Assembly: GCA_009380045.1 (NCBI GenBank) | Contig: WHSN01000006.1 | Span: 1 to 59,350, forward strand | Direction of reading: 5' to 3' | Source: Luteitalea sp. | GTDB taxonomy: Bacteria; Acidobacteriota; Vicinamibacteria; Vicinamibacterales; CAVVIG01 | DNA: 59,350 nt | In this document: positions 1 through 59,350 of the stretch, one piece after another | How the letters are laid out: the number at the start of each line of letters is the position of its first letter | Position numbering within the stretch: the stretch's first letter is position 1 | Position numbers and translations under genes: made by a program | Notes under the pieces: model-generated | Told to the model about the DNA's origin: nothing | What the model saw: the letters and a program-made list of their open reading frames with translations, nothing else | Databases searched by the model: none

Positions 1-615
1 AGCTACTCTTCAGGCGTCGCCGCGACGATCGCCGGCCGCCGCTATGCGGTGTTCTTGACGCGCAACGGGCTCCTCGGCCTCGATCCGGCCACCGGTGCGG
101 TCGCGTTTCAGCGGAACTGGCGGGCGCGGGTTGCGTCGTCGGTCAACGTCGCAGCCCCGCTCGTCATCGGCGACCTGATCTTCATCTCGGCCCAGTACGG
201 ACCTGGCGCCGGCGTGCTGCGTCTCGAAGGTTCGAAGCTCGTCGACGTGTGGACATCGGACGAAGTGCTGTCGAACCACTACGCGACCAGTGTCCATCGC
301 GATGGATATCTGTACGGCTATCACGGACGCCAGGAATTCGGCCCGAGCCTCCGGGCGGTCGAGCTGAAGACCGGGAAGGTGCTGTGGAACGAAGAGCAGT
401 TTCGCGCCGGCACGATCACGCTGGTCGGCGACCGCCTGCTCGTGATGCGTGAAGGCGGCGAGATGATCCTGGCTCCGGCCTCGCCACAGGCATTCCGTCC
501 GCTGGCGCGGGCGCAAATCCTGCCGGGCACGGTGCGGGCGTATCCTGCCGTGGCGGACGGTTTCGTCTACGTTCGCAACGACACCACGCTGATCTGTTTG
601 GATCTGCGCCGCTGA
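1..615 (+). CDS. PQQ-like beta-propeller protein (BamB-like family), 5'-partial
   Basis: The frame is open from base 1 (SYSSGVAATIAGRRYAVF...). It has repeated propeller blades (GLDPATGAVAF, AVELKTGKVLW) and a PAVADGFVYVRN...LICLDL C-terminus. Confidence 0.8.
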   Translation, partial: SYSSGVAATIAGRRYAVFLTRNGLLGLDPATGAVAFQRNWRARVASSVNVAAPLVIGDLIFISAQYGPGAGVLRLEGSKLVDVWTSDEVLSNHYATSVHRDGYLYGYHGRQEFGPSLRAVELKTGKVLWNEEQFRAGTITLVGDRLLVMREGGEMILAPASPQAFRPLARAQILPGTVRAYPAVADGFVYVRNDTTLICLDLRR

Positions 616-1298
616 TGAGACCCACAGCCGGACGGTCGTTCAGGATCGTGCGGGGTCCCCGGCGCGCGATTCAGTTGTGGATTCAAGCATCGGCAGCGAT
701 CCTGTTCGGCGTTGCCGCAGCCGCGCAAGCGGTTCCGCCAACCGCGCGGACGCTGCTCGACAGGGCCGTCGCTTCGTTCGCCGCCGGGCGGCTGGCACAA
801 TCCGCGACCGAGTTCGACGACCTGGCGCGCCTCGTGCCCGACCAGGCGCCGTACCTATGGCAGCGCGGCATCGCGCAGTACTATGCGGGCCGCTTTCGAG
901 ACTGCCGCGCGCAGTTCGAGTCGCACCGCACCGTCAATCCCGACGACGTCGAGAATGCGGCGTGGCACTTCCTGTGCGTAGCGCGCGGCGAATCGGTGGC
1001 TGCGGCGCGGGCAGCGCTGCTGCCGGTCGGTCCCGACGGCCGGGTGCCGATGCGCGAGATTTACGAGATGTTTCGTGGCGTTCTCCAGCCCGATCGGGTG
1101 ATGACCGCCGCGGGAGCGCGTCCGGACGGGCAGTTTTACGCGCACCTCTACGTCGGGCTGTACTTCGAAGCGCTCGGCAATCGGGGCCGGGCGCTCGAGC
1201 ATCTGCAGGCGGCCGCCGATCGTCGCTACGCGGGCGTCGGCGGGTACATGCACATGGTCGCTGGCGTGCACCTCGCGCTGTTGCGGGGCGCGCGCTGA
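615..1298 (+). CDS. TPR-containing exported protein (NlpI-like)
   Basis: Overlaps the upstream stop. Signal-like segment, then PYLWQRGIAQYYAG, NPDDVENAAW and FYAHLYVGLY helical repeats. The true start may be downstream. Confidence 0.75.
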   Translation: MRPTAGRSFRIVRGPRRAIQLWIQASAAILFGVAAAAQAVPPTARTLLDRAVASFAAGRLAQSATEFDDLARLVPDQAPYLWQRGIAQYYAGRFRDCRAQFESHRTVNPDDVENAAWHFLCVARGESVAAARAALLPVGPDGRVPMREIYEMFRGVLQPDRVMTAAGARPDGQFYAHLYVGLYFEALGNRGRALEHLQAAADRRYAGVGGYMHMVAGVHLALLRGAR

Positions 1299-1525
1299 CG
1301 AAGGCCGGCGGGACGCCTCGCACGACAGCCGTCGCTGGAGTCGGCCCGCTCGCGGCAACGCGGCTCCCGCCGGTCGCGGTGATCGCGTTGTCGGCTGCCG
1401 TCGGACTGTTCATGCGCGGATAACCTCTGACCGATGGCCACCTCGTGCGTCGGATCTCTTCGGCTCGTCGCAGCCGATCAGCCGCGTCTGCGCCTTTCAT
1501 GCTGCTCCACGGCATGTTGCCATCC

Positions 1526-1558
1526 TTGTCATCACGGCGTGATTGAGACGTCACACCC
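1526..1558 (+). promoter_or_regulatory. Pho-box-like 11-bp periodic repeats upstream of alkaline phosphatase
   Basis: GTCAT (1528), GTGAT (1539) and GTCAC (1550) lie at exact 11-bp spacing, resembling PhoB CTGTCAT half-sites. Confidence 0.55.
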
Positions 1559-1609
1559 AACCACTAATCTCCGGGGGTCCCGCCACAGGGACACTCAGGA
1601 GGACGAGAC

Positions 1610-3139
1610 ATGAAGTTGGGACGTTGGCAGGGCATCACCCTGTTCCTGGTGACTGTTACGCTTGCGGGCGCCGGCGCCGGTGCCCGCGGAGCATTCGGAG
1701 GCCGCTACGACGATGACGAGCCCCAGGGTCGGCGGCGCGCGCGAAACGTAATCTTCTTCGTTGGCGACGGCATGGGCGTGTCGACAGTGACGGCGACGCG
1801 TATTTTCTCTGTGGGAGTGGCGGGTCAGCTCGTGGTGGACCAATTCCCATACACGGCGCTCTCCAAGACCTACTCGGCCGACTCGATCACGCCGGACAGC
1901 GCTCCGACGATGACCGCCATGATGAGCGGCGTCAACACCAACCAGAGCGTGATCGGCCTCGACAAGTCAACCGAGCCGAACGACTTCAACCATGACGGCG
2001 ACGGACAGGCGCCCTGGACGCTCCTCGAGGAGGCGAAGGCCCGGGGCATGAAGGTCGGTGTCGTGTCGACTGCCCGGATCACCCACGCGACTCCAGCGGC
2101 CACCTTTGCCCATATCAACCAAAGGGACAACGAGAATGCGATCGCCCTGCAGGCGCTGCGCTCCGACGCCACCTACAATCGCCGGCTCGAGCGCGGCATC
2201 GATGTGCTGATGGGCGGTGGCCGCCAGTTCTTCGTCCCGACCACGGTCGTCGATGAGGAGGGCGGCGCCGGCTCGCGGACGGACGGTCGTGACCTTCGGG
2301 CCGAGTTCGCGACCGCCGGCTATACCTACGTGTGGGACCAAGCCGGGTTCGACGCCCTGACACCGGCCAGTCTGCCGGTGCTCGGTCTCTTCGAGCGCGG
2401 CCACATGGAATATGAAGTTGACCGCCCAACCGACCTTGGGGGGGAACCGGGCATCGCCGAGATGACGACCAAGTCGATCCGGTTGCTCGAGCGAGCCACC
2501 CGGCGCGGTTCGGATGGGTACTTCCTGATGGTCGAAGGCGGGCGCATCGACCACGCCCACCACGAGGGCAACGCCTACCGCGCGCTGACGGACGCCGAGG
2601 CATTCGACGAAGCGATTGGCGCCGCGGCGCAGATAGTCGACCTTCGAGAGACGCTGATCATCGTGTCGGCGGACCACAGTCATGTGTTCAACATTGCGGG
2701 ATATCCTTTGCGGCCGCTGCAGGAACTGCCCTACAAGATCCAGTCCTCTGTGCCGGAGTATGCGGACACGGGGACACACGGGCACGGGCTGCTTGACCTC
2801 GTGTACGACGTGAACCAGTCGACCGGTCACGTGTCCGAGAGCACGGACCGCGATGGCATTCCCTATACGGTGCTCGGCTATCTCAACGGACCGGGTTACC
2901 GCGGCACGCCCCGTCAGGATCCGAGGACCGATGTGACTCCCGGCAGGAACGGAGAGATCCCGTCAGGGCCGTGGCACCAGACGTACTTCCAGGAAGCGGC
3001 AGTTCCGCTCGGTTCCGAAACGCATGCGGGCGAGGACGTCGCCATCTACGCGATCGGCCCTGGATCCGAACGGGTGCACGGTACGGTGAAGAATGCCCAG
3101 ATCTATCACGTGATGAAACGGGCTCTCGGGCTGCGGTAG
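1610..3139 (+). CDS. phoA: Alkaline phosphatase (PhoA family)
   Basis: RBS AGGAGG and a signal peptide. Motifs: FFVGDGMG, PDSAPT (catalytic Ser), THATPA, VEGGRIDHAHH, ADHSH, ETHAGEDV. Confidence 0.95.
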   Translation: MKLGRWQGITLFLVTVTLAGAGAGARGAFGGRYDDDEPQGRRRARNVIFFVGDGMGVSTVTATRIFSVGVAGQLVVDQFPYTALSKTYSADSITPDSAPTMTAMMSGVNTNQSVIGLDKSTEPNDFNHDGDGQAPWTLLEEAKARGMKVGVVSTARITHATPAATFAHINQRDNENAIALQALRSDATYNRRLERGIDVLMGGGRQFFVPTTVVDEEGGAGSRTDGRDLRAEFATAGYTYVWDQAGFDALTPASLPVLGLFERGHMEYEVDRPTDLGGEPGIAEMTTKSIRLLERATRRGSDGYFLMVEGGRIDHAHHEGNAYRALTDAEAFDEAIGAAAQIVDLRETLIIVSADHSHVFNIAGYPLRPLQELPYKIQSSVPEYADTGTHGHGLLDLVYDVNQSTGHVSESTDRDGIPYTVLGYLNGPGYRGTPRQDPRTDVTPGRNGEIPSGPWHQTYFQEAAVPLGSETHAGEDVAIYAIGPGSERVHGTVKNAQIYHVMKRALGLR

Positions 3140-3199
3140 TCGATCCAGTTGTGGCGGTCCTGCCGATCATTGGTGCGGGACCGCCGGCATTGCCTTACC

Positions 3200-3973
3200 A
3201 TGCGCATCCATCCGAAGGGCGAGAGCCTCGGTCACGAGTGGCTGGTCGCGGCCGTATTCCTGTCCGCCATCAGCGTCGGCGCAACTGCCACGCAAAGCCG
3301 TGAACCGACGACCCCCACGACACCATTCGCCCTGGTGCAGCCGGCACGGCGGTCGTCCGACGCGCCACTCATGCCGCCCGAACCCCTGCCGCCCGCCGCG
3401 CACCGCATCACACCGATGGCGTTCGACATCGTCGTCAGGAGTCGTTCGCAGGCGGGGGCATCCACAATCACCCGCCAACGCGTCACACGCACCGCCGAAC
3501 GGATCCACATCGACGACGGCGCCGGGCGGGAGTGGCTTTTCGAGCGCAATCCGGTTGACCCGCGGCGCGTATCAGGCTCCGCCATCTATCACGCCGCTCG
3601 CGAAATTGTCGTCTATCAGGAAAGCGAAGTGCGTAACACGCTCGGCATTTCCGGGTGGGCCGACGTGCTGATGCCGGGGATACGCGCCGGTCAGATTCGC
3701 GAGATGAAGCCCACCAGGCAAGCTCGTACCATCGGCGGCCTGCGGTTCGTCCGCTTCACGGCATTGGACCCACGGGGCGCCACGAAAGAAGCATGGTGGA
3801 ACGAGGACGAGGTGCTGTCGGCTGGCGTCGTCAGCTCGTCTGGAGCGATGTCGGTCGAAATGAGCCTCGAACGTCTGATTGCAGTGGTTCAGCCGGAACT
3901 ACTGCGTGCCCCGGCGATGCGCTTTCCCAGCTACCGGCAGATTGACTTTCCCGACTCGCTCGAGCGTCACTGA
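3200..3973 (+). CDS. Hypothetical exported protein
   Basis: ORF directly downstream of phoA with a hydrophobic N-terminal segment, a Pro-rich linker and a globular beta-rich domain. Start uncertain (3149 or 3200). Confidence 0.65.
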   Translation: MRIHPKGESLGHEWLVAAVFLSAISVGATATQSREPTTPTTPFALVQPARRSSDAPLMPPEPLPPAAHRITPMAFDIVVRSRSQAGASTITRQRVTRTAERIHIDDGAGREWLFERNPVDPRRVSGSAIYHAAREIVVYQESEVRNTLGISGWADVLMPGIRAGQIREMKPTRQARTIGGLRFVRFTALDPRGATKEAWWNEDEVLSAGVVSSSGAMSVEMSLERLIAVVQPELLRAPAMRFPSYRQIDFPDSLERH

Positions 3974-4060
3974 TGGGGTGGCGAGCGCCTTTCGATCGGC
4001 CGTAGCAGTCGTTCATCTGATCACGAAGGTTCACGACGTTTCTTTGCCAGAATCGCCACC

Positions 4061-5212
4061 CTAAAAGTTGATCAGTGCGTGAGCGCCGACGCTGTGGACA
4101 GGCAGCGTCGTGATGTTGTCGAATCTTTGACCATCGTAGTCGACCATCAGAGCCGAGGAGACGGTTCCCTGCAGGGGGAACCAGTAGGCGACGCCAGCGA
4201 TCAGGCGATTCTGCTTCTGTGAGTTGAGCGTGGTGGTCGCATTCGGCGCCGTCCCGGCGGGAGCAAACACCGATCGGTTGTCAGGGGTGTGGTGGTCATA
4301 GCGCAGCAGAGCCTCCCAGCCTCTCGATGATCGCGGGGTCACCCAGATCGAGTAGCCGTTCCCGCGTGTTTCAACAGCGTCAGCCGCGGCAGATGGTCGA
4401 TCCCTGGCGTCGAGGTATTCGAATCCACCACTCAGGTACTTGTGCTCGAAGGTGGCCTGGCCGACGAGCCGCGTGCGCTCACCGTTCGCGATGTAGTGGT
4501 CACCGTCGTAGAAGACTGTCGCGCGGATCCCTTGGAGGACACCCGCCAGCGTCGCGAACGGGCGGATGGTCGCGCGGACCATGAGCGCTTTCTGGTCGTT
4601 GACCTCGGCCTTGTTGTAGTTTTCACCGTTGAAGACGCCGACATGGATGTCACCGTAGTTCGAGGGAAGGGCGAGGCGCCACGACGCGCCCGCGTCGGCT
4701 GAAGCGAAGTACCCGGCCCGCTCTACGAACATCGTCCCCTGGAACCGGTAGCGGTAGATTCCTTCCGAGTAGTCGAGATACGGCGTCGGCTGGATTCCGA
4801 ATCTGGCGTACGAGCCACTCGGCATCCAGTCGTCTAAGTTCGCCTGGAGGTATGCGAACTTCAGCCGGAATTGGAGGCTGCCCGACAACGAGCTCGCCGT
4901 GCTGGTTTCACGGCTGACATCCGGGGTGATCCGGAACGCCAGAAGGCGTGAGATGGTTCCCGTGACGTTGATGTAGGCACGCGTCACGTCGAAGGAATTC
5001 TTTTTCACGATGTTACCGTCCGCGTCCGTGGTCGGCGGGCTTGTCTGATAGGTGTAGTTCGTGAAGAGGGTCCCGCCAATCCTGATGGCGGGCGTGCTGT
5101 CAGGCGGCGTATCGCCCGCGGCAGGCGTCGTCACCACTTGAGCCAGAGCGATCGTTGGAATGAGCGCAGCCATGGCCAACGTCCACCACATTCTCAGAAG
5201 CCGACCAATCAA
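4061..5212 (-). CDS. Outer-membrane beta-barrel, putative phosphate-selective porin (OprO/OprP-like)
   Basis: GGAGG RBS before a TTG start, signal peptide, FDVTRAYINV / RLKFAYL / GVFNGE strands, C-terminal Phe, and an upstream Pho-like repeat. Confidence 0.7.
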   Translation of the reverse strand: MIGRLLRMWWTLAMAALIPTIALAQVVTTPAAGDTPPDSTPAIRIGGTLFTNYTYQTSPPTTDADGNIVKKNSFDVTRAYINVTGTISRLLAFRITPDVSRETSTASSLSGSLQFRLKFAYLQANLDDWMPSGSYARFGIQPTPYLDYSEGIYRYRFQGTMFVERAGYFASADAGASWRLALPSNYGDIHVGVFNGENYNKAEVNDQKALMVRATIRPFATLAGVLQGIRATVFYDGDHYIANGERTRLVGQATFEHKYLSGGFEYLDARDRPSAAADAVETRGNGYSIWVTPRSSRGWEALLRYDHHTPDNRSVFAPAGTAPNATTTLNSQKQNRLIAGVAYWFPLQGTVSSALMVDYDGQRFDNITTLPVHSVGAHALINF

Positions 5213-5265
5213 TTCATCCTCCTTGCGCGGCTGGTTTTCGGCTTTCGTGACGACTGTAGGAGCCA

Positions 5266-5284
5266 GCGTGTCATTCGCGTGTCA
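5266..5284 (-). promoter_or_regulatory. Pho-box-like direct repeat upstream of the porin
   Basis: GCGTGTCA occurs at 5266 and 5277 (11-bp period). Confidence 0.5.
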
Positions 5285-5370
5285 GTCTCGTCGGCGCGAG
5301 TCCGGCGCCCATCAAAGTGAGGTCCTTCGCAGCCCCTGAAGTGCCTGGCAGCGGTCACGCATGCGCCGAT

Positions 5371-5508
5371 GCGGCCACGACTCACTCGCGATCCAGCAGT
5401 GCGGGCACTTCGTTGATTTGGACGAGCTCAGGCTCTCGCGTCCCCAGCCGGCGCGTGATGCGAGACGCTCTATTCGACCGAAGCCATGATTCCGATTCTG
5501 ATCGGCAT
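5371..5508 (-). pseudogene. Decayed N-terminal remnant of glyceraldehyde-3-phosphate dehydrogenase (ArsJ-associated type)
   Basis: Starts 5 nt after the arsN2 stop. With two single-base frameshifts it reads MPIRIGI(N)GFGRIERLASRAGWGRES(L)ELVQINEV, matching the GAPDH N-terminus IGINGFGRxGRL...INE. Confidence 0.8.
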
Positions 5509-5513
5509 GAGGT

Positions 5514-5957
5514 TCAGGCGGCTTCGAGCGGTTTCCGCATCACCGTGGCGCTCGACGGGCATGCAGACGCGAACTCGACGGAGCGCTGAACCCCAGCCGG
5601 AACGCCGGCTCGCGGGATGCGCTCGAAACCAAACTTCGGAAAGTACCGCCCGGCGGTCGTCGTCAGCAGATAGATCGCTGGCGCATGAAGGTCGTGCGCC
5701 ATGCGGATCGCCGTTCTGGTGAGGTCGCTCCCGAGCCCCCGACCTTGCATCTCGGATGCGACGGCGACGGAGCGAAGCAGCGCGCCATCTGGATACACCT
5801 CCAGGGCCGCGCTCCCCACAATCTTCGTGCCTTCCCGCGCCACGATGGTCGTCCTGAGATGATCCACGAGGCCTGCGGTCGGCAGCTCGCTGGCTCGCAG
5901 GAAGTCCAAGAGTGCGTCGGTATCGCGCTCACGTGCGCGCTCGATGCTCGGTGCCAT
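5514..5957 (-). CDS. arsN2: Arsenic-resistance GNAT N-acetyltransferase
   Basis: ALLRSVAV...QGRGLG, IYLLTTTA..YF.KFGF and SVEFASACPSSATVM motifs. GGGAGG RBS; directly downstream of a CVC-type ArsR. Confidence 0.85.
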   Translation of the reverse strand: MAPSIERARERDTDALLDFLRASELPTAGLVDHLRTTIVAREGTKIVGSAALEVYPDGALLRSVAVASEMQGRGLGSDLTRTAIRMAHDLHAPAIYLLTTTAGRYFPKFGFERIPRAGVPAGVQRSVEFASACPSSATVMRKPLEAA

Positions 5958-6369
5958 TGCTCCCTCCCGGCGCGGCGGCGGTCGCTCTGGCGCAGCAGGC
6001 CGCACCCGGCATGCGGCTCGGCGCAGCGACGCAGCTGCCAGTCTTGTGCTGCAGGCGCTTGACATCCCGGCGCACCGCGTCGATGTGCGTCAGGGCGTGC
6101 CGCACCGTGTCACTGATCGTCCTGAGCACGGGGTCGGATAGATCCGCGATGCGGTAGTGAATCCAGAGGCCATCGCGCCGGGTGGCGACCAGCCCCGAGT
6201 TGCGCAGGTACGCCAGATGGCGGGACGCCTTCGGCTGCGGGATCTTCAAGCTCTGGTGGATGTGGCAGACACACACCTCACCCGTCATCAGCAAGCCCAG
6301 GATGCGCAGCCGTGTCGAGTCGGCGAGCGCTTTGAACAACGTCTCCATTCCGGGGAGGAGCTCGTTCAT
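5929..6369 (-). CDS. arsR: ArsR-family As(III)/metal-sensing repressor
   Basis: FKALADSTRLRIL, EVCVCH, QPKASRHLAYLR motifs, plus extra C-terminal Cys and a CC pair. Confidence 0.9.
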   Translation of the reverse strand: MNELLPGMETLFKALADSTRLRILGLLMTGEVCVCHIHQSLKIPQPKASRHLAYLRNSGLVATRRDGLWIHYRIADLSDPVLRTISDTVRHALTHIDAVRRDVKRLQHKTGSCVAAPSRMPGAACCARATAAAPGGSNGTEHRART

Positions 6370-6391
6370 ATATCTGTCTTGACAAATATAT
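6368..6391. promoter_or_regulatory. Imperfect palindrome over the arsR start (autoregulatory operator)
   Basis: ATATATCTGTC-TT-GACAAATATAT: 11-bp arms with one mismatch. Confidence 0.65.
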
Positions 6392-6435
6392 CATGGCCCG
6401 CGGCGAGGCGGGATCCCGGTGAGCGGATTTCCGGC

Positions 6436-6492
6436 TTGACACCGGCGCAGGAGCGTATGTATAAAACCAATGGGTTAATTAACCGTAAGGTT
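6436..6492 (+). promoter_or_regulatory. Sigma70-like promoter and operator of the ArsR-SRPBCC unit
   Basis: TTGACA (6436) N18 TATAAA (6460), followed by AACC-N4-GGTT-AATT-AACC-N4-GGTT centred on the palindrome GGTTAATTAACC (6473-6484). Confidence 0.7.
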
Positions 6493-6500
6493 TATCAAAG

Positions 6501-6863
6501 ATGTCGACCGATCAGCTGAGCACAACGTTTGCCGCCCTGGCGGACCCGACGCGCCGGGCCATCCTGGCCCGTCTGTTGTCAGGCGAGCGCTCGGTCTCCG
6601 AGCTCGCCGAGCCCTTCAACATCAGCATGCCCGCGGTCTCGAAGCACCTCCGCGTGCTCGAGCGCGCCGGCCTCATTGCCCGGCGAAAGGAGGCGCAGTG
6701 GCGGCGGTGCCGCATCGCGGCGGGCCCCTTGAAGGAAGTCGCCAACTGGACCGAGCATTACCGGCACATCTGGGAAGAGCGGCTCGATCGGTTGGACCAG
6801 TATCTACAACATGTCACAACCAAGGAGGAGAAGAGTCATGGTCGTAAGCCACGCGGTAAATAG
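6501..6863 (+). CDS. ArsR/SmtB-family regulator (SRPBCC-associated)
   Basis: FAALADPTRRAIL and SMPAVSKHLRVLERAGL; lacks the CxC box. Confidence 0.9.
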   Translation: MSTDQLSTTFAALADPTRRAILARLLSGERSVSELAEPFNISMPAVSKHLRVLERAGLIARRKEAQWRRCRIAAGPLKEVANWTEHYRHIWEERLDRLDQYLQHVTTKEEKSHGRKPRGK

Positions 6864-7341
6864 CGACAGCTTCAAGGTGACAACCCCGTCGGACCAGGAA
6901 ATCCGAATGACGCGCCTGTTCAGTGCCCCGAGACACCTGGTGTTCGAGGCGATGACCAAGCCCGAGCACGTGACACAGTGGTGGGGGCGCCTCGGCGAGG
7001 GCTATTCCGTGCCTGTATGCGAGATCGACCTTCGCGTCGGCGGTCGGTGGCGGTTCGTGAACAGCCACCCCCAGGGAGAAGCCGCCTTCTCCGGCGAGTA
7101 CCGCGAGATCACGCCGCCGAGTCGGCTCGTGTTCACCGAGATCTTCGAACAGTTTCCCGACAGCGTCTCGGTGGTGACAACCGAGCTCACCGACGAGGGC
7201 GGCAGGACACGAATGACGGCGACCGTGCGCTATCCGTCGCTGGAGGTGCGCGACATGGTCCTCGCGTCCGGCATGTCCCACGGTGCGGGCATCAGCTACG
7301 ATCGCCTCGACGATCTGGTTGTGGCGCTGCAGCGATCCTGA
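6838..7341 (+). CDS. SRPBCC (AHSA1-like START) domain protein
   Basis: AGGAGG RBS. Motifs: TRLFSAPRHLVFEAMTKPE, CEIDLRVGG, GEYREITPPSRLVFTE. Confidence 0.9.
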   Translation: MVVSHAVNSDSFKVTTPSDQEIRMTRLFSAPRHLVFEAMTKPEHVTQWWGRLGEGYSVPVCEIDLRVGGRWRFVNSHPQGEAAFSGEYREITPPSRLVFTEIFEQFPDSVSVVTTELTDEGGRTRMTATVRYPSLEVRDMVLASGMSHGAGISYDRLDDLVVALQRS

Positions 7342-7445
7342 CATCGTCGGCGCTCGCTCGTGAGGATGAAAGACTCGGGGCGGCGTATGCTGGCCCCCTG
7401 TGACCGACGACGGGCGCCGATCGACATTTCGGAAGAGCTGACCCG

Positions 7446-7476
7446 CGGCACCGAGAACACCACGTTCTCGGTGCCG
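7446..7476. terminator. Perfect 13-bp hairpin between convergent genes
   Basis: CGGCACCGAGAAC-ACCAC-GTTCTCGGTGCCG, with no U-tract. Confidence 0.5.
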
Positions 7477-7664
7477 ACAGTTGGGACCGCCCGCCTCCCC
7501 GATCACTCGACTCACAATCGAAAGGAGACAGTCGAGGCCGCGAGCCACCGGGTATAGGGAAAACGAGTCACGACGTGAGTCGAAGATGCGCCCGCTCTCC
7601 ACCGCGCGCACCACCTCGCACTCAGGGAAGGATTCAGTCTTCGGGCTGAGCGGACACGCACGCC

Positions 7665-8168
7665 CTATGAGGCGAAGGGGTTCTCGTCCGCACTCGGGCC
7701 GTAGATCGAGGGGATCGGCACGTCAAGCTCGCGCAGGTACACCGTCAACTGCCCGCGGTGATGGTACCAGTGGTTGAGCATGACCGACCGCAGCATCGCC
7801 ACCCGGGGCACCGCCAACAGCTCCCGTTCGCCTTGCATCAGTCGCCACGTCGCCATCAGCGCGGCGTCGTCCATGCCGCCGAGCGCCTTCTTCGCCGTCG
7901 CGATACTCTGGTCGAGCGCTGGAACGAGCTCCGAGGCGCTCTTCGGGCTCGGGTCGGTAAACTGGGGCGCTTGAGCCGGTGACGGCGAGGCCACGAGCTG
8001 AGCGACCCCGCCGGGCACCGTGGCGACATGCAGAGCGAGTTCCCCGAGCGTCCTCGCCTTTTCGTGCGGCCGCCACGCCAGATGACTCTGGGGAACACGC
8101 TCGAGAACGCGGCGCGTCGTCTGCGTTTCCTGCTCGAGCTCCTGCAACAAGCTGTCGATCAACGCCAT
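7665..8168 (-). CDS. DinB family protein
   Basis: WRPHEKARTLGELALHVA and NHWYHHRGQLTVYLR...PSIYGPSADE motifs. Confidence 0.9.
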   Translation of the reverse strand: MALIDSLLQELEQETQTTRRVLERVPQSHLAWRPHEKARTLGELALHVATVPGGVAQLVASPSPAQAPQFTDPSPKSASELVPALDQSIATAKKALGGMDDAALMATWRLMQGERELLAVPRVAMLRSVMLNHWYHHRGQLTVYLRELDVPIPSIYGPSADENPFAS

Positions 8169-8215
8169 GGCTCGATCCTCCGTTCTCCGTTCTTGGATGT
8201 CAACCGTGTGACGTG

Positions 8216-8665
8216 CTACGGCTGTTCAGCTCTTCGCCGAACGCGGTCGAACAGGTTTGGCCAGCCTTGCGACAGCGCCTCTCGATACCCGTCTGGAAAC
8301 AGGCCAAGCGCGGTGTGACGCAGCGTGATCAGCGTCCCGCCGTCGACCTGTGTGAGCCGGTACTGCAGATTCGAAGCCACGGCGAATGACATCATCAGTG
8401 GCCCGGTGATCTCGAGCAGGGTTGGCTGCTTGATCGCTTGTACATGACCCCAAAGATGCCCGTTGTTGTCGCCGAGATCGCGGAACCAACGGCCGCCGGG
8501 CCAAGGCTCGAGGACCATCGGCATCGGCGCGCCGTTATGTCCTTCGTTTGACCGGCCCATCTCCTCCAAGAGCGCCGCGAACGTCGCGGTGGGAGAGGAG
8601 CGGACGCGGACTTCCTCCGTGATGTTGAGTGACAGATTCTCGATGGCTGGAGCGATCGCAGTCAT
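8216..8665 (-). CDS. SRPBCC domain protein
   Basis: LEPWPGGRWFRDLG and WGHVQAIKQPTLLEI motifs with a C-terminal GW helix; lies downstream of an ArsR gene. Confidence 0.85.
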   Translation of the reverse strand: MTAIAPAIENLSLNITEEVRVRSSPTATFAALLEEMGRSNEGHNGAPMPMVLEPWPGGRWFRDLGDNNGHLWGHVQAIKQPTLLEITGPLMMSFAVASNLQYRLTQVDGGTLITLRHTALGLFPDGYREALSQGWPNLFDRVRRRAEQP

Positions 8666-8697
8666 GATGTCTCCTCTCGGTCATTCCTCAGGCGGCC

Positions 8698-9018
8698 TCA
8701 ATTGCGCTCGGCGCGTTCCTTGACCCGCGCGAGCTGGTGGCGCCAGTACCGTTCGAATCGGCTGGTCCATTCGTGGAGCGGTCGAATCCCCTCCGCGTTC
8801 GTGCGATAGAACACATGGCGGCCGTCTCGTCGCACCTCAACCAGGCCGACGTCGCGAAGCACCCGGAGGTGCTTGGAGACGGACGGTTGCGCCAGGCCCA
8901 CCGCCAGGACGATGTCGCCGACCGGACGCTCGCGTGGCGCGAGATAGTCGAGAATGTCGCGACGACGCGGTTCGGCGATGGCGTTGAAGGCGTCCGACGT
9001 CGTGGCGGCCCGAGGCAT
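8698..9018 (-). CDS. ArsR/SmtB-family regulator
   Basis: MPRAATTSDAFNAIAEPRRRDIL and QPSVSKHLRVLR motifs. Confidence 0.9.
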   Translation of the reverse strand: MPRAATTSDAFNAIAEPRRRDILDYLAPRERPVGDIVLAVGLAQPSVSKHLRVLRDVGLVEVRRDGRHVFYRTNAEGIRPLHEWTSRFERYWRHQLARVKERAERN

Positions 9019-9025
9019 GGTCCCA

Positions 9026-9053
9026 ATCATATGCCTATACAGGAATGTGTCAA
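9026..9053 (-). promoter_or_regulatory. Sigma70-like promoter, probably leaderless
   Basis: Minus strand: TTGACA N16 TATGAT, then 7 nt to the ATG at 9018. The spacer holds an imperfect palindrome (ATTCCTGTATAGGCAT). Confidence 0.6.
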
Positions 9054-9080
9054 GTCCCGGTCGCTCCCGGCACGTCAGCG

Positions 9081-9119
9081 CGTCGATGAATCGAACCTCG
9101 GCTCCGTCAATGAATCGAA
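9081..9119. repeat. Short direct repeat, 24-bp period
   Basis: CGTCGATGAATCGAA (9081) and CGTCAATGAATCGAA (9105). Confidence 0.7.
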
Positions 9120-9173
9120 TCCACACCTCGAGCGGGAGGAGGAGTCTTGTTCAGGAGCGTGCGGCGCGCACCA

Positions 9174-9746
9174 TCACTGGCTGATCGCCCCATTCGATGC
9201 GACCGTGAGCGCGAACCCCGGTTCATCGCCGTTGCCCGGTGTGGTCGCGTTCTGACTCAAACGGACGTCGTTCACGAATACGTTTCGGGTCACCGCTCCG
9301 GTGGGGTTTTCGTCGCACGCGTTGTGATCGTTGATGCGGAACGAGACCCGGCGGTTGGCGGGCAGATCGGCAAACGAGATCTCGTACCGGTTCGGCGGAA
9401 TCGGTTGGAGAGCAACGGCGGCGAAACCCCGCCAGCTTGGATGGATGTGCGTCGGCCCGACACCGTTGACGCACGCCTCCGCGGAGGAAGGAAGATCCGC
9501 CCGCCTTGCTGTTGCACCCAGGAACACGATACGGGCGGTCGTTACCGGGTCGCCGGGCTGCGGGTCGGGGGTGGGAGAGGAAGGCGCATTCGTGTCGTCG
9601 CAACCCACGGCTGCGACCATGATCGCAGCGGCCAGCCAACGGGCCGGTGCCTGCACGCCACGAGCATACCCGAGAAACCCGCCGCGAGCCGGGCGAGCCT
9701 GAGCCCACCCGCGCCAGGGCGCCCAGGCGCGCTCCCGAAAGGACAA
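9174..9746 (-). CDS. Hypothetical lipoprotein
   Basis: Lipobox-like VAAVGC, Pro-rich linker and a small beta domain with two Cys. The true start is probably downstream of 9746. Confidence 0.7.
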   Translation of the reverse strand: MSFRERAWAPWRGWAQARPARGGFLGYARGVQAPARWLAAAIMVAAVGCDDTNAPSSPTPDPQPGDPVTTARIVFLGATARRADLPSSAEACVNGVGPTHIHPSWRGFAAVALQPIPPNRYEISFADLPANRRVSFRINDHNACDENPTGAVTRNVFVNDVRLSQNATTPGNGDEPGFALTVASNGAISQ

Positions 9747-9829
9747 TGATCAGCTGCTGCGGCCTCCACACGGTGTATGTTCTTGCGGACGGCCATTCAC
9801 AACGGTTCTTTGCTCTGGAGGAAGGCGTG

Positions 9830-11767
9830 ATGACCCCACGGCTTTGGTCAGCGGCCGGGCGGCTGCTGGTGGTGCTTGCGGCGTGCGCGGCGGTGTCCGG
9901 TGCGGCGGCGGACGATCCAGCGAAGGGCGAATGGCGCTATTACGCCGGAGACAATGCCTCGACGAAGTACTCACCGCTCGATCAGATCAACCGCTCGAAC
10001 GTGTCGAAGCTCCGGGTTGCCTGGAGACGGCCGCACATCGATCCCGAGCTCGTTGCGGCGAACCCGGGCCTGCGGCTGTCGAACAATTACCGTTCGACGC
10101 CGATCATGGTGGACGGCGTGCTCTATGCAACCAACGCCGTCGGATCGGCAGAGGCGTTCGATCCAGAAACCGGCCGAACGCTGTGGACACAGAAGACCGC
10201 CGCGGGCGTGGCCGGCAGTCCGGGGCTCGGCGGAGCGCTACGCGCGGTCGCGTATTGGAGCGAGGGCGGAGACGCCCGGATCCTGACCTACCAGAAACAG
10301 TATCTATACGCGCTCGATCCCAAGACCGGGGAGCCCTTCAGCGGGTTCGGTGACAAGGGCAGGGTCGATCTCAGCGTGAATGGCCAATACCTCTGGAACG
10401 CACCACCGCTGGTCGTTCGCGATCTCGTCGTGGTCGGCTCGGCGATGGCGGACCAGGATTCGGCCACCAAAATGGGCGGCCCGGCCGGTGAAGTACGGGC
10501 GTTCGACGTGCGCACCGGACAGCCTCGCTGGACCTTCCGCGTCATACCGCGCGAGGGTGAGCCCGGGATTGAAAGCTGGGGCGACGAATCGTGGCGCTTC
10601 GTCGGCGCCGGCAACGTGTGGGCGCCGATGAGCGCCGACGACGAGCTCGGGTACGTCTACGTGCCGACCACGAGCCCGACCAACGACATGTACGGCGGAC
10701 ACCGGCCGGGCAACAACCTGTTCACCGACAGCGTGGTGTGTCTCGATGCGCGAACCGGCAAGATGGTCTGGCACTTTCAGACGGTCCATCACGACCTGTT
10801 CGACTACGACAACCCGGCGGCCCCGATCCTCGCCGACATCATGGTGGGCGGACGTCCGGTCAAATCGGTCGTCCAGGTCACGAAGCAGTCGTTCGCCTAC
10901 GTGCTCGACCGGGTCACGGGCAAGCCGGTGTGGCCGATCGAAGAACGACCGGTTCCGCAATCGACAGTACCTGGTGAACGGTCATCCCCGACGCAGCCGT
11001 TTCCGACCAAGCCGCCACCCTTCGACCGTCAGGGCGTCACCATCGACGACCTGATCGACTTCACACCCGAGCTGCGGGCCGAAGCGATCGAGATCGTCAA
11101 GCAGTACCGCTACGGCCCGGTTTTCACGCCGCCGTCGGTCGTCGGCGACGGCCCGGACGCGACGAAGGGCACGATTCAGCTGCCGGGATCGGTCGGAGGC
11201 GCTGACTGGACCGGAGCGGCATTCGATCCAAACACGAAGATTCTCTACGTACCGTCGATGACCAACCCGTTCGTCGCCAACCTGCTGCCGGGCAACCCGG
11301 GGCAAACGGATCTCCGCTTCCGAGCGTCCAACCGCGCACTGCTCCTCGGCCCGCGCGGCTTGCCGCTGATGAAGCCGCCGTACGGCCGCATCACGGCCAT
11401 CGACCTGAATCGGGGAGAGCACATGTGGATGGTGCCGAACGGCGACGGCCCGCGCGATCATCCGTTGCTCAAATCGCTCAAGCTGCCGCCGCTCGGGCAC
11501 GCATCGCGTGGCGCGCCGCTGTTAACGCGAACCCTGCTCTTCGCGCCCGACGGGGATCAGGTGAACGTGAGGACCCCAGAGGGCGGCGGCGGCAAGAAGT
11601 TTCGGGTGCTCGACAAGGAAAACGGCGAAACCGTGTGGGAGACCGAGCTCGGCGCGGGTGTCACGGGAGCACCGATGACATACATGCACAAGGGCAAGCA
11701 GTATGTGGTCGTGGCAATCGGCGGACGGGACCATCCCGCCGAGTTCGTGGCGTTGAGCCTGCCGTAG
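9830..11767 (+). CDS. PQQ-dependent dehydrogenase (glucose/quinate/shikimate-like, periplasmic)
   Basis: GGAGG RBS and signal peptide. Motifs: KYSPLDQINRSNV, STPIMVDGVLY, WHFQTVHHDLFDYD, PTQPFPTKP, KPPYGRITAIDL, PMTYMHKGKQYVV. Confidence 0.92.
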   Translation: MTPRLWSAAGRLLVVLAACAAVSGAAADDPAKGEWRYYAGDNASTKYSPLDQINRSNVSKLRVAWRRPHIDPELVAANPGLRLSNNYRSTPIMVDGVLYATNAVGSAEAFDPETGRTLWTQKTAAGVAGSPGLGGALRAVAYWSEGGDARILTYQKQYLYALDPKTGEPFSGFGDKGRVDLSVNGQYLWNAPPLVVRDLVVVGSAMADQDSATKMGGPAGEVRAFDVRTGQPRWTFRVIPREGEPGIESWGDESWRFVGAGNVWAPMSADDELGYVYVPTTSPTNDMYGGHRPGNNLFTDSVVCLDARTGKMVWHFQTVHHDLFDYDNPAAPILADIMVGGRPVKSVVQVTKQSFAYVLDRVTGKPVWPIEERPVPQSTVPGERSSPTQPFPTKPPPFDRQGVTIDDLIDFTPELRAEAIEIVKQYRYGPVFTPPSVVGDGPDATKGTIQLPGSVGGADWTGAAFDPNTKILYVPSMTNPFVANLLPGNPGQTDLRFRASNRALLLGPRGLPLMKPPYGRITAIDLNRGEHMWMVPNGDGPRDHPLLKSLKLPPLGHASRGAPLLTRTLLFAPDGDQVNVRTPEGGGGKKFRVLDKENGETVWETELGAGVTGAPMTYMHKGKQYVVVAIGGRDHPAEFVALSLP

Positions 11768-11940
11768 CCGGCGATCTCACGTGGACGCGACCAGCCCGCG
11801 TCAACCCGTCGTGGGCACCATGGCACGACGTGTCGGGGCGGGAAGTATGATGTATTGCCCGGACGGCCCGGCGCAGCCGCCGGAGAACCCTCGAACAGCA
11901 TGGTGCGCGCCGCGACCAGGACTGCGCGAGGCACATTCAG

Positions 11941-12741
11941 ATGAACATCATGAAGCAGACTGCTCTATTCGCCGTTTCGTTCGCGTTGCTCGCATCGGCC
12001 TTGCACGCCGCAGAACCGGCGATCAAGACGGTCGGCTATGACAATGTTCACATCCGGGTATCGGATCCTGAGAAAGCCGCCGAGTGGTACGTGAAGACTC
12101 TCGGTGCGACCCCTTCCCCGCCTCCTGCGCCGGGAACCGGACAGGTGCTCTTCGGGAACGTCGTGGTCACTATCGTGAGGACGCCGCAGGTGCAGCCGAG
12201 CGCCGGCAGCGTCATCGATCACATCGGGCTCTCGTATCCCGACATCGAAGCGAAGATCAAAGACTTCGAGGCGAACGGCGCGAAGGTGCTGTCACCGCCC
12301 AGAGACAGTCCCGGAATCTTCAAGTACGCGTACATCGAAGACCCGTGGGGAGTGAAGATCGAGATCGTCGACGACTCGGAACGTCGCGGCTTTCACCACG
12401 TGCATCTACGGGTGCGGGATCCGCAGGCGACCTTGGCGTGGTACGAGGAGAACTTCGGAGGCGAGCGCGCCAAGCTCAGGGACCGCGTGGACGGGCTGCG
12501 CTACTCCGGCGTCTGGCTGCTGGCGGCCAGCAGCGGCGCCGACACGCCGGCGCCGAGCTCCGACCGCGCCATCCAGAACATCGCGCTGCGCGTTGACGAC
12601 GTGGACGCGGCGATGAGCGCGCTGAAGGCCAGGGGGGTGAAGAGCGTCGTCGAGCCGCGCAGCCTCGGCACGCTCCGATACGGCTTCGTTGAGGATCCGA
12701 ACGGGGTGAGGGTCGAGCTCATCAGCCGGGCGCCCAACTGA
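11941..12741 (+). CDS. Exported tandem VOC/glyoxalase-family protein
   Basis: Signal peptide and two VOC modules (DHIGL...IEDPWGVKIEI; HHVHL...VEDPNGVRVEL). Confidence 0.85.
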   Translation: MNIMKQTALFAVSFALLASALHAAEPAIKTVGYDNVHIRVSDPEKAAEWYVKTLGATPSPPPAPGTGQVLFGNVVVTIVRTPQVQPSAGSVIDHIGLSYPDIEAKIKDFEANGAKVLSPPRDSPGIFKYAYIEDPWGVKIEIVDDSERRGFHHVHLRVRDPQATLAWYEENFGGERAKLRDRVDGLRYSGVWLLAASSGADTPAPSSDRAIQNIALRVDDVDAAMSALKARGVKSVVEPRSLGTLRYGFVEDPNGVRVELISRAPN

Positions 12742-12817
12742 TTCTTCGCCCGAACCGCATGTCGGTCGAGATCACCAGGCGACCGGCGCGAGCTCTCGAC
12801 GCCAGCTACGACCCGCT

Positions 12818-12857
12818 ACAGTAGACGCGCGCGACGGAACAGTAGACGCGCGCGACG
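12818..12857. repeat. Tandem duplication, 21-bp period
   Basis: ACAGTAGACGCGCGCGACG at 12818 and 12839. Confidence 0.85.
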
Positions 12858-12973
12858 AGTTCCTCCGACGAGGCTGCTCGCGCCGGCTCGCTCGACCCGC
12901 ATCGATGCGGCGCCCACGGCTTCGCGCGATGCGATCCATCGACCGCAGCCCTGTCCACCGTGAGACCGCTCAA

Positions 12974-14233
12974 TCACTTCGAGCTTCGCAACTGCTCGGC
13001 CGTCAGCGCGTTCGGCGGCGTGGAGGTTGACAGCCCTTTGAAGGCGAACCGTTGCATCCGCGCGCCAGGCGACACTTCCCCGGTGTAGATATTCCCCTTC
13101 GAGTCGACCGCGAGGTGATGGAGGCCCTGGAAGTCGCCAGGTTTCTCGCTCCGCTGGCCGAGTTGATACAGCACGGTGAGTGTCTTGCGATCCACGACCG
13201 CGATGCGGGAATTGCCATAGTCGGCGACATACATGAACCGCTGCTCCGGATCGGGCGAGAAGGCCACGCCGGCCGCCGATCCGTTCGAAGGACCGCCGCG
13301 ATTGAGGAACATCTGGGTCACGTACTTGCCTTCCGTGGTGAAGACCTGCACACGTCGATTCCCGCGATCCGCCACGTACACGAGCCCGTCGTTCGAGACC
13401 TTGATCCCGTGGACCGGACTGGCAAACACGGGCGAGCCGGGACCTTCGGTATCGAGCGGCGCCTGGGCCTGGCCACGGCCACGCCCACGACCGCCTCCCG
13501 CCGGCTGCCCGGGCGGGGCCGGCACCGGAAGGACGTCGACTGGCACGTTCCCGAAGGCACCCCAGGACCGCTTGAAGACGCCGGTGTCGGCATCGAAAAT
13601 GACCACCCGGCGGTTGCCATAGCCGTCCGCCACGAAGGCCTCGTTCGTCTTCGCAAACACGAACACGTCCGCTGCTTGATGAACGCTGTTCGGATCCTTG
13701 TTCCCGCCGACGACCGGTGGCTTCTGGGACGTCGGGCTCTTGTCCCGTCCGCCGATCTGCAGGAGGAACTTCCCGTCGTGGGTGAACTTGAGCAGCATGT
13801 CGTCGTTGCGTTCGAACAGCGACGGCGCCACCGGCGCGCTGCCGCCAATCCAGACGTTGTTCCGGTAGTCGACCGAAATCCCGTGCTCGCTGTCCGGCCA
13901 GTCGAAGCCGGCGATGCCAGGCCCGCCCCAGGCGCTGACGAACTTTCCGTTCTCGTCGAGCTCGAGCACCGGAGGCGCCGAGCGCGCCCGAGTCTCAGGG
14001 GGCAGGGTGTTGGGACGGGACAAGACGAACACGTGATCGCGCGAGTCCACCGCCACTGACGGCACGTGGCCCACCAGCCAGTTGTACGGCAGCGGCGGCG
14101 GCCACGTGGTATCGACCTGGAACACGGGCATGCCCATCGTCGCGGCGGACTGAGCCGCGGGGGTTTGGCCGGCGCTGCCCCCGCCGATGAGGACGGCCAC
14201 GACCGCGGTCGCGCCGATGATGTGCCGAAGCAT
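12974..14233 (-). CDS. Exported NHL-repeat beta-propeller (peptidylamidoglycolate lyase-like)
   Basis: Signal peptide. Motifs: FVADGYGNRRVV, HGIKVSNDGLVYVADRGNRRVQVF, HHLAVDSKGNIYTGE. Confidence 0.85.
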   Translation of the reverse strand: MLRHIIGATAVVAVLIGGGSAGQTPAAQSAATMGMPVFQVDTTWPPPLPYNWLVGHVPSVAVDSRDHVFVLSRPNTLPPETRARSAPPVLELDENGKFVSAWGGPGIAGFDWPDSEHGISVDYRNNVWIGGSAPVAPSLFERNDDMLLKFTHDGKFLLQIGGRDKSPTSQKPPVVGGNKDPNSVHQAADVFVFAKTNEAFVADGYGNRRVVIFDADTGVFKRSWGAFGNVPVDVLPVPAPPGQPAGGGRGRGRGQAQAPLDTEGPGSPVFASPVHGIKVSNDGLVYVADRGNRRVQVFTTEGKYVTQMFLNRGGPSNGSAAGVAFSPDPEQRFMYVADYGNSRIAVVDRKTLTVLYQLGQRSEKPGDFQGLHHLAVDSKGNIYTGEVSPGARMQRFAFKGLSTSTPPNALTAEQLRSSK

Positions 14234-14273
14234 CACAACTGCTCCAGGGCCACAGACCCGAAGTCCTGGCCGG

Positions 14274-15227
14274 TTACTTGGTCCAATTGGCATCCCATCG
14301 GATGTTCAGCCAGGCCGCCACATCGTTGACCGCGCTGAAGCCATGTGACAGGTTGGCGGGGACAAAGAACACGTCACCGACCTTTGCCGGTGCGCTGACG
14401 CCCGTGTTCGCGACCGGCTTTCCGCCCTCGGTCTTGAAACCGGTGCTCACCGTGCCGCCCCCTTCGAGCACCACCCAGGTGTCAATCGTGATCGGGTGCA
14501 CCTCGCTCGAGGGCGCCTTGACCCGGCGGATGTTCACGTTGAAGTGCCCACCTTCGATCATCCGCACCGTTGAGATGTTCTTCGCTTCCATGTCCTGCCG
14601 ATACGCGTCCAGCTTCTCCTTCGGAATGTAGACCGCGCGATCGGTGGGCGCATACTCGATCGGCTGCATCCCGCCGCGTCCCGAGCGCCCGGCCGCGGGG
14701 GGAGCCGCCCCACGGCCGCGGCCGGCCCCGAGCTGTGCGTCGGCCGGCCAGTCGCTGTCCCAGCGGACGTTCAACCAGGTGATGTTTCCGTTGACGCCGC
14801 TGACCCCATGTGGGACGCCGTTGGGGATGAAGGCGACGTCGCCGACCTTCAGCGGGTTCGACTCGCCCCCGACGATCTTGCCGTTGTTGAGCTTGCCGCC
14901 CGTCGTCAACGTTCCGCCGCCATCCAGCACCACCCACAGATCGATCGTATTCGGATGGACCAGCGCCGTCTCCGCGTTCGTGATCCGGCGGATGTTGACG
15001 TTGAACTTTCCACCTTCAATCATTCGAAGCGTTTGGAGCCGCTTGGCATCCATGTCCTTCAGGTACTGCGCAAGCTTCTCCTTCGGGATCGGGATCGCAC
15101 GATCCGTCGGCGCCTGTTCGAGGATGGTCGTGCCCCTGCCCCTGCCTGCCTGCCCTCCTGCCCGAGCGACCGTGACGACGGCGCTGGCCAGGAGCAGGAC
15201 TAAGCAGGCACTCGCTGCTCTTCGCAT
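14274..15227 (-). CDS. Exported tandem-cupin protein
   Basis: Signal peptide and two similar halves (PTDRA..IPKEKL; MIEGG.FNVNIRR; H...D.WVVL.GGG; GDV.F.P....H). Confidence 0.85.
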   Translation of the reverse strand: MRRAASACLVLLLASAVVTVARAGGQAGRGRGTTILEQAPTDRAIPIPKEKLAQYLKDMDAKRLQTLRMIEGGKFNVNIRRITNAETALVHPNTIDLWVVLDGGGTLTTGGKLNNGKIVGGESNPLKVGDVAFIPNGVPHGVSGVNGNITWLNVRWDSDWPADAQLGAGRGRGAAPPAAGRSGRGGMQPIEYAPTDRAVYIPKEKLDAYRQDMEAKNISTVRMIEGGHFNVNIRRVKAPSSEVHPITIDTWVVLEGGGTVSTGFKTEGGKPVANTGVSAPAKVGDVFFVPANLSHGFSAVNDVAAWLNIRWDANWTK

Positions 15228-15250
15228 TGTGACTCCTTGTCCGATCGCAC

Positions 15251-15278
15251 GGCTGGCACGAAGTTCCTCGTGCCAGCC
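15251..15278. terminator. 11-bp hairpin between the TonB receptor and cupin genes
   Basis: GGCTGGCACGA-AGTTCC-TCGTGCCAGCC. Confidence 0.45.
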
Positions 15279-15398
15279 ATGCCGCGTGCTTAGTACTCTA
15301 ACCCTTGCTGATTCAGAAACAGCGGGTCACAACGATCACCGCCGCCCGCCCGGCTCCAGAGAGAGAACGACCAGAAGAAAGCCTCTCTGTGCCCGGCA

Positions 15399-18300
15399 CT
15401 AGAAATCGAATTGCACGCTGAACTTCGCCAGGCGGCCATCCATGATCTGGGTTGGCGACCTCCAACGCAGGCCTCCGTCGGCCAGATTGTAGGTGCTGAA
15501 GAGATTGATCACGGCGCTCGAGTTCATGGCGTTGTACAGGTCGGCGTTCAGCTGAATCCGGCGCCCGCCGGGCAGACGGAAGATCTTGCTGCCCCGCACG
15601 TCAAATTGCGTGATTCGTTCCCCGAACTGTGAGTACGGATCCGCGACCTCGATCGTGACACTACGCGTTCCGCCCGAGAGCGGCCGGCCGAGCGACGGCG
15701 CGATCTGTGCGGTCGTGTAGCTGATGTTCGTGGTGTAGTGCGGTCCGGGGTTGTTCTGGTAGACCACCGCCAGTTGAATCTCCTGCCACGGGATGAGATA
15801 CGACGCGTTGGTCTTGAAGCGGCTCTGATAGGGGTTGTTCACTTTGCAGTGGAACAGCTCCTGCGGTGAGTCAACCACGTAGCAGGACTCTGAGCCGGAT
15901 GACACCGCTCCGCCGGCCGTCGTGCCGAGTTGGACGGAGTTGCCGACGTTCCAGCCGCCGCTGGCCGAGAAGCGGCCGCGCCGAGCCTGAAACAGGACAT
16001 CCACGCCGTTGTAGACGTTCTTCTGATCTCCATACTGGTCCGCAAGGGTGACCAACTGGTCGACCTGGCCGAACTTGTTCGGGTTGATGTCGTAGAGTCC
16101 GGTGATCTGCTGGCCCCTGATGTTGGCGGGAAGCCGCGGATCGTCGGGCACCGTGACGCTGTACGGGCTGTAGTCAGCGGGGGTCACCGCGAGGTTGTCA
16201 ACGGCGATGAAGTTGCCGTACCACGTCCGATAGTAGCCGGCAGTGACCGACATGCCCTGCATGAGCTCGCGATCGACGGACATCGACGCTTGCCAGCTGT
16301 AGCCGCGTTTTCCCCACCCGTTGATCCAGTCTGGATCGGGGTTCACCGTCGAGCGATCCTGACCGAACGAGGCGTTGGCGAGTGCGCCGCACTCCCCGTT
16401 GGCCGCCGCGCTCCGCAGATTGCAGTCCGGGAGGAAGTTGGTGTTGGCGTCGGCCCATGAGCGGGTCGTGCTGCTGACGGTGGCGTTGACCGGGGCGAAC
16501 GCGGTGGCGGCCCCGGTCGTGGCCCCGGCGACGTAGCGGTTGAGGCCGGCTTTGATCGCGGTTCTGCCGTCCCCTGTCGGATTCCAGACCGCGCCCATCC
16601 GTGGATTCAGGTCCTTCCAGTTCGGCACGTTTTCCAACGCGTCGTAGCAACGGGCGGCCACCAGCAGGCCACCGGGCTCGCACGTTTCCGGCACCGATTC
16701 GCGGACCCAATCGAGCCGCAGGCCAAGGCTGACGGTGAGCCGCTCGGTCGCCCGCCACTGATCCTGCACGAAGATCCCGAGGTCGGGTTTCAGCTGGGCG
16801 ATGGTCAACTGAGGTGAGGCATACTGCGTGAGCCCCGTCGGGACGCCGCGGAGAAAGCTGTAAGCGACCGGCAGGTTGGCCACCTGCGACGGCGAGCGGT
16901 CAGAGAACACGCGGTGCCCGCCCCCGAGGCCGTACATCCACGACGTGCCCAACTTGAAATTGTGGGCGCCGCTCAGCAGCGACGCCGAGAACCGGCCGTT
17001 GGACTGGTGCGACAGGCTCAGGGTCCTGTTCCCGCCACCGTTGTAGGTGTAGCCGAACCCGGTGTCGTTGATCGACACGTTGCTGTCGATCTGCTCGCCG
17101 CACTGCGAATAGGTGCTCAAGTCGAGCTTGGTGCCCCAGTCGCCGAAGTTGAAGCGGCTGACGGTCACCCCTCCTTCGAAGAGCAGACGGTTCGACTGCG
17201 GGCGGACCCAGGTGCCCTGGTAGACGGAGTGCTGCTGGCAGTACGGCCCGTTGCCTTCGACCTTGGTGGTGCCCAGGTTGAGCGCGCCGCTCAGCGAGTC
17301 CTGGAAATTCTTCTGCCTGTCATAGGAGAACGTGAACTTGTCCTTCGACGTGGCTTGCGCCGTCAGCCTGAAGCCACCGCCCTTGTCGATCTCCCGCTGG
17401 TCCACCGGTTGGCTCAGGTCTGGCGCATACTGCCACACGGCGGCGGGCGCCCCGATGACGCGGGCATCGATGTTCGCGTCGCGATAGAGATCCGCCGGCC
17501 GGCCGTCGACACCCCAGGCCCTCGTGTGACCGAAAAACCAGACGCGGTCCCGTACGATGGGACCGCCCAGCGTGAAGTTGGCATCGTAGATCTTCCGCAG
17601 CGTGTTGACCTGGCTGAGACCCGCGCTCTGCAACTCGTCGCTCAGGTTGTCGGACTGCAACTGGTGGCCGGTCCATGCCCCGAAGATCGCGCCGCTGAAG
17701 ACGTTCCCGCCGTCCTTGTAGATGGAGTTGCTCTGCGCGCCTCCCACTCCGTACTCCGCCGAGCCCATCGTCCCGGCGTCGATGACGATCTCGCTGGCCG
17801 CCAACGGGTTGACGTAGTAGCCACGGCCGGTCCCTTCGAGGCCGGTCGTGCCGTAGTCCCCTCCCGGCGTCAGGGCGTTGTAGATCATCCCCTCCTGCCG
17901 CAGGCGCGCGTCGGAGGTCTTCGATCCATGGATCGAGATGCGGACGGATCGTTCGCCCATGCTGCCGCCCACGTCCTGCGCGTTCGGCGGCTGGACCACC
18001 GACGGCATCAACGAGGCGATTCCGAGAGCGCTCTGGGAGGTTGGCACCGCCGTCAGCAGCTCGCGCGTGATCGTTTTCTGCTGCGTCAGGGTCGACGTGT
18101 CGATGAGCGGCGTTTCCCCGGACACCGTGATGGTTTCCTGGAGACTTCCCACCATGAGCACGACGTTGATGGTGGCCGTGAAGCTCGGGCTGAGCTCGAT
18201 GCCATCGCGGACGAGGACCGAAAAGCCTTGAAGGGTGTAGGTCACCCGATAGGTGCCCGGCCGCAACTCTGCGATCCGGTAGGCGCCATCAGTGTCCGTG

Positions 18301-18491
18301 ATGGTCGATCGGACTTTCTCGATCAAGACCGGGCTGGATATCTCGATCGTCACACCTGGGAGTACGCCGCCCGACTCGTCCCGCACCACGCCGGTGATGC
18401 TGGCGGCGCTCGTGCCCTGGGCCATTGACATCAATGGCGTGAAAAATACGGCTAGCGACAAGACGGCGCCGATTCTCGCAAGTAGCTTCAT
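15399..18491 (-). CDS. TonB-dependent receptor with carboxypeptidase-regulatory-like N-domain (Oar-like)
   Basis: ITGVVRDESGGVLPGVT, QETITVSGETPLID, IFVQDQW and WKDLNPRMG motifs; C-terminal QFDF. Confidence 0.92.
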   Translation of the reverse strand: MKLLARIGAVLSLAVFFTPLMSMAQGTSAASITGVVRDESGGVLPGVTIEISSPVLIEKVRSTITDTDGAYRIAELRPGTYRVTYTLQGFSVLVRDGIELSPSFTATINVVLMVGSLQETITVSGETPLIDTSTLTQQKTITRELLTAVPTSQSALGIASLMPSVVQPPNAQDVGGSMGERSVRISIHGSKTSDARLRQEGMIYNALTPGGDYGTTGLEGTGRGYYVNPLAASEIVIDAGTMGSAEYGVGGAQSNSIYKDGGNVFSGAIFGAWTGHQLQSDNLSDELQSAGLSQVNTLRKIYDANFTLGGPIVRDRVWFFGHTRAWGVDGRPADLYRDANIDARVIGAPAAVWQYAPDLSQPVDQREIDKGGGFRLTAQATSKDKFTFSYDRQKNFQDSLSGALNLGTTKVEGNGPYCQQHSVYQGTWVRPQSNRLLFEGGVTVSRFNFGDWGTKLDLSTYSQCGEQIDSNVSINDTGFGYTYNGGGNRTLSLSHQSNGRFSASLLSGAHNFKLGTSWMYGLGGGHRVFSDRSPSQVANLPVAYSFLRGVPTGLTQYASPQLTIAQLKPDLGIFVQDQWRATERLTVSLGLRLDWVRESVPETCEPGGLLVAARCYDALENVPNWKDLNPRMGAVWNPTGDGRTAIKAGLNRYVAGATTGAATAFAPVNATVSSTTRSWADANTNFLPDCNLRSAAANGECGALANASFGQDRSTVNPDPDWINGWGKRGYSWQASMSVDRELMQGMSVTAGYYRTWYGNFIAVDNLAVTPADYSPYSVTVPDDPRLPANIRGQQITGLYDINPNKFGQVDQLVTLADQYGDQKNVYNGVDVLFQARRGRFSASGGWNVGNSVQLGTTAGGAVSSGSESCYVVDSPQELFHCKVNNPYQSRFKTNASYLIPWQEIQLAVVYQNNPGPHYTTNISYTTAQIAPSLGRPLSGGTRSVTIEVADPYSQFGERITQFDVRGSKIFRLPGGRRIQLNADLYNAMNSSAVINLFSTYNLADGGLRWRSPTQIMDGRLAKFSVQFDF

Positions 18492-18574
18492 ATGGGCCTC
18501 CCCGTGGAGCTCAGCCAGCAGGAATTGGATCCGCCGGCACGTGTTTCCTGACACGAACTAAAAAACTTCAGGGC

Positions 18575-19720
18575 TCATTTCTTGACGAACTTCTGCAGGC
18601 ACCCCCCTGACGCGCTGGTATCGCAACCGCCAGTCAGCCCGCCGAAGATGTTGCCAAGTTCGTCCGCTCCCAGCCCCTCCGGCCGCGTCCCGTCGATGAA
18701 GTGCGTCAACGATCCGTCTTTGGCGCTGCCGATACGGATACCGTTCTTCCATCCGGGATTGCGAATCGCGTTGCCGCCGCCTTCCGGCGCGTCAGCCGCG
18801 CCGCCGATGCGCCGGTTCGACTCCGAGTCGGCGACCAGCAACGTGTCGTCCTTCAGGATCCAGAGGTTGCTCGGTCGCCCGAAATGCGCCCACTCGTCGA
18901 CGACGTTCATGTCCTTGTCGAAAATCTGGATCCGGTTGTTCGAGCGGTCGGCCACCAACAATCGACCCTGGGAGTCGAACGCGAGCCCGTGCGGGCCCAT
19001 GAACTCGCCCGGGCCCCTGCCGTGACGGCCGAATTCCTTGAGGAACTTGCCGTCGCGCGAGTACCACACCAGCCGGTCGCCGTCCTGCTGGATGGTGGTC
19101 GGGCGGGGCCAATGGCCGTCGGCGATGAGAATGTTGCCGTCCGGTGTCTCCCGACAGGCGCTCGGCTGAATGAACGTGTCGGTGCCGGCCTTGCCGACGC
19201 CGGCCTGGCCGAGCGTCAGCAGCAGCTTTCCGTCCGGGTTGTATTTGAAGACCTGGTTGCCCCTGACACCGACATCGGGCCCATCGCCGAAGGGCCCGCT
19301 GTCGACTGCCCAGAAGTTGCCGTCGCGGTCGCGACAGAGACCGTGCGCCTGGGAGAAGGTCACGCCTTCGAAGCGCTTGGTGATCTTGCCATTGGTATCG
19401 ATGCGCAGCACGCCCGGATCCGATCGGTGCTGGAGCCAGAGCCCACCCGTGCCGTCAGGGACGATCCCGATGGCGGCGCCCGGCTTGATGCCCTCCAGGT
19501 TCGGCCAGTTCGGGAGCATCCGATACGGATTGGCCATGGTGTTGGTCTTCACCAGCTCAATCGGCGGCGCCGGCGCCTCGCGAGCCGGCGCGGCCTGGCC
19601 GCCGCCGGCCGCCGCCACCTCGCTCGACTCGGGTCCGGTCGTCCCGCCACACGCGCCCGCCACGGCAAGGCCGACGCACCACACCACGAGCGAGACCACA
19701 TGCCGGCCACGTCCTACCAT
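18575..19720 (-). CDS. NHL-repeat lipoprotein (PAL-like)
   Basis: Lipobox-like VAGAC. Motifs: AHGLCRDRDGN, GEFMGPHGLAFDSQGRLLVADRSNNRIQIF. Confidence 0.85.
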   Translation of the reverse strand: MVGRGRHVVSLVVWCVGLAVAGACGGTTGPESSEVAAAGGGQAAPAREAPAPPIELVKTNTMANPYRMLPNWPNLEGIKPGAAIGIVPDGTGGLWLQHRSDPGVLRIDTNGKITKRFEGVTFSQAHGLCRDRDGNFWAVDSGPFGDGPDVGVRGNQVFKYNPDGKLLLTLGQAGVGKAGTDTFIQPSACRETPDGNILIADGHWPRPTTIQQDGDRLVWYSRDGKFLKEFGRHGRGPGEFMGPHGLAFDSQGRLLVADRSNNRIQIFDKDMNVVDEWAHFGRPSNLWILKDDTLLVADSESNRRIGGAADAPEGGGNAIRNPGWKNGIRIGSAKDGSLTHFIDGTRPEGLGADELGNIFGGLTGGCDTSASGGCLQKFVKK

Positions 19721-19833
19721 GTTCGTTCTCCTCACGTTTGATGATCGGTTCGGCGGAACGGCGCCACCCTCGGCGCTCGTCATCGCAACCATTAGGTCCT
19801 GCGCGCTAGTTTTGTCCGGGCTCATCGCCAACG

Positions 19834-20409
19834 CTATTTCTTCACGGCCGGGTGAACGTACCCGGCCGGCAGGATGTGACCCGCGTCGGGCCGAACGCTG
19901 ACGTAGGTGACGTGGTCCGGCACCTCGGCCCACCCGTGAAGAACGCCCGGTGGAATGATGACCATGTCGCCGGCAGATACCTTTCGGGTCTGGCCGCCCT
20001 GAAAGGTGCCGTTGACGCTGGGCCCAACCGCCACCTTCACGACCTCGGCGTCCGCGGCGAGCGGCTTCGGATTCAGGATCGTTCCACCGGTGACCAGAGT
20101 CCCTCCGCCCGACGTGATGTAGTAAACCTCCGTCACCTCGGTATGTGCGATGCCGTTCACCGTCCCGGTGGCGCTGGGCTTGACGGCATTCCTGTGGAGG
20201 ACGCCGATCGCGACGTTGTACTTGCCCATGTCCACGACTTTGATCTGGCGATCGCCTCCACCCTGCGGGTGTTTCAAGACCGCCTCAATATCCGCCTTGG
20301 TCACGTCGGTGGCCGCCGTCGGAGGCGTCCCGGACTGAGCAGACGTGGAACTCGACGACAGGGCGATCAACATCGCCGCGAGCACTGAACCGACGGCACG
20401 TCTCTTCAT
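19834..20409 (-). CDS. Exported cupin-domain protein
   Basis: Signal peptide; HTEVTEVYYITSGGG and GDMVIIPPGVLHGW motifs. Confidence 0.85.
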   Translation of the reverse strand: MKRRAVGSVLAAMLIALSSSSTSAQSGTPPTAATDVTKADIEAVLKHPQGGGDRQIKVVDMGKYNVAIGVLHRNAVKPSATGTVNGIAHTEVTEVYYITSGGGTLVTGGTILNPKPLAADAEVVKVAVGPSVNGTFQGGQTRKVSAGDMVIIPPGVLHGWAEVPDHVTYVSVRPDAGHILPAGYVHPAVKK

Positions 20410-20549
20410 GGGCTCTCCTTGTTTGCAGCCGCCGCTTGTCGGCTCGTTCACTGTATCGGGCCCTCCCGCGAGGACACCTTTGTTTCGACGCGAAGGTCCC
20501 CACGACAGGCGGCGACAGGCGGCGATCTCTCGTTCTGCTCAGACTCTGA

Positions 20550-21656
20550 CTACCGGCTCAGCGCCGGCGGGGGCGCAATTCCGAGGATCTTCGCCGGGTT
20601 GACCCTGAACAGCAGATCCAGTTCCTTATCCGTGAATCCCTGCGCGCGCAGCGCCTTCGCCGCCATGGCCAGCGCATCGGGTTGATAGATGGAGTTCAGC
20701 TGCCCCGTGTCGCTCGACACGAAGGCGTGCTCGACACCCGCCGCACGGATGCCGTCGACATAGTTCTTGAGCGTCTCCGCCGAGGCGTTCTCGCGACCGA
20801 ACTGGGAGGTGAACTCGGCGTAGATTTCAGGCCCCATACCCACGACTTCCTTGATCTGGGCGTGGCTCATGCCGACGGCCGAAAGGAGCGGATGCGTGAT
20901 GATGATGTGCTTGACGCCCACCTTCACCGCTTCCTCAACCATCAGCTTGACCTCTTCAGGTCCGTTGTGGCCGGTTGCCAGGATCAAGTCGCCGTTGCTG
21001 TCGCGCGTCTTGGCCTTCGCGATGACCGACATGGCCTCCTTCACTTCTGGCAGGAGCTCCGGGTTGGCGCACGGCTTTGGATAGTTCGCCCAGAACGGTC
21101 CGCCGCCCGGGCACCGGGCCACGGAGACAAACGCCGGCTGCTTCCACCCCTTCACCTCGTGCGAGCTGTGCTCCGAATCCCAGCTCGGCATCCACACGAT
21201 CCGGCCCCAGCCGCCCTTGATCTCGGTCATGTGCGTGATCGCCCACGGGTTCACTTTCGGCCCGATGGTGAGGTTCGAGCCCATGCCGCCGAAAACCTCC
21301 ATCTCCGGGTACAGCTTGCGAATGTAGTAGGCGAGTCCGGCCGTCTGATCGAGATGCTGCTTGATGACGAAGCCTCGCATGCCAGCCATCTTGGCCCGCT
21401 TGACGAGATCGATCGCGTCGATCGATCGCGCCGCCTGGCCGTAGCTCGGGCCCCGGCTGTCGGGATCCTGGTGCGCGTGCATGTCGATGGAACCTTGAAT
21501 GATCGGATCCGTCACCAGCGGATCAGAGAGTGATCGCGTGACTGCCTGCCCGCGTCCTTGCGCGCTGGCACGCGGGATCATCGCGACGCTCAAGGCGACT
21601 GCCGCGAGCGCCAGGCTGACGCTCACTGCCTGCCGCGTTCGTCTCGTCACATCCAT
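20550..21656 (-). CDS. Exported metal-dependent amidohydrolase-fold protein (DUF6282-like)
   Basis: Signal peptide; IDMHAH, VIKQH, ATGH, ITHP, SSDTGQ and NPAKILG motifs. Confidence 0.8.
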   Translation of the reverse strand: MDVTRRTRQAVSVSLALAAVALSVAMIPRASAQGRGQAVTRSLSDPLVTDPIIQGSIDMHAHQDPDSRGPSYGQAARSIDAIDLVKRAKMAGMRGFVIKQHLDQTAGLAYYIRKLYPEMEVFGGMGSNLTIGPKVNPWAITHMTEIKGGWGRIVWMPSWDSEHSSHEVKGWKQPAFVSVARCPGGGPFWANYPKPCANPELLPEVKEAMSVIAKAKTRDSNGDLILATGHNGPEEVKLMVEEAVKVGVKHIIITHPLLSAVGMSHAQIKEVVGMGPEIYAEFTSQFGRENASAETLKNYVDGIRAAGVEHAFVSSDTGQLNSIYQPDALAMAAKALRAQGFTDKELDLLFRVNPAKILGIAPPPALSR

Positions 21657-22019
21657 GGTTCTTCACCTCTTCTGACGGCCACAGTGCATCGCTCGCGATG
21701 GTCCGCGCGAACCTGGACCTGTTGTAACTTCGAGTCGTTCCAAACTCAGCGGATTATCAGTGCCGCTCGTCGGGGGGATCAAAGCCGCATTTGTTACCAA
21801 TTGTCATGGGCGCCTTCGCGAACCCCTCCCGTCCAAAAATCCGCACGTCGCTGCACTGCAGAGACGGACCTGCAGGCTCGATCGGCGCCTCATCAACGCC
21901 GGCGGATTTGATGCGGCTCGGCCGTCGCGGCTGTTCGACCGATCGAGGTGCGCGACTGGCCTGCCGCATACCGGCTAGACTGGGGCTACGTGTCCGATCC
22001 CGTCTTCTTTGGTCGTGAC

Positions 22020-25000
22020 GTGAAATCCAGCAGCACACACTTGATCCTGGGCCTGGCAGCCGGACTGACGCTGTTGGCGTTGACGGCTGGCGTCTATCTC
22101 GTCAGTCAGCGGAGCGACCGGCTTCCAGCTCCAGGCTCGGAGGTGTCCGAAGGCGCGACGCGCAGCTTCTACCTCGGTCTGGCGTCGCTTCAGGTCGGCC
22201 TGCTCGACCGGGCGAGGCAGGAGTTCACGCGCACCACGGAACTGGTCGCCGCCGAGCCAGCGTCGTGGGCGAATCTGGGCCTGGTGCATCTCCGGCTTGG
22301 CGACTTCGACGCCGCGCAGCCACCGATCGAGCGGGCGGCGGCACTCGCACCCGAGAGCAGCGAGATTGCCTTCCTGCTGGGACGAATGGCCACCATGCAG
22401 GGCCGGCTCGAGGAGGGCATCGCCCATCTTCGGCGAGCGGTCGACCTGAATCCCCGCAACCTGCAAGCCCGCTTCACACTCGTTCAGGAGATCGAGCGCT
22501 CGAGTGGTCAGAATGCCGATGCCGAAGCGCAGCAGGAGCTCGAGGAGCTCCTCGGCCTGGAACCTGACAACCTGGCAGTGCTTGTGGAACGCACCCGCCT
22601 GGCTGCCAAACGCGGCGAGATCGCGGCGCTTGGCGATTCGCTCGCGCGGCTCGGCGGGCTGCGGGCCGCCTGGCCCGCCACGACCATCGAGCACTACGAT
22701 TCGCTGCAGCGCGCGGTTACGGCGCAGGATTTCCCGGGAGCGGCGCGGGCAAGCACGTTTCTCAGGAACGTCCTGCTGCCGACACCAGCCTTTCAGGAGG
22801 GCCGTGTCCGTGTGAGCCCCGGGGATGAGCTCATCGCCGAGCCGTTCGAGCGTTTCCTGAAACTGCCGTCACCGAGCTCGATGCCGTCACCTGCCGATGA
22901 ATCGCTCACGTTCAGCCGGGAGACGGTTGGTGCGGCCCGCACCACCCCATGGACGGCGGTGTTGGCAGTGTCACTGGACGGCAGCAGTGCCCCTGCAATC
23001 TTCGCCACTGCTGGCGCCGAGCTGCGACGAATCGACGGGCCCGAGATCATCCTGCCGTCCCCATCCGACAACCCGCCCGTCGAACCGGCATCGCCAGGTG
23101 GGCTGCTGGCGCTCGATTGGAATCACGACTTCAGGATGGATCTGGTGAGCGCGGGCCGCGGAGGCGTTCGGCTGCTGGTGCAAGGGGAAGACGGAACGTT
23201 CGCCGACGCCACGGCGAACGCGGCAGGGGCGAGCACCGCCGGCTTGACCGACTGTTTCGGCGCCTGGACCGCCGATGTCGAGATGGACGGCGATCTCGAC
23301 ATCATCGTCGGCATCGAGGACACCGCGCCACTGGTGCTGAGGAACAACGGGGACGGCACCTGGCGCACCCTGCAGCCATTTGCCGGCGTGTCGGGCCTTC
23401 GGAGCTTCTCGTGGGGCGACCTGGATGGAGACGGCGATCCCGATGCCGCGCTGCTCGACGCGCGGGGCGAGATGCACCTGTTCATGAATCGGCAAGCCGG
23501 CGACTTCCGCCGCGTCGACACCGCGCCGGCCCGGCCCGAGGTGATCGCGCTGACGGTGGGCGACGCCAACGCCGATGGCGTGCTCGACATCGTGACGCTT
23601 GATGCGCGCGGAGCGATCCGGCGGGTCTTTGTGAATTCCGACGTCTGGGAGGAGCAGCCGCTGGCAACGTGGCCCGATTGGTCGGGCCAGCCGCTGCCGG
23701 GAACGTCTCGACTGTTTCTCGCGGATCTGGACAACAACGGAGCGCTCGATCTCGCGGCATCCGGTGCCGGGCGCTCCCGCATCTGGCTCGCCGATGAACG
23801 AAACGAGCTCCGGCTGCTGCCGGCCACCCTCGACGCCGAGATTTTCAGCGTCATCGATCTCGACAACGACGGTCACCTCGACCTGGTCGGACTGTCGGAC
23901 GGCCGTGCCGTGCGTATCGCCGGGCGCGGCACGAGCGGCTACCACTGGCAGGTGATCCGGCCGCGTGCCCAATCGGTGGCCGGCGATCAGCGGATCAACT
24001 CATTCGGCGTCGGCGGCGACATCGAGATTCGATCCGGCCTGCTGACGCAGAAGCAGACCATTGCCGGTACCGCGGTGCACTTCGGCCTGGGCGCCCGCAC
24101 GAGCATCGACGTCGCACGAATCGTCTGGCCCAACGGCGTCGCGCAGGCCGAATTCGACCGCGAGGCCGATCAGGTCATCGTCGCCGACCAGCGTCTGAAG
24201 GGTTCGTGCCCCTGGGTCTTCACCTATGACGGCACCGGGATGCGCTTCGTGACCGACTTCCTCTGGCGCTCGCCGCTCGGACTGCGCATCAACGCGCAGG
24301 ACACGGCGGATGTCACGCAGACCGAGGACTGGGTGAGGATTCGCGGGGATCAACTCGTCCCGAAGAACGACGCCTACGACGTGCGGATCACCGCGGAACT
24401 GTGGGAGACCCATTTCTTCGACCATGTGTCCTTGATGGCCGTCGACCATCCAGATGACGTGGAGGTGTTCGTCGATGAACGGTTCTCGAGCCAGCCTCCG
24501 GCGCTTGCCACCCGGGCAGTCACCCGGCCGCGCGCGATCGCGCGCGCCTGGGACGAAGCCGGCCGCGACGTCACCGATCTGCTGGCGCACCAGGATGGTC
24601 GCTATCTGGCCACCTTCACGCGCGGGCCGTACCAGGGCATCGCCCAGGATCACTTCGTCGAGTTCGAGGTCGGCGCGGAAGTCCCGCGCGACCGGCCGCT
24701 GTGGCTGGTCGCCAACGGGTGGATCTACCCGACCGACAGCAGCATCAACGTGGCGATCGGACAGGGGCAGCACGCGAGGCCGCGCGGGCTGGCGCTCGAA
24801 GAGCGGGACGAGGCGGGCCGTTGGATGGTCGTCAATCCCGACCTGGGGTTTCCCGCTGGAAAGAACAAGACCATTCTGATCGATCTGAACAACACCGCCG
24901 GCGCTGGCGCGGCGCGCACCCGGCGTCTGCGCCTGCGGACGAACCTCGAGGTCTACTGGGACTGGCTCGCTGTCGCCAATGCCGTCGAGAACCCGTCGCT

Positions 25001-25511
25001 GGTGACGACACGACTGCAGCCGACGCGCGCCGAGCTTCGTTACCGGGGGTTCTCGCAGACGAGCTACGAGAGGCGCGATCTCCCGGAAGTGCCGCTCTAC
25101 CAGACGATTGCGAACGTCGGCCAGCGCTGGCGCGATTTGATCGGGTATTACACGCGCTTCGGCGACGTCGTCGAGCTGCTCGATCGCGTGGACGACCGCT
25201 ACGTGATCATGAACGCAGGCGACGAGCTGCAGCTGTCGTTCGCGGTGCCGCAGCCGCCGGCCGCCGGCTGGCGCCGCGATTTCGTGCTGATCGGCGATGG
25301 CTGGGAGAAAGACGGCGACTACAACACCGGCTTTTCCAAGACGGTGCAGCCGCTGCCGTCGCACGACCAACCCGCGTATGGACGGGCGGTTACGACGCTC
25401 GAGCTCGATCGCGATCCCGTGTATCAGCGGCACGCCGCCGACTGGCGGACGTATCACACCCGGTTTGTGACGCCGCGTGATTTTCTCCGGGGCGTCAGGG
25501 TAGCGCCATGA
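22020..25511 (+). CDS. Large TPR + FG-GAP + ASPIC/UnbV protein with an extra C-terminal domain
   Basis: N-terminal TM/signal segment, TPRs (WANLGL..LRLG), many DxDxDGxxD repeats, VHFGLG...IVWPNG (UnbV), then LKGSCP and a ~430-aa C-terminal domain. Confidence 0.88.
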   Translation: MKSSSTHLILGLAAGLTLLALTAGVYLVSQRSDRLPAPGSEVSEGATRSFYLGLASLQVGLLDRARQEFTRTTELVAAEPASWANLGLVHLRLGDFDAAQPPIERAAALAPESSEIAFLLGRMATMQGRLEEGIAHLRRAVDLNPRNLQARFTLVQEIERSSGQNADAEAQQELEELLGLEPDNLAVLVERTRLAAKRGEIAALGDSLARLGGLRAAWPATTIEHYDSLQRAVTAQDFPGAARASTFLRNVLLPTPAFQEGRVRVSPGDELIAEPFERFLKLPSPSSMPSPADESLTFSRETVGAARTTPWTAVLAVSLDGSSAPAIFATAGAELRRIDGPEIILPSPSDNPPVEPASPGGLLALDWNHDFRMDLVSAGRGGVRLLVQGEDGTFADATANAAGASTAGLTDCFGAWTADVEMDGDLDIIVGIEDTAPLVLRNNGDGTWRTLQPFAGVSGLRSFSWGDLDGDGDPDAALLDARGEMHLFMNRQAGDFRRVDTAPARPEVIALTVGDANADGVLDIVTLDARGAIRRVFVNSDVWEEQPLATWPDWSGQPLPGTSRLFLADLDNNGALDLAASGAGRSRIWLADERNELRLLPATLDAEIFSVIDLDNDGHLDLVGLSDGRAVRIAGRGTSGYHWQVIRPRAQSVAGDQRINSFGVGGDIEIRSGLLTQKQTIAGTAVHFGLGARTSIDVARIVWPNGVAQAEFDREADQVIVADQRLKGSCPWVFTYDGTGMRFVTDFLWRSPLGLRINAQDTADVTQTEDWVRIRGDQLVPKNDAYDVRITAELWETHFFDHVSLMAVDHPDDVEVFVDERFSSQPPALATRAVTRPRAIARAWDEAGRDVTDLLAHQDGRYLATFTRGPYQGIAQDHFVEFEVGAEVPRDRPLWLVANGWIYPTDSSINVAIGQGQHARPRGLALEERDEAGRWMVVNPDLGFPAGKNKTILIDLNNTAGAGAARTRRLRLRTNLEVYWDWLAVANAVENPSLVTTRLQPTRAELRYRGFSQTSYERRDLPEVPLYQTIANVGQRWRDLIGYYTRFGDVVELLDRVDDRYVIMNAGDELQLSFAVPQPPAAGWRRDFVLIGDGWEKDGDYNTGFSKTVQPLPSHDQPAYGRAVTTLELDRDPVYQRHAADWRTYHTRFVTPRDFLRGVRVAP

Positions 25512-27310
25512 CCGGGATCCCGTCCGAGCGCCCGCTGCGGCTGCTGTGGACCGTCCTGCTCGTCGCGTCGCTGGCCGCAGTCGTCGCGCTGAATCGGACG
25601 GCCGGGACGGGACGCGGGGCATCTGCCGAGCCGTCGGACGCCCTGGCTCGCTACGGGTTCCAGCTCGAAGAAGGCGCGGCGCGAGCAGGCGTCGCGTTCC
25701 TCCACCAGGGACCAACCTTCGATCGGCAGCTGGATCACATCATGCCGCAGGTCGCCTCGATGGGAGCTGCCGTCGCCGTCGCCGACTTCAATCGCGACGG
25801 CTGGCAGGATTTCTATGTCACCAACAGCGCCGAAGGAAGCCTGAATCGCCTGTACCGGAACGCCGGTGACGGCACCTTCAGCGATGTGGCCGCCGAGCTT
25901 GGCGTGGCAGACGTGAATCGGCTCGGCACCGGCGTTTCGATGGGCGCCGTCTGGGGTGACTACGACAACGACGGGTACGAAGATCTGTTTCTGTACAAGT
26001 ACGGGCGACCGGAGCTGTATCACAACGACAACGGACGCGGCTTCACACCGCTCGGCGAGCAGTCCGGACTCCCGCAATGGGTGAACGCCAACAGCGCCGT
26101 CTGGCTCGACTACGACCGGGACGGCTGGCTCGATCTCTTCCTGGCGGGATACTGGCCGGAGGAACTGGACCTCTGGAATCTGAAGACCACCCGCATCATG
26201 CCCGAAAGCTTCGAGTACGCCGAGAACGGAGGCAGGAAATACCTGCTCCGCAACCGGGGCAACGGCACGTTCGAAGATACCGCCGCGGAGGTCGGGATCG
26301 GCTCGCGCCGCTGGACGCTTGCCGCCGCGGCGGCCGATCTGTTGGGAACCGGGTACCCAGATCTGTTTGTCGCCAACGACTACGGCGTCGCCGAGCTCTA
26401 CGCCAACCAGGGCGGCAAGCAGTTCGTCGAAGTGAGCCGCGAGACCGGCGTCGGCCGCACCCCCAAGAGCGGCATGAATGCGGCCTTCGGCGACATCTTC
26501 AATGACGGCCGGCTGTCGATCTACAAGACGAACATCTCGGAACCGGGCGTGCTCGTCCAGGCCAACGATCTATGGGTGCCGAAGCAGGCCGGGGCGCGAG
26601 GAGGACTCGAGTACGAAAATCTCGCCTCGAGCATGGGCGTGGATCTGGGCGGCTGGAGCTGGGGGGCACAGTTCGGCGACTTGAACAACGATGGAACGCT
26701 CGACATCTATCTCGTGAACGGCTACGTCTCGGCCGGGGACCGAACGAGCTATTGGTACGACTTCTCCGAGATCGCGGTGGGGCACAGCGGCATCATCTCC
26801 GATGCGCGGAACTGGCCCGCCATGAGAGGCCGAAGCCTGTCCGGGTATCAGCGCAAGCGTGTCTGGATCAACGATGGCGTGGGTCGCTTCACCGAAGTGG
26901 CGCAGGTCGTCGGAGCGACCGACACCCATGATGGTCGCGCCGTCGCGCTGGCGGATCTGTCGAACGCCGGTGTGCTCGATGTGATCGTGGCAAACCAGCG
27001 TGGTCCGCTGCTGCTGTACAAGAACAGGGTGGAGCCCGGGCGCCACTGGATCGCCTTCGAGCTCGAAGGCGGCGCCAGCAACCGCAGCGCGATCGGCGCT
27101 CGCGTCGAGCTGCATTGGAACGGCCAGCGCCAGGTGCAGGAGGTCAGCGGTGGAAGCGGGTTCAGCTCGCAGAACCAGCGCCGGCTGCATTACGGGCTGG
27201 GCGCGTCGGGAAGTGTGGACCGCGTCGTGATCCGGTGGCCGACAGGCCGTGATCAGACGGTGGTCAATCCCCAGGTCGACATGCTCCACAGGATTGCGGA
27301 ACCTCGATGA
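25508..27310 (+). CDS. CRTAC1-family FG-GAP/ASPIC-UnbV protein (enediyne E4/UnbV-like)
   Basis: ATGA overlap with the upstream gene. DFNRDGWQD, DYDNDGYED and GWSWGAQFGDLNNDG repeats; SNRSAIGARV...LHYGLG...IRWPTG. Confidence 0.9.
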   Translation: MTGIPSERPLRLLWTVLLVASLAAVVALNRTAGTGRGASAEPSDALARYGFQLEEGAARAGVAFLHQGPTFDRQLDHIMPQVASMGAAVAVADFNRDGWQDFYVTNSAEGSLNRLYRNAGDGTFSDVAAELGVADVNRLGTGVSMGAVWGDYDNDGYEDLFLYKYGRPELYHNDNGRGFTPLGEQSGLPQWVNANSAVWLDYDRDGWLDLFLAGYWPEELDLWNLKTTRIMPESFEYAENGGRKYLLRNRGNGTFEDTAAEVGIGSRRWTLAAAAADLLGTGYPDLFVANDYGVAELYANQGGKQFVEVSRETGVGRTPKSGMNAAFGDIFNDGRLSIYKTNISEPGVLVQANDLWVPKQAGARGGLEYENLASSMGVDLGGWSWGAQFGDLNNDGTLDIYLVNGYVSAGDRTSYWYDFSEIAVGHSGIISDARNWPAMRGRSLSGYQRKRVWINDGVGRFTEVAQVVGATDTHDGRAVALADLSNAGVLDVIVANQRGPLLLYKNRVEPGRHWIAFELEGGASNRSAIGARVELHWNGQRQVQEVSGGSGFSSQNQRRLHYGLGASGSVDRVVIRWPTGRDQTVVNPQVDMLHRIAEPR

Positions 27311-28167
27311 GCCCCGGGACCGCGGCACTGTCGCCGGCCGAAGCGCTGCCGTCCCGGCAGCGATCCCGCCGGGCGTTCGACAATCGCCTTCTCGGCCCGA
27401 TTCTGATCACGTGCATCCTGATTGCCGCCCACCTGTCCTTCGGCATCCTCGAGGGGTACGAGGGAACCGCGCTCGCAATCGTGACGGCGATTCTGGCGGA
27501 GATGGCGCTCGGGCGCCTCACCTACGGCCGCTGGCCCCACCTGGCAAGCGCCTACATCACGGGCATCAGCGTCGGGATTCTGGTTCGCTCGCCGTTCATG
27601 TGGCCATACGCGCTCGGCAGCCTGATCTCGATTGCGACGAAGTACGTGCTGCGGCTGAAGGGACGGCATCTCTGGAACCCGTCGAATTTCGGCGTCAGCG
27701 CCGAGCTCTTTCTCGCACCCGCGACGGTGTCCCTCCTCAGCATCCAGTGGGGCAACACGGTGTGGCCGATGGCCGTCATCTGGCTGCTCGGCGCCGTGAT
27801 CGTCTGGCGCGTCGGGCGTCTGCACATCAGTGCGACCTACGTCGCGTCGTTTCTGCTCTTTTCGGTCGTGCGCAGCGGCGTCACGGGAAATCCGTGGCTC
27901 GCCAACGTGGCGCCGATCACCGGGCCGATGTACCAGTTGTTCATCTTTTTCATGGTCACCGATCCGAAGACGACGGTACGCCCGCGGTGGGCGCAGTGTC
28001 TGGTGGTGTTCCTGGTCGCATTCGTCGAGATGCTGCTGCGGCTGGCGGAAGTGGTCTATGCGCCGTTTTACGCGCTGTTCCTGGTCGGGCCGGCAGCCAT
28101 GGCGACCGAGATCTGGCTGGAGTCGCGGCGGCAGGTATCCCGGGGACCTGAAGCACCCGCATCGTAG
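27307..28167 (+). CDS. RnfD/NqrB-like integral membrane protein (enediyne E5/UnbU-like)
   Basis: ATGA overlap and multiple TM helices. SAYITGISV, KYVLR..GRHLWNPSNFG and FFMVTDPKT motifs; no flavinylation S(G/T)AT motif seen. Confidence 0.82.
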   Translation: MSPGTAALSPAEALPSRQRSRRAFDNRLLGPILITCILIAAHLSFGILEGYEGTALAIVTAILAEMALGRLTYGRWPHLASAYITGISVGILVRSPFMWPYALGSLISIATKYVLRLKGRHLWNPSNFGVSAELFLAPATVSLLSIQWGNTVWPMAVIWLLGAVIVWRVGRLHISATYVASFLLFSVVRSGVTGNPWLANVAPITGPMYQLFIFFMVTDPKTTVRPRWAQCLVVFLVAFVEMLLRLAEVVYAPFYALFLVGPAAMATEIWLESRRQVSRGPEAPAS

Positions 28168-29772
28168 TTAGAAGCGATCCGGCAGCGACATCTTCGTTGC
28201 CGCCGAGCTCACCAACCCGCAGCATTCGAGCAGACGGTGGATCTCCTCCACTGACGAGTCGAGCTTCGAGGCCGAGCTGAGGAGATCGTCGGCCAGCACC
28301 GGGTACCAATCCCGGCGCGTGCGATCGAGGAGGCCCGCCGTGTCGAACGGCTCGATCGCACGGTCGATGCGACCGAGCAGCGCGTCGTGGCCTCGACCAT
28401 GCGGCGATGCCGTCGCCAGCGCCGCGCACGCCCGAAGCTCCGGGCCGAATCGCGGGTGGGCGTGAAGAAGAAATCCCGGCGCGAGCTCAGGCCTTCCCAG
28501 CCGGCGCGCCGCCTCGCTGAAGCTCGCGGCGGCGAAATACAGCAGCGACAGCCGCTTGAAGAGCGGAACGTCGGACATGTTCGCGTACAGCGCCGCGACC
28601 AGCTGCTCGGTCGCGTCCAGCTCGAGCTCGGTCACCCGCGCATAGGCGGCGAGGGCGGTGTCGCGCTCGGACCCGCCGGAGGTACCTTCCAGCACGTCGA
28701 GCAGCCGCCCGATGCCGAGCAGCGTCAGCGGAAATCCGGTCGAGAGCAGCGGATCGATCACGCCCGCCGCCGAGGGCAGCATCGCCCATTTGTCGCCCCA
28801 CATCACGTGGGTGCGAAAGGCAACCCGGGGGGCGTGCACGAAGGGATGCACGACCCGAGCCTCGCGGAACTGGTCGCCGACCGACGGCAACGTCTTCAGC
28901 AGCCGCTCCCAGGCTGCCGCGCCGTCGCCGGCCCCGACCGCCTGCGCCACCCGATCGGTCAGCGCGGCGCCGGCGCTCGTGATCCCGTTGTTGAACCGCA
29001 GCACCCAGATCCACCCGCCGGGGAACACATGATGAAGTGCCGCAGCGTCGGGCGGATACGGCGGCGCCCCATCGGGCGGCATCATTTCATCCCATCGCCC
29101 CACATCCTCGAAGTGGGCGTAGAGACCCTGGGTGCGCGGCAGCCAGCGGAGCGGAGGGTCGGCGAGGCCGATCGCCCGATGCAGGAATCCGCGCGGCCCG
29201 CTGGCGTCTACCACGAACCGCGCCGAGATGCGGATCGATCGGCCATTCCGCGTCCCGTCGAGAACGGCGCGATCGCCCTTGTTGCGCATCCGCTCGAGCC
29301 GCGTCTCGTCGAGATAGACGGCGCCTTCAGCTTCGGCGTCGCACGCGAGCGCCTGATCGAAGTCCGGCCGGTACCAATGGGTGTCAGCCACCTCGTCGCG
29401 CGGGCTGGCCGCGACCAGGAGCTGGCATCGGTGCTCGCCGTCGTCGGCAAAGGGCTCACCGGGACGATGGAAGAGGAAGGTGAAACCGCGCTTCACGCCG
29501 CCGGCGACCTCCGGCCGCTCGCGCTGCCAGGTTCCCCACTTCGAGAACGGACGGATGCGCCGCAAGTCGTAGCGATCGGCCAGTTCCTCGAGCAGCAGGT
29601 TGGCCAGCGGAGTGGATGACTCGCCGATGGCGAACCGCGGATGGCGTCCACGTTCGACGAGCGCCACGCGGCGACCGCGTCGGGTCAGCGCGAGCGAGAC
29701 CAGCGCGCCAGCGAACCCGGAGCCGATCACCGCGACGTCGGCATCGACGTGCTCGATCGGAGTAATGGTCAT
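28168..29772 (-). CDS. Flavin-dependent halogenase, PrnC-like
   Basis: VIGSGFAG, RHPRFAIGESSTP, VKRGFTFLFHRPG, VVDASG, GGWIWVLRF (WxWxI-like) and AAGVIDPLLSTG motifs. Confidence 0.82.
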   Translation of the reverse strand: MTITPIEHVDADVAVIGSGFAGALVSLALTRRGRRVALVERGRHPRFAIGESSTPLANLLLEELADRYDLRRIRPFSKWGTWQRERPEVAGGVKRGFTFLFHRPGEPFADDGEHRCQLLVAASPRDEVADTHWYRPDFDQALACDAEAEGAVYLDETRLERMRNKGDRAVLDGTRNGRSIRISARFVVDASGPRGFLHRAIGLADPPLRWLPRTQGLYAHFEDVGRWDEMMPPDGAPPYPPDAAALHHVFPGGWIWVLRFNNGITSAGAALTDRVAQAVGAGDGAAAWERLLKTLPSVGDQFREARVVHPFVHAPRVAFRTHVMWGDKWAMLPSAAGVIDPLLSTGFPLTLLGIGRLLDVLEGTSGGSERDTALAAYARVTELELDATEQLVAALYANMSDVPLFKRLSLLYFAAASFSEAARRLGRPELAPGFLLHAHPRFGPELRACAALATASPHGRGHDALLGRIDRAIEPFDTAGLLDRTRRDWYPVLADDLLSSASKLDSSVEEIHRLLECCGLVSSAATKMSLPDRF

Positions 29773-30773
29773 GAAGAAACGCCGAAGCCGCACCTGGTGC
29801 AGGAAGGCCGTGAGCGCACACGCTGTTCGAGATTGATCGCGTGGAGGCGGGCGCGCCGCGCCTCGAAGCAGTGCCGGCATTGAGCGAAGCGCTGGAGGTC
29901 CCAGAGATCGACGAAAATCCGGCCGCGATCGGGACGCGGCGTGAGCGCCGACTCGATGCTGCGCTCGATGTCTTCGAGCCGTGGCGCCCGAAACGCTCCC
30001 GCCGCGGCCAGGGCATCGAGCGCGCCGTTCCCCGAGCGGGTCGGGATGACCGACACGGCCGAGGCGCCGCAGGCGAAGGCGACGTCGATCGATCGCAGCA
30101 GCCAATGGTCCTGCTCGGCGGGCGGGACAAACGGCGGCGAGATCAGCAGAAAGACGCGCAGCGCCGCTCCCCGGCTCCGCAGTTGCTCAGCCGCGGAGGC
30201 GAACTGGTCGACGGTCATTCGCTTGTTCAAGCGATCGAGAGCCTCCGGGTGCACGGTCTCCAGACCCATCGCAACCTCGAGTTGTGTGGTGTCCGCGGCG
30301 CCCTGACGCTGCAATGCGCCCAGAAACCGGTCCACCCTGGAGCCGACGAAAGCCGGGTGTGATTCCACCACCACGCGTGCGAGCCCGGCCAGCTTGACCG
30401 CCACCTCGTCGTAGTCGTGCTCGGGGACGGCGTGGGGATCGAAGAAGCTGCCGGCGTTGTAGAGCTTGATCTGCGTGATCGGGCTGGACTCCCCGCGCAG
30501 TTCCTCGCGCGCGGCGCCCACCTGCGCTGGAATGGCGCCTCGAGGTGTGTCTTCAGCAATCGTGTGTTGCCACAGATCGCACATCGCGCACCGCCAGGGG
30601 CACTCCCGCCCTGTCAGAAAGACAGTCGCCGCACGAGCGATTTGCCGGTCGGCCGTACGCTCGTCCTCGACGATGACGCCTTGATGGCGCCAGGGGCTGT
30701 GGAGCGGCTTCGGCCCACGTCGATCGAGGACGAAGCGGTCGCGAGCGGTCGCGCTGACAGGATAGAATCGCAT
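29769..30773 (-). CDS. Radical SAM enzyme resembling archaeosine-synthase radical SAM subunit RaSEA
   Basis: CPWRCAMC, IKLYNAGSFFD, VVESHP, EVAMGLET, LNK and FLLISPPF motifs; C-terminal CRHC...CTRC; its stop overlaps the halogenase start (ATGA). Confidence 0.85.
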   Translation of the reverse strand: MRFYPVSATARDRFVLDRRGPKPLHSPWRHQGVIVEDERTADRQIARAATVFLTGRECPWRCAMCDLWQHTIAEDTPRGAIPAQVGAAREELRGESSPITQIKLYNAGSFFDPHAVPEHDYDEVAVKLAGLARVVVESHPAFVGSRVDRFLGALQRQGAADTTQLEVAMGLETVHPEALDRLNKRMTVDQFASAAEQLRSRGAALRVFLLISPPFVPPAEQDHWLLRSIDVAFACGASAVSVIPTRSGNGALDALAAAGAFRAPRLEDIERSIESALTPRPDRGRIFVDLWDLQRFAQCRHCFEARRARLHAINLEQRVRSRPSCTRCGFGVSS

Positions 30774-30892
30774 CGGAGTCGCGGGCCGCCGCTCCCGTGC
30801 AGGGGCCCCGGTAATCTTTTTGGATTATTGAGGGTTGACGGACGCCCTTCATATACTAATTCACTCGAATCCCGGTCCGACACGGAGAGAGA

Positions 30893-31495
30893 ATGGGGGA
30901 CGTGGACGCAGTGCATGCCGGTGCTCTCCAGCCCGGTTCGACCATGACGTTCGTCGAGCGACTGAACGGTCCCCGGCACGAGCTCGCGTTGCGTGCGTTC
31001 ATGGTGATCGTCCTCGCGCACTGGGCCGAGCACCTGTTACAGGCTTTTCAGATCTACGCGCTCGGCTGGCCGGTGCCCGAGGCGCGCGGCGGGCTGGGGT
31101 ATTTCTTCCCCTGGCTCGTGGCGTCGGAAACGCTGCACTACGGGTACGCGCTGGTGATGCTTGCCGGCCTCTGGTTGCTGCGATCGGGCTTCACCGGCGT
31201 GAATGACCGCCGCTGGTGGACCATCGCTCTGGCGATCCAGTTCTTTCATCACATCGAACATGTGCTGCTGCAGACGCAGGCGCTCCTCGGCCAGAATTTC
31301 TTCGGTCAGCCAGTACCGACAAGCCTTGTCCAGCTCTGGGCGCCCCGGGTCGAGCTGCACCTTTTCTACAATACGGTGGTGTTCATCCCGATGGTTGTCG
31401 CGATGTACTTTCACATGTTTCCGCCATCACCAGAGACCACCACGCGGAAGTGCAGTTGTGCGTGGCATGCCGGTCGGGTCCCCGCGGCCGTGTGA
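30893..31495 (+). CDS. His/Glu-rich four-helix membrane protein of unknown function
   Basis: Internal duplication HWAEH...ETLH / HHIEH...VELH inside TM segments; C-terminal CSC. Confidence 0.8.
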   Translation: MGDVDAVHAGALQPGSTMTFVERLNGPRHELALRAFMVIVLAHWAEHLLQAFQIYALGWPVPEARGGLGYFFPWLVASETLHYGYALVMLAGLWLLRSGFTGVNDRRWWTIALAIQFFHHIEHVLLQTQALLGQNFFGQPVPTSLVQLWAPRVELHLFYNTVVFIPMVVAMYFHMFPPSPETTTRKCSCAWHAGRVPAAV

Positions 31496-31889
31496 CGGCG
31501 GCGCCTGCTTCTTGCTCATTCTCGCCGCTGCCTGCTGCATGGTTGCGGCATGCAGTGGCCGACCCGCTCTTGCGGAAGACGTGACTGTCGAATGGACGAT
31601 CAGGCCCAGGCCACCCGTCGCCGGTACAGCGGCGCTGGCGGAGCTGACACTGCGCGACCGGGCGCGCCGGCCGGTTCGTGGGGCCAGGCTGCAGGTCGAG
31701 GGGCACATGGCGCATCCCGGAATGGCGCCCCTCGTCGCCACCGCCGCAGAACGGGGCGACGGCGTCTACCAGATCCTGCTGCGGTTCACGATGCGCGGAA
31801 ACTGGATCCTGCTCGTGACCGGCAAGCTGCCGGATGGACGCAGGATCGATCATCGAATCGATGTCAATGCCACCGGCCCGGCAGGCTGA
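31467..31889 (+). CDS. FixH/YtkA-like lipoprotein
   Basis: Lipobox VAAC; PVRGARLQVEGHMAHPGM, GDGVY and FTMRGNW motifs. Start uncertain. Confidence 0.8.
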   Translation: MPVGSPRPCDGGACFLLILAAACCMVAACSGRPALAEDVTVEWTIRPRPPVAGTAALAELTLRDRARRPVRGARLQVEGHMAHPGMAPLVATAAERGDGVYQILLRFTMRGNWILLVTGKLPDGRRIDHRIDVNATGPAG

Positions 31890-33291
31890 CGTTTTACGGT
31901 GGCCCGTCATCGGGGCCTTCCTGCGCTGGCGGCATGCGCGCACGTCACTCCAGCTCGTTGTCCTCCTGATTACCGCGACGCTGGTCGCTCATGGGCTGTT
32001 CGGTTCCCAGATCGGACCGAGGAACCTCGCCACAGTCGTCACCTGGGTGCACTATCGCGGATTGCTGGTGATTGCGCTGCTGGCGGCGGGCAATCTGTTC
32101 TGCACCGGCTGTCCGTTCGTGCTGGTGCGCGACGTCGGACGTCGGGTTCGCCAGCCGTGGCTCCGCTGGCCCCATCGACTCCGCACGAAATGGATCGGCA
32201 TCCTGCTGTTCGTCTCGGTCCTCTTCATCTACGAGCTGTTCGACTTGTGGGCGCTGCCGCGGGGCACGGCCCTTCTGGTGCTCGCCTACTTCGGCGCCGC
32301 GCTGTCGGTCGATCTCGTCTTTGCCGGAGCGACGTTCTGCAAGTACTTGTGTCCGATCGGGCAGTTCAACTTCGTGGCGTCGACCGTGTCTCCGCTGGCG
32401 CTCCAGGTTCGCCAGCCGGAGACCTGCAGGACGTGTCGTACGTTCGATTGCATCAAGGGGCGCCCGGAGACGAACCAGCGGGGCTGCGAGCTCGGCCTCT
32501 TCCTGCCGGCCAAGATCGGCAGTCTCGATTGCACCTTCTGCCTCGACTGCGTCCAGGCGTGCCCGCACGACAACGTGGCGCTGGCGGTCGGCGTCCCAGG
32601 CGCCGAGCTGCTCGACCTCCGTCGGCGTTCGGGAATCGGCCGGCTGACCGAGCGGTGGGATGTCGCGACGCTGACGGTTCTGTTTGCGTTCGGCGGCCTC
32701 TTGAACGCCTTCGCGATGACCGCGCCGGTCCTCGATCTCGAGCGGTGGCTGGCGCGCGTGATGGGCAGCACGTCGGAGGCGCCGGTACTCGCGGTTCTCT
32801 TCGTTGTCGCGCTCGGTGCGGTTCCGCTCGCAGCGCTGGGCGGCGCCGCAGCCGTCACGCGGCACCTGACGCGGCCGACCTCGTACTCGGTCGGGCAGAT
32901 CGCGGTTCGCTACGCCTGCGCGCTCGTCCCCTTCGGGTTCGGCGTGTGGCTGGCCCACTACGGGTTCCACCTGCTCACCGGCGGGCTGACGATCATCCCG
33001 GTGGCCCAGAGCGCCATCATCGAGGTGGTCGGTTGGGCCGCGCTCGGCGCCCCGATGTGGCAGTGGACCGGGATGCAGCCTGGCGCCGTTTTCCCAATCC
33101 AGCTCGGATTCATCCTGTTGGGATCGATCGGATCGCTGGCACTGTCGTATCTCATCTCCGAGCGCGACTATCCGGACCGACCGGTCTTCGCGGCGGCTCC
33201 GTGGCTCGGAGTGGTGCTCGTGCTGGCCGCGGCTGCGGTGTGGATCCTGTCGCAGCCCATGGAGATGAGAGGATTGGGCCTCTCGGGATGA
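31861..33291 (+). CDS. Polytopic membrane 4Fe-4S-binding protein (NapH/MauN/RdxA/NosR-like)
   Basis: FCTGCPF, FCKYLCPIG, CRTCRTFDC, GCEL and CTFCLDCVQACP motifs with many TM helices. Confidence 0.85.
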   Translation: MSMPPARQADVLRWPVIGAFLRWRHARTSLQLVVLLITATLVAHGLFGSQIGPRNLATVVTWVHYRGLLVIALLAAGNLFCTGCPFVLVRDVGRRVRQPWLRWPHRLRTKWIGILLFVSVLFIYELFDLWALPRGTALLVLAYFGAALSVDLVFAGATFCKYLCPIGQFNFVASTVSPLALQVRQPETCRTCRTFDCIKGRPETNQRGCELGLFLPAKIGSLDCTFCLDCVQACPHDNVALAVGVPGAELLDLRRRSGIGRLTERWDVATLTVLFAFGGLLNAFAMTAPVLDLERWLARVMGSTSEAPVLAVLFVVALGAVPLAALGGAAAVTRHLTRPTSYSVGQIAVRYACALVPFGFGVWLAHYGFHLLTGGLTIIPVAQSAIIEVVGWAALGAPMWQWTGMQPGAVFPIQLGFILLGSIGSLALSYLISERDYPDRPVFAAAPWLGVVLVLAAAAVWILSQPMEMRGLGLSG

Positions 33292-33839
33292 GGCGGCGGA
33301 CCGGCTTGCGGGCGGCCGCGTTCGCGGCGGCAACCGCCGTTGCGGCAGCCATCGCGCCCGCCCAGGCACACGACGGCCCGCCGTTCCCGATCGTGTCGGA
33401 CGCCGTCGCCGGCCCGTATCGCATTTCGATCTGGACCGATCCCGACACCACCGATGATGGCACGCCGGGCGGGCAGTTCTGGATCGTCATCGAGCCGGTG
33501 GATCGGGCGGTCTCGCTTCCGCCGGAAACGCAGGCAAGCATCTCAATCGAGCCGCTCGATCGAAGCGGACCGGCACGGACGGCCCGGATGGCGCCGGTCA
33601 CCAACGATGTGGCGCGTCAGTTCGTCGCGCTGGCGATCGATCACGAAGGCCGCTTCGCCGTGCAAGCGGCGATCGACGGGCCGCTGGGCAAGGCGGCGGT
33701 GGATGGAGAGGTCGAGGCCACCTACGATCTGCGGCCGCCGCCGATGATGCTGGCCGTGTACCTGATGCCGTTCGTCCTGGTCGGCCTTCTCTGGGGCAGA
33801 TTGCTGCTCGCGCGGCGGCGCCATCGGAGTGAGAGATGA
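33288..33839 (+). CDS. Exported, C-terminally membrane-anchored protein with a mature N-terminal His
   Basis: ATGA overlap, signal peptide ending AQA|HDGPPF, Ig-like body, C-terminal TM helix and basic tail. Confidence 0.8.
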   Translation: MRRRTGLRAAAFAAATAVAAAIAPAQAHDGPPFPIVSDAVAGPYRISIWTDPDTTDDGTPGGQFWIVIEPVDRAVSLPPETQASISIEPLDRSGPARTARMAPVTNDVARQFVALAIDHEGRFAVQAAIDGPLGKAAVDGEVEATYDLRPPPMMLAVYLMPFVLVGLLWGRLLLARRRHRSER

Positions 33840-33855
33840 TGCCGGGTCCCCGGAG

Positions 33856-35232
33856 TCAGCGTGCCGCCGCCGACGGCGCCGGGGCGGTCGTGGGCGCCGC
33901 TGTGGAGTAGAGGCGGTCGAACGTCCGGCGGTAGCCGCTCTCGTCCTGTCCGATGCGGGCGCGCAGTGTCTCAACCGGCATCGCGCCGTGCTGAAAGCGC
34001 CGCTTCGGAAACACCGGCATGTCCACCCCGGCGATCGCCTTGATCCCGCGCCGCACGATGTCACCTTTGAGCGCGTAGAGCGACGGCACGTCGTACTGCG
34101 TCAGGCTGGCGAAGGGAATCGCCTCGGCCACTTCGATCACGTTTCGCTGCGTGTAGGGGCTGAAACCGGCAAACCCGTAGCGCTGCCCCGGCGCATAGGT
34201 GCGGACGTAGCTTCGGCTCAGTCCGCCGCTGTAAGTGAGTGAATGTTTGATGCGTCCGACGCCCCAACCCTCCTGATACAGCATCAGATTGTCGATGACG
34301 CTGCGGATCGTCAGCTCGGCGTTCTCGTCGATCGGATAGTCCTTGAGGTTCTCGTCGCCGCCGTCCCCATCGGCGAGATGGCGCCAGCCCGGATACCGGT
34401 CGCGAATGCCCTTGCAGAGCCGCAGGCCCATCGCCGCGCACTCGACGTCGAGCGGCTTGTAGTCCTCGAGAACACGCACGGTTTCCTCGACATCGAGATC
34501 CTCGGCTGTGGCGTCGATCTCCTCGAGGAACAGGGACAGGCCGGCCGCGGAGAGAAACGCGCGGGCTTGATGCAGGTCTGGGCCGTCGCCGAGATTGAGC
34601 ACGAATGCCTTGAGCCTCGACGGCGACATGCCGAGGCGCAGCATGGCGTGATAGGTGAGGAGGAACACCGATCCGCTGTCGACGCCGCCGGAAAAAGCGA
34701 CCCCGATCGGTTCCGGACCCGACCCGCGCGTCTCGATGCCGCGCAGCCATTGCACGATCTCGTCCTCGAGAGCGCCGACATACCGCCGGCCGATCTCGTC
34801 GAGGTCGGCAGCGAGCGTCGCCCTCGGCGGCGTGAAGAAGCGGGTGTAGGCCGGATCCGGATCAGGACACCCGACCAGCGCGAGTTGGACCACGTAGTGG
34901 GCCGGCACCATGCGGGTGTAGCTCGGGTGGAACTGATTCGCCAGGCCGTCGTTCGCCAGCGCCTGGTGCAAGGTGTCGATGCGATCCGCGACATACAGCG
35001 CCGGGCCTTCCTGGCGTTTGGCCAGGAAGTAGCGCATCGGCCGATCCATCGAGCGCGCCAGGCGGACGACGACCCCTTCGGCCGCCACGAGGGCGAACGA
35101 TCCATCGATGGCGCGGACGGCGGCCGGGTCGCCGCTGAGCACCGAGCGCCGTGCGGCTTCCACATCCATGTTGGGGATTCGATTCAGAGCCGGGTCGAGG
35201 AGATCGACCACACGGCTGACCGGATGACGCAT
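33856..35232 (-). CDS. Asparagine-synthetase-like ATP-dependent amide ligase lacking the glutaminase Cys1
   Basis: Degenerate N-domain (IDGSFALV...LARSMDRPMRY), PP-loop IGVAFSGGVDS, then DGDGGDENL and FSPY. Confidence 0.85.
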   Translation of the reverse strand: MRHPVSRVVDLLDPALNRIPNMDVEAARRSVLSGDPAAVRAIDGSFALVAAEGVVVRLARSMDRPMRYFLAKRQEGPALYVADRIDTLHQALANDGLANQFHPSYTRMVPAHYVVQLALVGCPDPDPAYTRFFTPPRATLAADLDEIGRRYVGALEDEIVQWLRGIETRGSGPEPIGVAFSGGVDSGSVFLLTYHAMLRLGMSPSRLKAFVLNLGDGPDLHQARAFLSAAGLSLFLEEIDATAEDLDVEETVRVLEDYKPLDVECAAMGLRLCKGIRDRYPGWRHLADGDGGDENLKDYPIDENAELTIRSVIDNLMLYQEGWGVGRIKHSLTYSGGLSRSYVRTYAPGQRYGFAGFSPYTQRNVIEVAEAIPFASLTQYDVPSLYALKGDIVRRGIKAIAGVDMPVFPKRRFQHGAMPVETLRARIGQDESGYRRTFDRLYSTAAPTTAPAPSAAAR

Positions 35233-35376
35233 GCGGCGATTCTCCGGTACTTGTCAGGTGGAATCAAGAACCAGCGCCTTTGTTCTTCCGCTCGTCGAAC
35301 CGGCGAAACGAGGTTGCCCAGATATCAAGGCAATGACGTTGCCGCCGACGGTATCGTCCTTGCCTCTGCCGCGTAC

Positions 35377-35640
35377 GTGGGTCGCGGTCCGCTGCCATCG
35401 ACATACGACGAGCCGACCGTCATGTGGCGCATGCAACGGTCAGGCGGTCTGTCGGCTCACGTGGTGATCGGCTTTCAAGGCCGTGGGGCCTGGTTGATTT
35501 GGTTCCTGAACGATCGGCCGATTGGCATTCGCGACTTCGCGGACTGGAGGACCGCCATCCAATGGAGTGAGCGAATGCAGTTCCAGAACTGGACGACCGG
35601 CTGGCGAGATGCCCAACTGTCGGCGAGCACGGAGTACTGA
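35377..35640 (+). CDS. Small Trp-rich hypothetical protein
   Basis: Protein-like 3' end of the 34243-35640 frame (VMWRMQRSGG...WLIWFLNDRP...WTTGW). Start uncertain. Confidence 0.55.
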   Translation: MGRGPLPSTYDEPTVMWRMQRSGGLSAHVVIGFQGRGAWLIWFLNDRPIGIRDFADWRTAIQWSERMQFQNWTTGWRDAQLSASTEY

Positions 35641-36124
35641 CGTCATCGACACGACCACTCGAGTCCCACGCAGAACACTTCAGTCTATTTGACTGCGAGT
35701 AGGCGGGGGCCCGAATTCAGGATGATGCTGGTGCAGCCACTCGAGCCCTGCATCCAGCTCTGGGTGCGATGGCGCCGGTTCAAACCTCGGGGTCGGTCCA
35801 CTCCGGGCACATTGAGATCCCGCTTGAGCTGTTGGGAAAATCGGCGGTGAACAAGAGCAGCCGATGTGATCCGTGGTGAAGGTCGCAGCCGAGGCACCCG
35901 AAATCGACGGGTCCGAACGGCGAACTGAGCCGGAGGTCGGCGGGCGCGCCGACTTCGGGAACACGCCGATGCCAGATGACCTGCGGCGGGAGGAGAAAAG
36001 TGCCGCCAGGTTCCCCCCAGCTTCGGCGGCTTCCCCTATAATTGCCCCGGATCCTTTCATGTGCGGTTGGCCAATCGACGTGCGGCGACTAGGGATTCCA
36101 GATCGGCTCGTAACAGGAGGTCAC

Positions 36125-37132
36125 ATGCGGTATCGACTTCTGGTGGCAGTTGGTGTGTCGGCGGCCGTCATGTCGGGCGCGCTGGTCGCGACGGCTCGGC
36201 TGGACGCGCAAGGTCTCGGATCGAAGACGACGTCGGCGGCGAAGGCGGCGCGCACACCTGACGGCCAGCCGGACCTGCAGGGCGTGTGGACGTTTGCGAC
36301 CGTGACGCCGCTGGAGCGGCCAAAGGAGTTCGAGGGGAAAGAGTTCCTCACCGAACAGGAGGCGGCTGCGTTCGAACAGAGGGCGGCTCGGGACGTCGAC
36401 CAACGGGAGGAGTCCTCGCTCGGGACGGCGGCCGACGTCGGCGCCGCCTACAACCAGTTCTGGTGGGATCGGGGCACCAAGGTTGTCGAAACGCGCAGGA
36501 CGTCGTTGATTGTCGATCCGGCGGACGGCAAGCTTCCGCCGATGTCAGCGGAGGGCCAGCAGCGAGCCGAGCGGGCCGGCCGCCGCGTGAACCCGCCGGC
36601 TGGTCCGGAGGATCGCGGCCTCTGGGAGCGCTGCATCACGCACAGCGCGATCCCGCGGATGAGCACCGGCTACAACAACAATCTGCAGATCTTCCAGGGA
36701 TCCGGATACGTCGCGATCGTGTACGAAATGATTCACGAAGTCCGCATCATCCCGCTGGATGCGCGGCCGCACGTGGCGAAAGGCATCCGTCAGTGGCTGG
36801 GTGACTCACGCGGGCGCTGGGAAGGGGACACGCTCGTGGTCGAGACGACGAATTTCAGCGACAAGACGAGCTTCAGAGGCGCGAGCGAGAATCTGCGGCT
36901 CGTCGAGCGCTTCTCGCGACTCGATGCCGACACGCTCGACTATCAGTTCACGGTTGACGACGCGTCGACATGGGCCAAACCCTGGACCGCCTCGCTCCCG
37001 ATGCCGCGCGTCGACAACCTCATGTTCGAGTACGCCTGCCACGAGGGGAACTACGGCCTCGTCGGCCAGTTGTCCGGCGCCCGAGCCGAAGAAAAGGCGG
37101 CTGCCGAAGCGGCCAGGAAAGGCTCGAAGTAA
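36125..37132 (+). CDS. Conserved exported protein, 'PDLxGxW/GRWEGDTLVV' family, copy 1
   Basis: AGGAGG RBS and signal peptide; TPDGQPDLQGVW, ERC, GRWEGDTLVVETTNF and FEYACHEGN motifs. Confidence 0.88.
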   Translation: MRYRLLVAVGVSAAVMSGALVATARLDAQGLGSKTTSAAKAARTPDGQPDLQGVWTFATVTPLERPKEFEGKEFLTEQEAAAFEQRAARDVDQREESSLGTAADVGAAYNQFWWDRGTKVVETRRTSLIVDPADGKLPPMSAEGQQRAERAGRRVNPPAGPEDRGLWERCITHSAIPRMSTGYNNNLQIFQGSGYVAIVYEMIHEVRIIPLDARPHVAKGIRQWLGDSRGRWEGDTLVVETTNFSDKTSFRGASENLRLVERFSRLDADTLDYQFTVDDASTWAKPWTASLPMPRVDNLMFEYACHEGNYGLVGQLSGARAEEKAAAEAARKGSK

Positions 37133-37156
37133 GTCACGCGCGCGCTTCCGTCCATG

Positions 37157-37200
37157 CCTTGACCGTCTACAATACGATCGTATATTGTAGACTGTCGAGG
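37157..37200. promoter_or_regulatory. Long palindrome over the padR promoter (operator)
   Basis: GTCTACAATA-N8-TATTGTAGAC (37165-37192), extendable with 2 mismatches; overlaps TTGACC (37159) and TATATT (37181). Confidence 0.7.
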
Positions 37201-37544
37201 TGTCGTCGCCTGTGGGAAAACCACACGATCTGGTGCAAGGCACGCTGGATCTGCTGATCCTCAAGGTCATCTCGCTCGAGCCCAAACACGGCTGGGCGAT
37301 TGCCAAGCGTATCCAGCAAATCTCCCAGCACGCGCTGCAGGTGCAGCAGGGCTCGCTCTACCCTGCGCTGTACCGGCTCGAGCAGCAGGCGTGGATCAAG
37401 GCGGAGTGGAAGAAGACGGAAACCGGACGTCTGGCGAAGTTCTACGCGTTGACGGCCGCCGGCCGCAGACAGCTCCAGAAGGAGCTGGCGAGCTGGAGCC
37501 GGCTGTCGGGTGCGATCAACCTCGTGATGCGCACCACCGAGTGA
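37200..37544 (+). CDS. PadR-family regulator (acidobacterial type)
   Basis: LVQGTLDLLILK, HGWAIAKRI and QQGSLYPALYRLE motifs. Confidence 0.92.
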   Translation: MSSPVGKPHDLVQGTLDLLILKVISLEPKHGWAIAKRIQQISQHALQVQQGSLYPALYRLEQQAWIKAEWKKTETGRLAKFYALTAAGRRQLQKELASWSRLSGAINLVMRTTE

Positions 37545-37550
37545 GGGCGT

Positions 37551-38129
37551 ATGCGGTGGTTCGACACGCTTCGTTTGACGACGCGGTCGTTGCTGTTGCG
37601 CAATCACGTCGAGAACGAGCTCGAGGCCGAGCTGCGGTTCCACATCGATCGGCAGACCGACGAGAACATCCGCGCCGGGATGAGCGCCGAGGCCGCGCGC
37701 CTGTCAGCGCTCCGCACGACCGGAAGTGTCATGCGCATCAAGGAGCAGTGCCGCGAAACGTTCGGGGTGCGGCTGCTCGACCAGTTGCGGCAGGACGTGC
37801 GCTACGCGTTGAGGTCCTTCAGGCGCACTCCTGGATTCACCGTCGTCGCGGCTGTCACCCTGGCACTCGGCATCGGCGCCACGACGGCAATCTTCAGCGC
37901 CGTGAACGCCGCGCTGATGAAGCCGCTGCCCTTCACGAGTCCGGAGCAGCTCGTCAACATCCGCGAAACGGACCGGCGCGGCCGCGGCAGCGTCTCCGTG
38001 TTTTCGGGAAATTTCGTCGAGTGGCGAAACCGGGCATCGTCGTTTCAAGAGGCGGCCGCTTGGAGACTCGAGTATTTCAACGTCACCGGGAACGATGAAC
38101 CAGAGCAGGTGCAGGGCCTGCGCGTGTCC
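37551..38129 (+). pseudogene. Truncated ADOP/MacB-like duplicated permease (N-terminal ~193 codons only)
   Basis: ELEAELRFH and QDVRYALRSFRRTPGFT...TLALGIGATTAIFSAVNA motifs. Similarity ends at VQGLRVS and the frame runs on to 38342 in unrelated sequence. Confidence 0.8.
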
Positions 38130-38224
38130 GAGCGCGCGCGACGCGGTCCTCCGAGCGGAAGGTTCCCAAGGGGGGGCCTCTCCCTCGGCGCGCGCGCAAC
38201 GAACACGTTCGAGGAGAAACCGAC

Positions 38225-38461
38225 ATGGAACCATTTCTCGGCCAGATTCAACTCTTTCCCTACACCTTCGCGCCCAGGGGGTGGGCGCTCTGCGATGGGC
38301 GGAGCCTCCCTATTTCGCAGAACCAGGCGTTGTTTGCGTTGATTGGCACCAACTTCGGCGGGGACGGCCGAACGACCTTCGCGCTGCCAAAGCTCGCAGG
38401 CCCAGCCGCCGACCTCGGCTACTATATCGCGCTGCAAGGCATCTTCCCCAGCCGCGAGTAG
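38225..38461 (+). CDS. Minimal phage-tail-collar domain protein (MdpB-like)
   Basis: GAGGAG RBS; FLGQIQLF...FAPRGWALCDG...QNQALFALIGT.FGGDG.TTFALP, and a C-terminal YIALQGIFPSR. Confidence 0.9.
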   Translation: MEPFLGQIQLFPYTFAPRGWALCDGRSLPISQNQALFALIGTNFGGDGRTTFALPKLAGPAADLGYYIALQGIFPSRE

Positions 38462-38692
38462 CCCTGACGTGCTGAATTCCGGCAACACGCGGGAGCCCAC
38501 GGCCGGGCCGATGTGATCGGAACCGCGGCCCGCCGCTCTGCGAGCTCCTGTGTTGATCGGCGTTCGGCCAGCGTTCACGCACCGCCGTCGCCGTCGATCC
38601 TGGTAGGCCAACGGGCCTGTCCGGGTGACGGCTCTTGGCAAGTCGGTTCTACTTGACCCGCGTCGCTACGAACTCGCGCAGCGTGCCAAGGC

Positions 38693-38908
38693 TCAGATCC
38701 TCGGGCCGCCGGCCAAAAGCGATTCGATGGGGGTTTCATCACCACCTGCGAGTGCGATTCTGCCGGTCACCTTGCCTTCGTTCGTGACCAGCGTAATCGT
38801 CAGGTTCTCATTGCCCGCCTGCCCTGTCCATTGGCCATCGAAAGGAGTCGCGGCGAACGACACGGCGGCAGACAGCCACAGACATGTTCCGACTATCAGA
38901 GCTCTCAT
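38693..38908 (-). pseudogene. Short or truncated exported protein
   Basis: Good signal peptide plus FDGQWTG...GKVTGRI, then stops after ~70 aa. Confidence 0.45.
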
Positions 38909-39038
38909 GAGATTCACCTGTGAGCGCTTGCGGCCATGGGGGCACGATTGACGATCTTCCACGCGACGCGACTGCAGCTTCAGCAATCAGGTTGACGTCG
39001 TGGCCGTGGCACCGCACAGACAAGTCTCGGCACCGAAA

Positions 39039-40034
39039 TCATGGGACGCATCTGGCGATCTTGTTGGATGGGTCATCCGGAGTCCCGCCTGGCTTGTCAC
39101 GGTACGCCTCATGACACAACAAGCACGCGTCCGCCACCCTGTTCGTCGCTTCGATCACCGCGTCTTGACTCCTGGATTGCGACGCCTTGTAGGCCGCCCG
39201 CCCGGCCTCGGCGAGCTCCACTGTATATTTGATCCAATCATCCCGTTCCACTGGAACGGGCTTGCCGTTTTCACATCGCCGGCCAGGCGTCAACATCAGC
39301 GGCGCCGATTCGACCAGAGCTACAGCGGCATAGTCGACGAGCTCCCAGCCGGTATAAATCCCCGCTCCCCAGTCAACCCATGAGAAGGCGGTGTCTCCCG
39401 GCGTCCAGCCAACTTTCTGAGTACTCGGATCCAGGTTCTGGACGTTGAAGATGACGTTCGAGCTTGGGAACAAGATGCCGCGCATGACCTGGGCAAGGTT
39501 TCCGCCGGGGGGGAAAACAGGCGATCCGGCGACGCTCGACGTACTCCGAGTCTGAGCGGGTTGAGCGGGTGCCGGCAGCGTGATCTGCGTCAGCACGCCA
39601 TCGTCGGTACCCAAGTCAGCGTTTCCGGGTGGCAATTTACTGAGCTCGAGGACGTAGGCAACGATATCGACAGACTGCTGGCGACTGAGCTGTCCAGCGG
39701 CATTCGCCGGCATCGTGTTTTGAATCTTGGTGACCAGATCAAGGAGGGGCTGATTTCCCCAGACTCGCATGAACTCGGGCCCGGTCAACGGCGGCGCCAG
39801 TTTGCCCTCCAACGCCTCGCCATGGCAGGTCGTGCACTGGGCCTTGTAGGTCGCTTCGCCACGAGTTGCCTGTGCGGCGGTGTAGATGCCTCCCGGCTGC
39901 GCGGACGGTTGACCGTGGGCCACGGCCGCCCAGATCGCGAACACCGTGTAAACGGAGATGGCACCGCGGACGACCCAGCGAGCCCGATGCCGGCGAAACC
40001 GAGCCACTCCGCCCCGCATCGACAACAAAGACAT
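39039..40034 (-). CDS. Diheme c-type cytochrome (class I domain + C-terminal cytochrome c'-like domain)
   Basis: Signal peptide; CTTCH with a distal NTMP; CLLCHEAYR near the C-terminus. Confidence 0.88.
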   Translation of the reverse strand: MSLLSMRGGVARFRRHRARWVVRGAISVYTVFAIWAAVAHGQPSAQPGGIYTAAQATRGEATYKAQCTTCHGEALEGKLAPPLTGPEFMRVWGNQPLLDLVTKIQNTMPANAAGQLSRQQSVDIVAYVLELSKLPPGNADLGTDDGVLTQITLPAPAQPAQTRSTSSVAGSPVFPPGGNLAQVMRGILFPSSNVIFNVQNLDPSTQKVGWTPGDTAFSWVDWGAGIYTGWELVDYAAVALVESAPLMLTPGRRCENGKPVPVERDDWIKYTVELAEAGRAAYKASQSRSQDAVIEATNRVADACLLCHEAYRDKPGGTPDDPSNKIARCVP

Positions 40035-40535
40035 TCATCCTCCCAGATTTCTGCCAGCGCATCCTAGCACATCGATCGTGCTCCAACTCGACGCTCGAAG
40101 CGCTGGATTTGCGCGGCTCCCTCCGCAGCTCGCACACTCTGCAAGTGTCGAGCGCGTTCTCTCTCCGGCACGCCGGACGGCAGCGACGAGTCCCACGAAT
40201 GGTTGATGCAGTCGATCGCGACTCGGACGCGCGCCGCATCGCAAACAGCCATGCGCGCGGGACATCGGGCCGAAGCGGGCCTTCGCGCCTTCGGTGTCGT
40301 AGATGAGCGGCGGTGCGTTTTCTGTGTGAGAGATGGGCCAGGTCGGCCGCCGGATGCGCCCGACAGTCGGCACCCCGTTCTGACTGACACCGGGCCTCGG
40401 CGTTTCATTGAAACGCCACACGTCTGCCAAGGAAGCAGCGATTTTCGGGGGCCGCCGACGCGAGCGGCTGGATCGACAAGGCGGAACGGCGCGGCGAAGC
40501 CCCGTTCCCACCCCTATTCTTGGCTCTCGTCTAAT

Positions 40536-41687
40536 CTAGGGCTCTCGTCCAATTCCGCCGCCGCCGCCGCCGGTGGCATTGTCCTGCAGGGCGGGGTCGG
40601 GACCTTTGCCTTCCTTGAACAACTGTTCGGCGGCTCGGGTGTTCGCCAGCATGCCGAGCAAGCCGAAATTGCCTTCGTGACAGTTCGACTCATACACCTG
40701 ATTCATCCTGTCCGGCTGCTTCGCCCAGGGCACTTCGAACGTCCAGGGCCTGGTCCACGTCGTGGGATCCTCGACCGTGACGCGATAGTCGATCCGGTTC
40801 TCCGCCGTTCGCGTGAACCGCTCGACCAAGTGCAGGTTCTCGCGGGAGCCTTGGAAATCCGACTCCATCGAGAAGTTCGTAATATCCACCACCAGCGTGT
40901 CGCCCTCCCACCGGCCGCGGCCTTCGCCGTGCAGAAAGCGCACCTTGGGGGACGTATGCGGACTGCCATCGACGGGAACGACCCGCACGAATCCCTGCCC
41001 CTGACCGGAATCGTGGTAGATGGCCACCTGTTTGGGGGACTGCACGATGCGGTAGATCGCCCCGTAGTTCGGCATGGTCGCACCGAAACAGCGCTCCATC
41101 GTGGCGCGATCTTCAGGACCGTCCGAGCGATTCATCCGCTCGGTGTTGTAGATCGGCGGCGGCTCGTTTCTACGCGGAGAGATTGGTCCAGGTCGGCCGC
41201 CGGATGTTCCCTGCAGCAGGGCCGCCAGATATTCACGATACTCGCGCGTTCGCTTGGTGGCTTCGGGTGTCATCGCCGGAATCTTGCCGTCCGCCGGATC
41301 GACGATCAGACCCGTCCGACGGTCCGAGAGTCTTTGCGCCGGCGGCAGCCAATGCTCGTTATAGGCCCCGGCAACGTCCTTCTCTGTCCCACGAGCCGAT
41401 CGGTCGTCACGGCCGGGGCGGGCATGGACCTCGCCCTCCACCTTTGCCGCCTCCGCCTCGGTGAGCACCGGCTTGTCTGCGAACCGCGCGGGTCGCTGCA
41501 ACGGGGTGAGCGTGTCGCCGCTCCAAATCCCTTGAAGATCCGGCTCGCCCCAGGGGGTCCTGAACGTGTTTCCCTTCGCAGAAGGCGCCGTGGCCGTTTG
41601 AGCCTGGCTCGTGACGACGGCGAGCGTCGAAAGCGTGACGGCCATCGTGATGGTCGTCCCGACTAACAAGAGGCGTCGGCTTTTCAT
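40536..41687 (-). CDS. 'PDLxGxW/GRWEGDTLVV' family exported protein, copy 2
   Basis: GGAGG RBS; TPWGEPDLQGIW, ERC, GRWEGDTLVVDITNF and YESNCHEGN motifs. Confidence 0.88.
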   Translation of the reverse strand: MKSRRLLLVGTTITMAVTLSTLAVVTSQAQTATAPSAKGNTFRTPWGEPDLQGIWSGDTLTPLQRPARFADKPVLTEAEAAKVEGEVHARPGRDDRSARGTEKDVAGAYNEHWLPPAQRLSDRRTGLIVDPADGKIPAMTPEATKRTREYREYLAALLQGTSGGRPGPISPRRNEPPPIYNTERMNRSDGPEDRATMERCFGATMPNYGAIYRIVQSPKQVAIYHDSGQGQGFVRVVPVDGSPHTSPKVRFLHGEGRGRWEGDTLVVDITNFSMESDFQGSRENLHLVERFTRTAENRIDYRVTVEDPTTWTRPWTFEVPWAKQPDRMNQVYESNCHEGNFGLLGMLANTRAAEQLFKEGKGPDPALQDNATGGGGGGIGREP

Positions 41688-41941
41688 CGTGCAACCTCCA
41701 ACGGCGACGTGGCGGGTCGGCAGATCACTCATGGGCCCTCGTCGGCGGACGAGACCAGACCGGTGTATTGAGCGCAGTATACATTGGATGGACGGCTGGA
41801 TCGCCCGACGCATTTTCATCACCAGGACCCACCGTCGTGGCAATGGGCGCCGTTCGTCGTTGACATCGCTGGGTGCGCTCCCATATAAGTTCCGCATCGC
41901 CTCAAGATTGCGCGCTGCAACAGGGGTCAAAGGGAGCATGA

Positions 41942-42940
41942 ATGCGGAGACGACTCAGCTATATAATGACGGCCCTTGCAGCCGCGGGCGTCGCGGCTGT
42001 GTTTCCGATAGCGGTCGGGACTGGTCAGTCACAGAACCTCGAGGGCTCACCAGGTCAGCCGCGCCGTACGGTTGATGGCAAGCCGGATTTCAGCGGCATC
42101 TGGCAGGCGAATACCTCTGCGTACTGGGATTTGCTCACCCATGACGCGCGTCCTATCGTCGGACAGCCGGGCGTGTATCCCGATGTCCCGGTCCTCGCGG
42201 CGCCGGTGGTTGCGCTGGGCACGATTGGATGGGTGCCGGCAGGCGTGGGTGTGGTCGAGGGCGACGAGATCCCGTACCAGCCATGGGCGGCGGCGCGGCA
42301 GAAAGAGAACTTCGCGAACTGGCTGGACCGAGACCCGGAAATCCGATGCTACCTCCCCGGCGTGCCCCGCGCCATGTACATGCCATACAAGTTTCAGATC
42401 GTCCAGGGCCCGGCGAAAGTCATGATGGCCTTTGAGTTCAGAAACGCGGACCGTACGATCCACCTGGACGAGGTTGTGCCCTATCCGGCCGACTCCTACA
42501 TGGGGCACTCCGTCGGCCGCTGGGAAGGCGACACGCTGGTGGTCGAGGTGTCGACGTTTACGCCCCTTACCTGGTTCGATCGGTCCGGGAATTTTCACAG
42601 CGATGCCCTGAAGGTCACCGAGCGTTATACACCCATCGGTCGCGACGCGATTCAGTACGAGGCGACGATCGAGGATTCGAAGGTGTTCACGCGGCCGTGG
42701 AAGATCAGTTTGCCCCTGTACCGTCGCCTCGAACCAAACGTCCAGCTCCTGCCTTTCAGGTGTATGGAGCAGGCCGAAGAGACGGCATTGGGCTACTTGC
42801 GGAAGGAACCGCTCGTGACACGCTGGGAGGGCAAGACCATGATCCTGGAAGTGAAGCGCAAAGTTCCGCCTCTTGCCGAGCTTTACGACATCCAGGTGTC
42901 GGGCAACCCGCCTCCACCTCAGACAGATCCGCCGCGCTGA
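41942..42940 (+). CDS. 'PDLxGxW/GRWEGDTLVV' family exported protein, copy 3
   Basis: TVDGKPDFSGIW, IRCYLPGVPR, GRWEGDTLVV and PFRCME motifs. Confidence 0.88.
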   Translation: MRRRLSYIMTALAAAGVAAVFPIAVGTGQSQNLEGSPGQPRRTVDGKPDFSGIWQANTSAYWDLLTHDARPIVGQPGVYPDVPVLAAPVVALGTIGWVPAGVGVVEGDEIPYQPWAAARQKENFANWLDRDPEIRCYLPGVPRAMYMPYKFQIVQGPAKVMMAFEFRNADRTIHLDEVVPYPADSYMGHSVGRWEGDTLVVEVSTFTPLTWFDRSGNFHSDALKVTERYTPIGRDAIQYEATIEDSKVFTRPWKISLPLYRRLEPNVQLLPFRCMEQAEETALGYLRKEPLVTRWEGKTMILEVKRKVPPLAELYDIQVSGNPPPPQTDPPR

Positions 42941-43675
42941 GCCGGTCCGGCCAGAAGTGGCTGGGCGGGCTTGTGCGCGGGCACGTTCAGCCTGAGGATC
43001 GCGGCGAGCCTGCTGGACAACGACGGGGCTGCAGTCCGCCCGATCTCACCGGCCCCGGCCATGTCGCGCATCGCGAGAAGCCAGGCGGAACGGGACCGGT
43101 ACGTCCAGTGATCCGATCTGTCCTCCGGAGTCGCGCGACGTCTCCGTGAGCCAGCCGTCGGGGACAGCATGCCGGTCGGGATCGAAGAGATGCCGCCGTT
43201 GCGGAGGCGCCGGATGATCCGATTTCGGATCGGGTTGACTCCTCGGCGTTACCTACGGGCCTCGGGCGAACAGGTGTCCAACTTCGCCTCCCAGTTACTC
43301 ATGGTCAGGTAGTTGACGTTCGAACCGCGACCGCGACGAGACGCACGTCTACCTGATAGGCGGTCTTCGATCCCGGCAATCAACTACGGGGAGGGGCGTG
43401 GCTGCGACGAAGCCACCGGTCGTGTCCCGTCACGCCTCGATCGTACGGAAATCTGCCTCGTCCATGGGCTGACGCCGACTTCCGTCGTGACCTCACCTGC
43501 CACCGCGCGGCGTGATGTGCCTGGCGGCGTAGTCCCCCGAAATCGTTCTTCCAAAGCCATTGACAGCCGGCGGGAACGTGCTAGCATCCGGCCAATATTC
43601 AGCTGGTCGCAATTCTGGTAACGGATGGCATTTGCTGCGCTTCAGTCTCGCAATTCACATCGCTGGGAGAACTGA

Positions 43676-46600
43676 TTGACGAAAACAAGAGCGAGTGTTA
43701 TCGGCGCCATGGTGGGTCTGCTCTGCACAACATCAGCGCCCGTCTGGGCGCAGGCGAGTGGCATCTCGGGCGTCGTCCGTGACTCCTCCGGCGGCGCATT
43801 ACCGGGTGTGACGGTTGAGGCCTCGAGTCCGGCGCTGATCGAAAAGGTGCGCACCGTTGTCACCGATGGTGACGGCCGGTACACCATCGACGCGCTCGGC
43901 TTGGGCACCTACGCGGTGAGCTTCTCGCTCCCCGGCTTCAGAACGTTGAGACGCGAGGGCGTCACCCTCACCACAGGATTCACCGCCACGGTAAACGCCG
44001 ACCTGGAAGTCGGCGGACTCGAGGAAACCATCACTGTCAGCGGGGCGGCCCCGCTGGTCGACGTTCAGAACGCCCGGCAGCAACGTGTCATGTCGGCGAC
44101 TCTGCTCTCGACGTTGCCCACCGGTCAGACCAGCATCGTCAGTCTGATTACTCTTACCCCCGGTATGACCGGCAACGCCACGGTCGGTGGTAGCACCGGC
44201 GCCTATCATTCCGGGCAGACCAAGGGCACCTTTCACGGCAAACGAGGCAGCAAGATCAAGTTCGACGGCATGCGAATCGACAATTACGCAGGGGCCGGAG
44301 ACTCACCAGGCTACTTGTACAACGTCCAGACGATAGAAGAGACAGTGATTGAAACCGGTGGATCCGGGGCCGACAGTGACACGCCCAACGTGTCGATGAA
44401 CCTGATTCCCAAGGAGGGCAGCAACTCGTTCCGCGGCACGGCCAACGGCCTGTTCACGAACCACAGCCTGCAGAGTGACAATCTGACGACCGATCTAATC
44501 GCCCGCGGCCTGCAATCGGTGCCCGAGGTGGACAGGATGTACGATGCAGGGTTCACGCTTGGCGGACCGATCAAGCAGGACAAGGTGTGGTTCTACGCCG
44601 CGATTCGCCGATGGGGCACCAGAAACCAGGCGGCCAACCTGTTCTGGAACGCGACCCAGGGAACGCCTTTCTACACCCCGGACCTGAATCGGCCGGCGTT
44701 CCGCGATGAGAAGTACTCCTCCCATGCGCTGCGCATCACGACGCAGCTGTCGCCGAGGAACAAGCTCCAGGTCTTCGCCGACATCAAGAACGATTGCATC
44801 TGTGAAACCGGCGGCGCCGGTTCGGCCCTTGGAAGCGGTGCGACCAACTCGCGCGAGGGTGTGGCGACCTGGAATCTCTGGCCCAACGGCATCGTCCAGG
44901 GCACGTGGACCAACACGGTCACCAGCAAACTCCTGCTCGATGCCGGCGCGTCGGTGGTGATGTTCCACTGGCCTGGCGACCTGCCGGCAGGCGTGAGCCC
45001 GAACGACGTGTCGATCCTGGAACAGTCGACCAACTTCATCTACAACAGCCCGGGAGGCTTCTACAACCCGGATCGACGGCTCGGCGACCGTTACGCCGAG
45101 CGCTTCGGCGCGTCCTACGTTACCGGGTCTCACGTGTTCAAAGCCGGGGTCACCATCGACCACGGCTACTCGGACACGATCAACATTGGCACCGGTCTCT
45201 CGGTGGCACCCGGGATTTCCTATATCTTCAACCGGGGCTTACCGGTGAGCGTCAGGTACGACGCCCTTCCACGGCATGAGACGTACTATCAAAGAGCGGA
45301 GATGGGCGTATTCGCGCAGGACCAGTGGAGATACAAGCGCTTGACGTTGAACGTCGGCGCGCGATTCGAGTATTACAAGGGCTACATTCCGCCTGTCGAT
45401 CGCGAGGCAGGGCCGTTTGTGCCTGCGGCCCACTTTGACGAAACCGTGAACGCGCCTCTCTGGAAGGACCTGAATCCGCGGCTCGGCGCAGCCTACGACC
45501 TGTCGGGCGACGGCCGGACGGCGATCAAGACGTCGTTTGGTCGGTACGTCTCGATGACCGGCAACACCGCCGTCAGCGTCTATCATCCGCTGAACCGGAC
45601 GGTGAACAACACGACCCGCCCGTGGAACGACACCAACGGAAATTTCTTTCCGGACTGCGTTCTCACCGACTTCGCCGTCAACGGCGAATGCGGCGGACTG
45701 GTGAACACCAACTTCGGCCAGGTGAACCCGAACGCGATCGTCTACGCTGACGATGTGCGGAACGGCTGGTTTCGTCGCCCCTACACCTGGGACTTCGGGT
45801 CGGAGATTCAGCATCAGCTCAGTAGCCAGCTTTCCGTGACCGCCGGTTACTACCACAATTCCGATGGCGGCTTCGCCGTGACCGACAATGTGTCGACGAC
45901 CCCCGGCGACTATTCCACCTTCACGATTACCGCGCCAAGGGATCCCCGCCTGCCCGGGGGCGGCGGCTATCCCGTCACCGGCACGGATGTGAATCCGAAC
46001 AAGTTCGGCATCGTCAACAATGTCATCACGCAGTCGTCGAACTTCGGCAAGCGCACGCGCGTCAACGACTTCGTCGGGCTGACCATCGACCTCAGAATGG
46101 GCAACGGTATCCGGGTCGGCGGCGGCGTCGATGCCGGCCGCACCGCCGATGACGCCTGTTTCGACATCGATGCGGCGATGACACCGACCCTGCTGACCGG
46201 CACCAACACCCTGGTCGCGACGCCCTCGACCAGGTCGGTGGTCAACGGCCAGAACCTCTGTCGCAACGTCGAGGGACTCTCCGATACGGCCCAGATCAAG
46301 TTGAACGGCAGCTATCCCCTGCCTGCCGGTTTCGTCGTGGCGGCGACATTTCAAAACCTGCCCGGCATCCCGTGGCTGGCCACCTATAATGCCACCACCG
46401 CCGAAGTCGCCCCGTCGCTCGGACGGCCACTGTCGGGTGGAGTGAGAACCACCCCGGTCGCGCTGCTTGCGCCCAACCAGATGAGAGAGCCGCGGCGGAC
46501 GCAGATCGACCTGCGCTTGGCGAAAGATGTGAGAGTCGGCGGGGCACGTCGTCTCACGATGAACTTCGACCTGTACAATCTGCTCAACGCCAGCACCGTG

Positions 46601-46696
46601 CTCGGGCTCAACACGACATTTGGCGCGAACTGGCTGGTGCCCCAGCAGATCCTGAATGGCCGATTGCTCCAATTCAGCGCCGGCCTCACGTTCTGA
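43676..46696 (+). CDS. TonB-dependent receptor with carboxypeptidase-regulatory-like N-domain
   Basis: ISGVVRDSSGGALPGVTVEASSPALIEKVR, FAQDQW and WKDLNPRLG motifs; C-terminal LTF; paralogue of 15399-18491. Confidence 0.92.
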   Translation: MTKTRASVIGAMVGLLCTTSAPVWAQASGISGVVRDSSGGALPGVTVEASSPALIEKVRTVVTDGDGRYTIDALGLGTYAVSFSLPGFRTLRREGVTLTTGFTATVNADLEVGGLEETITVSGAAPLVDVQNARQQRVMSATLLSTLPTGQTSIVSLITLTPGMTGNATVGGSTGAYHSGQTKGTFHGKRGSKIKFDGMRIDNYAGAGDSPGYLYNVQTIEETVIETGGSGADSDTPNVSMNLIPKEGSNSFRGTANGLFTNHSLQSDNLTTDLIARGLQSVPEVDRMYDAGFTLGGPIKQDKVWFYAAIRRWGTRNQAANLFWNATQGTPFYTPDLNRPAFRDEKYSSHALRITTQLSPRNKLQVFADIKNDCICETGGAGSALGSGATNSREGVATWNLWPNGIVQGTWTNTVTSKLLLDAGASVVMFHWPGDLPAGVSPNDVSILEQSTNFIYNSPGGFYNPDRRLGDRYAERFGASYVTGSHVFKAGVTIDHGYSDTINIGTGLSVAPGISYIFNRGLPVSVRYDALPRHETYYQRAEMGVFAQDQWRYKRLTLNVGARFEYYKGYIPPVDREAGPFVPAAHFDETVNAPLWKDLNPRLGAAYDLSGDGRTAIKTSFGRYVSMTGNTAVSVYHPLNRTVNNTTRPWNDTNGNFFPDCVLTDFAVNGECGGLVNTNFGQVNPNAIVYADDVRNGWFRRPYTWDFGSEIQHQLSSQLSVTAGYYHNSDGGFAVTDNVSTTPGDYSTFTITAPRDPRLPGGGGYPVTGTDVNPNKFGIVNNVITQSSNFGKRTRVNDFVGLTIDLRMGNGIRVGGGVDAGRTADDACFDIDAAMTPTLLTGTNTLVATPSTRSVVNGQNLCRNVEGLSDTAQIKLNGSYPLPAGFVVAATFQNLPGIPWLATYNATTAEVAPSLGRPLSGGVRTTPVALLAPNQMREPRRTQIDLRLAKDVRVGGARRLTMNFDLYNLLNASTVLGLNTTFGANWLVPQQILNGRLLQFSAGLTF

Positions 46697-46795
46697 TCGC
46701 GCAAGGCGGTCGTGACGGGGAACGTGCGGGTGAACTCGACCCTTCGCATCACCGAGCCGCGCGAGTAAACGCCGCGCGCGAGTGGCACGCGCGCG

Positions 46796-48445
46796 TCACG
46801 GCAATTCTGATTTTCTCCATGGTGTCCGGCACGGCATCTGGCGCTCGTACAGCCTGAGATTCTCGGTCATGCCGTTCGCTAGATCACCTCGCCCGGCTCG
46901 TGTCGCGGCAGAGACAGCTTCACGCTGCCATGTCGCGGCTTCGCTGTACTGACCCAGCTCGGCGAAGATCATCGCCATTGTCTCGCCCAGGTCCATGCGA
47001 CGCTCCGCGTCGGACAGTGTCTGCATCACCGCCATCGCCCTGCGGCCATCGCGTACACGGCCGTCGGGAGATGCCGCCAGCAGCCTGGCGAGTGCGTGGC
47101 TGAGCCCCGGTTGATCGCCATGAACCTTCAACCCGTCGATCAGCCGGTCCGTAGCTTCCCGGTAGCGCCGGAGGCCGACGAGGGTCATCGCATGTCCGAA
47201 GGTTGCTTCGATGACGGGCGGCGTACTCCTGGAAAGGAGCTCGTAGTGAGAGAGCGACTGCTGGAACTGTCCGTCGCGGCGCAGGAGAGCGGCGAGTTTG
47301 AGACGCGCCTCGACGTAGCCCGGTTCGTGTTTCACGGCGGCGGCGAAGTCGCCAATGGCGTCCCGGTCACGACCACCCGCCGCCTTGAGTACGCCCAGGC
47401 TGTAGTGCGCCCTGGCGTACTCCGGGGCAACCCTCACGGCTTCCGTGAACTGCTCTATCGCTCCCGGTGTATCCCCGAGCTGAAACAGCGCGGTTCCCAG
47501 CCGCTGCCGCATCTCGGCGCTGCGGGGTGCCAAGGCGATCCCTTGACGGAAGTTCTCCGCCGCCGTTTTCCAATCTTCCCGGTCAAGCGCCCGGATCCCG
47601 CGAACATCGTAGGCCTCGGGGCTTTGGAGTAGCTCATCCAGTTCCTGCATCAATGGATCGACAACCGGAAGATCGACGTCGCCTCGCCGACGCAGCTCGA
47701 GATGCGCCTGGGCCTTCGCGTGATCGCCGATGGCGCGGTAGGCCATCGCCAGCGGATAGTGCGCGATCACCGCCTTCCGGTCCAACGCCAGGGCCGCCTC
47801 CAGGTGCCGCACGGCGCCGGCGTAGTCCTTCTTCGCGAGGGCGACGCGTCCCAGGTCGAAGCGCGCCGCCACCGAGTCCGGCTGAAGCGTCAACGCCTTC
47901 GCGAGCAGCGGCTCGGCGGCCTCCGCCAGCCCCTGAGCCAAATACACGTCCCCGAGCCAGACCACCGTCGGCACGTCGTCTGCTTTCAGCCGGAGAGCCT
48001 GTTCGAAGTACTCGGCGGACTTTGGCAAGGCGCCCTTGGTCCTGTACAAATGCGCGAGATAGTACGGCCAGCGCATGTCGCCTGGCGCGAGCATCTGTGC
48101 GTTGAGGTAACAGGTTTCAGCCGCGTCATTGAAGCGCGCCGCCATGAGCAACTTTCCCAATTCGCCATAGGCATCGCCGAGCTCAATCGGGGAAACGGCC
48201 GGGTTCTCGCGCGCCGACGTCATCGTGGCGTAGCGCCCTCGTATCGACGCGGCGAGGGCGGCGGTCGACTGCGAGAGATCGGGCAGCGAGACGGTCTGCG
48301 GTGTGTTGACGCCCGGATTCCGGACCAAGGGCCCAGTGCGAGCTGTCGCAGAGGTCGAGTCGTCGGCGGGCGCGCACGCGATGGCCAGGACCGCCAGTGC
48401 CCACGCCGGCGCGGCCAGCCCGAGACGACTCGTGAGCGGTCTCAC
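46796..48445 (-). CDS. TPR lipoprotein
   Basis: GTG start overlapping the upstream stop (GTGA), lipobox LAIAC, and many TPRs. Confidence 0.85.
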   Translation of the reverse strand: MRPLTSRLGLAAPAWALAVLAIACAPADDSTSATARTGPLVRNPGVNTPQTVSLPDLSQSTAALAASIRGRYATMTSARENPAVSPIELGDAYGELGKLLMAARFNDAAETCYLNAQMLAPGDMRWPYYLAHLYRTKGALPKSAEYFEQALRLKADDVPTVVWLGDVYLAQGLAEAAEPLLAKALTLQPDSVAARFDLGRVALAKKDYAGAVRHLEAALALDRKAVIAHYPLAMAYRAIGDHAKAQAHLELRRRGDVDLPVVDPLMQELDELLQSPEAYDVRGIRALDREDWKTAAENFRQGIALAPRSAEMRQRLGTALFQLGDTPGAIEQFTEAVRVAPEYARAHYSLGVLKAAGGRDRDAIGDFAAAVKHEPGYVEARLKLAALLRRDGQFQQSLSHYELLSRSTPPVIEATFGHAMTLVGLRRYREATDRLIDGLKVHGDQPGLSHALARLLAASPDGRVRDGRRAMAVMQTLSDAERRMDLGETMAMIFAELGQYSEAATWQREAVSAATRAGRGDLANGMTENLRLYERQMPCRTPWRKSELP

Positions 48446-50214
48446 CGGCCGCTGCCTTCCTTCAGGGTTGTATATCGATCGATAGCCACCTCGAGCCATT
48501 CCTCGGTGCGGCCACTCGGCCATCGGATCTGAACTCGTGGATCGTTCGCCGAATTGCCCAGTCCTACGACCACCCGCGAATCATGCGCCGAGGCGTAGCT
48601 ACCGTCGGTCCTCACTCTCCGGTGAAACGTCGAGCCGTCGGCTCGAAACACCGTCACTCGCGCGCCCAGCATGTCGCGGGACGCGTTGGCTCCGACGAGC
48701 CGCACGCCCAGCCAGTGGTTACGGCTACCGATCTGATTGATGAGCAATCGTGTCGGCCCGGCGTCGTTGCTCACGAGCACGTCCACGTCGCCGTCGTTAT
48801 CGACGTCGCCAAACGCCGCTCCCCGACCGACCTCTGAAAGCTCGAATGTCGCGCCGGCCCGGTCGGTGACTTCCTCGAACCGGCCGTTGCGGAGGTTGCG
48901 AAATAACTGTCTTCGCTGGCCGAGGGGAAAGGGAAGATTCGCCTGACCTTCGGGGGCCTGCACCAGCCCGCTGACCGACAGGACATCCAGCCAGCTGTCG
49001 TTGTCGAAGTCGATCCACGCGGTTCCAAAGCCGGTGTTCTCGCGGCTGAGCGCATTGATGCCTGAACGCGCACTTTGATCCTCGAATGCGGCTGAGCCGT
49101 TGTTGATGAAAAGATTCGAACCCTCGCCGGTGAGTGTGGTCACGAGCAGATCGTCATCCCCATCGTTGTCGAAATCCCCGGCGTCGACGCCCATGCTCGC
49201 TTCCGCCTGCCCCTCCGCAGTCAACGCCACGCCAGACACCAGCGCCGTGTCCTTGAAGGTACCGTTGCGCTGATTCATCCATAGTTGATTCTCTTCCCCG
49301 TCGTTGGCGACGTAGAGGTCGATCCATCCGTCGTTGTCGAAGTCGGCGGCGATGACGCCGAGCGTACGTGTCGGCCGCCTGCCGCCGAGCGCAGCCTCGG
49401 TGACGTCGGTGAATGTGCCATCTTGTTGGTTCCGATACAGCCGGCCCGGCTGGCCTTCATAGACCCTCGGCGGGCAATAGCTCCGTTCGCCCGCGACATT
49501 CGTGCACCGCCGGTCCTTCTCGAGGCTGTATTCCACATAGTGCCCGACGTAGAGGTCGAGCCATTCATCGCGGTCGTAGTCCAGAAACGAAGCGGAAACG
49601 CTCCATCCCTGGTCCTCTGTTCCGGTCGCTTTCGAGACATCGGTGAAGGTGCCATCACCGTTGTTGCGCCACAACTGATTTCTGTTGAGACCAGTAAGAT
49701 AGAGATCGATCCACGAGTCGTTGTTGAAGTCCCCGACTGCCACCCCCATGCCGTAGTCGGAGGCCGTGATACCGCTCGGTTCCGTGACATCGGTAAAGCG
49801 GAACGTCCGCGTGCCGTCAGCCGCCACCGCGAGGTCATTGCGGTACAGCCGGCCTCTTGGTGGCAGCGAAGCTTGCCGCGGTGGCGGAACGTGGTCGCCA
49901 ATCCCTCGTCCGAGCAGCTGCCCCTGGACGAGGTAGACATCCAAGTCGTCGTCGTTGTCGTAGTCCACCAGGGCGGCGCCAGGCGCCATCACCTCGGGAA
50001 AATAGAACTTCCCCGACATGCCGTTGTCATGCGTGAAGTCAAGGCCGACCTCTTTCGCCCGATCGACGAACCATTCGTCTTCGCTGATGGCATTCGGCGA
50101 CGGGTGACCGCCGGCCATTGCGGCGGGTGGGGTCCTTCGTCCGGTGTTGTCCGCTCCGCAGGAGACGAGAACCGCCGCGGCTAGCAGCGCAGCGGCTGAT
50201 CTAGTCCTCACCAT
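48442..50214 (-). CDS. CRTAC1-family FG-GAP/ASPIC-UnbV lipoprotein
   Basis: Lipobox LVSC, DYDNDDDLD / DFDNDG repeats, ASMGVDAGD, and YASAHD...VVGLG...IRWPSG. Confidence 0.9.
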   Translation of the reverse strand: MVRTRSAAALLAAAVLVSCGADNTGRRTPPAAMAGGHPSPNAISEDEWFVDRAKEVGLDFTHDNGMSGKFYFPEVMAPGAALVDYDNDDDLDVYLVQGQLLGRGIGDHVPPPRQASLPPRGRLYRNDLAVAADGTRTFRFTDVTEPSGITASDYGMGVAVGDFNNDSWIDLYLTGLNRNQLWRNNGDGTFTDVSKATGTEDQGWSVSASFLDYDRDEWLDLYVGHYVEYSLEKDRRCTNVAGERSYCPPRVYEGQPGRLYRNQQDGTFTDVTEAALGGRRPTRTLGVIAADFDNDGWIDLYVANDGEENQLWMNQRNGTFKDTALVSGVALTAEGQAEASMGVDAGDFDNDGDDDLLVTTLTGEGSNLFINNGSAAFEDQSARSGINALSRENTGFGTAWIDFDNDSWLDVLSVSGLVQAPEGQANLPFPLGQRRQLFRNLRNGRFEEVTDRAGATFELSEVGRGAAFGDVDNDGDVDVLVSNDAGPTRLLINQIGSRNHWLGVRLVGANASRDMLGARVTVFRADGSTFHRRVRTDGSYASAHDSRVVVGLGNSANDPRVQIRWPSGRTEEWLEVAIDRYTTLKEGSGR

Positions 50215-50530
50215 GCAGATCCCAGGTGTCTTGTGTGGCGGCCATGGTGGCGATCACAAGATTTGCGAGCCCCGCGAGCCGCAACGTCCCGGGCGCGAAA
50301 ACCAACTCGGGGATGGCCGCGTTGCAGCTTCGTCCAGAGCCAAGTCCATGACCGATCGTCAATTTCAAGCTCGACCAGACGCGCCGAAGGTGCCAAACCT
50401 CACGCGTAGCGACCGCCGAACCTCGGCAAATTGTCGGCGCTCTCGTACAAAGTGGAGTGTCACGGCTCCCCTAGACGGGCCCACGGGGCGGATGCCAGGG
50501 TACGCCGCCAGGGCACCGCCCTGTCGTACT

Positions 50531-50962
50531 CTACTGAGGTCGCTTCTCATCCGGGGCCCCAGTGCCCGACGAACCCAGGAAGAGGGTCGTGCCGTCGGGA
50601 AGGGTGAGGTCGCGCCCATTGGCCCGCAGCGAACCGTCCTTCGCGCGATACCCGTCTACCACGATCACCGTGCCTGGCAACAGCGCCTGCTTGGTGAACC
50701 CCCGGCGGAACAGCACATTCGGCGTGCCGGCCTCGATCGCCCATTTCTCCACCTTGCCGTCAGCCGTCGGCACGTCGATGTAGATCCAGCAGTGAGGATT
50801 CACCCAGTCCATCCTGGTGACGGTGGCTTTCTCGAATTTCACCGGTTTGGCTGCGTCAAATTCCGCGGCAAAAGCGTGATGCGCCGACAGGGGCCGTGCG
50901 AATTCTCCAAACAGCCCTATGCCGACAACCACGGCCGCACCGAGAGCAAACTTTTGGACCAT
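50531..50962 (-). CDS. DUF6152-like exported OB-fold protein
   Basis: Signal peptide ending LSA|HHAFAAEFD; WVNPH, WAIEAGTP and GYRAKDG motifs. Confidence 0.85.
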   Translation of the reverse strand: MVQKFALGAAVVVGIGLFGEFARPLSAHHAFAAEFDAAKPVKFEKATVTRMDWVNPHCWIYIDVPTADGKVEKWAIEAGTPNVLFRRGFTKQALLPGTVIVVDGYRAKDGSLRANGRDLTLPDGTTLFLGSSGTGAPDEKRPQ

Positions 50963-51214
50963 TTTGAAACCACCTTTTCCTGTTGAGCAGGCTATTTGGT
51001 TCGACTCGACGAGAGTCTACACCTCGAAGTCCTCGCGTCGTGAGTTTTCAGCGCTCCTCACCCTGCGGCAGCCAACCGGAGACGTCACGTCGCCAGGGTC
51101 TCGGCAATCGGGCCGAACTGTCGTGATTGATACATCGACAACCCGGATTGAACGAAATCGGCTCGGCGATGGTCAGCCGCTCAGCTATCGTTGCTTTGCC
51201 CGATCAGCTTCGGA

Positions 51215-53755
51215 CTATTCCGCTCGCAACGTCGCGAGAGGCTTGTGTCGGATGACTCCCAGGCTCGCCAACACGCCGATAGCGGACACCAGAACGGTGG
51301 TGGCGCCGATCCCGTTGACGGTAATCAGCGGGCTCGCTTCCCAGCTCAGATCCAGCACGTAGCGGGCCGCGGCCCAGCCGAACGCCGCGGCGCCGAAAGC
51401 GCCGATCGTACCGGCCATCGCCCCAAGCACGCCGTACTCCAGCACCAGCATCGCGGCAATCAGCCGGCTGGTCGCACCCAGGGTCTTCAAGATCGCCGCC
51501 TCGTACACACGCCGGAACTTGGTCATCGAAATAGCGCCGACGAGAATCAGGCTGCCGCTGAGGAGCACCAGGAGGCCGATCGCCCGGACGGCCGGCGTGA
51601 CCGTGTTGACGACCCCTTGAATCGCGTCGAGGACCTCCCTGAGATCGATGACGGACAGGTTTGGATACCTGGTGACAATCGACCCGTGCATCCGCGCTCG
51701 CGCGACGATATCTGTCGGTCCCTTGAGCGAGGCGATGAACGAGTGCGGGGCGTTGTCGAAGGGGCCTGGCCTGAAGACAATCACGAACCCGCCGGCACGG
51801 AAGTCGCGGAAGTCCACCTCGCGGAAGCTGGTCACGCGAGCCGCGACGATGCGCCCGAGCACGTCGAACCGCATCTCGTCCCCGAGCTGGATGTCGAAAC
51901 GCCTTTGCAAGCTCTCCTCAATCGAGACTTCGGCCTGGCCCTCCTGAGATGGGCCATCCCACCATTCCCCCGCCACCAGCCGCTCGTTCGCTTCCAGGTT
52001 CGGCCGGTAGGTAATGGTGAACTCCCGTGACAACCCGCCACGCCCGCGGACTTCCCCGTAGCTTTCGAGGCCGACATCGCGCCCGCGCAGTCCGACAATC
52101 CGTGCGCGTAGAACGGGTATGTACCTGAGGGCGCTTCGGCTTCCCGATTCGCGATCCAGCAGGTCATTCAGACCCGACTGCTGGTGCCTCTGGACGTCGA
52201 GGAGCAAGATGTCCGGCGTGTCCTCCCCGAGCTGAACCGAGAAGTCCCGAAGCAGGTTCACCTGAATGCCCTGAACCGTCAGGATGAAAAACGAGCCAAG
52301 TCCCACCGCCAGGAGGATGACACGCGTTTGATTGCCGGGACGCGTGACGTGCAGCACCGCGTGACGCAGGGCGAACGAGGACGAGTGCCGCAGCGGCCGC
52401 ACGGCTCGGACGAGCGCGACGCCTGTCAGGTCGAGCACAAGTGCAACAGCGACGAACCCGCCGGTCAGGAGCAGCCCGGCGTCGATGGATCCGGCCTGCC
52501 AGGAGGCAACACCCACCAGAGCGGCCGCCACCAGGGCTGTCACAACCCACTTGTTCCAGTCGAACCGACGATGCGGCGGGGTGTCCTGCCGCAGGAGCAA
52601 CGCAGGCTTGATCTGGCGCACCTCGAGCAAGGGTACCAGCGAGAACAACAGCGACACCAGCAGCCCGACGGCCACACCCTGTGCGACCGCCCCCCTGGTC
52701 AGACCGATGTCCACCTGAAGCAGCACCGTAGCCACGCCACTCAGGAGCAACGGGAGAGCCGAGATGACTGCCGCGGCGAGCGCCACGCCGAGCGCGCTGC
52801 CGGCAAGCCCGAGCAACAGCACCTGCGTCAGATAGATCGCCAGGACCTGGCGAGAGGTGCAGCCGACGCACTTGAGGATGGCGATGCTCCGGATCTTCTG
52901 CTGGACGAACACTCGGGTGACACTGGACACGCCGATGCCGCCGAGAAGGAGCACGACCAGACCGACGAGACTCAAATAGTTTTCGGTTCGTATCAGGTTC
53001 TCGGCCATCCGATCCTGCCGCCGCCGATATGATCGGATGCCCACGTATTCGTTGACGAAGGCGGCTTCGAGATCGGCGGTGAGCGGGCCGAGCGCCGCGT
53101 CGGGAACCTTGAGGAGCATCTCGTAATCGATGTCGCTGCCGAACGCCAGGAGCCCGGTGGATGGCAGATCGGCATGATCGATGAACACGCGCGGGCCCAG
53201 CGTGAACACTCCGAGGCTTCGGCCCGGTTCGCTGGCAATGACGCCGCGCAGCTCGAACGACCGGGCGCCAATCAAGATGTGGTCGCCGACTTCTACGTCC
53301 AGATGGGCCAGCAGCTCCGGCCGGACCAGTGCTCCGCCGTTGCGGAGCAGTGCGTGTGAATAGGTCCCCTCCGAGAGCGTCAGCGTGCCGTGGAAGGGAA
53401 ACCCCTCCTGCACGGCCCGCAGCTCAATCATCTTGGTTACGGGCGTGGCCGCGTCCGCGGTCCTGACCATCGTGTCGATCTCGATGGCCTCCGATTGCGC
53501 CGTGATTCGGCCGGCGCGCTGCTCGCGTGCAAGCATTTCGTGGACCGCCGGGGTAAAAGGGCTGTTCGACCGGACCATCATGTCGGCGGCCAACAGGGCG
53601 CGCGCCTCGCTCGTGAGCACCATCCCGACACTCTGAATGACGGAGCGGATGGCGACGATCGACGCGACGCCGACGGCGATGCAGGCAAAGAAGAACAGGA
53701 GGCGCTGCCACGACGCGCGCACCTCTCGCAACGCCATACGGACGATGAACCTCAT
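51215..53755 (-). CDS. FtsX-like ABC transporter permease (YbbP-like)
   Basis: CIAVGVASIVAI, LLLGGIGV...IAILKCVG and EAAILKTLGA motifs in a duplicated architecture, 846 aa. Confidence 0.88.
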   Translation of the reverse strand: MRFIVRMALREVRASWQRLLFFFACIAVGVASIVAIRSVIQSVGMVLTSEARALLAADMMVRSNSPFTPAVHEMLAREQRAGRITAQSEAIEIDTMVRTADAATPVTKMIELRAVQEGFPFHGTLTLSEGTYSHALLRNGGALVRPELLAHLDVEVGDHILIGARSFELRGVIASEPGRSLGVFTLGPRVFIDHADLPSTGLLAFGSDIDYEMLLKVPDAALGPLTADLEAAFVNEYVGIRSYRRRQDRMAENLIRTENYLSLVGLVVLLLGGIGVSSVTRVFVQQKIRSIAILKCVGCTSRQVLAIYLTQVLLLGLAGSALGVALAAAVISALPLLLSGVATVLLQVDIGLTRGAVAQGVAVGLLVSLLFSLVPLLEVRQIKPALLLRQDTPPHRRFDWNKWVVTALVAAALVGVASWQAGSIDAGLLLTGGFVAVALVLDLTGVALVRAVRPLRHSSSFALRHAVLHVTRPGNQTRVILLAVGLGSFFILTVQGIQVNLLRDFSVQLGEDTPDILLLDVQRHQQSGLNDLLDRESGSRSALRYIPVLRARIVGLRGRDVGLESYGEVRGRGGLSREFTITYRPNLEANERLVAGEWWDGPSQEGQAEVSIEESLQRRFDIQLGDEMRFDVLGRIVAARVTSFREVDFRDFRAGGFVIVFRPGPFDNAPHSFIASLKGPTDIVARARMHGSIVTRYPNLSVIDLREVLDAIQGVVNTVTPAVRAIGLLVLLSGSLILVGAISMTKFRRVYEAAILKTLGATSRLIAAMLVLEYGVLGAMAGTIGAFGAAAFGWAAARYVLDLSWEASPLITVNGIGATTVLVSAIGVLASLGVIRHKPLATLRAE

Positions 53756-53937
53756 CGATGTGGCTAAGGGTAACCCGCTTTGGTCGGTTCGAGGCGCTCC
53801 GGCGACAAGGCTGGCTGAGTGGGACCTGCCCCTACCGAATCAAAGGACCGATACCAGACGGCTTTGGGCAGGTTCGGCCCAAGCCTGCGGACCAAGGGGA
53901 GCTGAAGCGTCACACCTGGCAGTACCATAGGCTGGGC

Positions 53938-54648
53938 ATGCCGGACACTCCGAACCGACGCGGACCGCACGTGCTCGTGGTCGAGGACGACGCAAAGGTC
54001 GCCGAGAGCGTGCGCCGGCGGCTCACGAAGGAGGGTTACCGCGTCAAGGTAACGAGCTCCGGGGATGAGGGCTGCACGTGGAGCGGCGATGAGGCGTTCG
54101 ATGTCATCGTGCTCGATCTGGTGCTCCCCGGCCGAAGTGGCTTGGAGATCCTCGCAGACATGCGCAGCCGGGGCGTCGCCAGTCCGGTACTCGTTCTGAC
54201 GCCCCTGGACAGCTTGAACGATCGACTGCGCGGGCTCGACGGCGCAGACGACTTTCTGGTGAAGCCGTTCGCCCTGCTGGAACTGGCGGCTCGGGTGCGC
54301 GCCCTCGTCGGTCGCCCGCGTCAACAGCACATTCGCCGTCTTCATGTCGCCGATCTCGAGCTGGACCTGATCACGCGTCACGCCTCGAGAAACGGCCGGA
54401 CCATCGAGTTGGCGCCCCGTGAATTCGAGCTTCTCGCCTACCTCATGAGTCAAGCGGGCAGCCTGGTGTCGCGCGAGATGCTGGGACGTGAGGTCTGGGT
54501 GCAGTTGGAGCGCGGTACGCCCCTCGACAACGTCATCGACGTGCACATCGGACGGTTGCGGCGAAAGGTGGACCACCAATCCGAGATTCCCCTGATCCAG
54601 ACCGTGCGAGGCCTGGGATTCACGGTCTCGAAAGGCTCGATCAAGTAA
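53938..54648 (+). CDS. OmpR/CusR-like response regulator
   Basis: VLVVEDD, VLDLVLPG, ADDFLVKPF, REFELL, NVIDVHIGRLRRKVD and IQTVRGLGF motifs. Confidence 0.88.
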   Translation: MPDTPNRRGPHVLVVEDDAKVAESVRRRLTKEGYRVKVTSSGDEGCTWSGDEAFDVIVLDLVLPGRSGLEILADMRSRGVASPVLVLTPLDSLNDRLRGLDGADDFLVKPFALLELAARVRALVGRPRQQHIRRLHVADLELDLITRHASRNGRTIELAPREFELLAYLMSQAGSLVSREMLGREVWVQLERGTPLDNVIDVHIGRLRRKVDHQSEIPLIQTVRGLGFTVSKGSIK

Positions 54649-54690
54649 CCTTCCTCTCGAGCTCCACTCCAAGCCTGAACGTTTAGACAG

Positions 54691-54748
54691 TTGACCGACC
54701 AAATCGGTCGCCTTTACACTGAACGCGCAAATGAGACCGAGTCTCATT
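54691..54748 (+). promoter_or_regulatory. Sigma70-like promoter with a Fur-box-like palindrome
   Basis: TTGACC (54691) N18 TACACT (54715); AATGAGAC-CGA-GTCTCATT (54730-54748) is a 19-bp inverted repeat with perfect 8-bp arms. Confidence 0.7.
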
Positions 54749-54853
54749 GTCACTTTCAGTCAGACCGCCTCCTGCCATCCGCTTGCGCGTCGGCGTGTCC
54801 CGATTCGCCATCGTACGGACGGCCAGCAGGTGTCGCAACCGAGGAGAGTCGCC

Positions 54854-57223
54854 ATGCGTCGTTCGTTGCTGTGCGCCGTTCTGTGGCTGTTCATTCCACT
54901 GCCTGCCGCTCACGCGGCGGTCCCCGGGACGGCTGACGTCGTCGAGCAGTCCGTACCACCGGCGACTGTGCGTGGTCGCGTCGTCGATCCCAGCAGCGGC
55001 GCCATCGCCGGTGCCCAGGTGACCGTCACCTCCGACCGGCCCGGTGCGCCCGCATCGGCGGTGACCAACCAGGAAGGCGAGTTCGAGATCGCGATGATCC
55101 CGGGCGGTTACACCGTCCGAGTCAACGCGAGCGGATTCGTCGAGGCGTCACAGCGCGTCACGCTGCGCCAGGGCGCCCCGGCGACGGCCGACTTCACGCT
55201 GCAAATTGCCGCCTTGCAGGAGTCGGTCAGCGTCGGCGCGACCCTCGGTTACGCGGTTCCTGCGTTGTCATCGGCCACCAAGACCGCGACTCCGCTGCGC
55301 GACGTCCCCCAGGCCGTCAGCATCGTCTCGAGCGCGCTCATCGCGGACCAGCGCATGTCGAGCATGGCCGACGTGGTGCGGTACATGCCGGGCGTCGGCA
55401 TCGCTCAAGGCGAGGGCAACCGCGACACCCCGATCCTGCGCGGCAACAGCACGACCTCGGATTTCTTCGTCGACGGCGTTCGCGACGATGTGCAGTATTT
55501 CCGCGATGTCTACAACGTCGAGCGGGTGGAGGCGCTCAAAGGCCCCAACGCCATGATTTTCGGCCGCGGCGGTGTCGGTGGCGTGATCAATCGTGTGACG
55601 CGGCAGGCAGAGTGGGGACAGGCACGGGAAGCATCGCTGCAGTTTGGCTCCTGGGACAACAAGCGCTTCACGGCCGACGTCGGCCGTGGCCTCAACGAGA
55701 CGGTCGCCCTCCGTGCCACAGCGCTCTACGAGAACTCGGGTTCTTATCGAGACGGCGTCGACATCGAGCGCCACGGTTTCAACCCGACGGCCGCCATCCG
55801 CGTGAGCCCGAACACCACGCTCCGCGCCGGCTACGAGTACTTCCACGATCAGCGCACCGCCGACCGCGGCATCTCGTCGTTCAACGGCCGTCCGGTGAAC
55901 ACCGATCCCGGCACCTTCTTCGGCGACCCGGCGCGGAGTCCGGCCGAGGCCACGGTCAATCTCCTCTCGTCAACTCTCGAGCACCGGTTTGGTTCCCGCC
56001 TGACGCTGAGAAATCGCGTCAGCTACGGCGACTACGACAAGTTCTACCAGAACGTGTTCCCTGGCGCGGTGAACGCGGCGGCGACCTCTGTCGCCATTTC
56101 TGCGTACAACAGCGCGACCACCCGCCACAACCTGTTCAATCAGACAGACCTGATCGTGTCGGCGAACACCGGCCGCTTTGGACACACGGTGCTGTTGGGG
56201 ACGGAGTTCGGCAGGCAGGAAACCGACAACTTCCGGAACACCGGGTTCTTCCCGACCCTCGGGGCGAACGTCACGTCGTTCCAGGCGCCGCTCAGCGCTC
56301 CGACGGTGTCGTTGCCGTTGGCCTTCCGCCAGAACGCAACCGATGCCGACAATGGCGGTGTGTCCACCGTCGCCGCGGTCTACGCTCAGGACCAAATCGC
56401 GCTCTCCGAGCAGGTGGACGCCGTCGTCGGGCTCCGGCTCGACCGCTTCGCCACCGACTTCACCAACAATCGCACCGCGGCCGACTTCTCGAGCGCCGAC
56501 GGCCTCCTCTCACCGCGCCTGGGCGTCATCTACAGGCCGATGTTGCCGCTCTCGGTGTACGGCAGCTACAGCCTGACCTATCTGCCCCGCGCCGGCGAAC
56601 AGTTGTCGTCACTGTCGCTGACGAATCAGGCGCTCGATCCCGAGGAGTTCCGCAACTACGAGGTCGGCGCCAAGTGGGACATCGTCGCTTCCTTCTCGTT
56701 CACGGCTGCCCTGTACCGCCTCGATCGCGGGAACGTCATCGTTCCCGATCCGGAGGATCCGACGCTGTCGATTCTGGTCGACGCACAGCGGACCAAGGGC
56801 CTGGAGATCGGACTGAACGGAACCATCGCCGGCGCCTGGAGCGTGGCCGGCGGGTATGCCTACCAGGACGGCGAGATCACCCGCTCGATCTCCGCCACCG
56901 CCCAGGCGGGCGCCACGCTGGCGCAGTTGCCGAAGCACTCGATTTCCCTCTGGAACAAATACGACATCACGCCCCGCCTGGCGGCCGCCCTCGGCCTGAT
57001 CTATCGGGGCGACGTGTTCACATCGACGGACAATCTGGTCGTGCTGCCGGACTGGACGCGCGTCGACGCCGCGGTGTACTACGACCTGACGTCGATGTTC
57101 CGTGCGCAGGTCAACGTCGAGAACCTGTTCGACGAGAACTACTACCTGAACGCACACAGCAACACCAACATCAGCCCCGGCTCACCGCGAGCGGTTCGTT
57201 TCACCTTGACGACGAGATTCTAG
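54854..57223 (+). CDS. TonB-dependent siderophore receptor (Fiu/catecholate-like) with an N-terminal carboxypeptidase-like domain
   Basis: GAGGAG RBS; SATKTATPLRDVPQAVSIV, QGEGNRD, NVERVEALKGPNAMIFGRG and NVENLFDENYY motifs; C-terminal Phe. Confidence 0.93.
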   Translation: MRRSLLCAVLWLFIPLPAAHAAVPGTADVVEQSVPPATVRGRVVDPSSGAIAGAQVTVTSDRPGAPASAVTNQEGEFEIAMIPGGYTVRVNASGFVEASQRVTLRQGAPATADFTLQIAALQESVSVGATLGYAVPALSSATKTATPLRDVPQAVSIVSSALIADQRMSSMADVVRYMPGVGIAQGEGNRDTPILRGNSTTSDFFVDGVRDDVQYFRDVYNVERVEALKGPNAMIFGRGGVGGVINRVTRQAEWGQAREASLQFGSWDNKRFTADVGRGLNETVALRATALYENSGSYRDGVDIERHGFNPTAAIRVSPNTTLRAGYEYFHDQRTADRGISSFNGRPVNTDPGTFFGDPARSPAEATVNLLSSTLEHRFGSRLTLRNRVSYGDYDKFYQNVFPGAVNAAATSVAISAYNSATTRHNLFNQTDLIVSANTGRFGHTVLLGTEFGRQETDNFRNTGFFPTLGANVTSFQAPLSAPTVSLPLAFRQNATDADNGGVSTVAAVYAQDQIALSEQVDAVVGLRLDRFATDFTNNRTAADFSSADGLLSPRLGVIYRPMLPLSVYGSYSLTYLPRAGEQLSSLSLTNQALDPEEFRNYEVGAKWDIVASFSFTAALYRLDRGNVIVPDPEDPTLSILVDAQRTKGLEIGLNGTIAGAWSVAGGYAYQDGEITRSISATAQAGATLAQLPKHSISLWNKYDITPRLAAALGLIYRGDVFTSTDNLVVLPDWTRVDAAVYYDLTSMFRAQVNVENLFDENYYLNAHSNTNISPGSPRAVRFTLTTRF

Positions 57224-57321
57224 ACTGGGCGCGGCAGACCAGGCTGGTGATCCCTGCCTCGTCTCCGGCCCTCGGATGCACCGATGACATACACAACGTG
57301 GATCTCGCGGTAGGGGCGGCG

Positions 57322-58413
57322 ATGGACAACACCGCCAACGGTCCGGCCCTCCTGGTTCATCGGCTGACACTCGAGTATGGCGCCGTGCGCGCGCTCGACA
57401 CCGTGTCGTTCGCCATCGATCGCGGAGCCATCTTCTGCCTGCTCGGGCCTTCCGGATCGGGGAAATCCTCGGCGCTGCGCCTGATCGCCGGACTCGAGCG
57501 CCCGACCTCCGGGGAGATCGTGATCGACGGTGAGCTCGTGGCTGGCGCCGGCGTCTTCGTCGAGCCCGAGCGACGCCGTGTCGGCATGGTGTTCCAGGAC
57601 TTCGCCCTGTTTCCTCATCTCACCGTCAAAGGCAACGTCGCTTTCGGGATCCGTGGCCGCAGGCGGGCCGAGGTGGACGAGACAGTTGGCAGGCTGTTGG
57701 CTGACGTCGGATTGGCCGACCGCTCGAACAGCTACCCCCACATGCTGTCGGGCGGCGAGCGGCAGCGTGTGGCGCTGGCGCGCGCACTGGCGCCGAAGCC
57801 ACAGGTTCTCCTGATGGATGAACCGTTCTCGAGCCTCGACTCGCGCCTGCGGGAACAGGTACGCCACCAGACGATCGACATCCTCAGGCGCACCGGCACG
57901 ACGGCGATTCTCGTCACGCACGATCCGAGCGAAGCGATGCGGATCGCCGACCGGATCGGCGTGCTCTCGAGCGGCCGGCTGGCGCAGTTCGGCACCGCCG
58001 CCGAGATCTACCGAAGACCCTGTTCGCCCCAGATGGCGTGCAGCTTCGGCGCGGTGAACACGATGGAGGCGGCGGTCGAGGACGGGTCGCTCCGCACGCC
58101 GCTGGGTGATTTCCGGGCTCCGCCGAGCGCAGAGCCAGGCCTGGCGACTGTCTGCATTCGCCCGCAGCACATCTGCCTCCACCCCGACGGTCCGGGAGTG
58201 CGGGGCCGGGTGACCGGCGTGACATGTATCGGCGACGCCACCGAGGTGCAGCTGCGAGTGGACGACCTGCGCATCATGGCGCGGGTATCGGACATGACGA
58301 GCTTCTCGATTGGCGACGATCCCTGCGTGATCGTCGATCCCTCTCATCTGTTCATTTTTCCCCGGCAGGGCCGAGTGGCGCCGGACGTCGCGGCATTGGG
58401 AGTAGCAGTCTGA
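57322..58413 (+). CDS. fbpC: Fe(III) ABC transporter ATP-binding subunit
   Basis: GPSGSGKS, VFQDFALFPHL, LSGGERQRVALARAL and LLMDEPFS motifs, with a TOBE-like tail. Confidence 0.85.
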   Translation: MDNTANGPALLVHRLTLEYGAVRALDTVSFAIDRGAIFCLLGPSGSGKSSALRLIAGLERPTSGEIVIDGELVAGAGVFVEPERRRVGMVFQDFALFPHLTVKGNVAFGIRGRRRAEVDETVGRLLADVGLADRSNSYPHMLSGGERQRVALARALAPKPQVLLMDEPFSSLDSRLREQVRHQTIDILRRTGTTAILVTHDPSEAMRIADRIGVLSSGRLAQFGTAAEIYRRPCSPQMACSFGAVNTMEAAVEDGSLRTPLGDFRAPPSAEPGLATVCIRPQHICLHPDGPGVRGRVTGVTCIGDATEVQLRVDDLRIMARVSDMTSFSIGDDPCVIVDPSHLFIFPRQGRVAPDVAALGVAV

Positions 58414-59350
58414 TGATGCGTTGGTCGAAGCTCGGGTTCTGCGCGACATGGCTTGCGGTGTTGACCTTCGTGATGCCGGTGGCAGCGGGTGCGCAGGAAG
58501 TGAACCTGTACACCACGCGCGAGCCAGGGCTCATTCAACCGTTGCTCGACTCGTTCACCAAGGCGACGGGCGTCAAGGTGAGCTCCATCTTCGTCAGGGA
58601 CGGCCTGGCGGAGCGCGTGGCGGCGGAGGGCGCGAAGTCGCCCGCTGACGTGCTGATGACCGTGGATTTCGGGAACCTGCTCGACCTGACCGACAAGGGG
58701 CTCACGCAGCCGATTCAGTCGGTGGCGCTCGAGAAGGCCGTGCCGTCAAACCTGCGCGGTGGCAAAGGGGAATGGTTCGCGTTGTCCCTGCGGGCCCGCG
58801 TCGTCTACGCCTCGAAGACCCTGGCGCTCAAGAGCGTCGCCTACGAAGATCTGGCCGATCCTCGCTGGAAGGGAAAGATCTGCATCCGTTCGGGGCAGCA
58901 CCCCTACAACACGGCACTGATCGCCGCCTACATCGCGCACCATGGCGAGGCCGCAGCCGAAACATGGCTTCGAGCGGTCAAGGACAACCTGGCGAGGCCG
59001 GCGACGGGCGGCGACCGCGAGGTGGCCAGGGACATCATGGGGGCGATCTGCGACATCGGCGTCGGAAACTCGTACTACGTCGGGCTGATGCGAGGCGGCG
59101 GCGGTGGTCCGCAACAGGTCAAGTGGGGACAGGCAATCGACGTCGTGCTGCCGACGTTTCGGCAGGGCGGAACGCACGTGAACCTGTCCGGCGCCTCGGT
59201 GGCAAAGTACGCGCCGCACCGCGCCGAGGCGGTCCGGCTGCTGGAGTATCTCGCTTCGGACGAAGCGCAGAAGCTGTACGCCGAAGCCAACTTCGAGTAC
59301 CCGGTCAAGGCAGGCGCCCCGATTCATCCGATCATTGCCGCGCTCGGACC
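58413..59350 (+). CDS. fbpA: Fe(III) ABC transporter substrate-binding protein, 3'-partial
   Basis: Not in the ORF track because it is open to the window end. Reads MMRWSKLG...EVNLYTTREPGL...EGAKSPADVL...KICIRSGQHPYN...GGDR...NSYY...NFEYPV. Confidence 0.9.
   Translation, partial: MMRWSKLGFCATWLAVLTFVMPVAAGAQEVNLYTTREPGLIQPLLDSFTKATGVKVSSIFVRDGLAERVAAEGAKSPADVLMTVDFGNLLDLTDKGLTQPIQSVALEKAVPSNLRGGKGEWFALSLRARVVYASKTLALKSVAYEDLADPRWKGKICIRSGQHPYNTALIAAYIAHHGEAAAETWLRAVKDNLARPATGGDREVARDIMGAICDIGVGNSYYVGLMRGGGGGPQQVKWGQAIDVVLPTFRQGGTHVNLSGASVAKYAPHRAEAVRLLEYLASDEAQKLYAEANFEYPVKAGAPIHPIIAALG

Follow-up and report, generated by a model that had tools for sequence, protein, structure and literature searches.

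The question raised by this locus is whether ten genes packed closely together in a soil Acidobacterium, Luteitalea sp., form one system, as the original prediction proposed, or several units that can occur without each other. The genes, G1 to G10, lie at positions 22020-35232 of the window, by which we mean the whole stretch of DNA that was analyzed (59,350 nucleotides, positions 1-59,350 of the forward strand of contig WHSN01000006.1, assembly GCA_009380045.1), and re-calling the open reading frames confirmed their places. The packing is as first described: ATGA overlaps join genes on the plus strand at 25508-25511, 27307-27310, and 33288-33291 and on the minus strand at 29769-29772, and the stop codon of G3 (28165-28167) abuts that of G4 (28168-28170), leaving a gap of 0 bp. 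The earlier gene annotations also proved accurate, their domain calls being confirmed. The division into four blocks did not hold, and three modules (A, B, and C) take its place: in most relatives, the ligase gene once counted as a block of its own heads an operon that it shares with the radical SAM and halogenase genes, in the order G10, G5, G4. We favor, with moderate confidence, a reading in which the three modules are linked but separable and are held together by selection; the cytoplasmic module B would make or install a halogenated amide or amidine-type group, and modules A and C would act in the envelope.

The comparison with other genomes was based on relatives of G5, which numbered 5642 proteins at E<=0.001 among the 8000 scored, with 457 genome stretches. 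The 99 loci, all found via this radical SAM gene, come mostly from Vicinamibacteria-like kin, and at least two in the second set probably duplicate contigs already represented in the first, so that the counts given here overstate independence. Each of the ten genes is found in 25 to 77 of the 80 related loci, whereas no flanking gene recurs in more than 7 of them, and we found no further conserved gene family around the loci. In the 65 loci flanked on each side by 9 kb or more (hereafter full-flank loci), the three blocks appear in at least eight orders or orientations. The neighborhood comparison proposed earlier thus came out positive: the co-localization recurs in varying order, between flanks that are not conserved. 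The cluster is a real, recurring neighborhood and not a product of chance, and it is apparently undescribed so far. For module B, we found no published description in the literature searched.

Module B is one unit. Its core genes, both on the minus strand, encode a two-domain ATP-dependent ligase with a predicted Asn-synthetase fold (G10, 33856-35232) and a radical SAM enzyme (G5, 29769-30773). They occur in an identical set of 22 of the 251 sampled Acidobacteriota genomes, G10 adjoins G5 in 19 of the 19 loci fetched, and the three Verrucomicrobiota genomes tested all carry both genes, including where the two are unlinked, and their G10 is 66-69% identical. The halogenase gene G4 was found in 77 of the 80 loci of the first set and in 16 of the 19 acidobacterial loci of the second, and was not found in two of the three Verrucomicrobiota genomes that keep the pair. 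The halogenase is dispensable, and the obligate core of the module is G10 and G5. Among 12 long relatives, fused open frames join Asn_synthase to radical SAM in four cases and radical SAM to halogenase in three.

The Asn_synthase profile matches G10 over residues 174-303 only, i.e., the PP-loop half (E = 8.5e-9), and the PP-loop SGGVDS at 181-186 is invariant. A sequence search of the PDB with G10 gave no match. The best fold of its predicted model (pLDDT 82.8) is beta-lactam synthetase 1mc1 (TM 0.63), followed by ASNS, AsnB, CarA, and TsnB9, and the model places G10 within the beta-lactam synthetase/AsnB fold. Like beta-lactam synthetase, carbapenam synthetase, and TsnB9, it combines the two-domain AsnB fold and an SGGxDS PP-loop with the absence of the N-terminal Cys nucleophile. 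Unlike them, it has its own invariant block, DGDGGDENLKDYP, its identity in the fold alignments is 12-20%, and its neighbors are radical SAM and halogenase genes, with no beta-lactam genes. We propose that G10 would adenylate a carboxylate and couple an amine.

The best family of G5 is RaSEA (TIGR01210, E = 6.5e-26), with 91.3 bits for a cut-off of 212. A CX3CX2C motif (C58, C62, and C65) and the C-terminal cysteines 299, 302, and 325 are invariant or nearly so. In PMC11298593, ArcS and RaSEA are described as forming a complex that acts on tRNA-borne preQ0. The two-enzyme logic of this archaeal system, a transferase or ligase with a TIGR01210-type radical SAM enzyme, is matched by the strict co-occurrence of G10 and G5. 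By analogy with RaSEA, which removes a lysine carrier to give an amidine, G5 could perform a radical step on the G10 adduct. However, the partner here is G10, a protein of Asn-synthetase fold distinct from ArcS, and module B is bacterial, has no TGT/preQ0 context, and usually has a halogenase next to it.

Taken further, the likeness would make G10 and G5 modifiers of a nucleic acid (a tRNA or DNA base), with the halogenase-like flavoprotein as extra tailoring and the envelope modules unrelated to that chemistry. We consider this very unlikely. The score of G5 is well under the family cut-off, and TGT, ArcS, and 7-deazaguanine genes are not among the conserved neighbors. The spread of the pair is patchy, with only 2 of 201 Verrucomicrobiota genomes besides the Acidobacteriota counted above, which is unlike a core translation function, and we know of no flavin-dependent halogenase acting on nucleic acids. 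The points that speak for it, beyond RaSEA being the nearest characterized family, are that tRNA is a common substrate of PP-loop ATPases, that G10 is highly conserved (mean column identity of 74% in the homologue alignment), and that the pair often stands, in several genomes, amid unrelated housekeeping genes. For the halogenated amide or amidine-type group that we favor, this last setting suggests that module B should act on a common metabolite or on a macromolecule, with no dedicated scaffold. We found no PKS or NRPS in the ten flanking ORFs scanned, no ketosynthase on contig WHSN01000006.1, and no conserved precursor peptide, leader peptidase, or RRE at the related loci. The absence of a scaffold synthase and a precursor, noted originally for the window, thus stands.

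The accessory gene of module B, G4 (28168-29772, minus strand), encodes by its sequence an enzyme of the flavin-dependent halogenase family. About 400 residues align with PltM (phloroglucinol; 5.4e-43) and CtcP (tetracycline; 8.9e-42), and the GxGxxG motif and the Lys aligned to that of GIKLGF in PltM are invariant in 84 of 84 family members. Unlike these two enzymes, the family reads WxWxLR in place of WxWxIP throughout (L in 84 of 84, R in 80 of 84), and its gene context is not that of a PKS, pyrrole, or tetracycline pathway. The top NCBIfam match is QhpG, a Trp-hydroxylating maturase (4e-19, 69 of 240 bits), and GoxB and LodB are also listed. Considering the altered motif and this weak resemblance, G4 is possibly a monooxygenase. 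As a halogenase, it would act on an electron-rich ring in the substrate that it shares with G10 and G5.

The matches to maturases suggest another role for module B, which could act in the cytoplasm to place a cross-link, an amide, or a (halo)hydroxylated residue on a small peptide or on one of the exported FG-GAP/UnbV proteins of module A, in the manner of QhpD/QhpG, of LodB/GoxB (quinone cofactors), or of lasso-type Asn-synthetase-like cyclases. FG-GAP proteins stand beside module B in 45 of the 65 full-flank loci, and in L100, a deep-branching variant (G10 47%, radical SAM 31% identity), the gene of an FG-GAP protein comes directly after the radical SAM gene. The conservation of G10, in the alignment and across phyla, is what would be expected of an enzyme with a macromolecular substrate. 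In 28 of 114 sequences, a small ORF with Asn/Gln-rich heptad repeats lies at the border of the modules; its peptide, however, lacks any aromatic residue that a halogenase could modify, and that repeat query did not find it in the Luteitalea genome. G4 is also far closer to the free-substrate halogenases PltM and CtcP (of the order of 1e-43) than to QhpG, module B has no conserved neighbor in 17 of the 65 loci and in Verrucomicrobiota, and, as mentioned above, the searches for a precursor, a leader peptidase, and an RRE found none. Such a maturation role seems to us unlikely, with a real chance of being right.

Module A comprises three genes on the plus strand. G1 (22020-25511) encodes a membrane-anchored protein with matches to FG-GAP_3 (3.5e-25), TPR families, and UnbV_ASPIC (24.7 bits for a cut-off of 23.4), and its C-terminal ~440 aa belong to no known family. 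Its reading frame is open from 21948. G2 (25508-27310) encodes an exported CRTAC1-like beta-propeller with seven FG-GAP repeats and UnbV_ASPIC (FG-GAP_3 1.1e-44, UnbV_ASPIC 1.4e-20), whose only PDB sequence match is human CRTAC1 (9etn, 6e-11). At least 95% conservation is seen at 187 of its 600 positions, with His at just two of these and Cys at none, and a scan of these positions for a metal-site pattern found none. G3 (27307-28167) encodes a polytopic membrane protein with no match in Pfam or NCBIfam; the names of its close homologues in JGI, "enediyne biosynthesis protein E5" or RnfD/NqrB, some with a precomputed PF03116, point to an E5 (UnbU)/NqrB/RnfD-like protein. Orthologues of G1, G2, and G3 were found in 48, 56, and 57 of the 80 loci, respectively, and a close G3 in 14 of the 251 sampled Acidobacteriota genomes. 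The exported TPR/FG-GAP/UnbV beta-propeller pair and the E5/NqrB-like membrane protein would be active in the envelope. They recall the E4 (UnbV) and E5 (UnbU) proteins of the enediyne PKS cassette by the FG-GAP and UnbV_ASPIC domains of G2, the names of the G3 homologues, and the overlap of the two genes. Work by Gui et al. in 2024 reportedly linked this cassette to cryptic iodination. Unlike the cassette, the pair also stands alone in genomes without the B trio, and no enediyne PKS, E10, or other conserved gene was found in the window or the related loci.

Module C comprises G6 to G9, also on the plus strand. G6 (30893-31495) encodes a membrane protein with four long predicted helices and invariant His and Glu residues (H43xxE46H47, E79xxH82, H119H120xE122H123, and E154xH156; both HxxEH motifs are invariant). 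No family exceeds the threshold, the weak lead being DUF6008 (0.026), and its predicted model (pLDDT 81) had no match to PDB folds at E<=0.001. An alternative start is possible at 30944. G7 (31467-31889) encodes a YtkA/CtaK-like lipoprotein (PF13115, 4e-10, 40.6 bits for a cut-off of 25.9) with a lipobox and conserved M81, H83, M86, and M109 (27 sequences). The polytopic NapH/MauN/CcoG-like ferredoxin encoded by G8 (31834-33291) matches TIGR02163 at 4.3e-12 and 46 bits, below the cut-off of 213, and has CxxCP, CxxxCP, and two 4Fe-4S-type Cys motifs; C90, C93, C169, C173, C198, C201, C206, C218, C233, C236, C239, and C243 are invariant in 33 of 33 sequences. G9 (33288-33839) encodes an exported protein with a C-terminal membrane anchor, no Pfam family, and a lead to YtkA-like clusters. 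Its His28, invariant in 35 of 35 sequences, comes right after the AQA end of the signal peptide (cleavage judged by eye) and is probably the mature N-terminus; D118-H119-E120 is conserved. Among the 80 loci, G6 was found in 36, G7 in 25 at the coverage filter, and G8 in 33.

We infer from these likenesses that module C most resembles copper trafficking kits such as CcoG/FixG-FixH, CopC-CopD-YtkA (YcnJ), and CtaK. Passages of PMC13344008 indicate that YtkA/CtaK and CopC/CopD take part in copper delivery and cite CcoG as a cupric reductase. The shared elements are the YtkA-family lipoprotein, the NapH/CcoG-like polytopic ferredoxin, an exported protein with an invariant N-terminal His, and a His-rich membrane protein. 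The differences are that G8 is below the NapH cut-off, that G6 and G9 match no CopD or CopC model, and that heme-copper oxidase genes are not adjacent. The lack of a conserved metal-site pattern in G2 also speaks against the copper assignment. The module could form a periplasm-facing metal and electron relay, in which G9 would bind Cu(II) in the His-brace manner, the CcoG/NapH-like G8 would be the reductase, and the YtkA/CtaK-like G7 would carry Cu(I), all serving the His/Glu-lined G6 and/or module A. Modules A and C may in turn use or process the product of module B.

Within 10 kb of module B, the full-flank loci have module A in 45, module C in 26, and all three modules in 23. Together with the overlaps and the sharp borders of the cluster, this might suggest a single obligate pathway, in which the compound of the cytoplasmic enzymes must be finished or used by the periplasmic and membrane proteins. 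Such a pathway is already contradicted by the separate occurrences, and we regard it as highly improbable. Module A lacks module B in 6 of its 14 genomes, module B stands without A or C in 17 of the 65 full-flank loci, and module C is rare, with G6 in 3 of 251 genomes against 22 for module B. Genome G034, which has no B trio, encodes on one strand (locus L110) a cytochrome-c protein, CRTAC1-like and E5-like proteins, a 130-aa ORF, and G6, G7, G8, and G9. Of the single system originally proposed, the recurrent linkage of the modules stands; the linkage is not obligate, and even the halogenase is sometimes missing. Since A and B are separable across genomes and loci, dependence between modules is at most facultative.

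Conversely, the modules might be functionally unrelated and owe their proximity only to common ancestry or to being carried together in one variable genomic region. Each module is found alone, we found no operator word common to the upstream regions of all three, and the loci are mostly of one class, with arrangement labels more clustered on the tree than when shuffled (18 changes, against a shuffled mean of 35). Yet proximity has outlasted these rearrangements: the eight module orders among the 54 loci of the G10+G5 tree need at least 18 changes (at least 9 for A and at least 10 for C), and the flanks vary between loci. Genomes with both A and B number 8, for ~1.2 expected (22 x 14 / 251), and the two modules lie within 10 kb in 7 of these 8; in genome G005, they are on separate contigs. 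The A-like pair is colinear with module C in G034, and the distant variant L100 keeps an FG-GAP gene after its radical SAM gene. In the window, and likewise in 7 of the 54 tree loci, the insertion point of module C falls exactly between G10 and G5. Unrelated modules are hence, in our view, quite unlikely, and we keep to linked but separable modules held together by selection. The divergent genes G5 and G6 are separated by a locally AT-rich region with TTGACG and TATACT boxes (30774-30892), likely the promoter region of module C and of G5-G4, and the word CCTATACT is repeated upstream of G6 in 9 of 36 loci.

The ten open reading frames of the cluster (G1 to G10, numbered along the window) fill positions 22020-35232 with coding-type GC3, on contig C219 of a MAG of 4.3 Mb and 251 contigs. 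The original prediction took them for a single biosynthetic system with a halogenated amide/amidine product. Its anatomy is right: re-reading the sequence gave the same gene overlaps and the same 0-bp convergent junction, and family scans with follow-ups upheld every domain call. The single-pathway reading is too strong. The description that fits the cluster best is a set of three modules, linked but separable, with a new ligase/radical-SAM pair as its centre: module A (G1-G3), module B (the enzyme trio of ligase G10, radical SAM protein G5 and halogenase G4) and module C (G6-G9). The ten flanking ORFs that were scanned encode TonB-receptor-like, NHL, cupin, DUF6282, PadR and unknown proteins. 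The domain scan found no PKS or NRPS among these ten, in line with the earlier statement that the window holds no scaffold synthase. Matches to the ketosynthase family (PF00109) in the window's genome are on other contigs only. The single large PKS of this genome is a 2166-aa type I protein on contig C11 (locus L113, 1234-7734, minus strand), with the domain order KS-AT-KR-DH-ACP-TE, which differs from that of enediyne PKS. A formyltransferase-like gene adjoins it.

We searched 185,579 species genomes with an alignment of G5 relatives, obtained 457 confirmed stretches and kept the best 80, many of which end at contig ends. Among these best 80, 78 have titles of Acidobacteriota type or an unclassified title and two are from Verrucomicrobiota; judged by record titles, the window's relatives are Vicinamibacterales/Acidobacteriota. 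When the ten cluster proteins and seven flanking proteins were compared by tblastn with the best 80 of the 457 loci, matches were found for G4 in 77 loci, G10 in 72, G3 in 57, G2 in 56, G1 in 48, G6 in 36, G8 in 33, G9 in 33 and G7 in 25, and for each flanking protein in at most 7. A PadR-family regulator and a 263-aa protein without Pfam family, which follow each other at 37200-38342 (+) in the window, have weak homologues near the cluster in 4-5 of the 80 loci. All-against-all ORF searches revealed no further conserved gene in the related loci, and no conserved neighbour of G5 besides the cluster genes. The original prediction had proposed recurrent co-localisation as the test of its cluster, and such co-localisation is what we observe: the neighbourhood is real and recurrent. 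We found no description of it in print, either of the enzyme trio or of the ten genes together. A preprint on sponge halogenases (10.64898/2026.08.03.742642) presents clusters of a halogenase with AMP-binding proteins, whose architecture differs.

The addition of 19 loci from a phylum-wide Acidobacteriota sample gave 99 loci in all. At least two of the 19 are probably duplicate contigs of loci in the set of 80 (L082/L025 and L083/L070, each a pair of contigs of the same length; the matches of L082/L025 in the search for the heptad-repeat ORF described below are also identical). Of the 99 loci, 65 have at least 9 kb on either side of G5. In this full-flank set G10 and G4 each occur in 63 loci. 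Module A, scored by G2 or G3, was found in 45 and module C, scored by G6 or G8, in 26. Of the 65 loci, 23 carry both A and C, 22 have A without C, 3 have C without A, and 17 lack both modules. The commonest core is one co-directional operon of G10, G5 and G4, in that order, and modules A and C are found on either side of it in either orientation. For 54 full-flank loci in which G10 and G5 are both good, we counted eight module orders; seven of these loci share the order of the window, where C is inserted between these two genes. On a FastTree phylogeny of G10+G5 from these 54 loci, the module orders need at least 18 changes, against a mean of 35 for shuffled labels. The arrangement is thus partly inherited, but it has been reassembled again and again while the modules stayed close together. 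The presence of A requires at least 9 changes on the same tree and that of C at least 10, and the co-variation of A and C has a median p of 0.5 in an underpowered test. The sole recurrent word upstream of these genes is a TATACT-type box before G6 in 9 of 36 loci; no regulatory word is common to the upstream regions of G10, G1 and G6.

The separability of the modules can be seen across 251 sampled Acidobacteriota genomes. Of these, 22 have G5, and exactly the same 22 have G10 (both counts include genome G024); G10 adjoins G5 wherever the contig permits. Close orthologues of G3 (46-68% identity) were found in 14 genomes, eight with the enzymes and six without (G201, G189, G137, G171, G211 and G215). 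In five of the six enzyme-less genomes, G1-G2-G3 form their own operon with extra CRTAC1 paralogues and without B or C; in the sixth, G215, only G2-G3 were found. Where A and B co-occur, A lies within 10 kb of B in seven of the eight genomes, and the two are on separate contigs in G005. The marginal counts predict about 1.2 genomes with both modules, against the eight observed, among which kin are not independent. In G218 (C4:1651532-1652303) the G3 orthologue was matched as two overlapping pieces in different frames, which suggests either a frameshift or a fault of assembly.

Module C can also be found away from the enzymes. G6 occurs in only three of the 251 genomes, the window's own (G000), G028 and G034, and the last of these lacks the trio. 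Its locus L110 (G034:C4:24000-43900) carries, at about 7300-16900 and on one strand (minus), genes for a 950-aa cytochrome-c/RoxA-like protein, a CRTAC1 paralogue (28% identity), an E5-like protein (29%, with PF03116 at 8e-4), a 130-aa ORF, and then G6, G7, G8 and G9. Hence, the association of module C with an A-type pair does not depend on B, and the arrangement suggests a periplasmic redox operon joining the two.

Neither member of the pair at the centre of the neighbourhood reaches the cut-off of its nearest family. The Asn_synthase match of G10 covers only the PP-loop half of the protein, and its score against asparagine synthetase B (TIGR01536) is 32.2 bits, below the cut-off of 267.1. 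The PP-loop SGGxDS is kept (S181, G182, G183, D185 and S186 are invariant). The Cys nucleophile of the glutaminase N-terminus is absent, as the protein starts with MRHPVSR and no Cys is among the invariant N-terminal columns. Modelled at pLDDT 82.8, G10 shows both domains of the AsnB fold in full and matches beta-lactam synthetase 1mc1 best (TM 0.63), ahead of human ASNS, AsnB, carbapenam synthetase and TsnB9. The best family of the radical SAM protein G5 is RaSEA (TIGR01210), at 91.3 bits and below the cut-off of 212.15. The Cys residues of its CX3CX2C motif (C58, C62 and C65) do not vary in either of two sets of sequences (17 and 27), and C-terminal Cys are also conserved. RaSEA is found in the context of its partner ArcS and of preQ0/TGT, whereas the conserved partner of G5 is the Asn-synthetase-like G10. 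Sequence searches of the PDB with G10, G5, G3 and G8 gave no match. The predicted complex of G10 and G5 scored 0.27 against a mark of 0.32, from which we drew no verdict.

The third enzyme, G4, is closest to the halogenases PltM (5.4e-43) and CtcP (8.9e-42) and is a predicted member of the flavin-dependent halogenase family. The FAD-binding GxGxxG is present as GSGFAG (residues 18-23, with G18 and G20 in 84 of 84 sequences and G23 in 83). K95, invariant in all 84, aligns with the Lys of 'GIKLGF' in PltM, its catalytic Lys, and with that of 'GQKSNF' in CtcP. In the columns where PltM and CtcP have WxWxIP, the G4 family reads WxWxLR (W-I-W-V-L-R in G4, where L259 is shared by all 84 sequences and R260 by 80 of them). 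Each of the three enzymes belongs to a known superfamily, and none reaches the curated cut-off or the full motif set of its nearest family. G4 is dispensable, being missing near G5 in loci L092, L094 and L100. Of the three Verrucomicrobiota genomes with both G10 and G5, two gave no G4 match at E<=1e-10.

Among 201 sampled Verrucomicrobiota genomes, G10 was detected in two. It is 66-68% identical to the window's protein there, against 49-52% for G5, and is therefore the more conserved of the two. The neighbours of the pair in this phylum and in the halogenase-less loci are unrelated housekeeping genes. The frequent location of the pair between such genes argues for a common metabolite or macromolecule as substrate. 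Among 12 long G5 relatives (P0241-P0252), four open frames include Asn_synthase and three include halogenase domains. Since each fused frame is a single record, these may be merged calls of the gene caller; otherwise they are true fusions. The deep-branching pair of locus L100 (G011:C302, 2215-7038; G10 47% and G5 31% identity), which has no halogenase, has a PIN-domain ORF between G10 and G5, and the gene next after G5 encodes an FG-GAP protein. It is a second, independent tie of the pair to FG-GAP proteins. In one Limisphaerales genome (L081), with G10 on another contig, the genes for the radical SAM protein and the halogenase are immediately preceded by an adenylosuccinate-lyase-like gene (8385-9899, +); as it was seen at this locus only, we regard its position as a coincidence.

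According to one study, ArcS and RaSEA are purified together as a complex; ArcS acts first, attaching lysine to preQ0, and archaeosine is then completed by RaSEA (PMC11298593). By analogy, our working hypothesis for the chemistry of the cluster is that G10 would catalyse a ligation, G5 would perform a radical step on the resulting adduct, and G4 would halogenate a ring.

Module A recalls part of the enediyne cassette, whose UnbV and UnbU proteins are called E4 and E5. G1 combines TPR, FG-GAP and UnbV_ASPIC domains, and G2 has seven FG-GAP repeats followed by UnbV_ASPIC. The only PDB sequence match of G2 is human CRTAC1 (6e-11), and its only conserved His are H66 and H561, with no conserved Cys and hence no conserved metal-site pattern. 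G3 belongs to no family; it is called E5 only because JGI has labelled close homologues as 'enediyne biosynthesis protein E5' or RnfD/NqrB. Enediyne cassettes have PksE and the thioesterase E10 beside E3/E4/E5, whereas neither was found at the cluster or at related loci. With no PKS, this is not an enediyne cassette. Gui and colleagues reportedly related E4/E5-type proteins to halogen chemistry in 2024.

In module C, G7 is the one protein with a firm family, YtkA (PF13115, 40.6 bits, above the gathering score of 25.9), and conserves M81, H83, M86 and M109. G8 is of NapH/MauN type at 46 bits, below the TIGR02163 cut-off of 213, and all 12 Cys of its CxxCP/CxxxCP and two 4Fe-4S motifs are invariant in 33 of 33 sequences. 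G6 has no family beyond a weak lead to DUF6008, on which we found no literature. Its model (pLDDT 81) has four long helices, for which a fold search of the PDB gave no match at E<=0.001, and the invariant residues are H43xxE46H47, E79xxH82, H119H120xE122H123 and E154xH156. G9 has no Pfam or NCBIfam match and an Atlas lead to YtkA-like clusters. Its His28, present in 35 of 35 sequences, directly follows the AQA end of the predicted signal peptide, and D118-H119-E120 are conserved. CopC-type histidine-brace copper proteins have an N-terminal His on the mature protein and a second His/Asp; His28 would be such a terminus if the signal peptide is cleaved after AQA. PMC13344008 ascribes copper delivery to oxidases to YtkA-family proteins and CopC/CopD, and cites CcoG as a cupric reductase. 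From these roles we infer that module C may be a copper/electron relay; G6 and G9 would be candidate new copper-handling proteins.

One broad reading, which we regard as rather improbable, is that of a PKS-independent relative of the enediyne-cassette accessory machinery. In it, an envelope pair of E4/E5 (UnbV/UnbU-like) type, supplied by a dedicated copper/electron relay, would cooperate with a new ArcS/RaSEA-like ligase/radical-SAM pair and a halogenase of PltM type to produce or install a halogenated cofactor or signal of amide/amidine kind. If true, the long-enigmatic E4/E5 proteins would gain a general role in halogen-linked oxidative chemistry beyond enediyne biosynthesis, in abundant soil Acidobacteria. 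G10 and G5 represent a large uncharacterised enzyme family, with thousands of metagenomic proteins besides the loci in species genomes, in which a RaSEA-like radical SAM protein and an Asn-synthetase-fold ligase are usually joined by a halogenase-family flavoenzyme, with no PKS, NRPS or visible precursor. Work that solves this pair would probably uncover a radical SAM reaction of a new kind, and with it a halogenated metabolite or modification not yet described, from Acidobacteria, a major soil phylum that is poorly cultured. Because UnbV/E5-like envelope proteins are linked to it repeatedly, the pair also provides a tractable system without PKS for studying what proteins of the enediyne-cassette type do.

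A precursor peptide was sought by all-against-all comparison of 11,134 unmasked ORFs (at least 30 aa), 535 ORFs of trio-only loci and 2,079 short ORFs beside G10, G5 and G4. No conserved precursor emerged from these three sets, which returned only shadow ORFs of known genes and one small heptad-repeat ORF. A query of the latter family found no member in the window's genome. The family (about 55-90 aa, no Pfam family) has heptad repeats [IL][LA]xNQxK and is rich in Asn, Gln and Lys although the genomes are high in GC. It is present in 28 of 114 sequences (L004:8351-8584, +; L082:7602-7868, -; L053:18748-18993, +; and 25 others), always at a module edge, either after G4, G3 or G9 or, in the trio-less locus L105, divergent from G1.

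Follow-up and report, generated by a model that had tools for sequence, protein, structure and literature searches.

A distant bacterial relative of RaSEA is encoded with a halogenase-type flavoprotein and an AsnB-like ligase in a three-gene set carried by soil bacteria

A gene resembling archaeal RaSEA that runs directly into a halogenase-like gene raises the question of which chemistry the two encoded proteins perform together in a bacterium, and whether this chemistry belongs to archaeosine synthesis in tRNA. The pair occurs in Luteitalea sp., within a stretch of 59,350 nucleotides (contig WHSN01000006.1) that is referred to here as the window. The radical SAM (rSAM) gene (29769..30773, minus strand) encodes 334 amino acids and the flavoprotein gene (28168..29772, minus strand, ATG at 29772) encodes 534. 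Both the open reading frames and a check of the junction showed that the stop codon of the rSAM gene, TGA, and the start codon of the flavoprotein gene overlap within the tetranucleotide ATGA (29769..29772, minus strand), confirming the overlap reported in a preliminary description of the locus.

The motifs listed in that description were all recovered in the rSAM translation, which contains C58PWRC62AMC65, QIKLYNAGSFFD, VVESHP, LEVAMGLET, LNKR, LLISPPF and a C-terminal CRHC...CTRC. The three cysteines of the cluster motif CxxxCxxC (C58, C62 and C65) were invariant in an alignment of 24 orthologues, while the C-terminal CxxC...CxxC, although present in this protein, was lacking or only partial in at least 7 of the 24 and is therefore not a family feature. 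A database search in which 8000 candidates were scored returned 5642 relatives at E<=1e-3, with 1361 cluster representatives at 50% identity, placing the motifs far beyond chance.

Family placement of the rSAM protein was carried out by HMM scores alone. RaSEA (TIGR01210) was the best family, with 91.3 bits and an E value of 6.5e-26, a score that does not reach the equivalog cut-off of 212.15, and it was the nearest curated family for all 24 orthologues (best E 7.8e-30). The next family was TIGR01212 (MnmL/YtqA), which was matched by 8 of the 24 and gave 21 bits with the protein of the window. Since TIGR01210 is nearest and MnmL/YtqA next, the rSAM protein does not group with HemN-type families; such a grouping would, according to the preliminary description, have spoken against its RaSEA-like assignment. 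The assignment thus holds for kinship but not for orthology. Judged from its sequence, the protein is a relative of RaSEA and not an archaeosine enzyme, because it scores 91 bits against the required 212 and because its own genome, 90.3% complete, showed no match to the ArcS domain DUF5591, which was matched in control archaea. Of the genes that had been connected with such a function, arcS was accordingly not found; a single ordinary bacterial TGT, QueC and QueE were present, but all on other contigs. An AlphaFold model of the rSAM protein (mean pLDDT 93.8) matched generic radical SAM barrels in a fold search, with Elp3 first and MgmA, PFL-activase and queuine lyase also returned (TM 0.42-0.55); as all these matches are generic, they gave no help on the substrate. 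A PDB sequence search found no relative, and two ESM Atlas look-ups returned solely the families of the query proteins themselves.

The flavoprotein was assigned to the flavin-dependent halogenase family by Pfam Trp_halogenase (53.5 bits, gathering cut-off 21) and by a PDB sequence search, in which PltM (E 5e-43) and CtcP (E 9e-42) were aligned over about 400 residues. The FAD-binding GxGxxG is present as G17-S-G19-F-A-G22 (GSGFAG). WxWxIP, the hallmark motif of flavin-dependent halogenases, reads WLWVIP in PltM and WMWIIP in CtcP; in the flavoprotein the same position reads W254-x-W256-x-L258-R259 and WxWxLR was found in 22 of 22 orthologues, so that halogenation by this protein is not certain. 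The sequence LPSAAG occupies the place where many flavoproteins carry GD, as the preliminary description had pointed out, and the absence of GD is shared with PltM and CtcP. When tag offsets of 20, 1 and 3 residues are allowed for, K94 aligns with PltM Lys87 and CtcP Lys98, the position named the conserved catalytic lysine in the available text of the CtcP paper. The residue is kept in all 22 aligned orthologues, which speaks against the loss of this lysine envisaged earlier. PltM and CtcP belong to the group that, according to the available text of the PrnC paper, was used there as templates, in agreement with the PrnC subgroup originally proposed.

The two-gene picture of the preliminary description turned out to be incomplete, since the conserved partner of the rSAM protein is a third enzyme, an ATP-dependent, AsnB/beta-lactam-synthetase-like ligase, whose gene (33856..35232, minus strand, 458 aa) had been missed because it lies 3 kb away. 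The protein matched Pfam Asn_synthase (PF00733) with 35.9 bits against a cut-off of 21. It contains the PP-loop FSGGVDSG, in which F180-S-G-G-x-D-S-G187 was invariant in the orthologue alignment, as was a block reading GDGGDENLKDYP. None of 20 orthologues has the N-terminal nucleophile, a Cys at position 2, indicating that the ligase is not a glutamine-hydrolysing asparagine synthase, despite its automatic names. The best Foldseek matches in the PDB were beta-lactam synthetase (E 1.9e-8), AsnB and carbapenam synthetase (CarA), with 12-19% identity to the beta-lactam and carbapenam synthetases; the N-terminal domain of the model is poor, with pLDDT <50 over long stretches. Orthologues from different phyla are 51-78% identical to the protein of the window, with a mean column identity of 68%. 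Such conservation resembles that of a cofactor- or macromolecule-modifying enzyme more than that of a typical natural-product tailoring enzyme, an observation that weighs against the small-molecule pathway proposed below.

Linkage of the three genes was evaluated in 31 related loci from the species collection. The flavoprotein gene directly follows the rSAM gene in 26 of them; the ligase gene is likewise present in 26, and in 23 of the 31 it is located directly upstream of the rSAM gene on the same strand. Start and stop codons of the module genes often overlap. The flavoprotein gene is absent from three loci (L021, L023 and L025), whose genomes have an orthologue elsewhere, and the ligase gene missing from the L028 locus was likewise found elsewhere in that genome; searches of the L021 and L026 genomes, assemblies of unstated completeness, gave no ligase. 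Four ligase-rSAM and three rSAM-flavoprotein fusion proteins were detected, in addition to a partial rSAM-flavoprotein fusion. Each of the seven is a singleton sequence and, as the genes overlap, could be a sequencing artefact.

Co-occurrence was examined in 121 Acidobacteriota genomes, nine of which contain an rSAM orthologue. The ligase was found in the same nine and as one 47%-identity relative, and the flavoprotein in eight of these nine and as one 30%-identity relative. The ninth genome (G124) has ligase and rSAM protein and showed no flavoprotein at E<=1e-30; genomes of this kind, with two of the three genes alone, are a point against a three-enzyme pathway. Among 151 sampled Verrucomicrobiota, an rSAM profile search matched the starting genome alone. 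Carriers belong to soil Acidobacteriota, Planctomycetota, Verrucomicrobiota and Bacteroidota; the cultivable Roseimaritima sediminicola JC651 (L025) is one that has the ligase and rSAM genes. Gene order, coupling and joint presence or absence were observed directly, as were the three family assignments and the conserved catalytic residues: ligase, rSAM protein and halogenase-type flavoprotein are a three-enzyme set carried as a unit by several soil bacterial phyla. The earlier idea that a tRNA-modification-type enzyme had been repurposed away from archaeosine synthesis fits this patchy, cassette-like spread, whereas its role in secondary metabolism is something that we infer.

In the Luteitalea sp. 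locus the module is split between ligase and rSAM genes by an opposite-strand cassette of 3 kb (30893..33839, plus strand). Its products, all encoded on the plus strand, are a membrane protein of 200 aa (30893-31495), a YtkA-like protein (about 31500-31889), a polyferredoxin membrane protein of the NapH/MauN/CcoG type (31834-33291) and a protein of 183 aa (33288-33839). In 9 related acidobacterial loci the cassette is also found close to the module, where it takes three different arrangements. It was considered as a module-specific element and rejected, as two module-free genomes (G039 and G105) have orthologues of it, and its closeness was therefore treated as local synteny of uncertain meaning. 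No conserved flavin reductase, transporter, regulator or precursor-supply gene was found beside the module in the loci examined, a situation unusual for a secondary-metabolite cluster and thus unfavourable to a reading of that type. Pfam searches of the rest of the window gave no biosynthetic cluster and returned PQQ dehydrogenase, TonB-type receptors, NHL, cupin and TPR proteins.

The reading that we favour, tentatively and at slightly below even probability, is that the rSAM protein and the flavoprotein make up two thirds of a self-contained three-enzyme small-molecule module, operating outside tRNA archaeosine synthesis. In the first step the ligase, having no glutaminase nucleophile, would adenylate a carboxylate and couple it with the amine of an amino acid, which by analogy with ArcS might be lysine. 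The rSAM protein would then abstract a hydrogen from the alkyl part and cut the N-C(alkyl) bond to give a primary amide, the amino acid thus acting as a nitrogen carrier in place of glutamine. Finally, the halogenase would chlorinate or brominate an electron-rich aromatic ring, of the phenol or pyrrole type, on the same molecule, presumably a free metabolite. It is in this order that we infer the three reactions to proceed. A lysine relay is suggested by distant relatives, since in the available accounts RaSEA converts preQ0-Lys into archaeosine and MnmL/YhcC converts cmnm5s2U into nm5s2U, both by a C-N cleavage that leaves an unsubstituted nitrogen.

An alternative akin to the halogenated deazapurine of the preliminary description, for which the evidence is mixed and which we consider unlikely, assigns the module a 7-deazaguanine substrate. 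CDG, 7-carboxy-7-deazaguanine, is the product of QueE, and QueC, like the ligase, is a PP-loop enzyme. The ligase would adenylate CDG and add lysine, the rSAM protein would free 7-amido-7-deazaguanine and the PrnC-like halogenase would halogenate the pyrrole ring. This would amount to an undescribed 7-deazapurine branch, equally unlikely in our estimate, in which lysine carries the nitrogen, CDG is converted through the amide into a halogenated pyrrolopyrimidine base and the QueC gap is filled in genomes that have QueD, QueE and TGT but lack QueC, so that the module may take the place of QueC in some carriers. The base could serve as a metabolite or modify nucleic acids. The only substrate known for RaSEA in the available accounts is indeed a lysine adduct of a 7-deazaguanine. 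QueC gave no match at E<=1e-30 in 7 of 38 module-bearing genomes, compared with 6 of 112 module-free Acidobacteriota, and four of the seven (G010, G124, G001 and G288) have kept QueE. Among these four, G010 has adjacent QueD and QueE (298 bits) as well as TGT, and G124 has a weaker type of QueE (152 bits), QueD and TGT. Among the genomes checked, none with the module and known high completeness was found without QueE, and two Pirellulaceae loci have QueG at a distance of two genes from the module. However, an ordinary QueC occurs in 31 of the 38 module-bearing genomes, so the module is no simple QueC replacement. With the models used, three module-bearing assemblies (G281, G283 and G284) showed matches to neither QueC nor QueE, which rules out dependence on their own CDG if the assemblies are complete. 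QueC is likewise missing at E<=1e-30 from three genomes that belong to a single family and have no module, yet QueE-like matches were obtained in them, and the module never adjoins queD, queE or tgt in the loci examined. The enrichment itself is small and comes from related genomes, many of them metagenome assemblies of unstated completeness.

The neighbouring genes on the other side point to a further reading, which we regard as improbable, namely that the module matures a protein or makes a protein cofactor. The client would be a secreted FG-GAP/ASPIC beta-propeller acting with an NqrB/RnfD-like membrane protein, and the flavoprotein would modify an aromatic residue, as QhpG, LodB and GoxB do. 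At 21948..27310 on the plus strand lie the genes of two FG-GAP/ASPIC (CRTAC1-type) beta-propeller proteins, which recur in the neighbourhood of the module; the first (21948-25511, 1187 aa) has TPR repeats and the second (25508-27310) has 600 aa. They are followed by a 286-aa, distantly NqrB/RnfD-like membrane protein (27307..28167, plus strand), whose gene and the flavoprotein gene converge, with abutting stop codons. The L017 orthologue of this membrane protein matched Pfam NQR2_RnfD_RnfE with E 1.2e-7. Orthologues of the 286-aa protein (at least 57% identity) were confined to module-bearing genomes in the Acidobacteriota sample and, together with orthologues of the 600-aa propeller (at least 63%), occurred in 4 of the 9 genomes with the module and in 0 of the 112 without it; in G010 neither shares a contig with the module. 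One Chitinophagaceae and one Tepidisphaerales locus likewise have FG-GAP/ASPIC genes close to the module. AsnB-like enzymes are able to act on peptides, lasso peptide cyclases being an example, and QhpG was the best NCBIfam match of the flavoprotein, although with 69 bits against a cut-off of 240. On the other hand, five of the nine module-bearing genomes have no propeller orthologue, showing that the module works without it. No conserved small open reading frame or precursor gene was found between or beside the three genes, neither domain search nor model revealed a SPASM or peptide-recognition domain in the rSAM protein, and PltM and CtcP, which halogenate small molecules, are much nearer relatives of the flavoprotein (E 1e-43) than QhpG is.

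The identity of the third step is questioned by another proposal, for which the chance appears low, that the flavoprotein is an oxygen-dependent oxidase or hydroxylase instead of a halogenase. In one version it would be the aerobic counterpart of the oxygen-sensitive rSAM step, in the way that FAD-dependent MnmC is the counterpart of rSAM YhcC, a precedent in which, in the available accounts, a single C-N cleavage is carried out aerobically by a flavoenzyme and anaerobically by an rSAM enzyme. The replacement of WxWxIP by WxWxLR throughout the orthologues agrees with this proposal, as does the result of domain searches in the module neighbourhood, where no flavin reductase gene was found. Against it, there is no variation at the lysine that defines the chemistry of halogenases, the nearest relatives, well ahead of any others, are enzymes with proven halogenase activity, and PltM and CtcP lack the GD motif as well.

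That the rSAM protein is a true bacterial RaSEA making archaeosine or deoxyarchaeosine in tRNA or DNA is very improbable, for although TIGR01210 is its best family and JGI automatic names label its relatives 'archaeosine synthase beta-subunit', its score is far too low, the 90%-complete genome has no ArcS domain, its conserved partners are an AsnB-like ligase and a halogenase and not ArcS/ArcTGT, and it is found in just 9 of 121 sampled Acidobacteriota.

A literature search found no description of a ligase/rSAM/halogenase module or of its product, and the papers on RaSEA among the matches listed dealt with archaea or were general reviews. If the small-molecule reading is true, the archaeal archaeosine trick, in which an amino acid is attached and then removed by radical cleavage with its nitrogen left behind, would also exist in bacteria, tied to a different ligase and a halogenase and travelling in a cassette. 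It would represent a new, glutamine-independent route to amides and, in phyla of little-known chemistry, a new origin of halogenated metabolites. Since it consists of three genes and looks self-contained, the module is directly testable by heterologous expression.

Comparison with known systems places each component beside a different precedent. The ligase belongs to the same fold family as the beta-lactam and carbapenam synthetases, binds ATP through a PP-loop site as they do and, like them, has lost its N-terminal Cys nucleophile, but it is only 12-19% identical to them and has different partners, and ring closure by the module ligase is unsupported. The flavoprotein resembles the free phenol and pyrrole halogenases PltM, CtcP and PrnC in its GxGxxG, an HPRFxIGES block, the catalytic lysine, the missing GD and a long helical C-terminal region, the alignment having covered PltM and CtcP. 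It differs from them in the WxWxLR found throughout its family and in the location of its gene, outside polyketide, pyrrolnitrin and tetracycline clusters and with no reductase partner nearby. MnmL/YtqA/YhcC (TIGR01212), the second-nearest family of the rSAM protein, likewise remove an alkyl group from nitrogen in the available accounts (cmnm5s2U to nm5s2U), but the similarity is much weaker (21 bits) and these enzymes work alone on tRNA, without ligase or flavoprotein partner. ArcS-RaSEA of Euryarchaeota differs in its first enzyme, ArcS being a lysine transferase that resembles TGT and has a nitrile as its substrate, whereas the module partner is an ATP-dependent ligase of the AsnB/beta-lactam-synthetase type that would act on a carboxylate. 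The module also adds a halogenase-type flavoprotein, has patchily distributed bacterial hosts and contains an rSAM protein scoring far below the RaSEA cut-off. Nevertheless, RaSEA is the nearest curated family of that component, and the two-step logic described for ArcS-RaSEA in the available accounts, where an amino acid amine is attached and the rSAM enzyme cuts the N-alkyl bond so that the nitrogen stays, is the logic proposed here for the bacterial module.

The radical SAM (rSAM) gene of the window (29769-30773, minus strand, 334 aa) and the flavoprotein gene that follows it (28168-29772, minus strand, 534 aa) have the bases ATGA in common, the stop codon of the former overlapping the start codon of the latter as the preliminary description had stated, and all the motifs listed there were found in the two translations. 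The pair is real, and a third gene belongs to the unit, a ligase with an Asn_synthase domain (33856-35232, minus strand, 458 aa). One genome per species was scanned with the rSAM protein, which returned 31 related loci from Acidobacteriota, Verrucomicrobiota, Planctomycetota, one Chitinophagaceae assembly and one assembly labelled Babeliales. The flavoprotein gene directly followed the rSAM gene at 26 of these loci, the exceptions being L021, L023, L025, L031 (at a contig end) and L032 (with a 25%-identity relative); a genome-wide search located an orthologue elsewhere in the L021, L023 and L025 genomes. A ligase relative was likewise present at 26 of the 31 loci, lying directly upstream of the rSAM gene on the same strand at 23 and frequently overlapping its start. 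For the ligase, the same kind of search gave a hit in the genome of L028 and none in the L021 and L026 genomes, assemblies of unstated completeness. In the window, as at L005 and L009, an opposite-strand cassette of four genes (30893-33839) separates the ligase gene from the rSAM gene, which is why only two genes had been noticed.

Co-occurrence was evaluated in 121 Acidobacteriota drawn evenly across the phylum. Nine encoded an rSAM orthologue, the same nine a ligase orthologue (with one further 47%-identity relative in G016), and eight of the nine a flavoprotein orthologue, which was missing from G124, while a 30%-identity protein occurred in G039. All three genes were contiguous in each of the seven complete carriers besides the window's own genome; one of the nine carriers, G029, and the genome of L002 are flagged as unpublished. 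A search among longer proteins returned four apparent ligase-rSAM and three rSAM-flavoprotein fusions, each a single sequence and possibly a read error in overlapping genes, together with an additional partial example (P0222); fusions with further domains were not seen. The trio behaves as a single, patchily distributed accessory cassette.

The best NCBIfam family for the rSAM protein was RaSEA (TIGR01210; E 6.5e-26, 91.3 bits against a curated cut-off of 212, profile positions 3-235 of 313), followed by MnmL/YtqA (TIGR01212) with 21 bits. The 24 orthologues from related loci all matched TIGR01210 (best E 7.8e-30), eight of them TIGR01212 as well, so that by HMM scores the protein did not group with HemN-type families, as the preliminary description had considered it might. 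The alignment conserved C58x3C62x2C65, KLYNxGSFFD, VExHP, LEVAxGxE, NK, PPF and IPxRxGNG. The C-terminal Cys cluster (CxxC...CxxC) is present in the window's protein, but at least 7 of the 24 orthologues lack it or have it incomplete, and it is thus not a feature of the family. A sequence search of solved structures returned no relative, and a confident predicted model (pLDDT 93.8) matched generic radical SAM barrels only, with Elp3 at the top.

The window corresponds to contig C219, one of 251 in a 4.3 Mb assembly that is 90.3% complete, and close relatives of its proteins are labelled Vicinamibacterales and other Acidobacteriota. In this genome the window's rSAM gene was the single TIGR01210-like gene; an ordinary bacterial TGT gene and adjoining QueE and QueC genes were present on other contigs, and the DUF5591 domain of ArcS was not found. 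The RaSEA-like assignment therefore holds as kinship and not as function: judged from its sequence, the rSAM protein is the nearest bacterial relative of RaSEA and not an archaeosine enzyme, given the score far below the cut-off, the missing DUF5591 and the ordinary TGT, QueE and QueC encoded elsewhere. RaSEA is described as converting preQ0-lysine to archaeosine (PMC11298593) and MnmL/YhcC as converting cmnm5s2U to nm5s2U (bioRxiv 10.64898/2026.05.18.725915). Since both neighbour families strip an alkyl group from a nitrogen, C-N cleavage is, by analogy, the most likely chemistry of the rSAM protein.

The flavoprotein matched Pfam Trp_halogenase (53.5 bits, cut-off 21) and, among NCBIfam models, QhpG weakly (69 bits, cut-off 240). 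Among solved structures PltM (E 5e-43) and the tetracycline halogenase CtcP (E 9e-42) led over about 400 residues, with CmlS, PltA and others following at about 1e-16. The catalytic lysine, whose possible absence had been raised, is in place: K94 aligns with Lys87 of PltM and Lys98 of CtcP (the numbering fits after allowing for chain tags), named as the conserved catalytic residue in the CtcP paper (PMC12400496). K94 and W254-x-W256-x-L258-R259 were invariant in 22 orthologues, whereas PltM and CtcP carry WxWxIP in place of WxWxLR. The loss of GD reported earlier was also borne out, with LPSAAG in the flavoprotein, LPQATG in PltM and MSHAAG in CtcP. The PrnC paper takes PltM, at about 30-36% identity, as a modelling template for PrnC and regards CtcP as an even closer match (PMC10770391); on that description, "PrnC-like" is a fair label for this group.

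The ligase shows an invariant PP-loop, and its orthologues across phyla share a strikingly high 51-78% identity with the window's protein. Its predicted model is moderate (mean pLDDT 68.9, with a poor N-terminal domain); for the well-modelled region the matches were beta-lactam synthetase (E 1.9e-8), the asparagine synthetases of E. coli and human, and carbapenam synthetase. Automatic names make it a glutamine-hydrolysing asparagine synthase, which it cannot be, since the N-terminal cysteine was found in none of 20 orthologues. Just upstream of the ligase gene and divergent from it, three Pirellulaceae loci (L023:900-4304, L025:996-4466 and L029:890-4372, minus strand) encode a 1134-1160-aa fusion of a fatty-acyl-AMP-ligase-like domain, a carrier protein and an alpha-oxoamine-synthase-type aminotransferase, with QueG beyond it in two of the three.

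Two adjacent plus-strand genes (25508-28167), one for a 600-aa FG-GAP/ASPIC propeller and one for a 286-aa NqrB/RnfD-like membrane protein, are conserved as a pair. The convergent membrane-protein and flavoprotein genes meet stop codon to stop codon (28165-28170) with zero intergenic bases, leaving no space for a terminator. Orthologues of the propeller (at least 63% identity) and of the membrane protein (at least 57%), always adjoining, occurred only in G000, G033 (the genome of L020), G104 (G104:C2:341873-344478) and G010 (G010:C38:121024-123620, unlinked, on another contig than the module), so that within the 121-genome sample the pair is confined to module-bearing genomes. The pair is absent from five of the nine carriers and is therefore not required by the module. 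Genes of the FG-GAP/ASPIC type are also found close to the module at a Chitinophagaceae locus and at a Tepidisphaerales locus, a hint that in some lineages the product of the module may serve propeller/membrane envelope proteins.

The intervening cassette (30893-33839, plus strand) encodes a 200-aa membrane protein, a YtkA-like protein, a NapH/MauN/CcoG-type polyferredoxin and a 183-aa protein, the ATG of whose gene overlaps the preceding stop codon, and resembles a periplasmic unit for copper or redox handling. YtkA/NapH-type cassettes lie between the module genes, downstream or upstream of them at nine acidobacterial loci, and two genomes that lack the module have orthologues as well. In one module-free genome (G039:C4:31986-49205) a NapH-type orthologue (51% identity) lies about 15 kb from a 30%-identity halogenase-family gene.

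The simplest scheme, drawn by analogy, would comprise three steps. The ligase, which has no internal ammonia source, would form an amide from a carboxylate and the amine of an amino acid; the rSAM lyase, as kin of two N-dealkylating enzymes, would leave a primary amide by radical N-dealkylation; and the halogenase, of the free-phenol/pyrrole type, would halogenate the ring, perhaps as the last step. A classical natural-product cluster is made less likely by three points: the lack of a conserved reductase, transporter or precursor gene beside the module, the high ligase conservation and the altered halogenase motif.

The second idea of the preliminary description, sharpened, makes the QueE product 7-carboxy-7-deazaguanine, a carboxylate on a pyrrolopyrimidine, a candidate substrate, which we consider unlikely. 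No QueC match (threshold E<=1e-30) was obtained in 7 of 38 module-bearing genomes (G010, G124, G001, G281, G283, G284 and G288), compared with 6 of 112 module-free Acidobacteriota, and G010 and G124 are about 100% complete. G010 carries TGT and adjoining QueD and QueE (QueE 298 bits), G124 has QueD, TGT and a QueE of another type (152 bits), and QueE is retained in G001, with QueD and TGT, and in G288. However, the other 31 carriers have a normal QueC, with the model used neither enzyme was detected in G281, G283 or G284, and QueE-like matches without a QueC match at the threshold were also obtained in three module-free genomes belonging to one family; moreover, many of the genomes were assembled from metagenomes, and those related to each other do not count independently. 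An additional, divergent gene resembling QueC occurs at G000:C131:12587-13201 (L041:5531-6220, minus strand; 73.7 bits to TIGR00364, cut-off 150), with a weak match to QatC of the Qat anti-phage system and neighbours that match no family.

Among open-access papers and preprints we found none on the module, although subscription journals may differ. Its parts are of known kinds, while their combination and the bacterial amino-acid nitrogen relay that it implies are not described in the literature so searched. The scheme of ligation, N-dealkylation and halogenation would mirror the ArcS-RaSEA system, where the nitrogen comes on lysine (PMC11298593).
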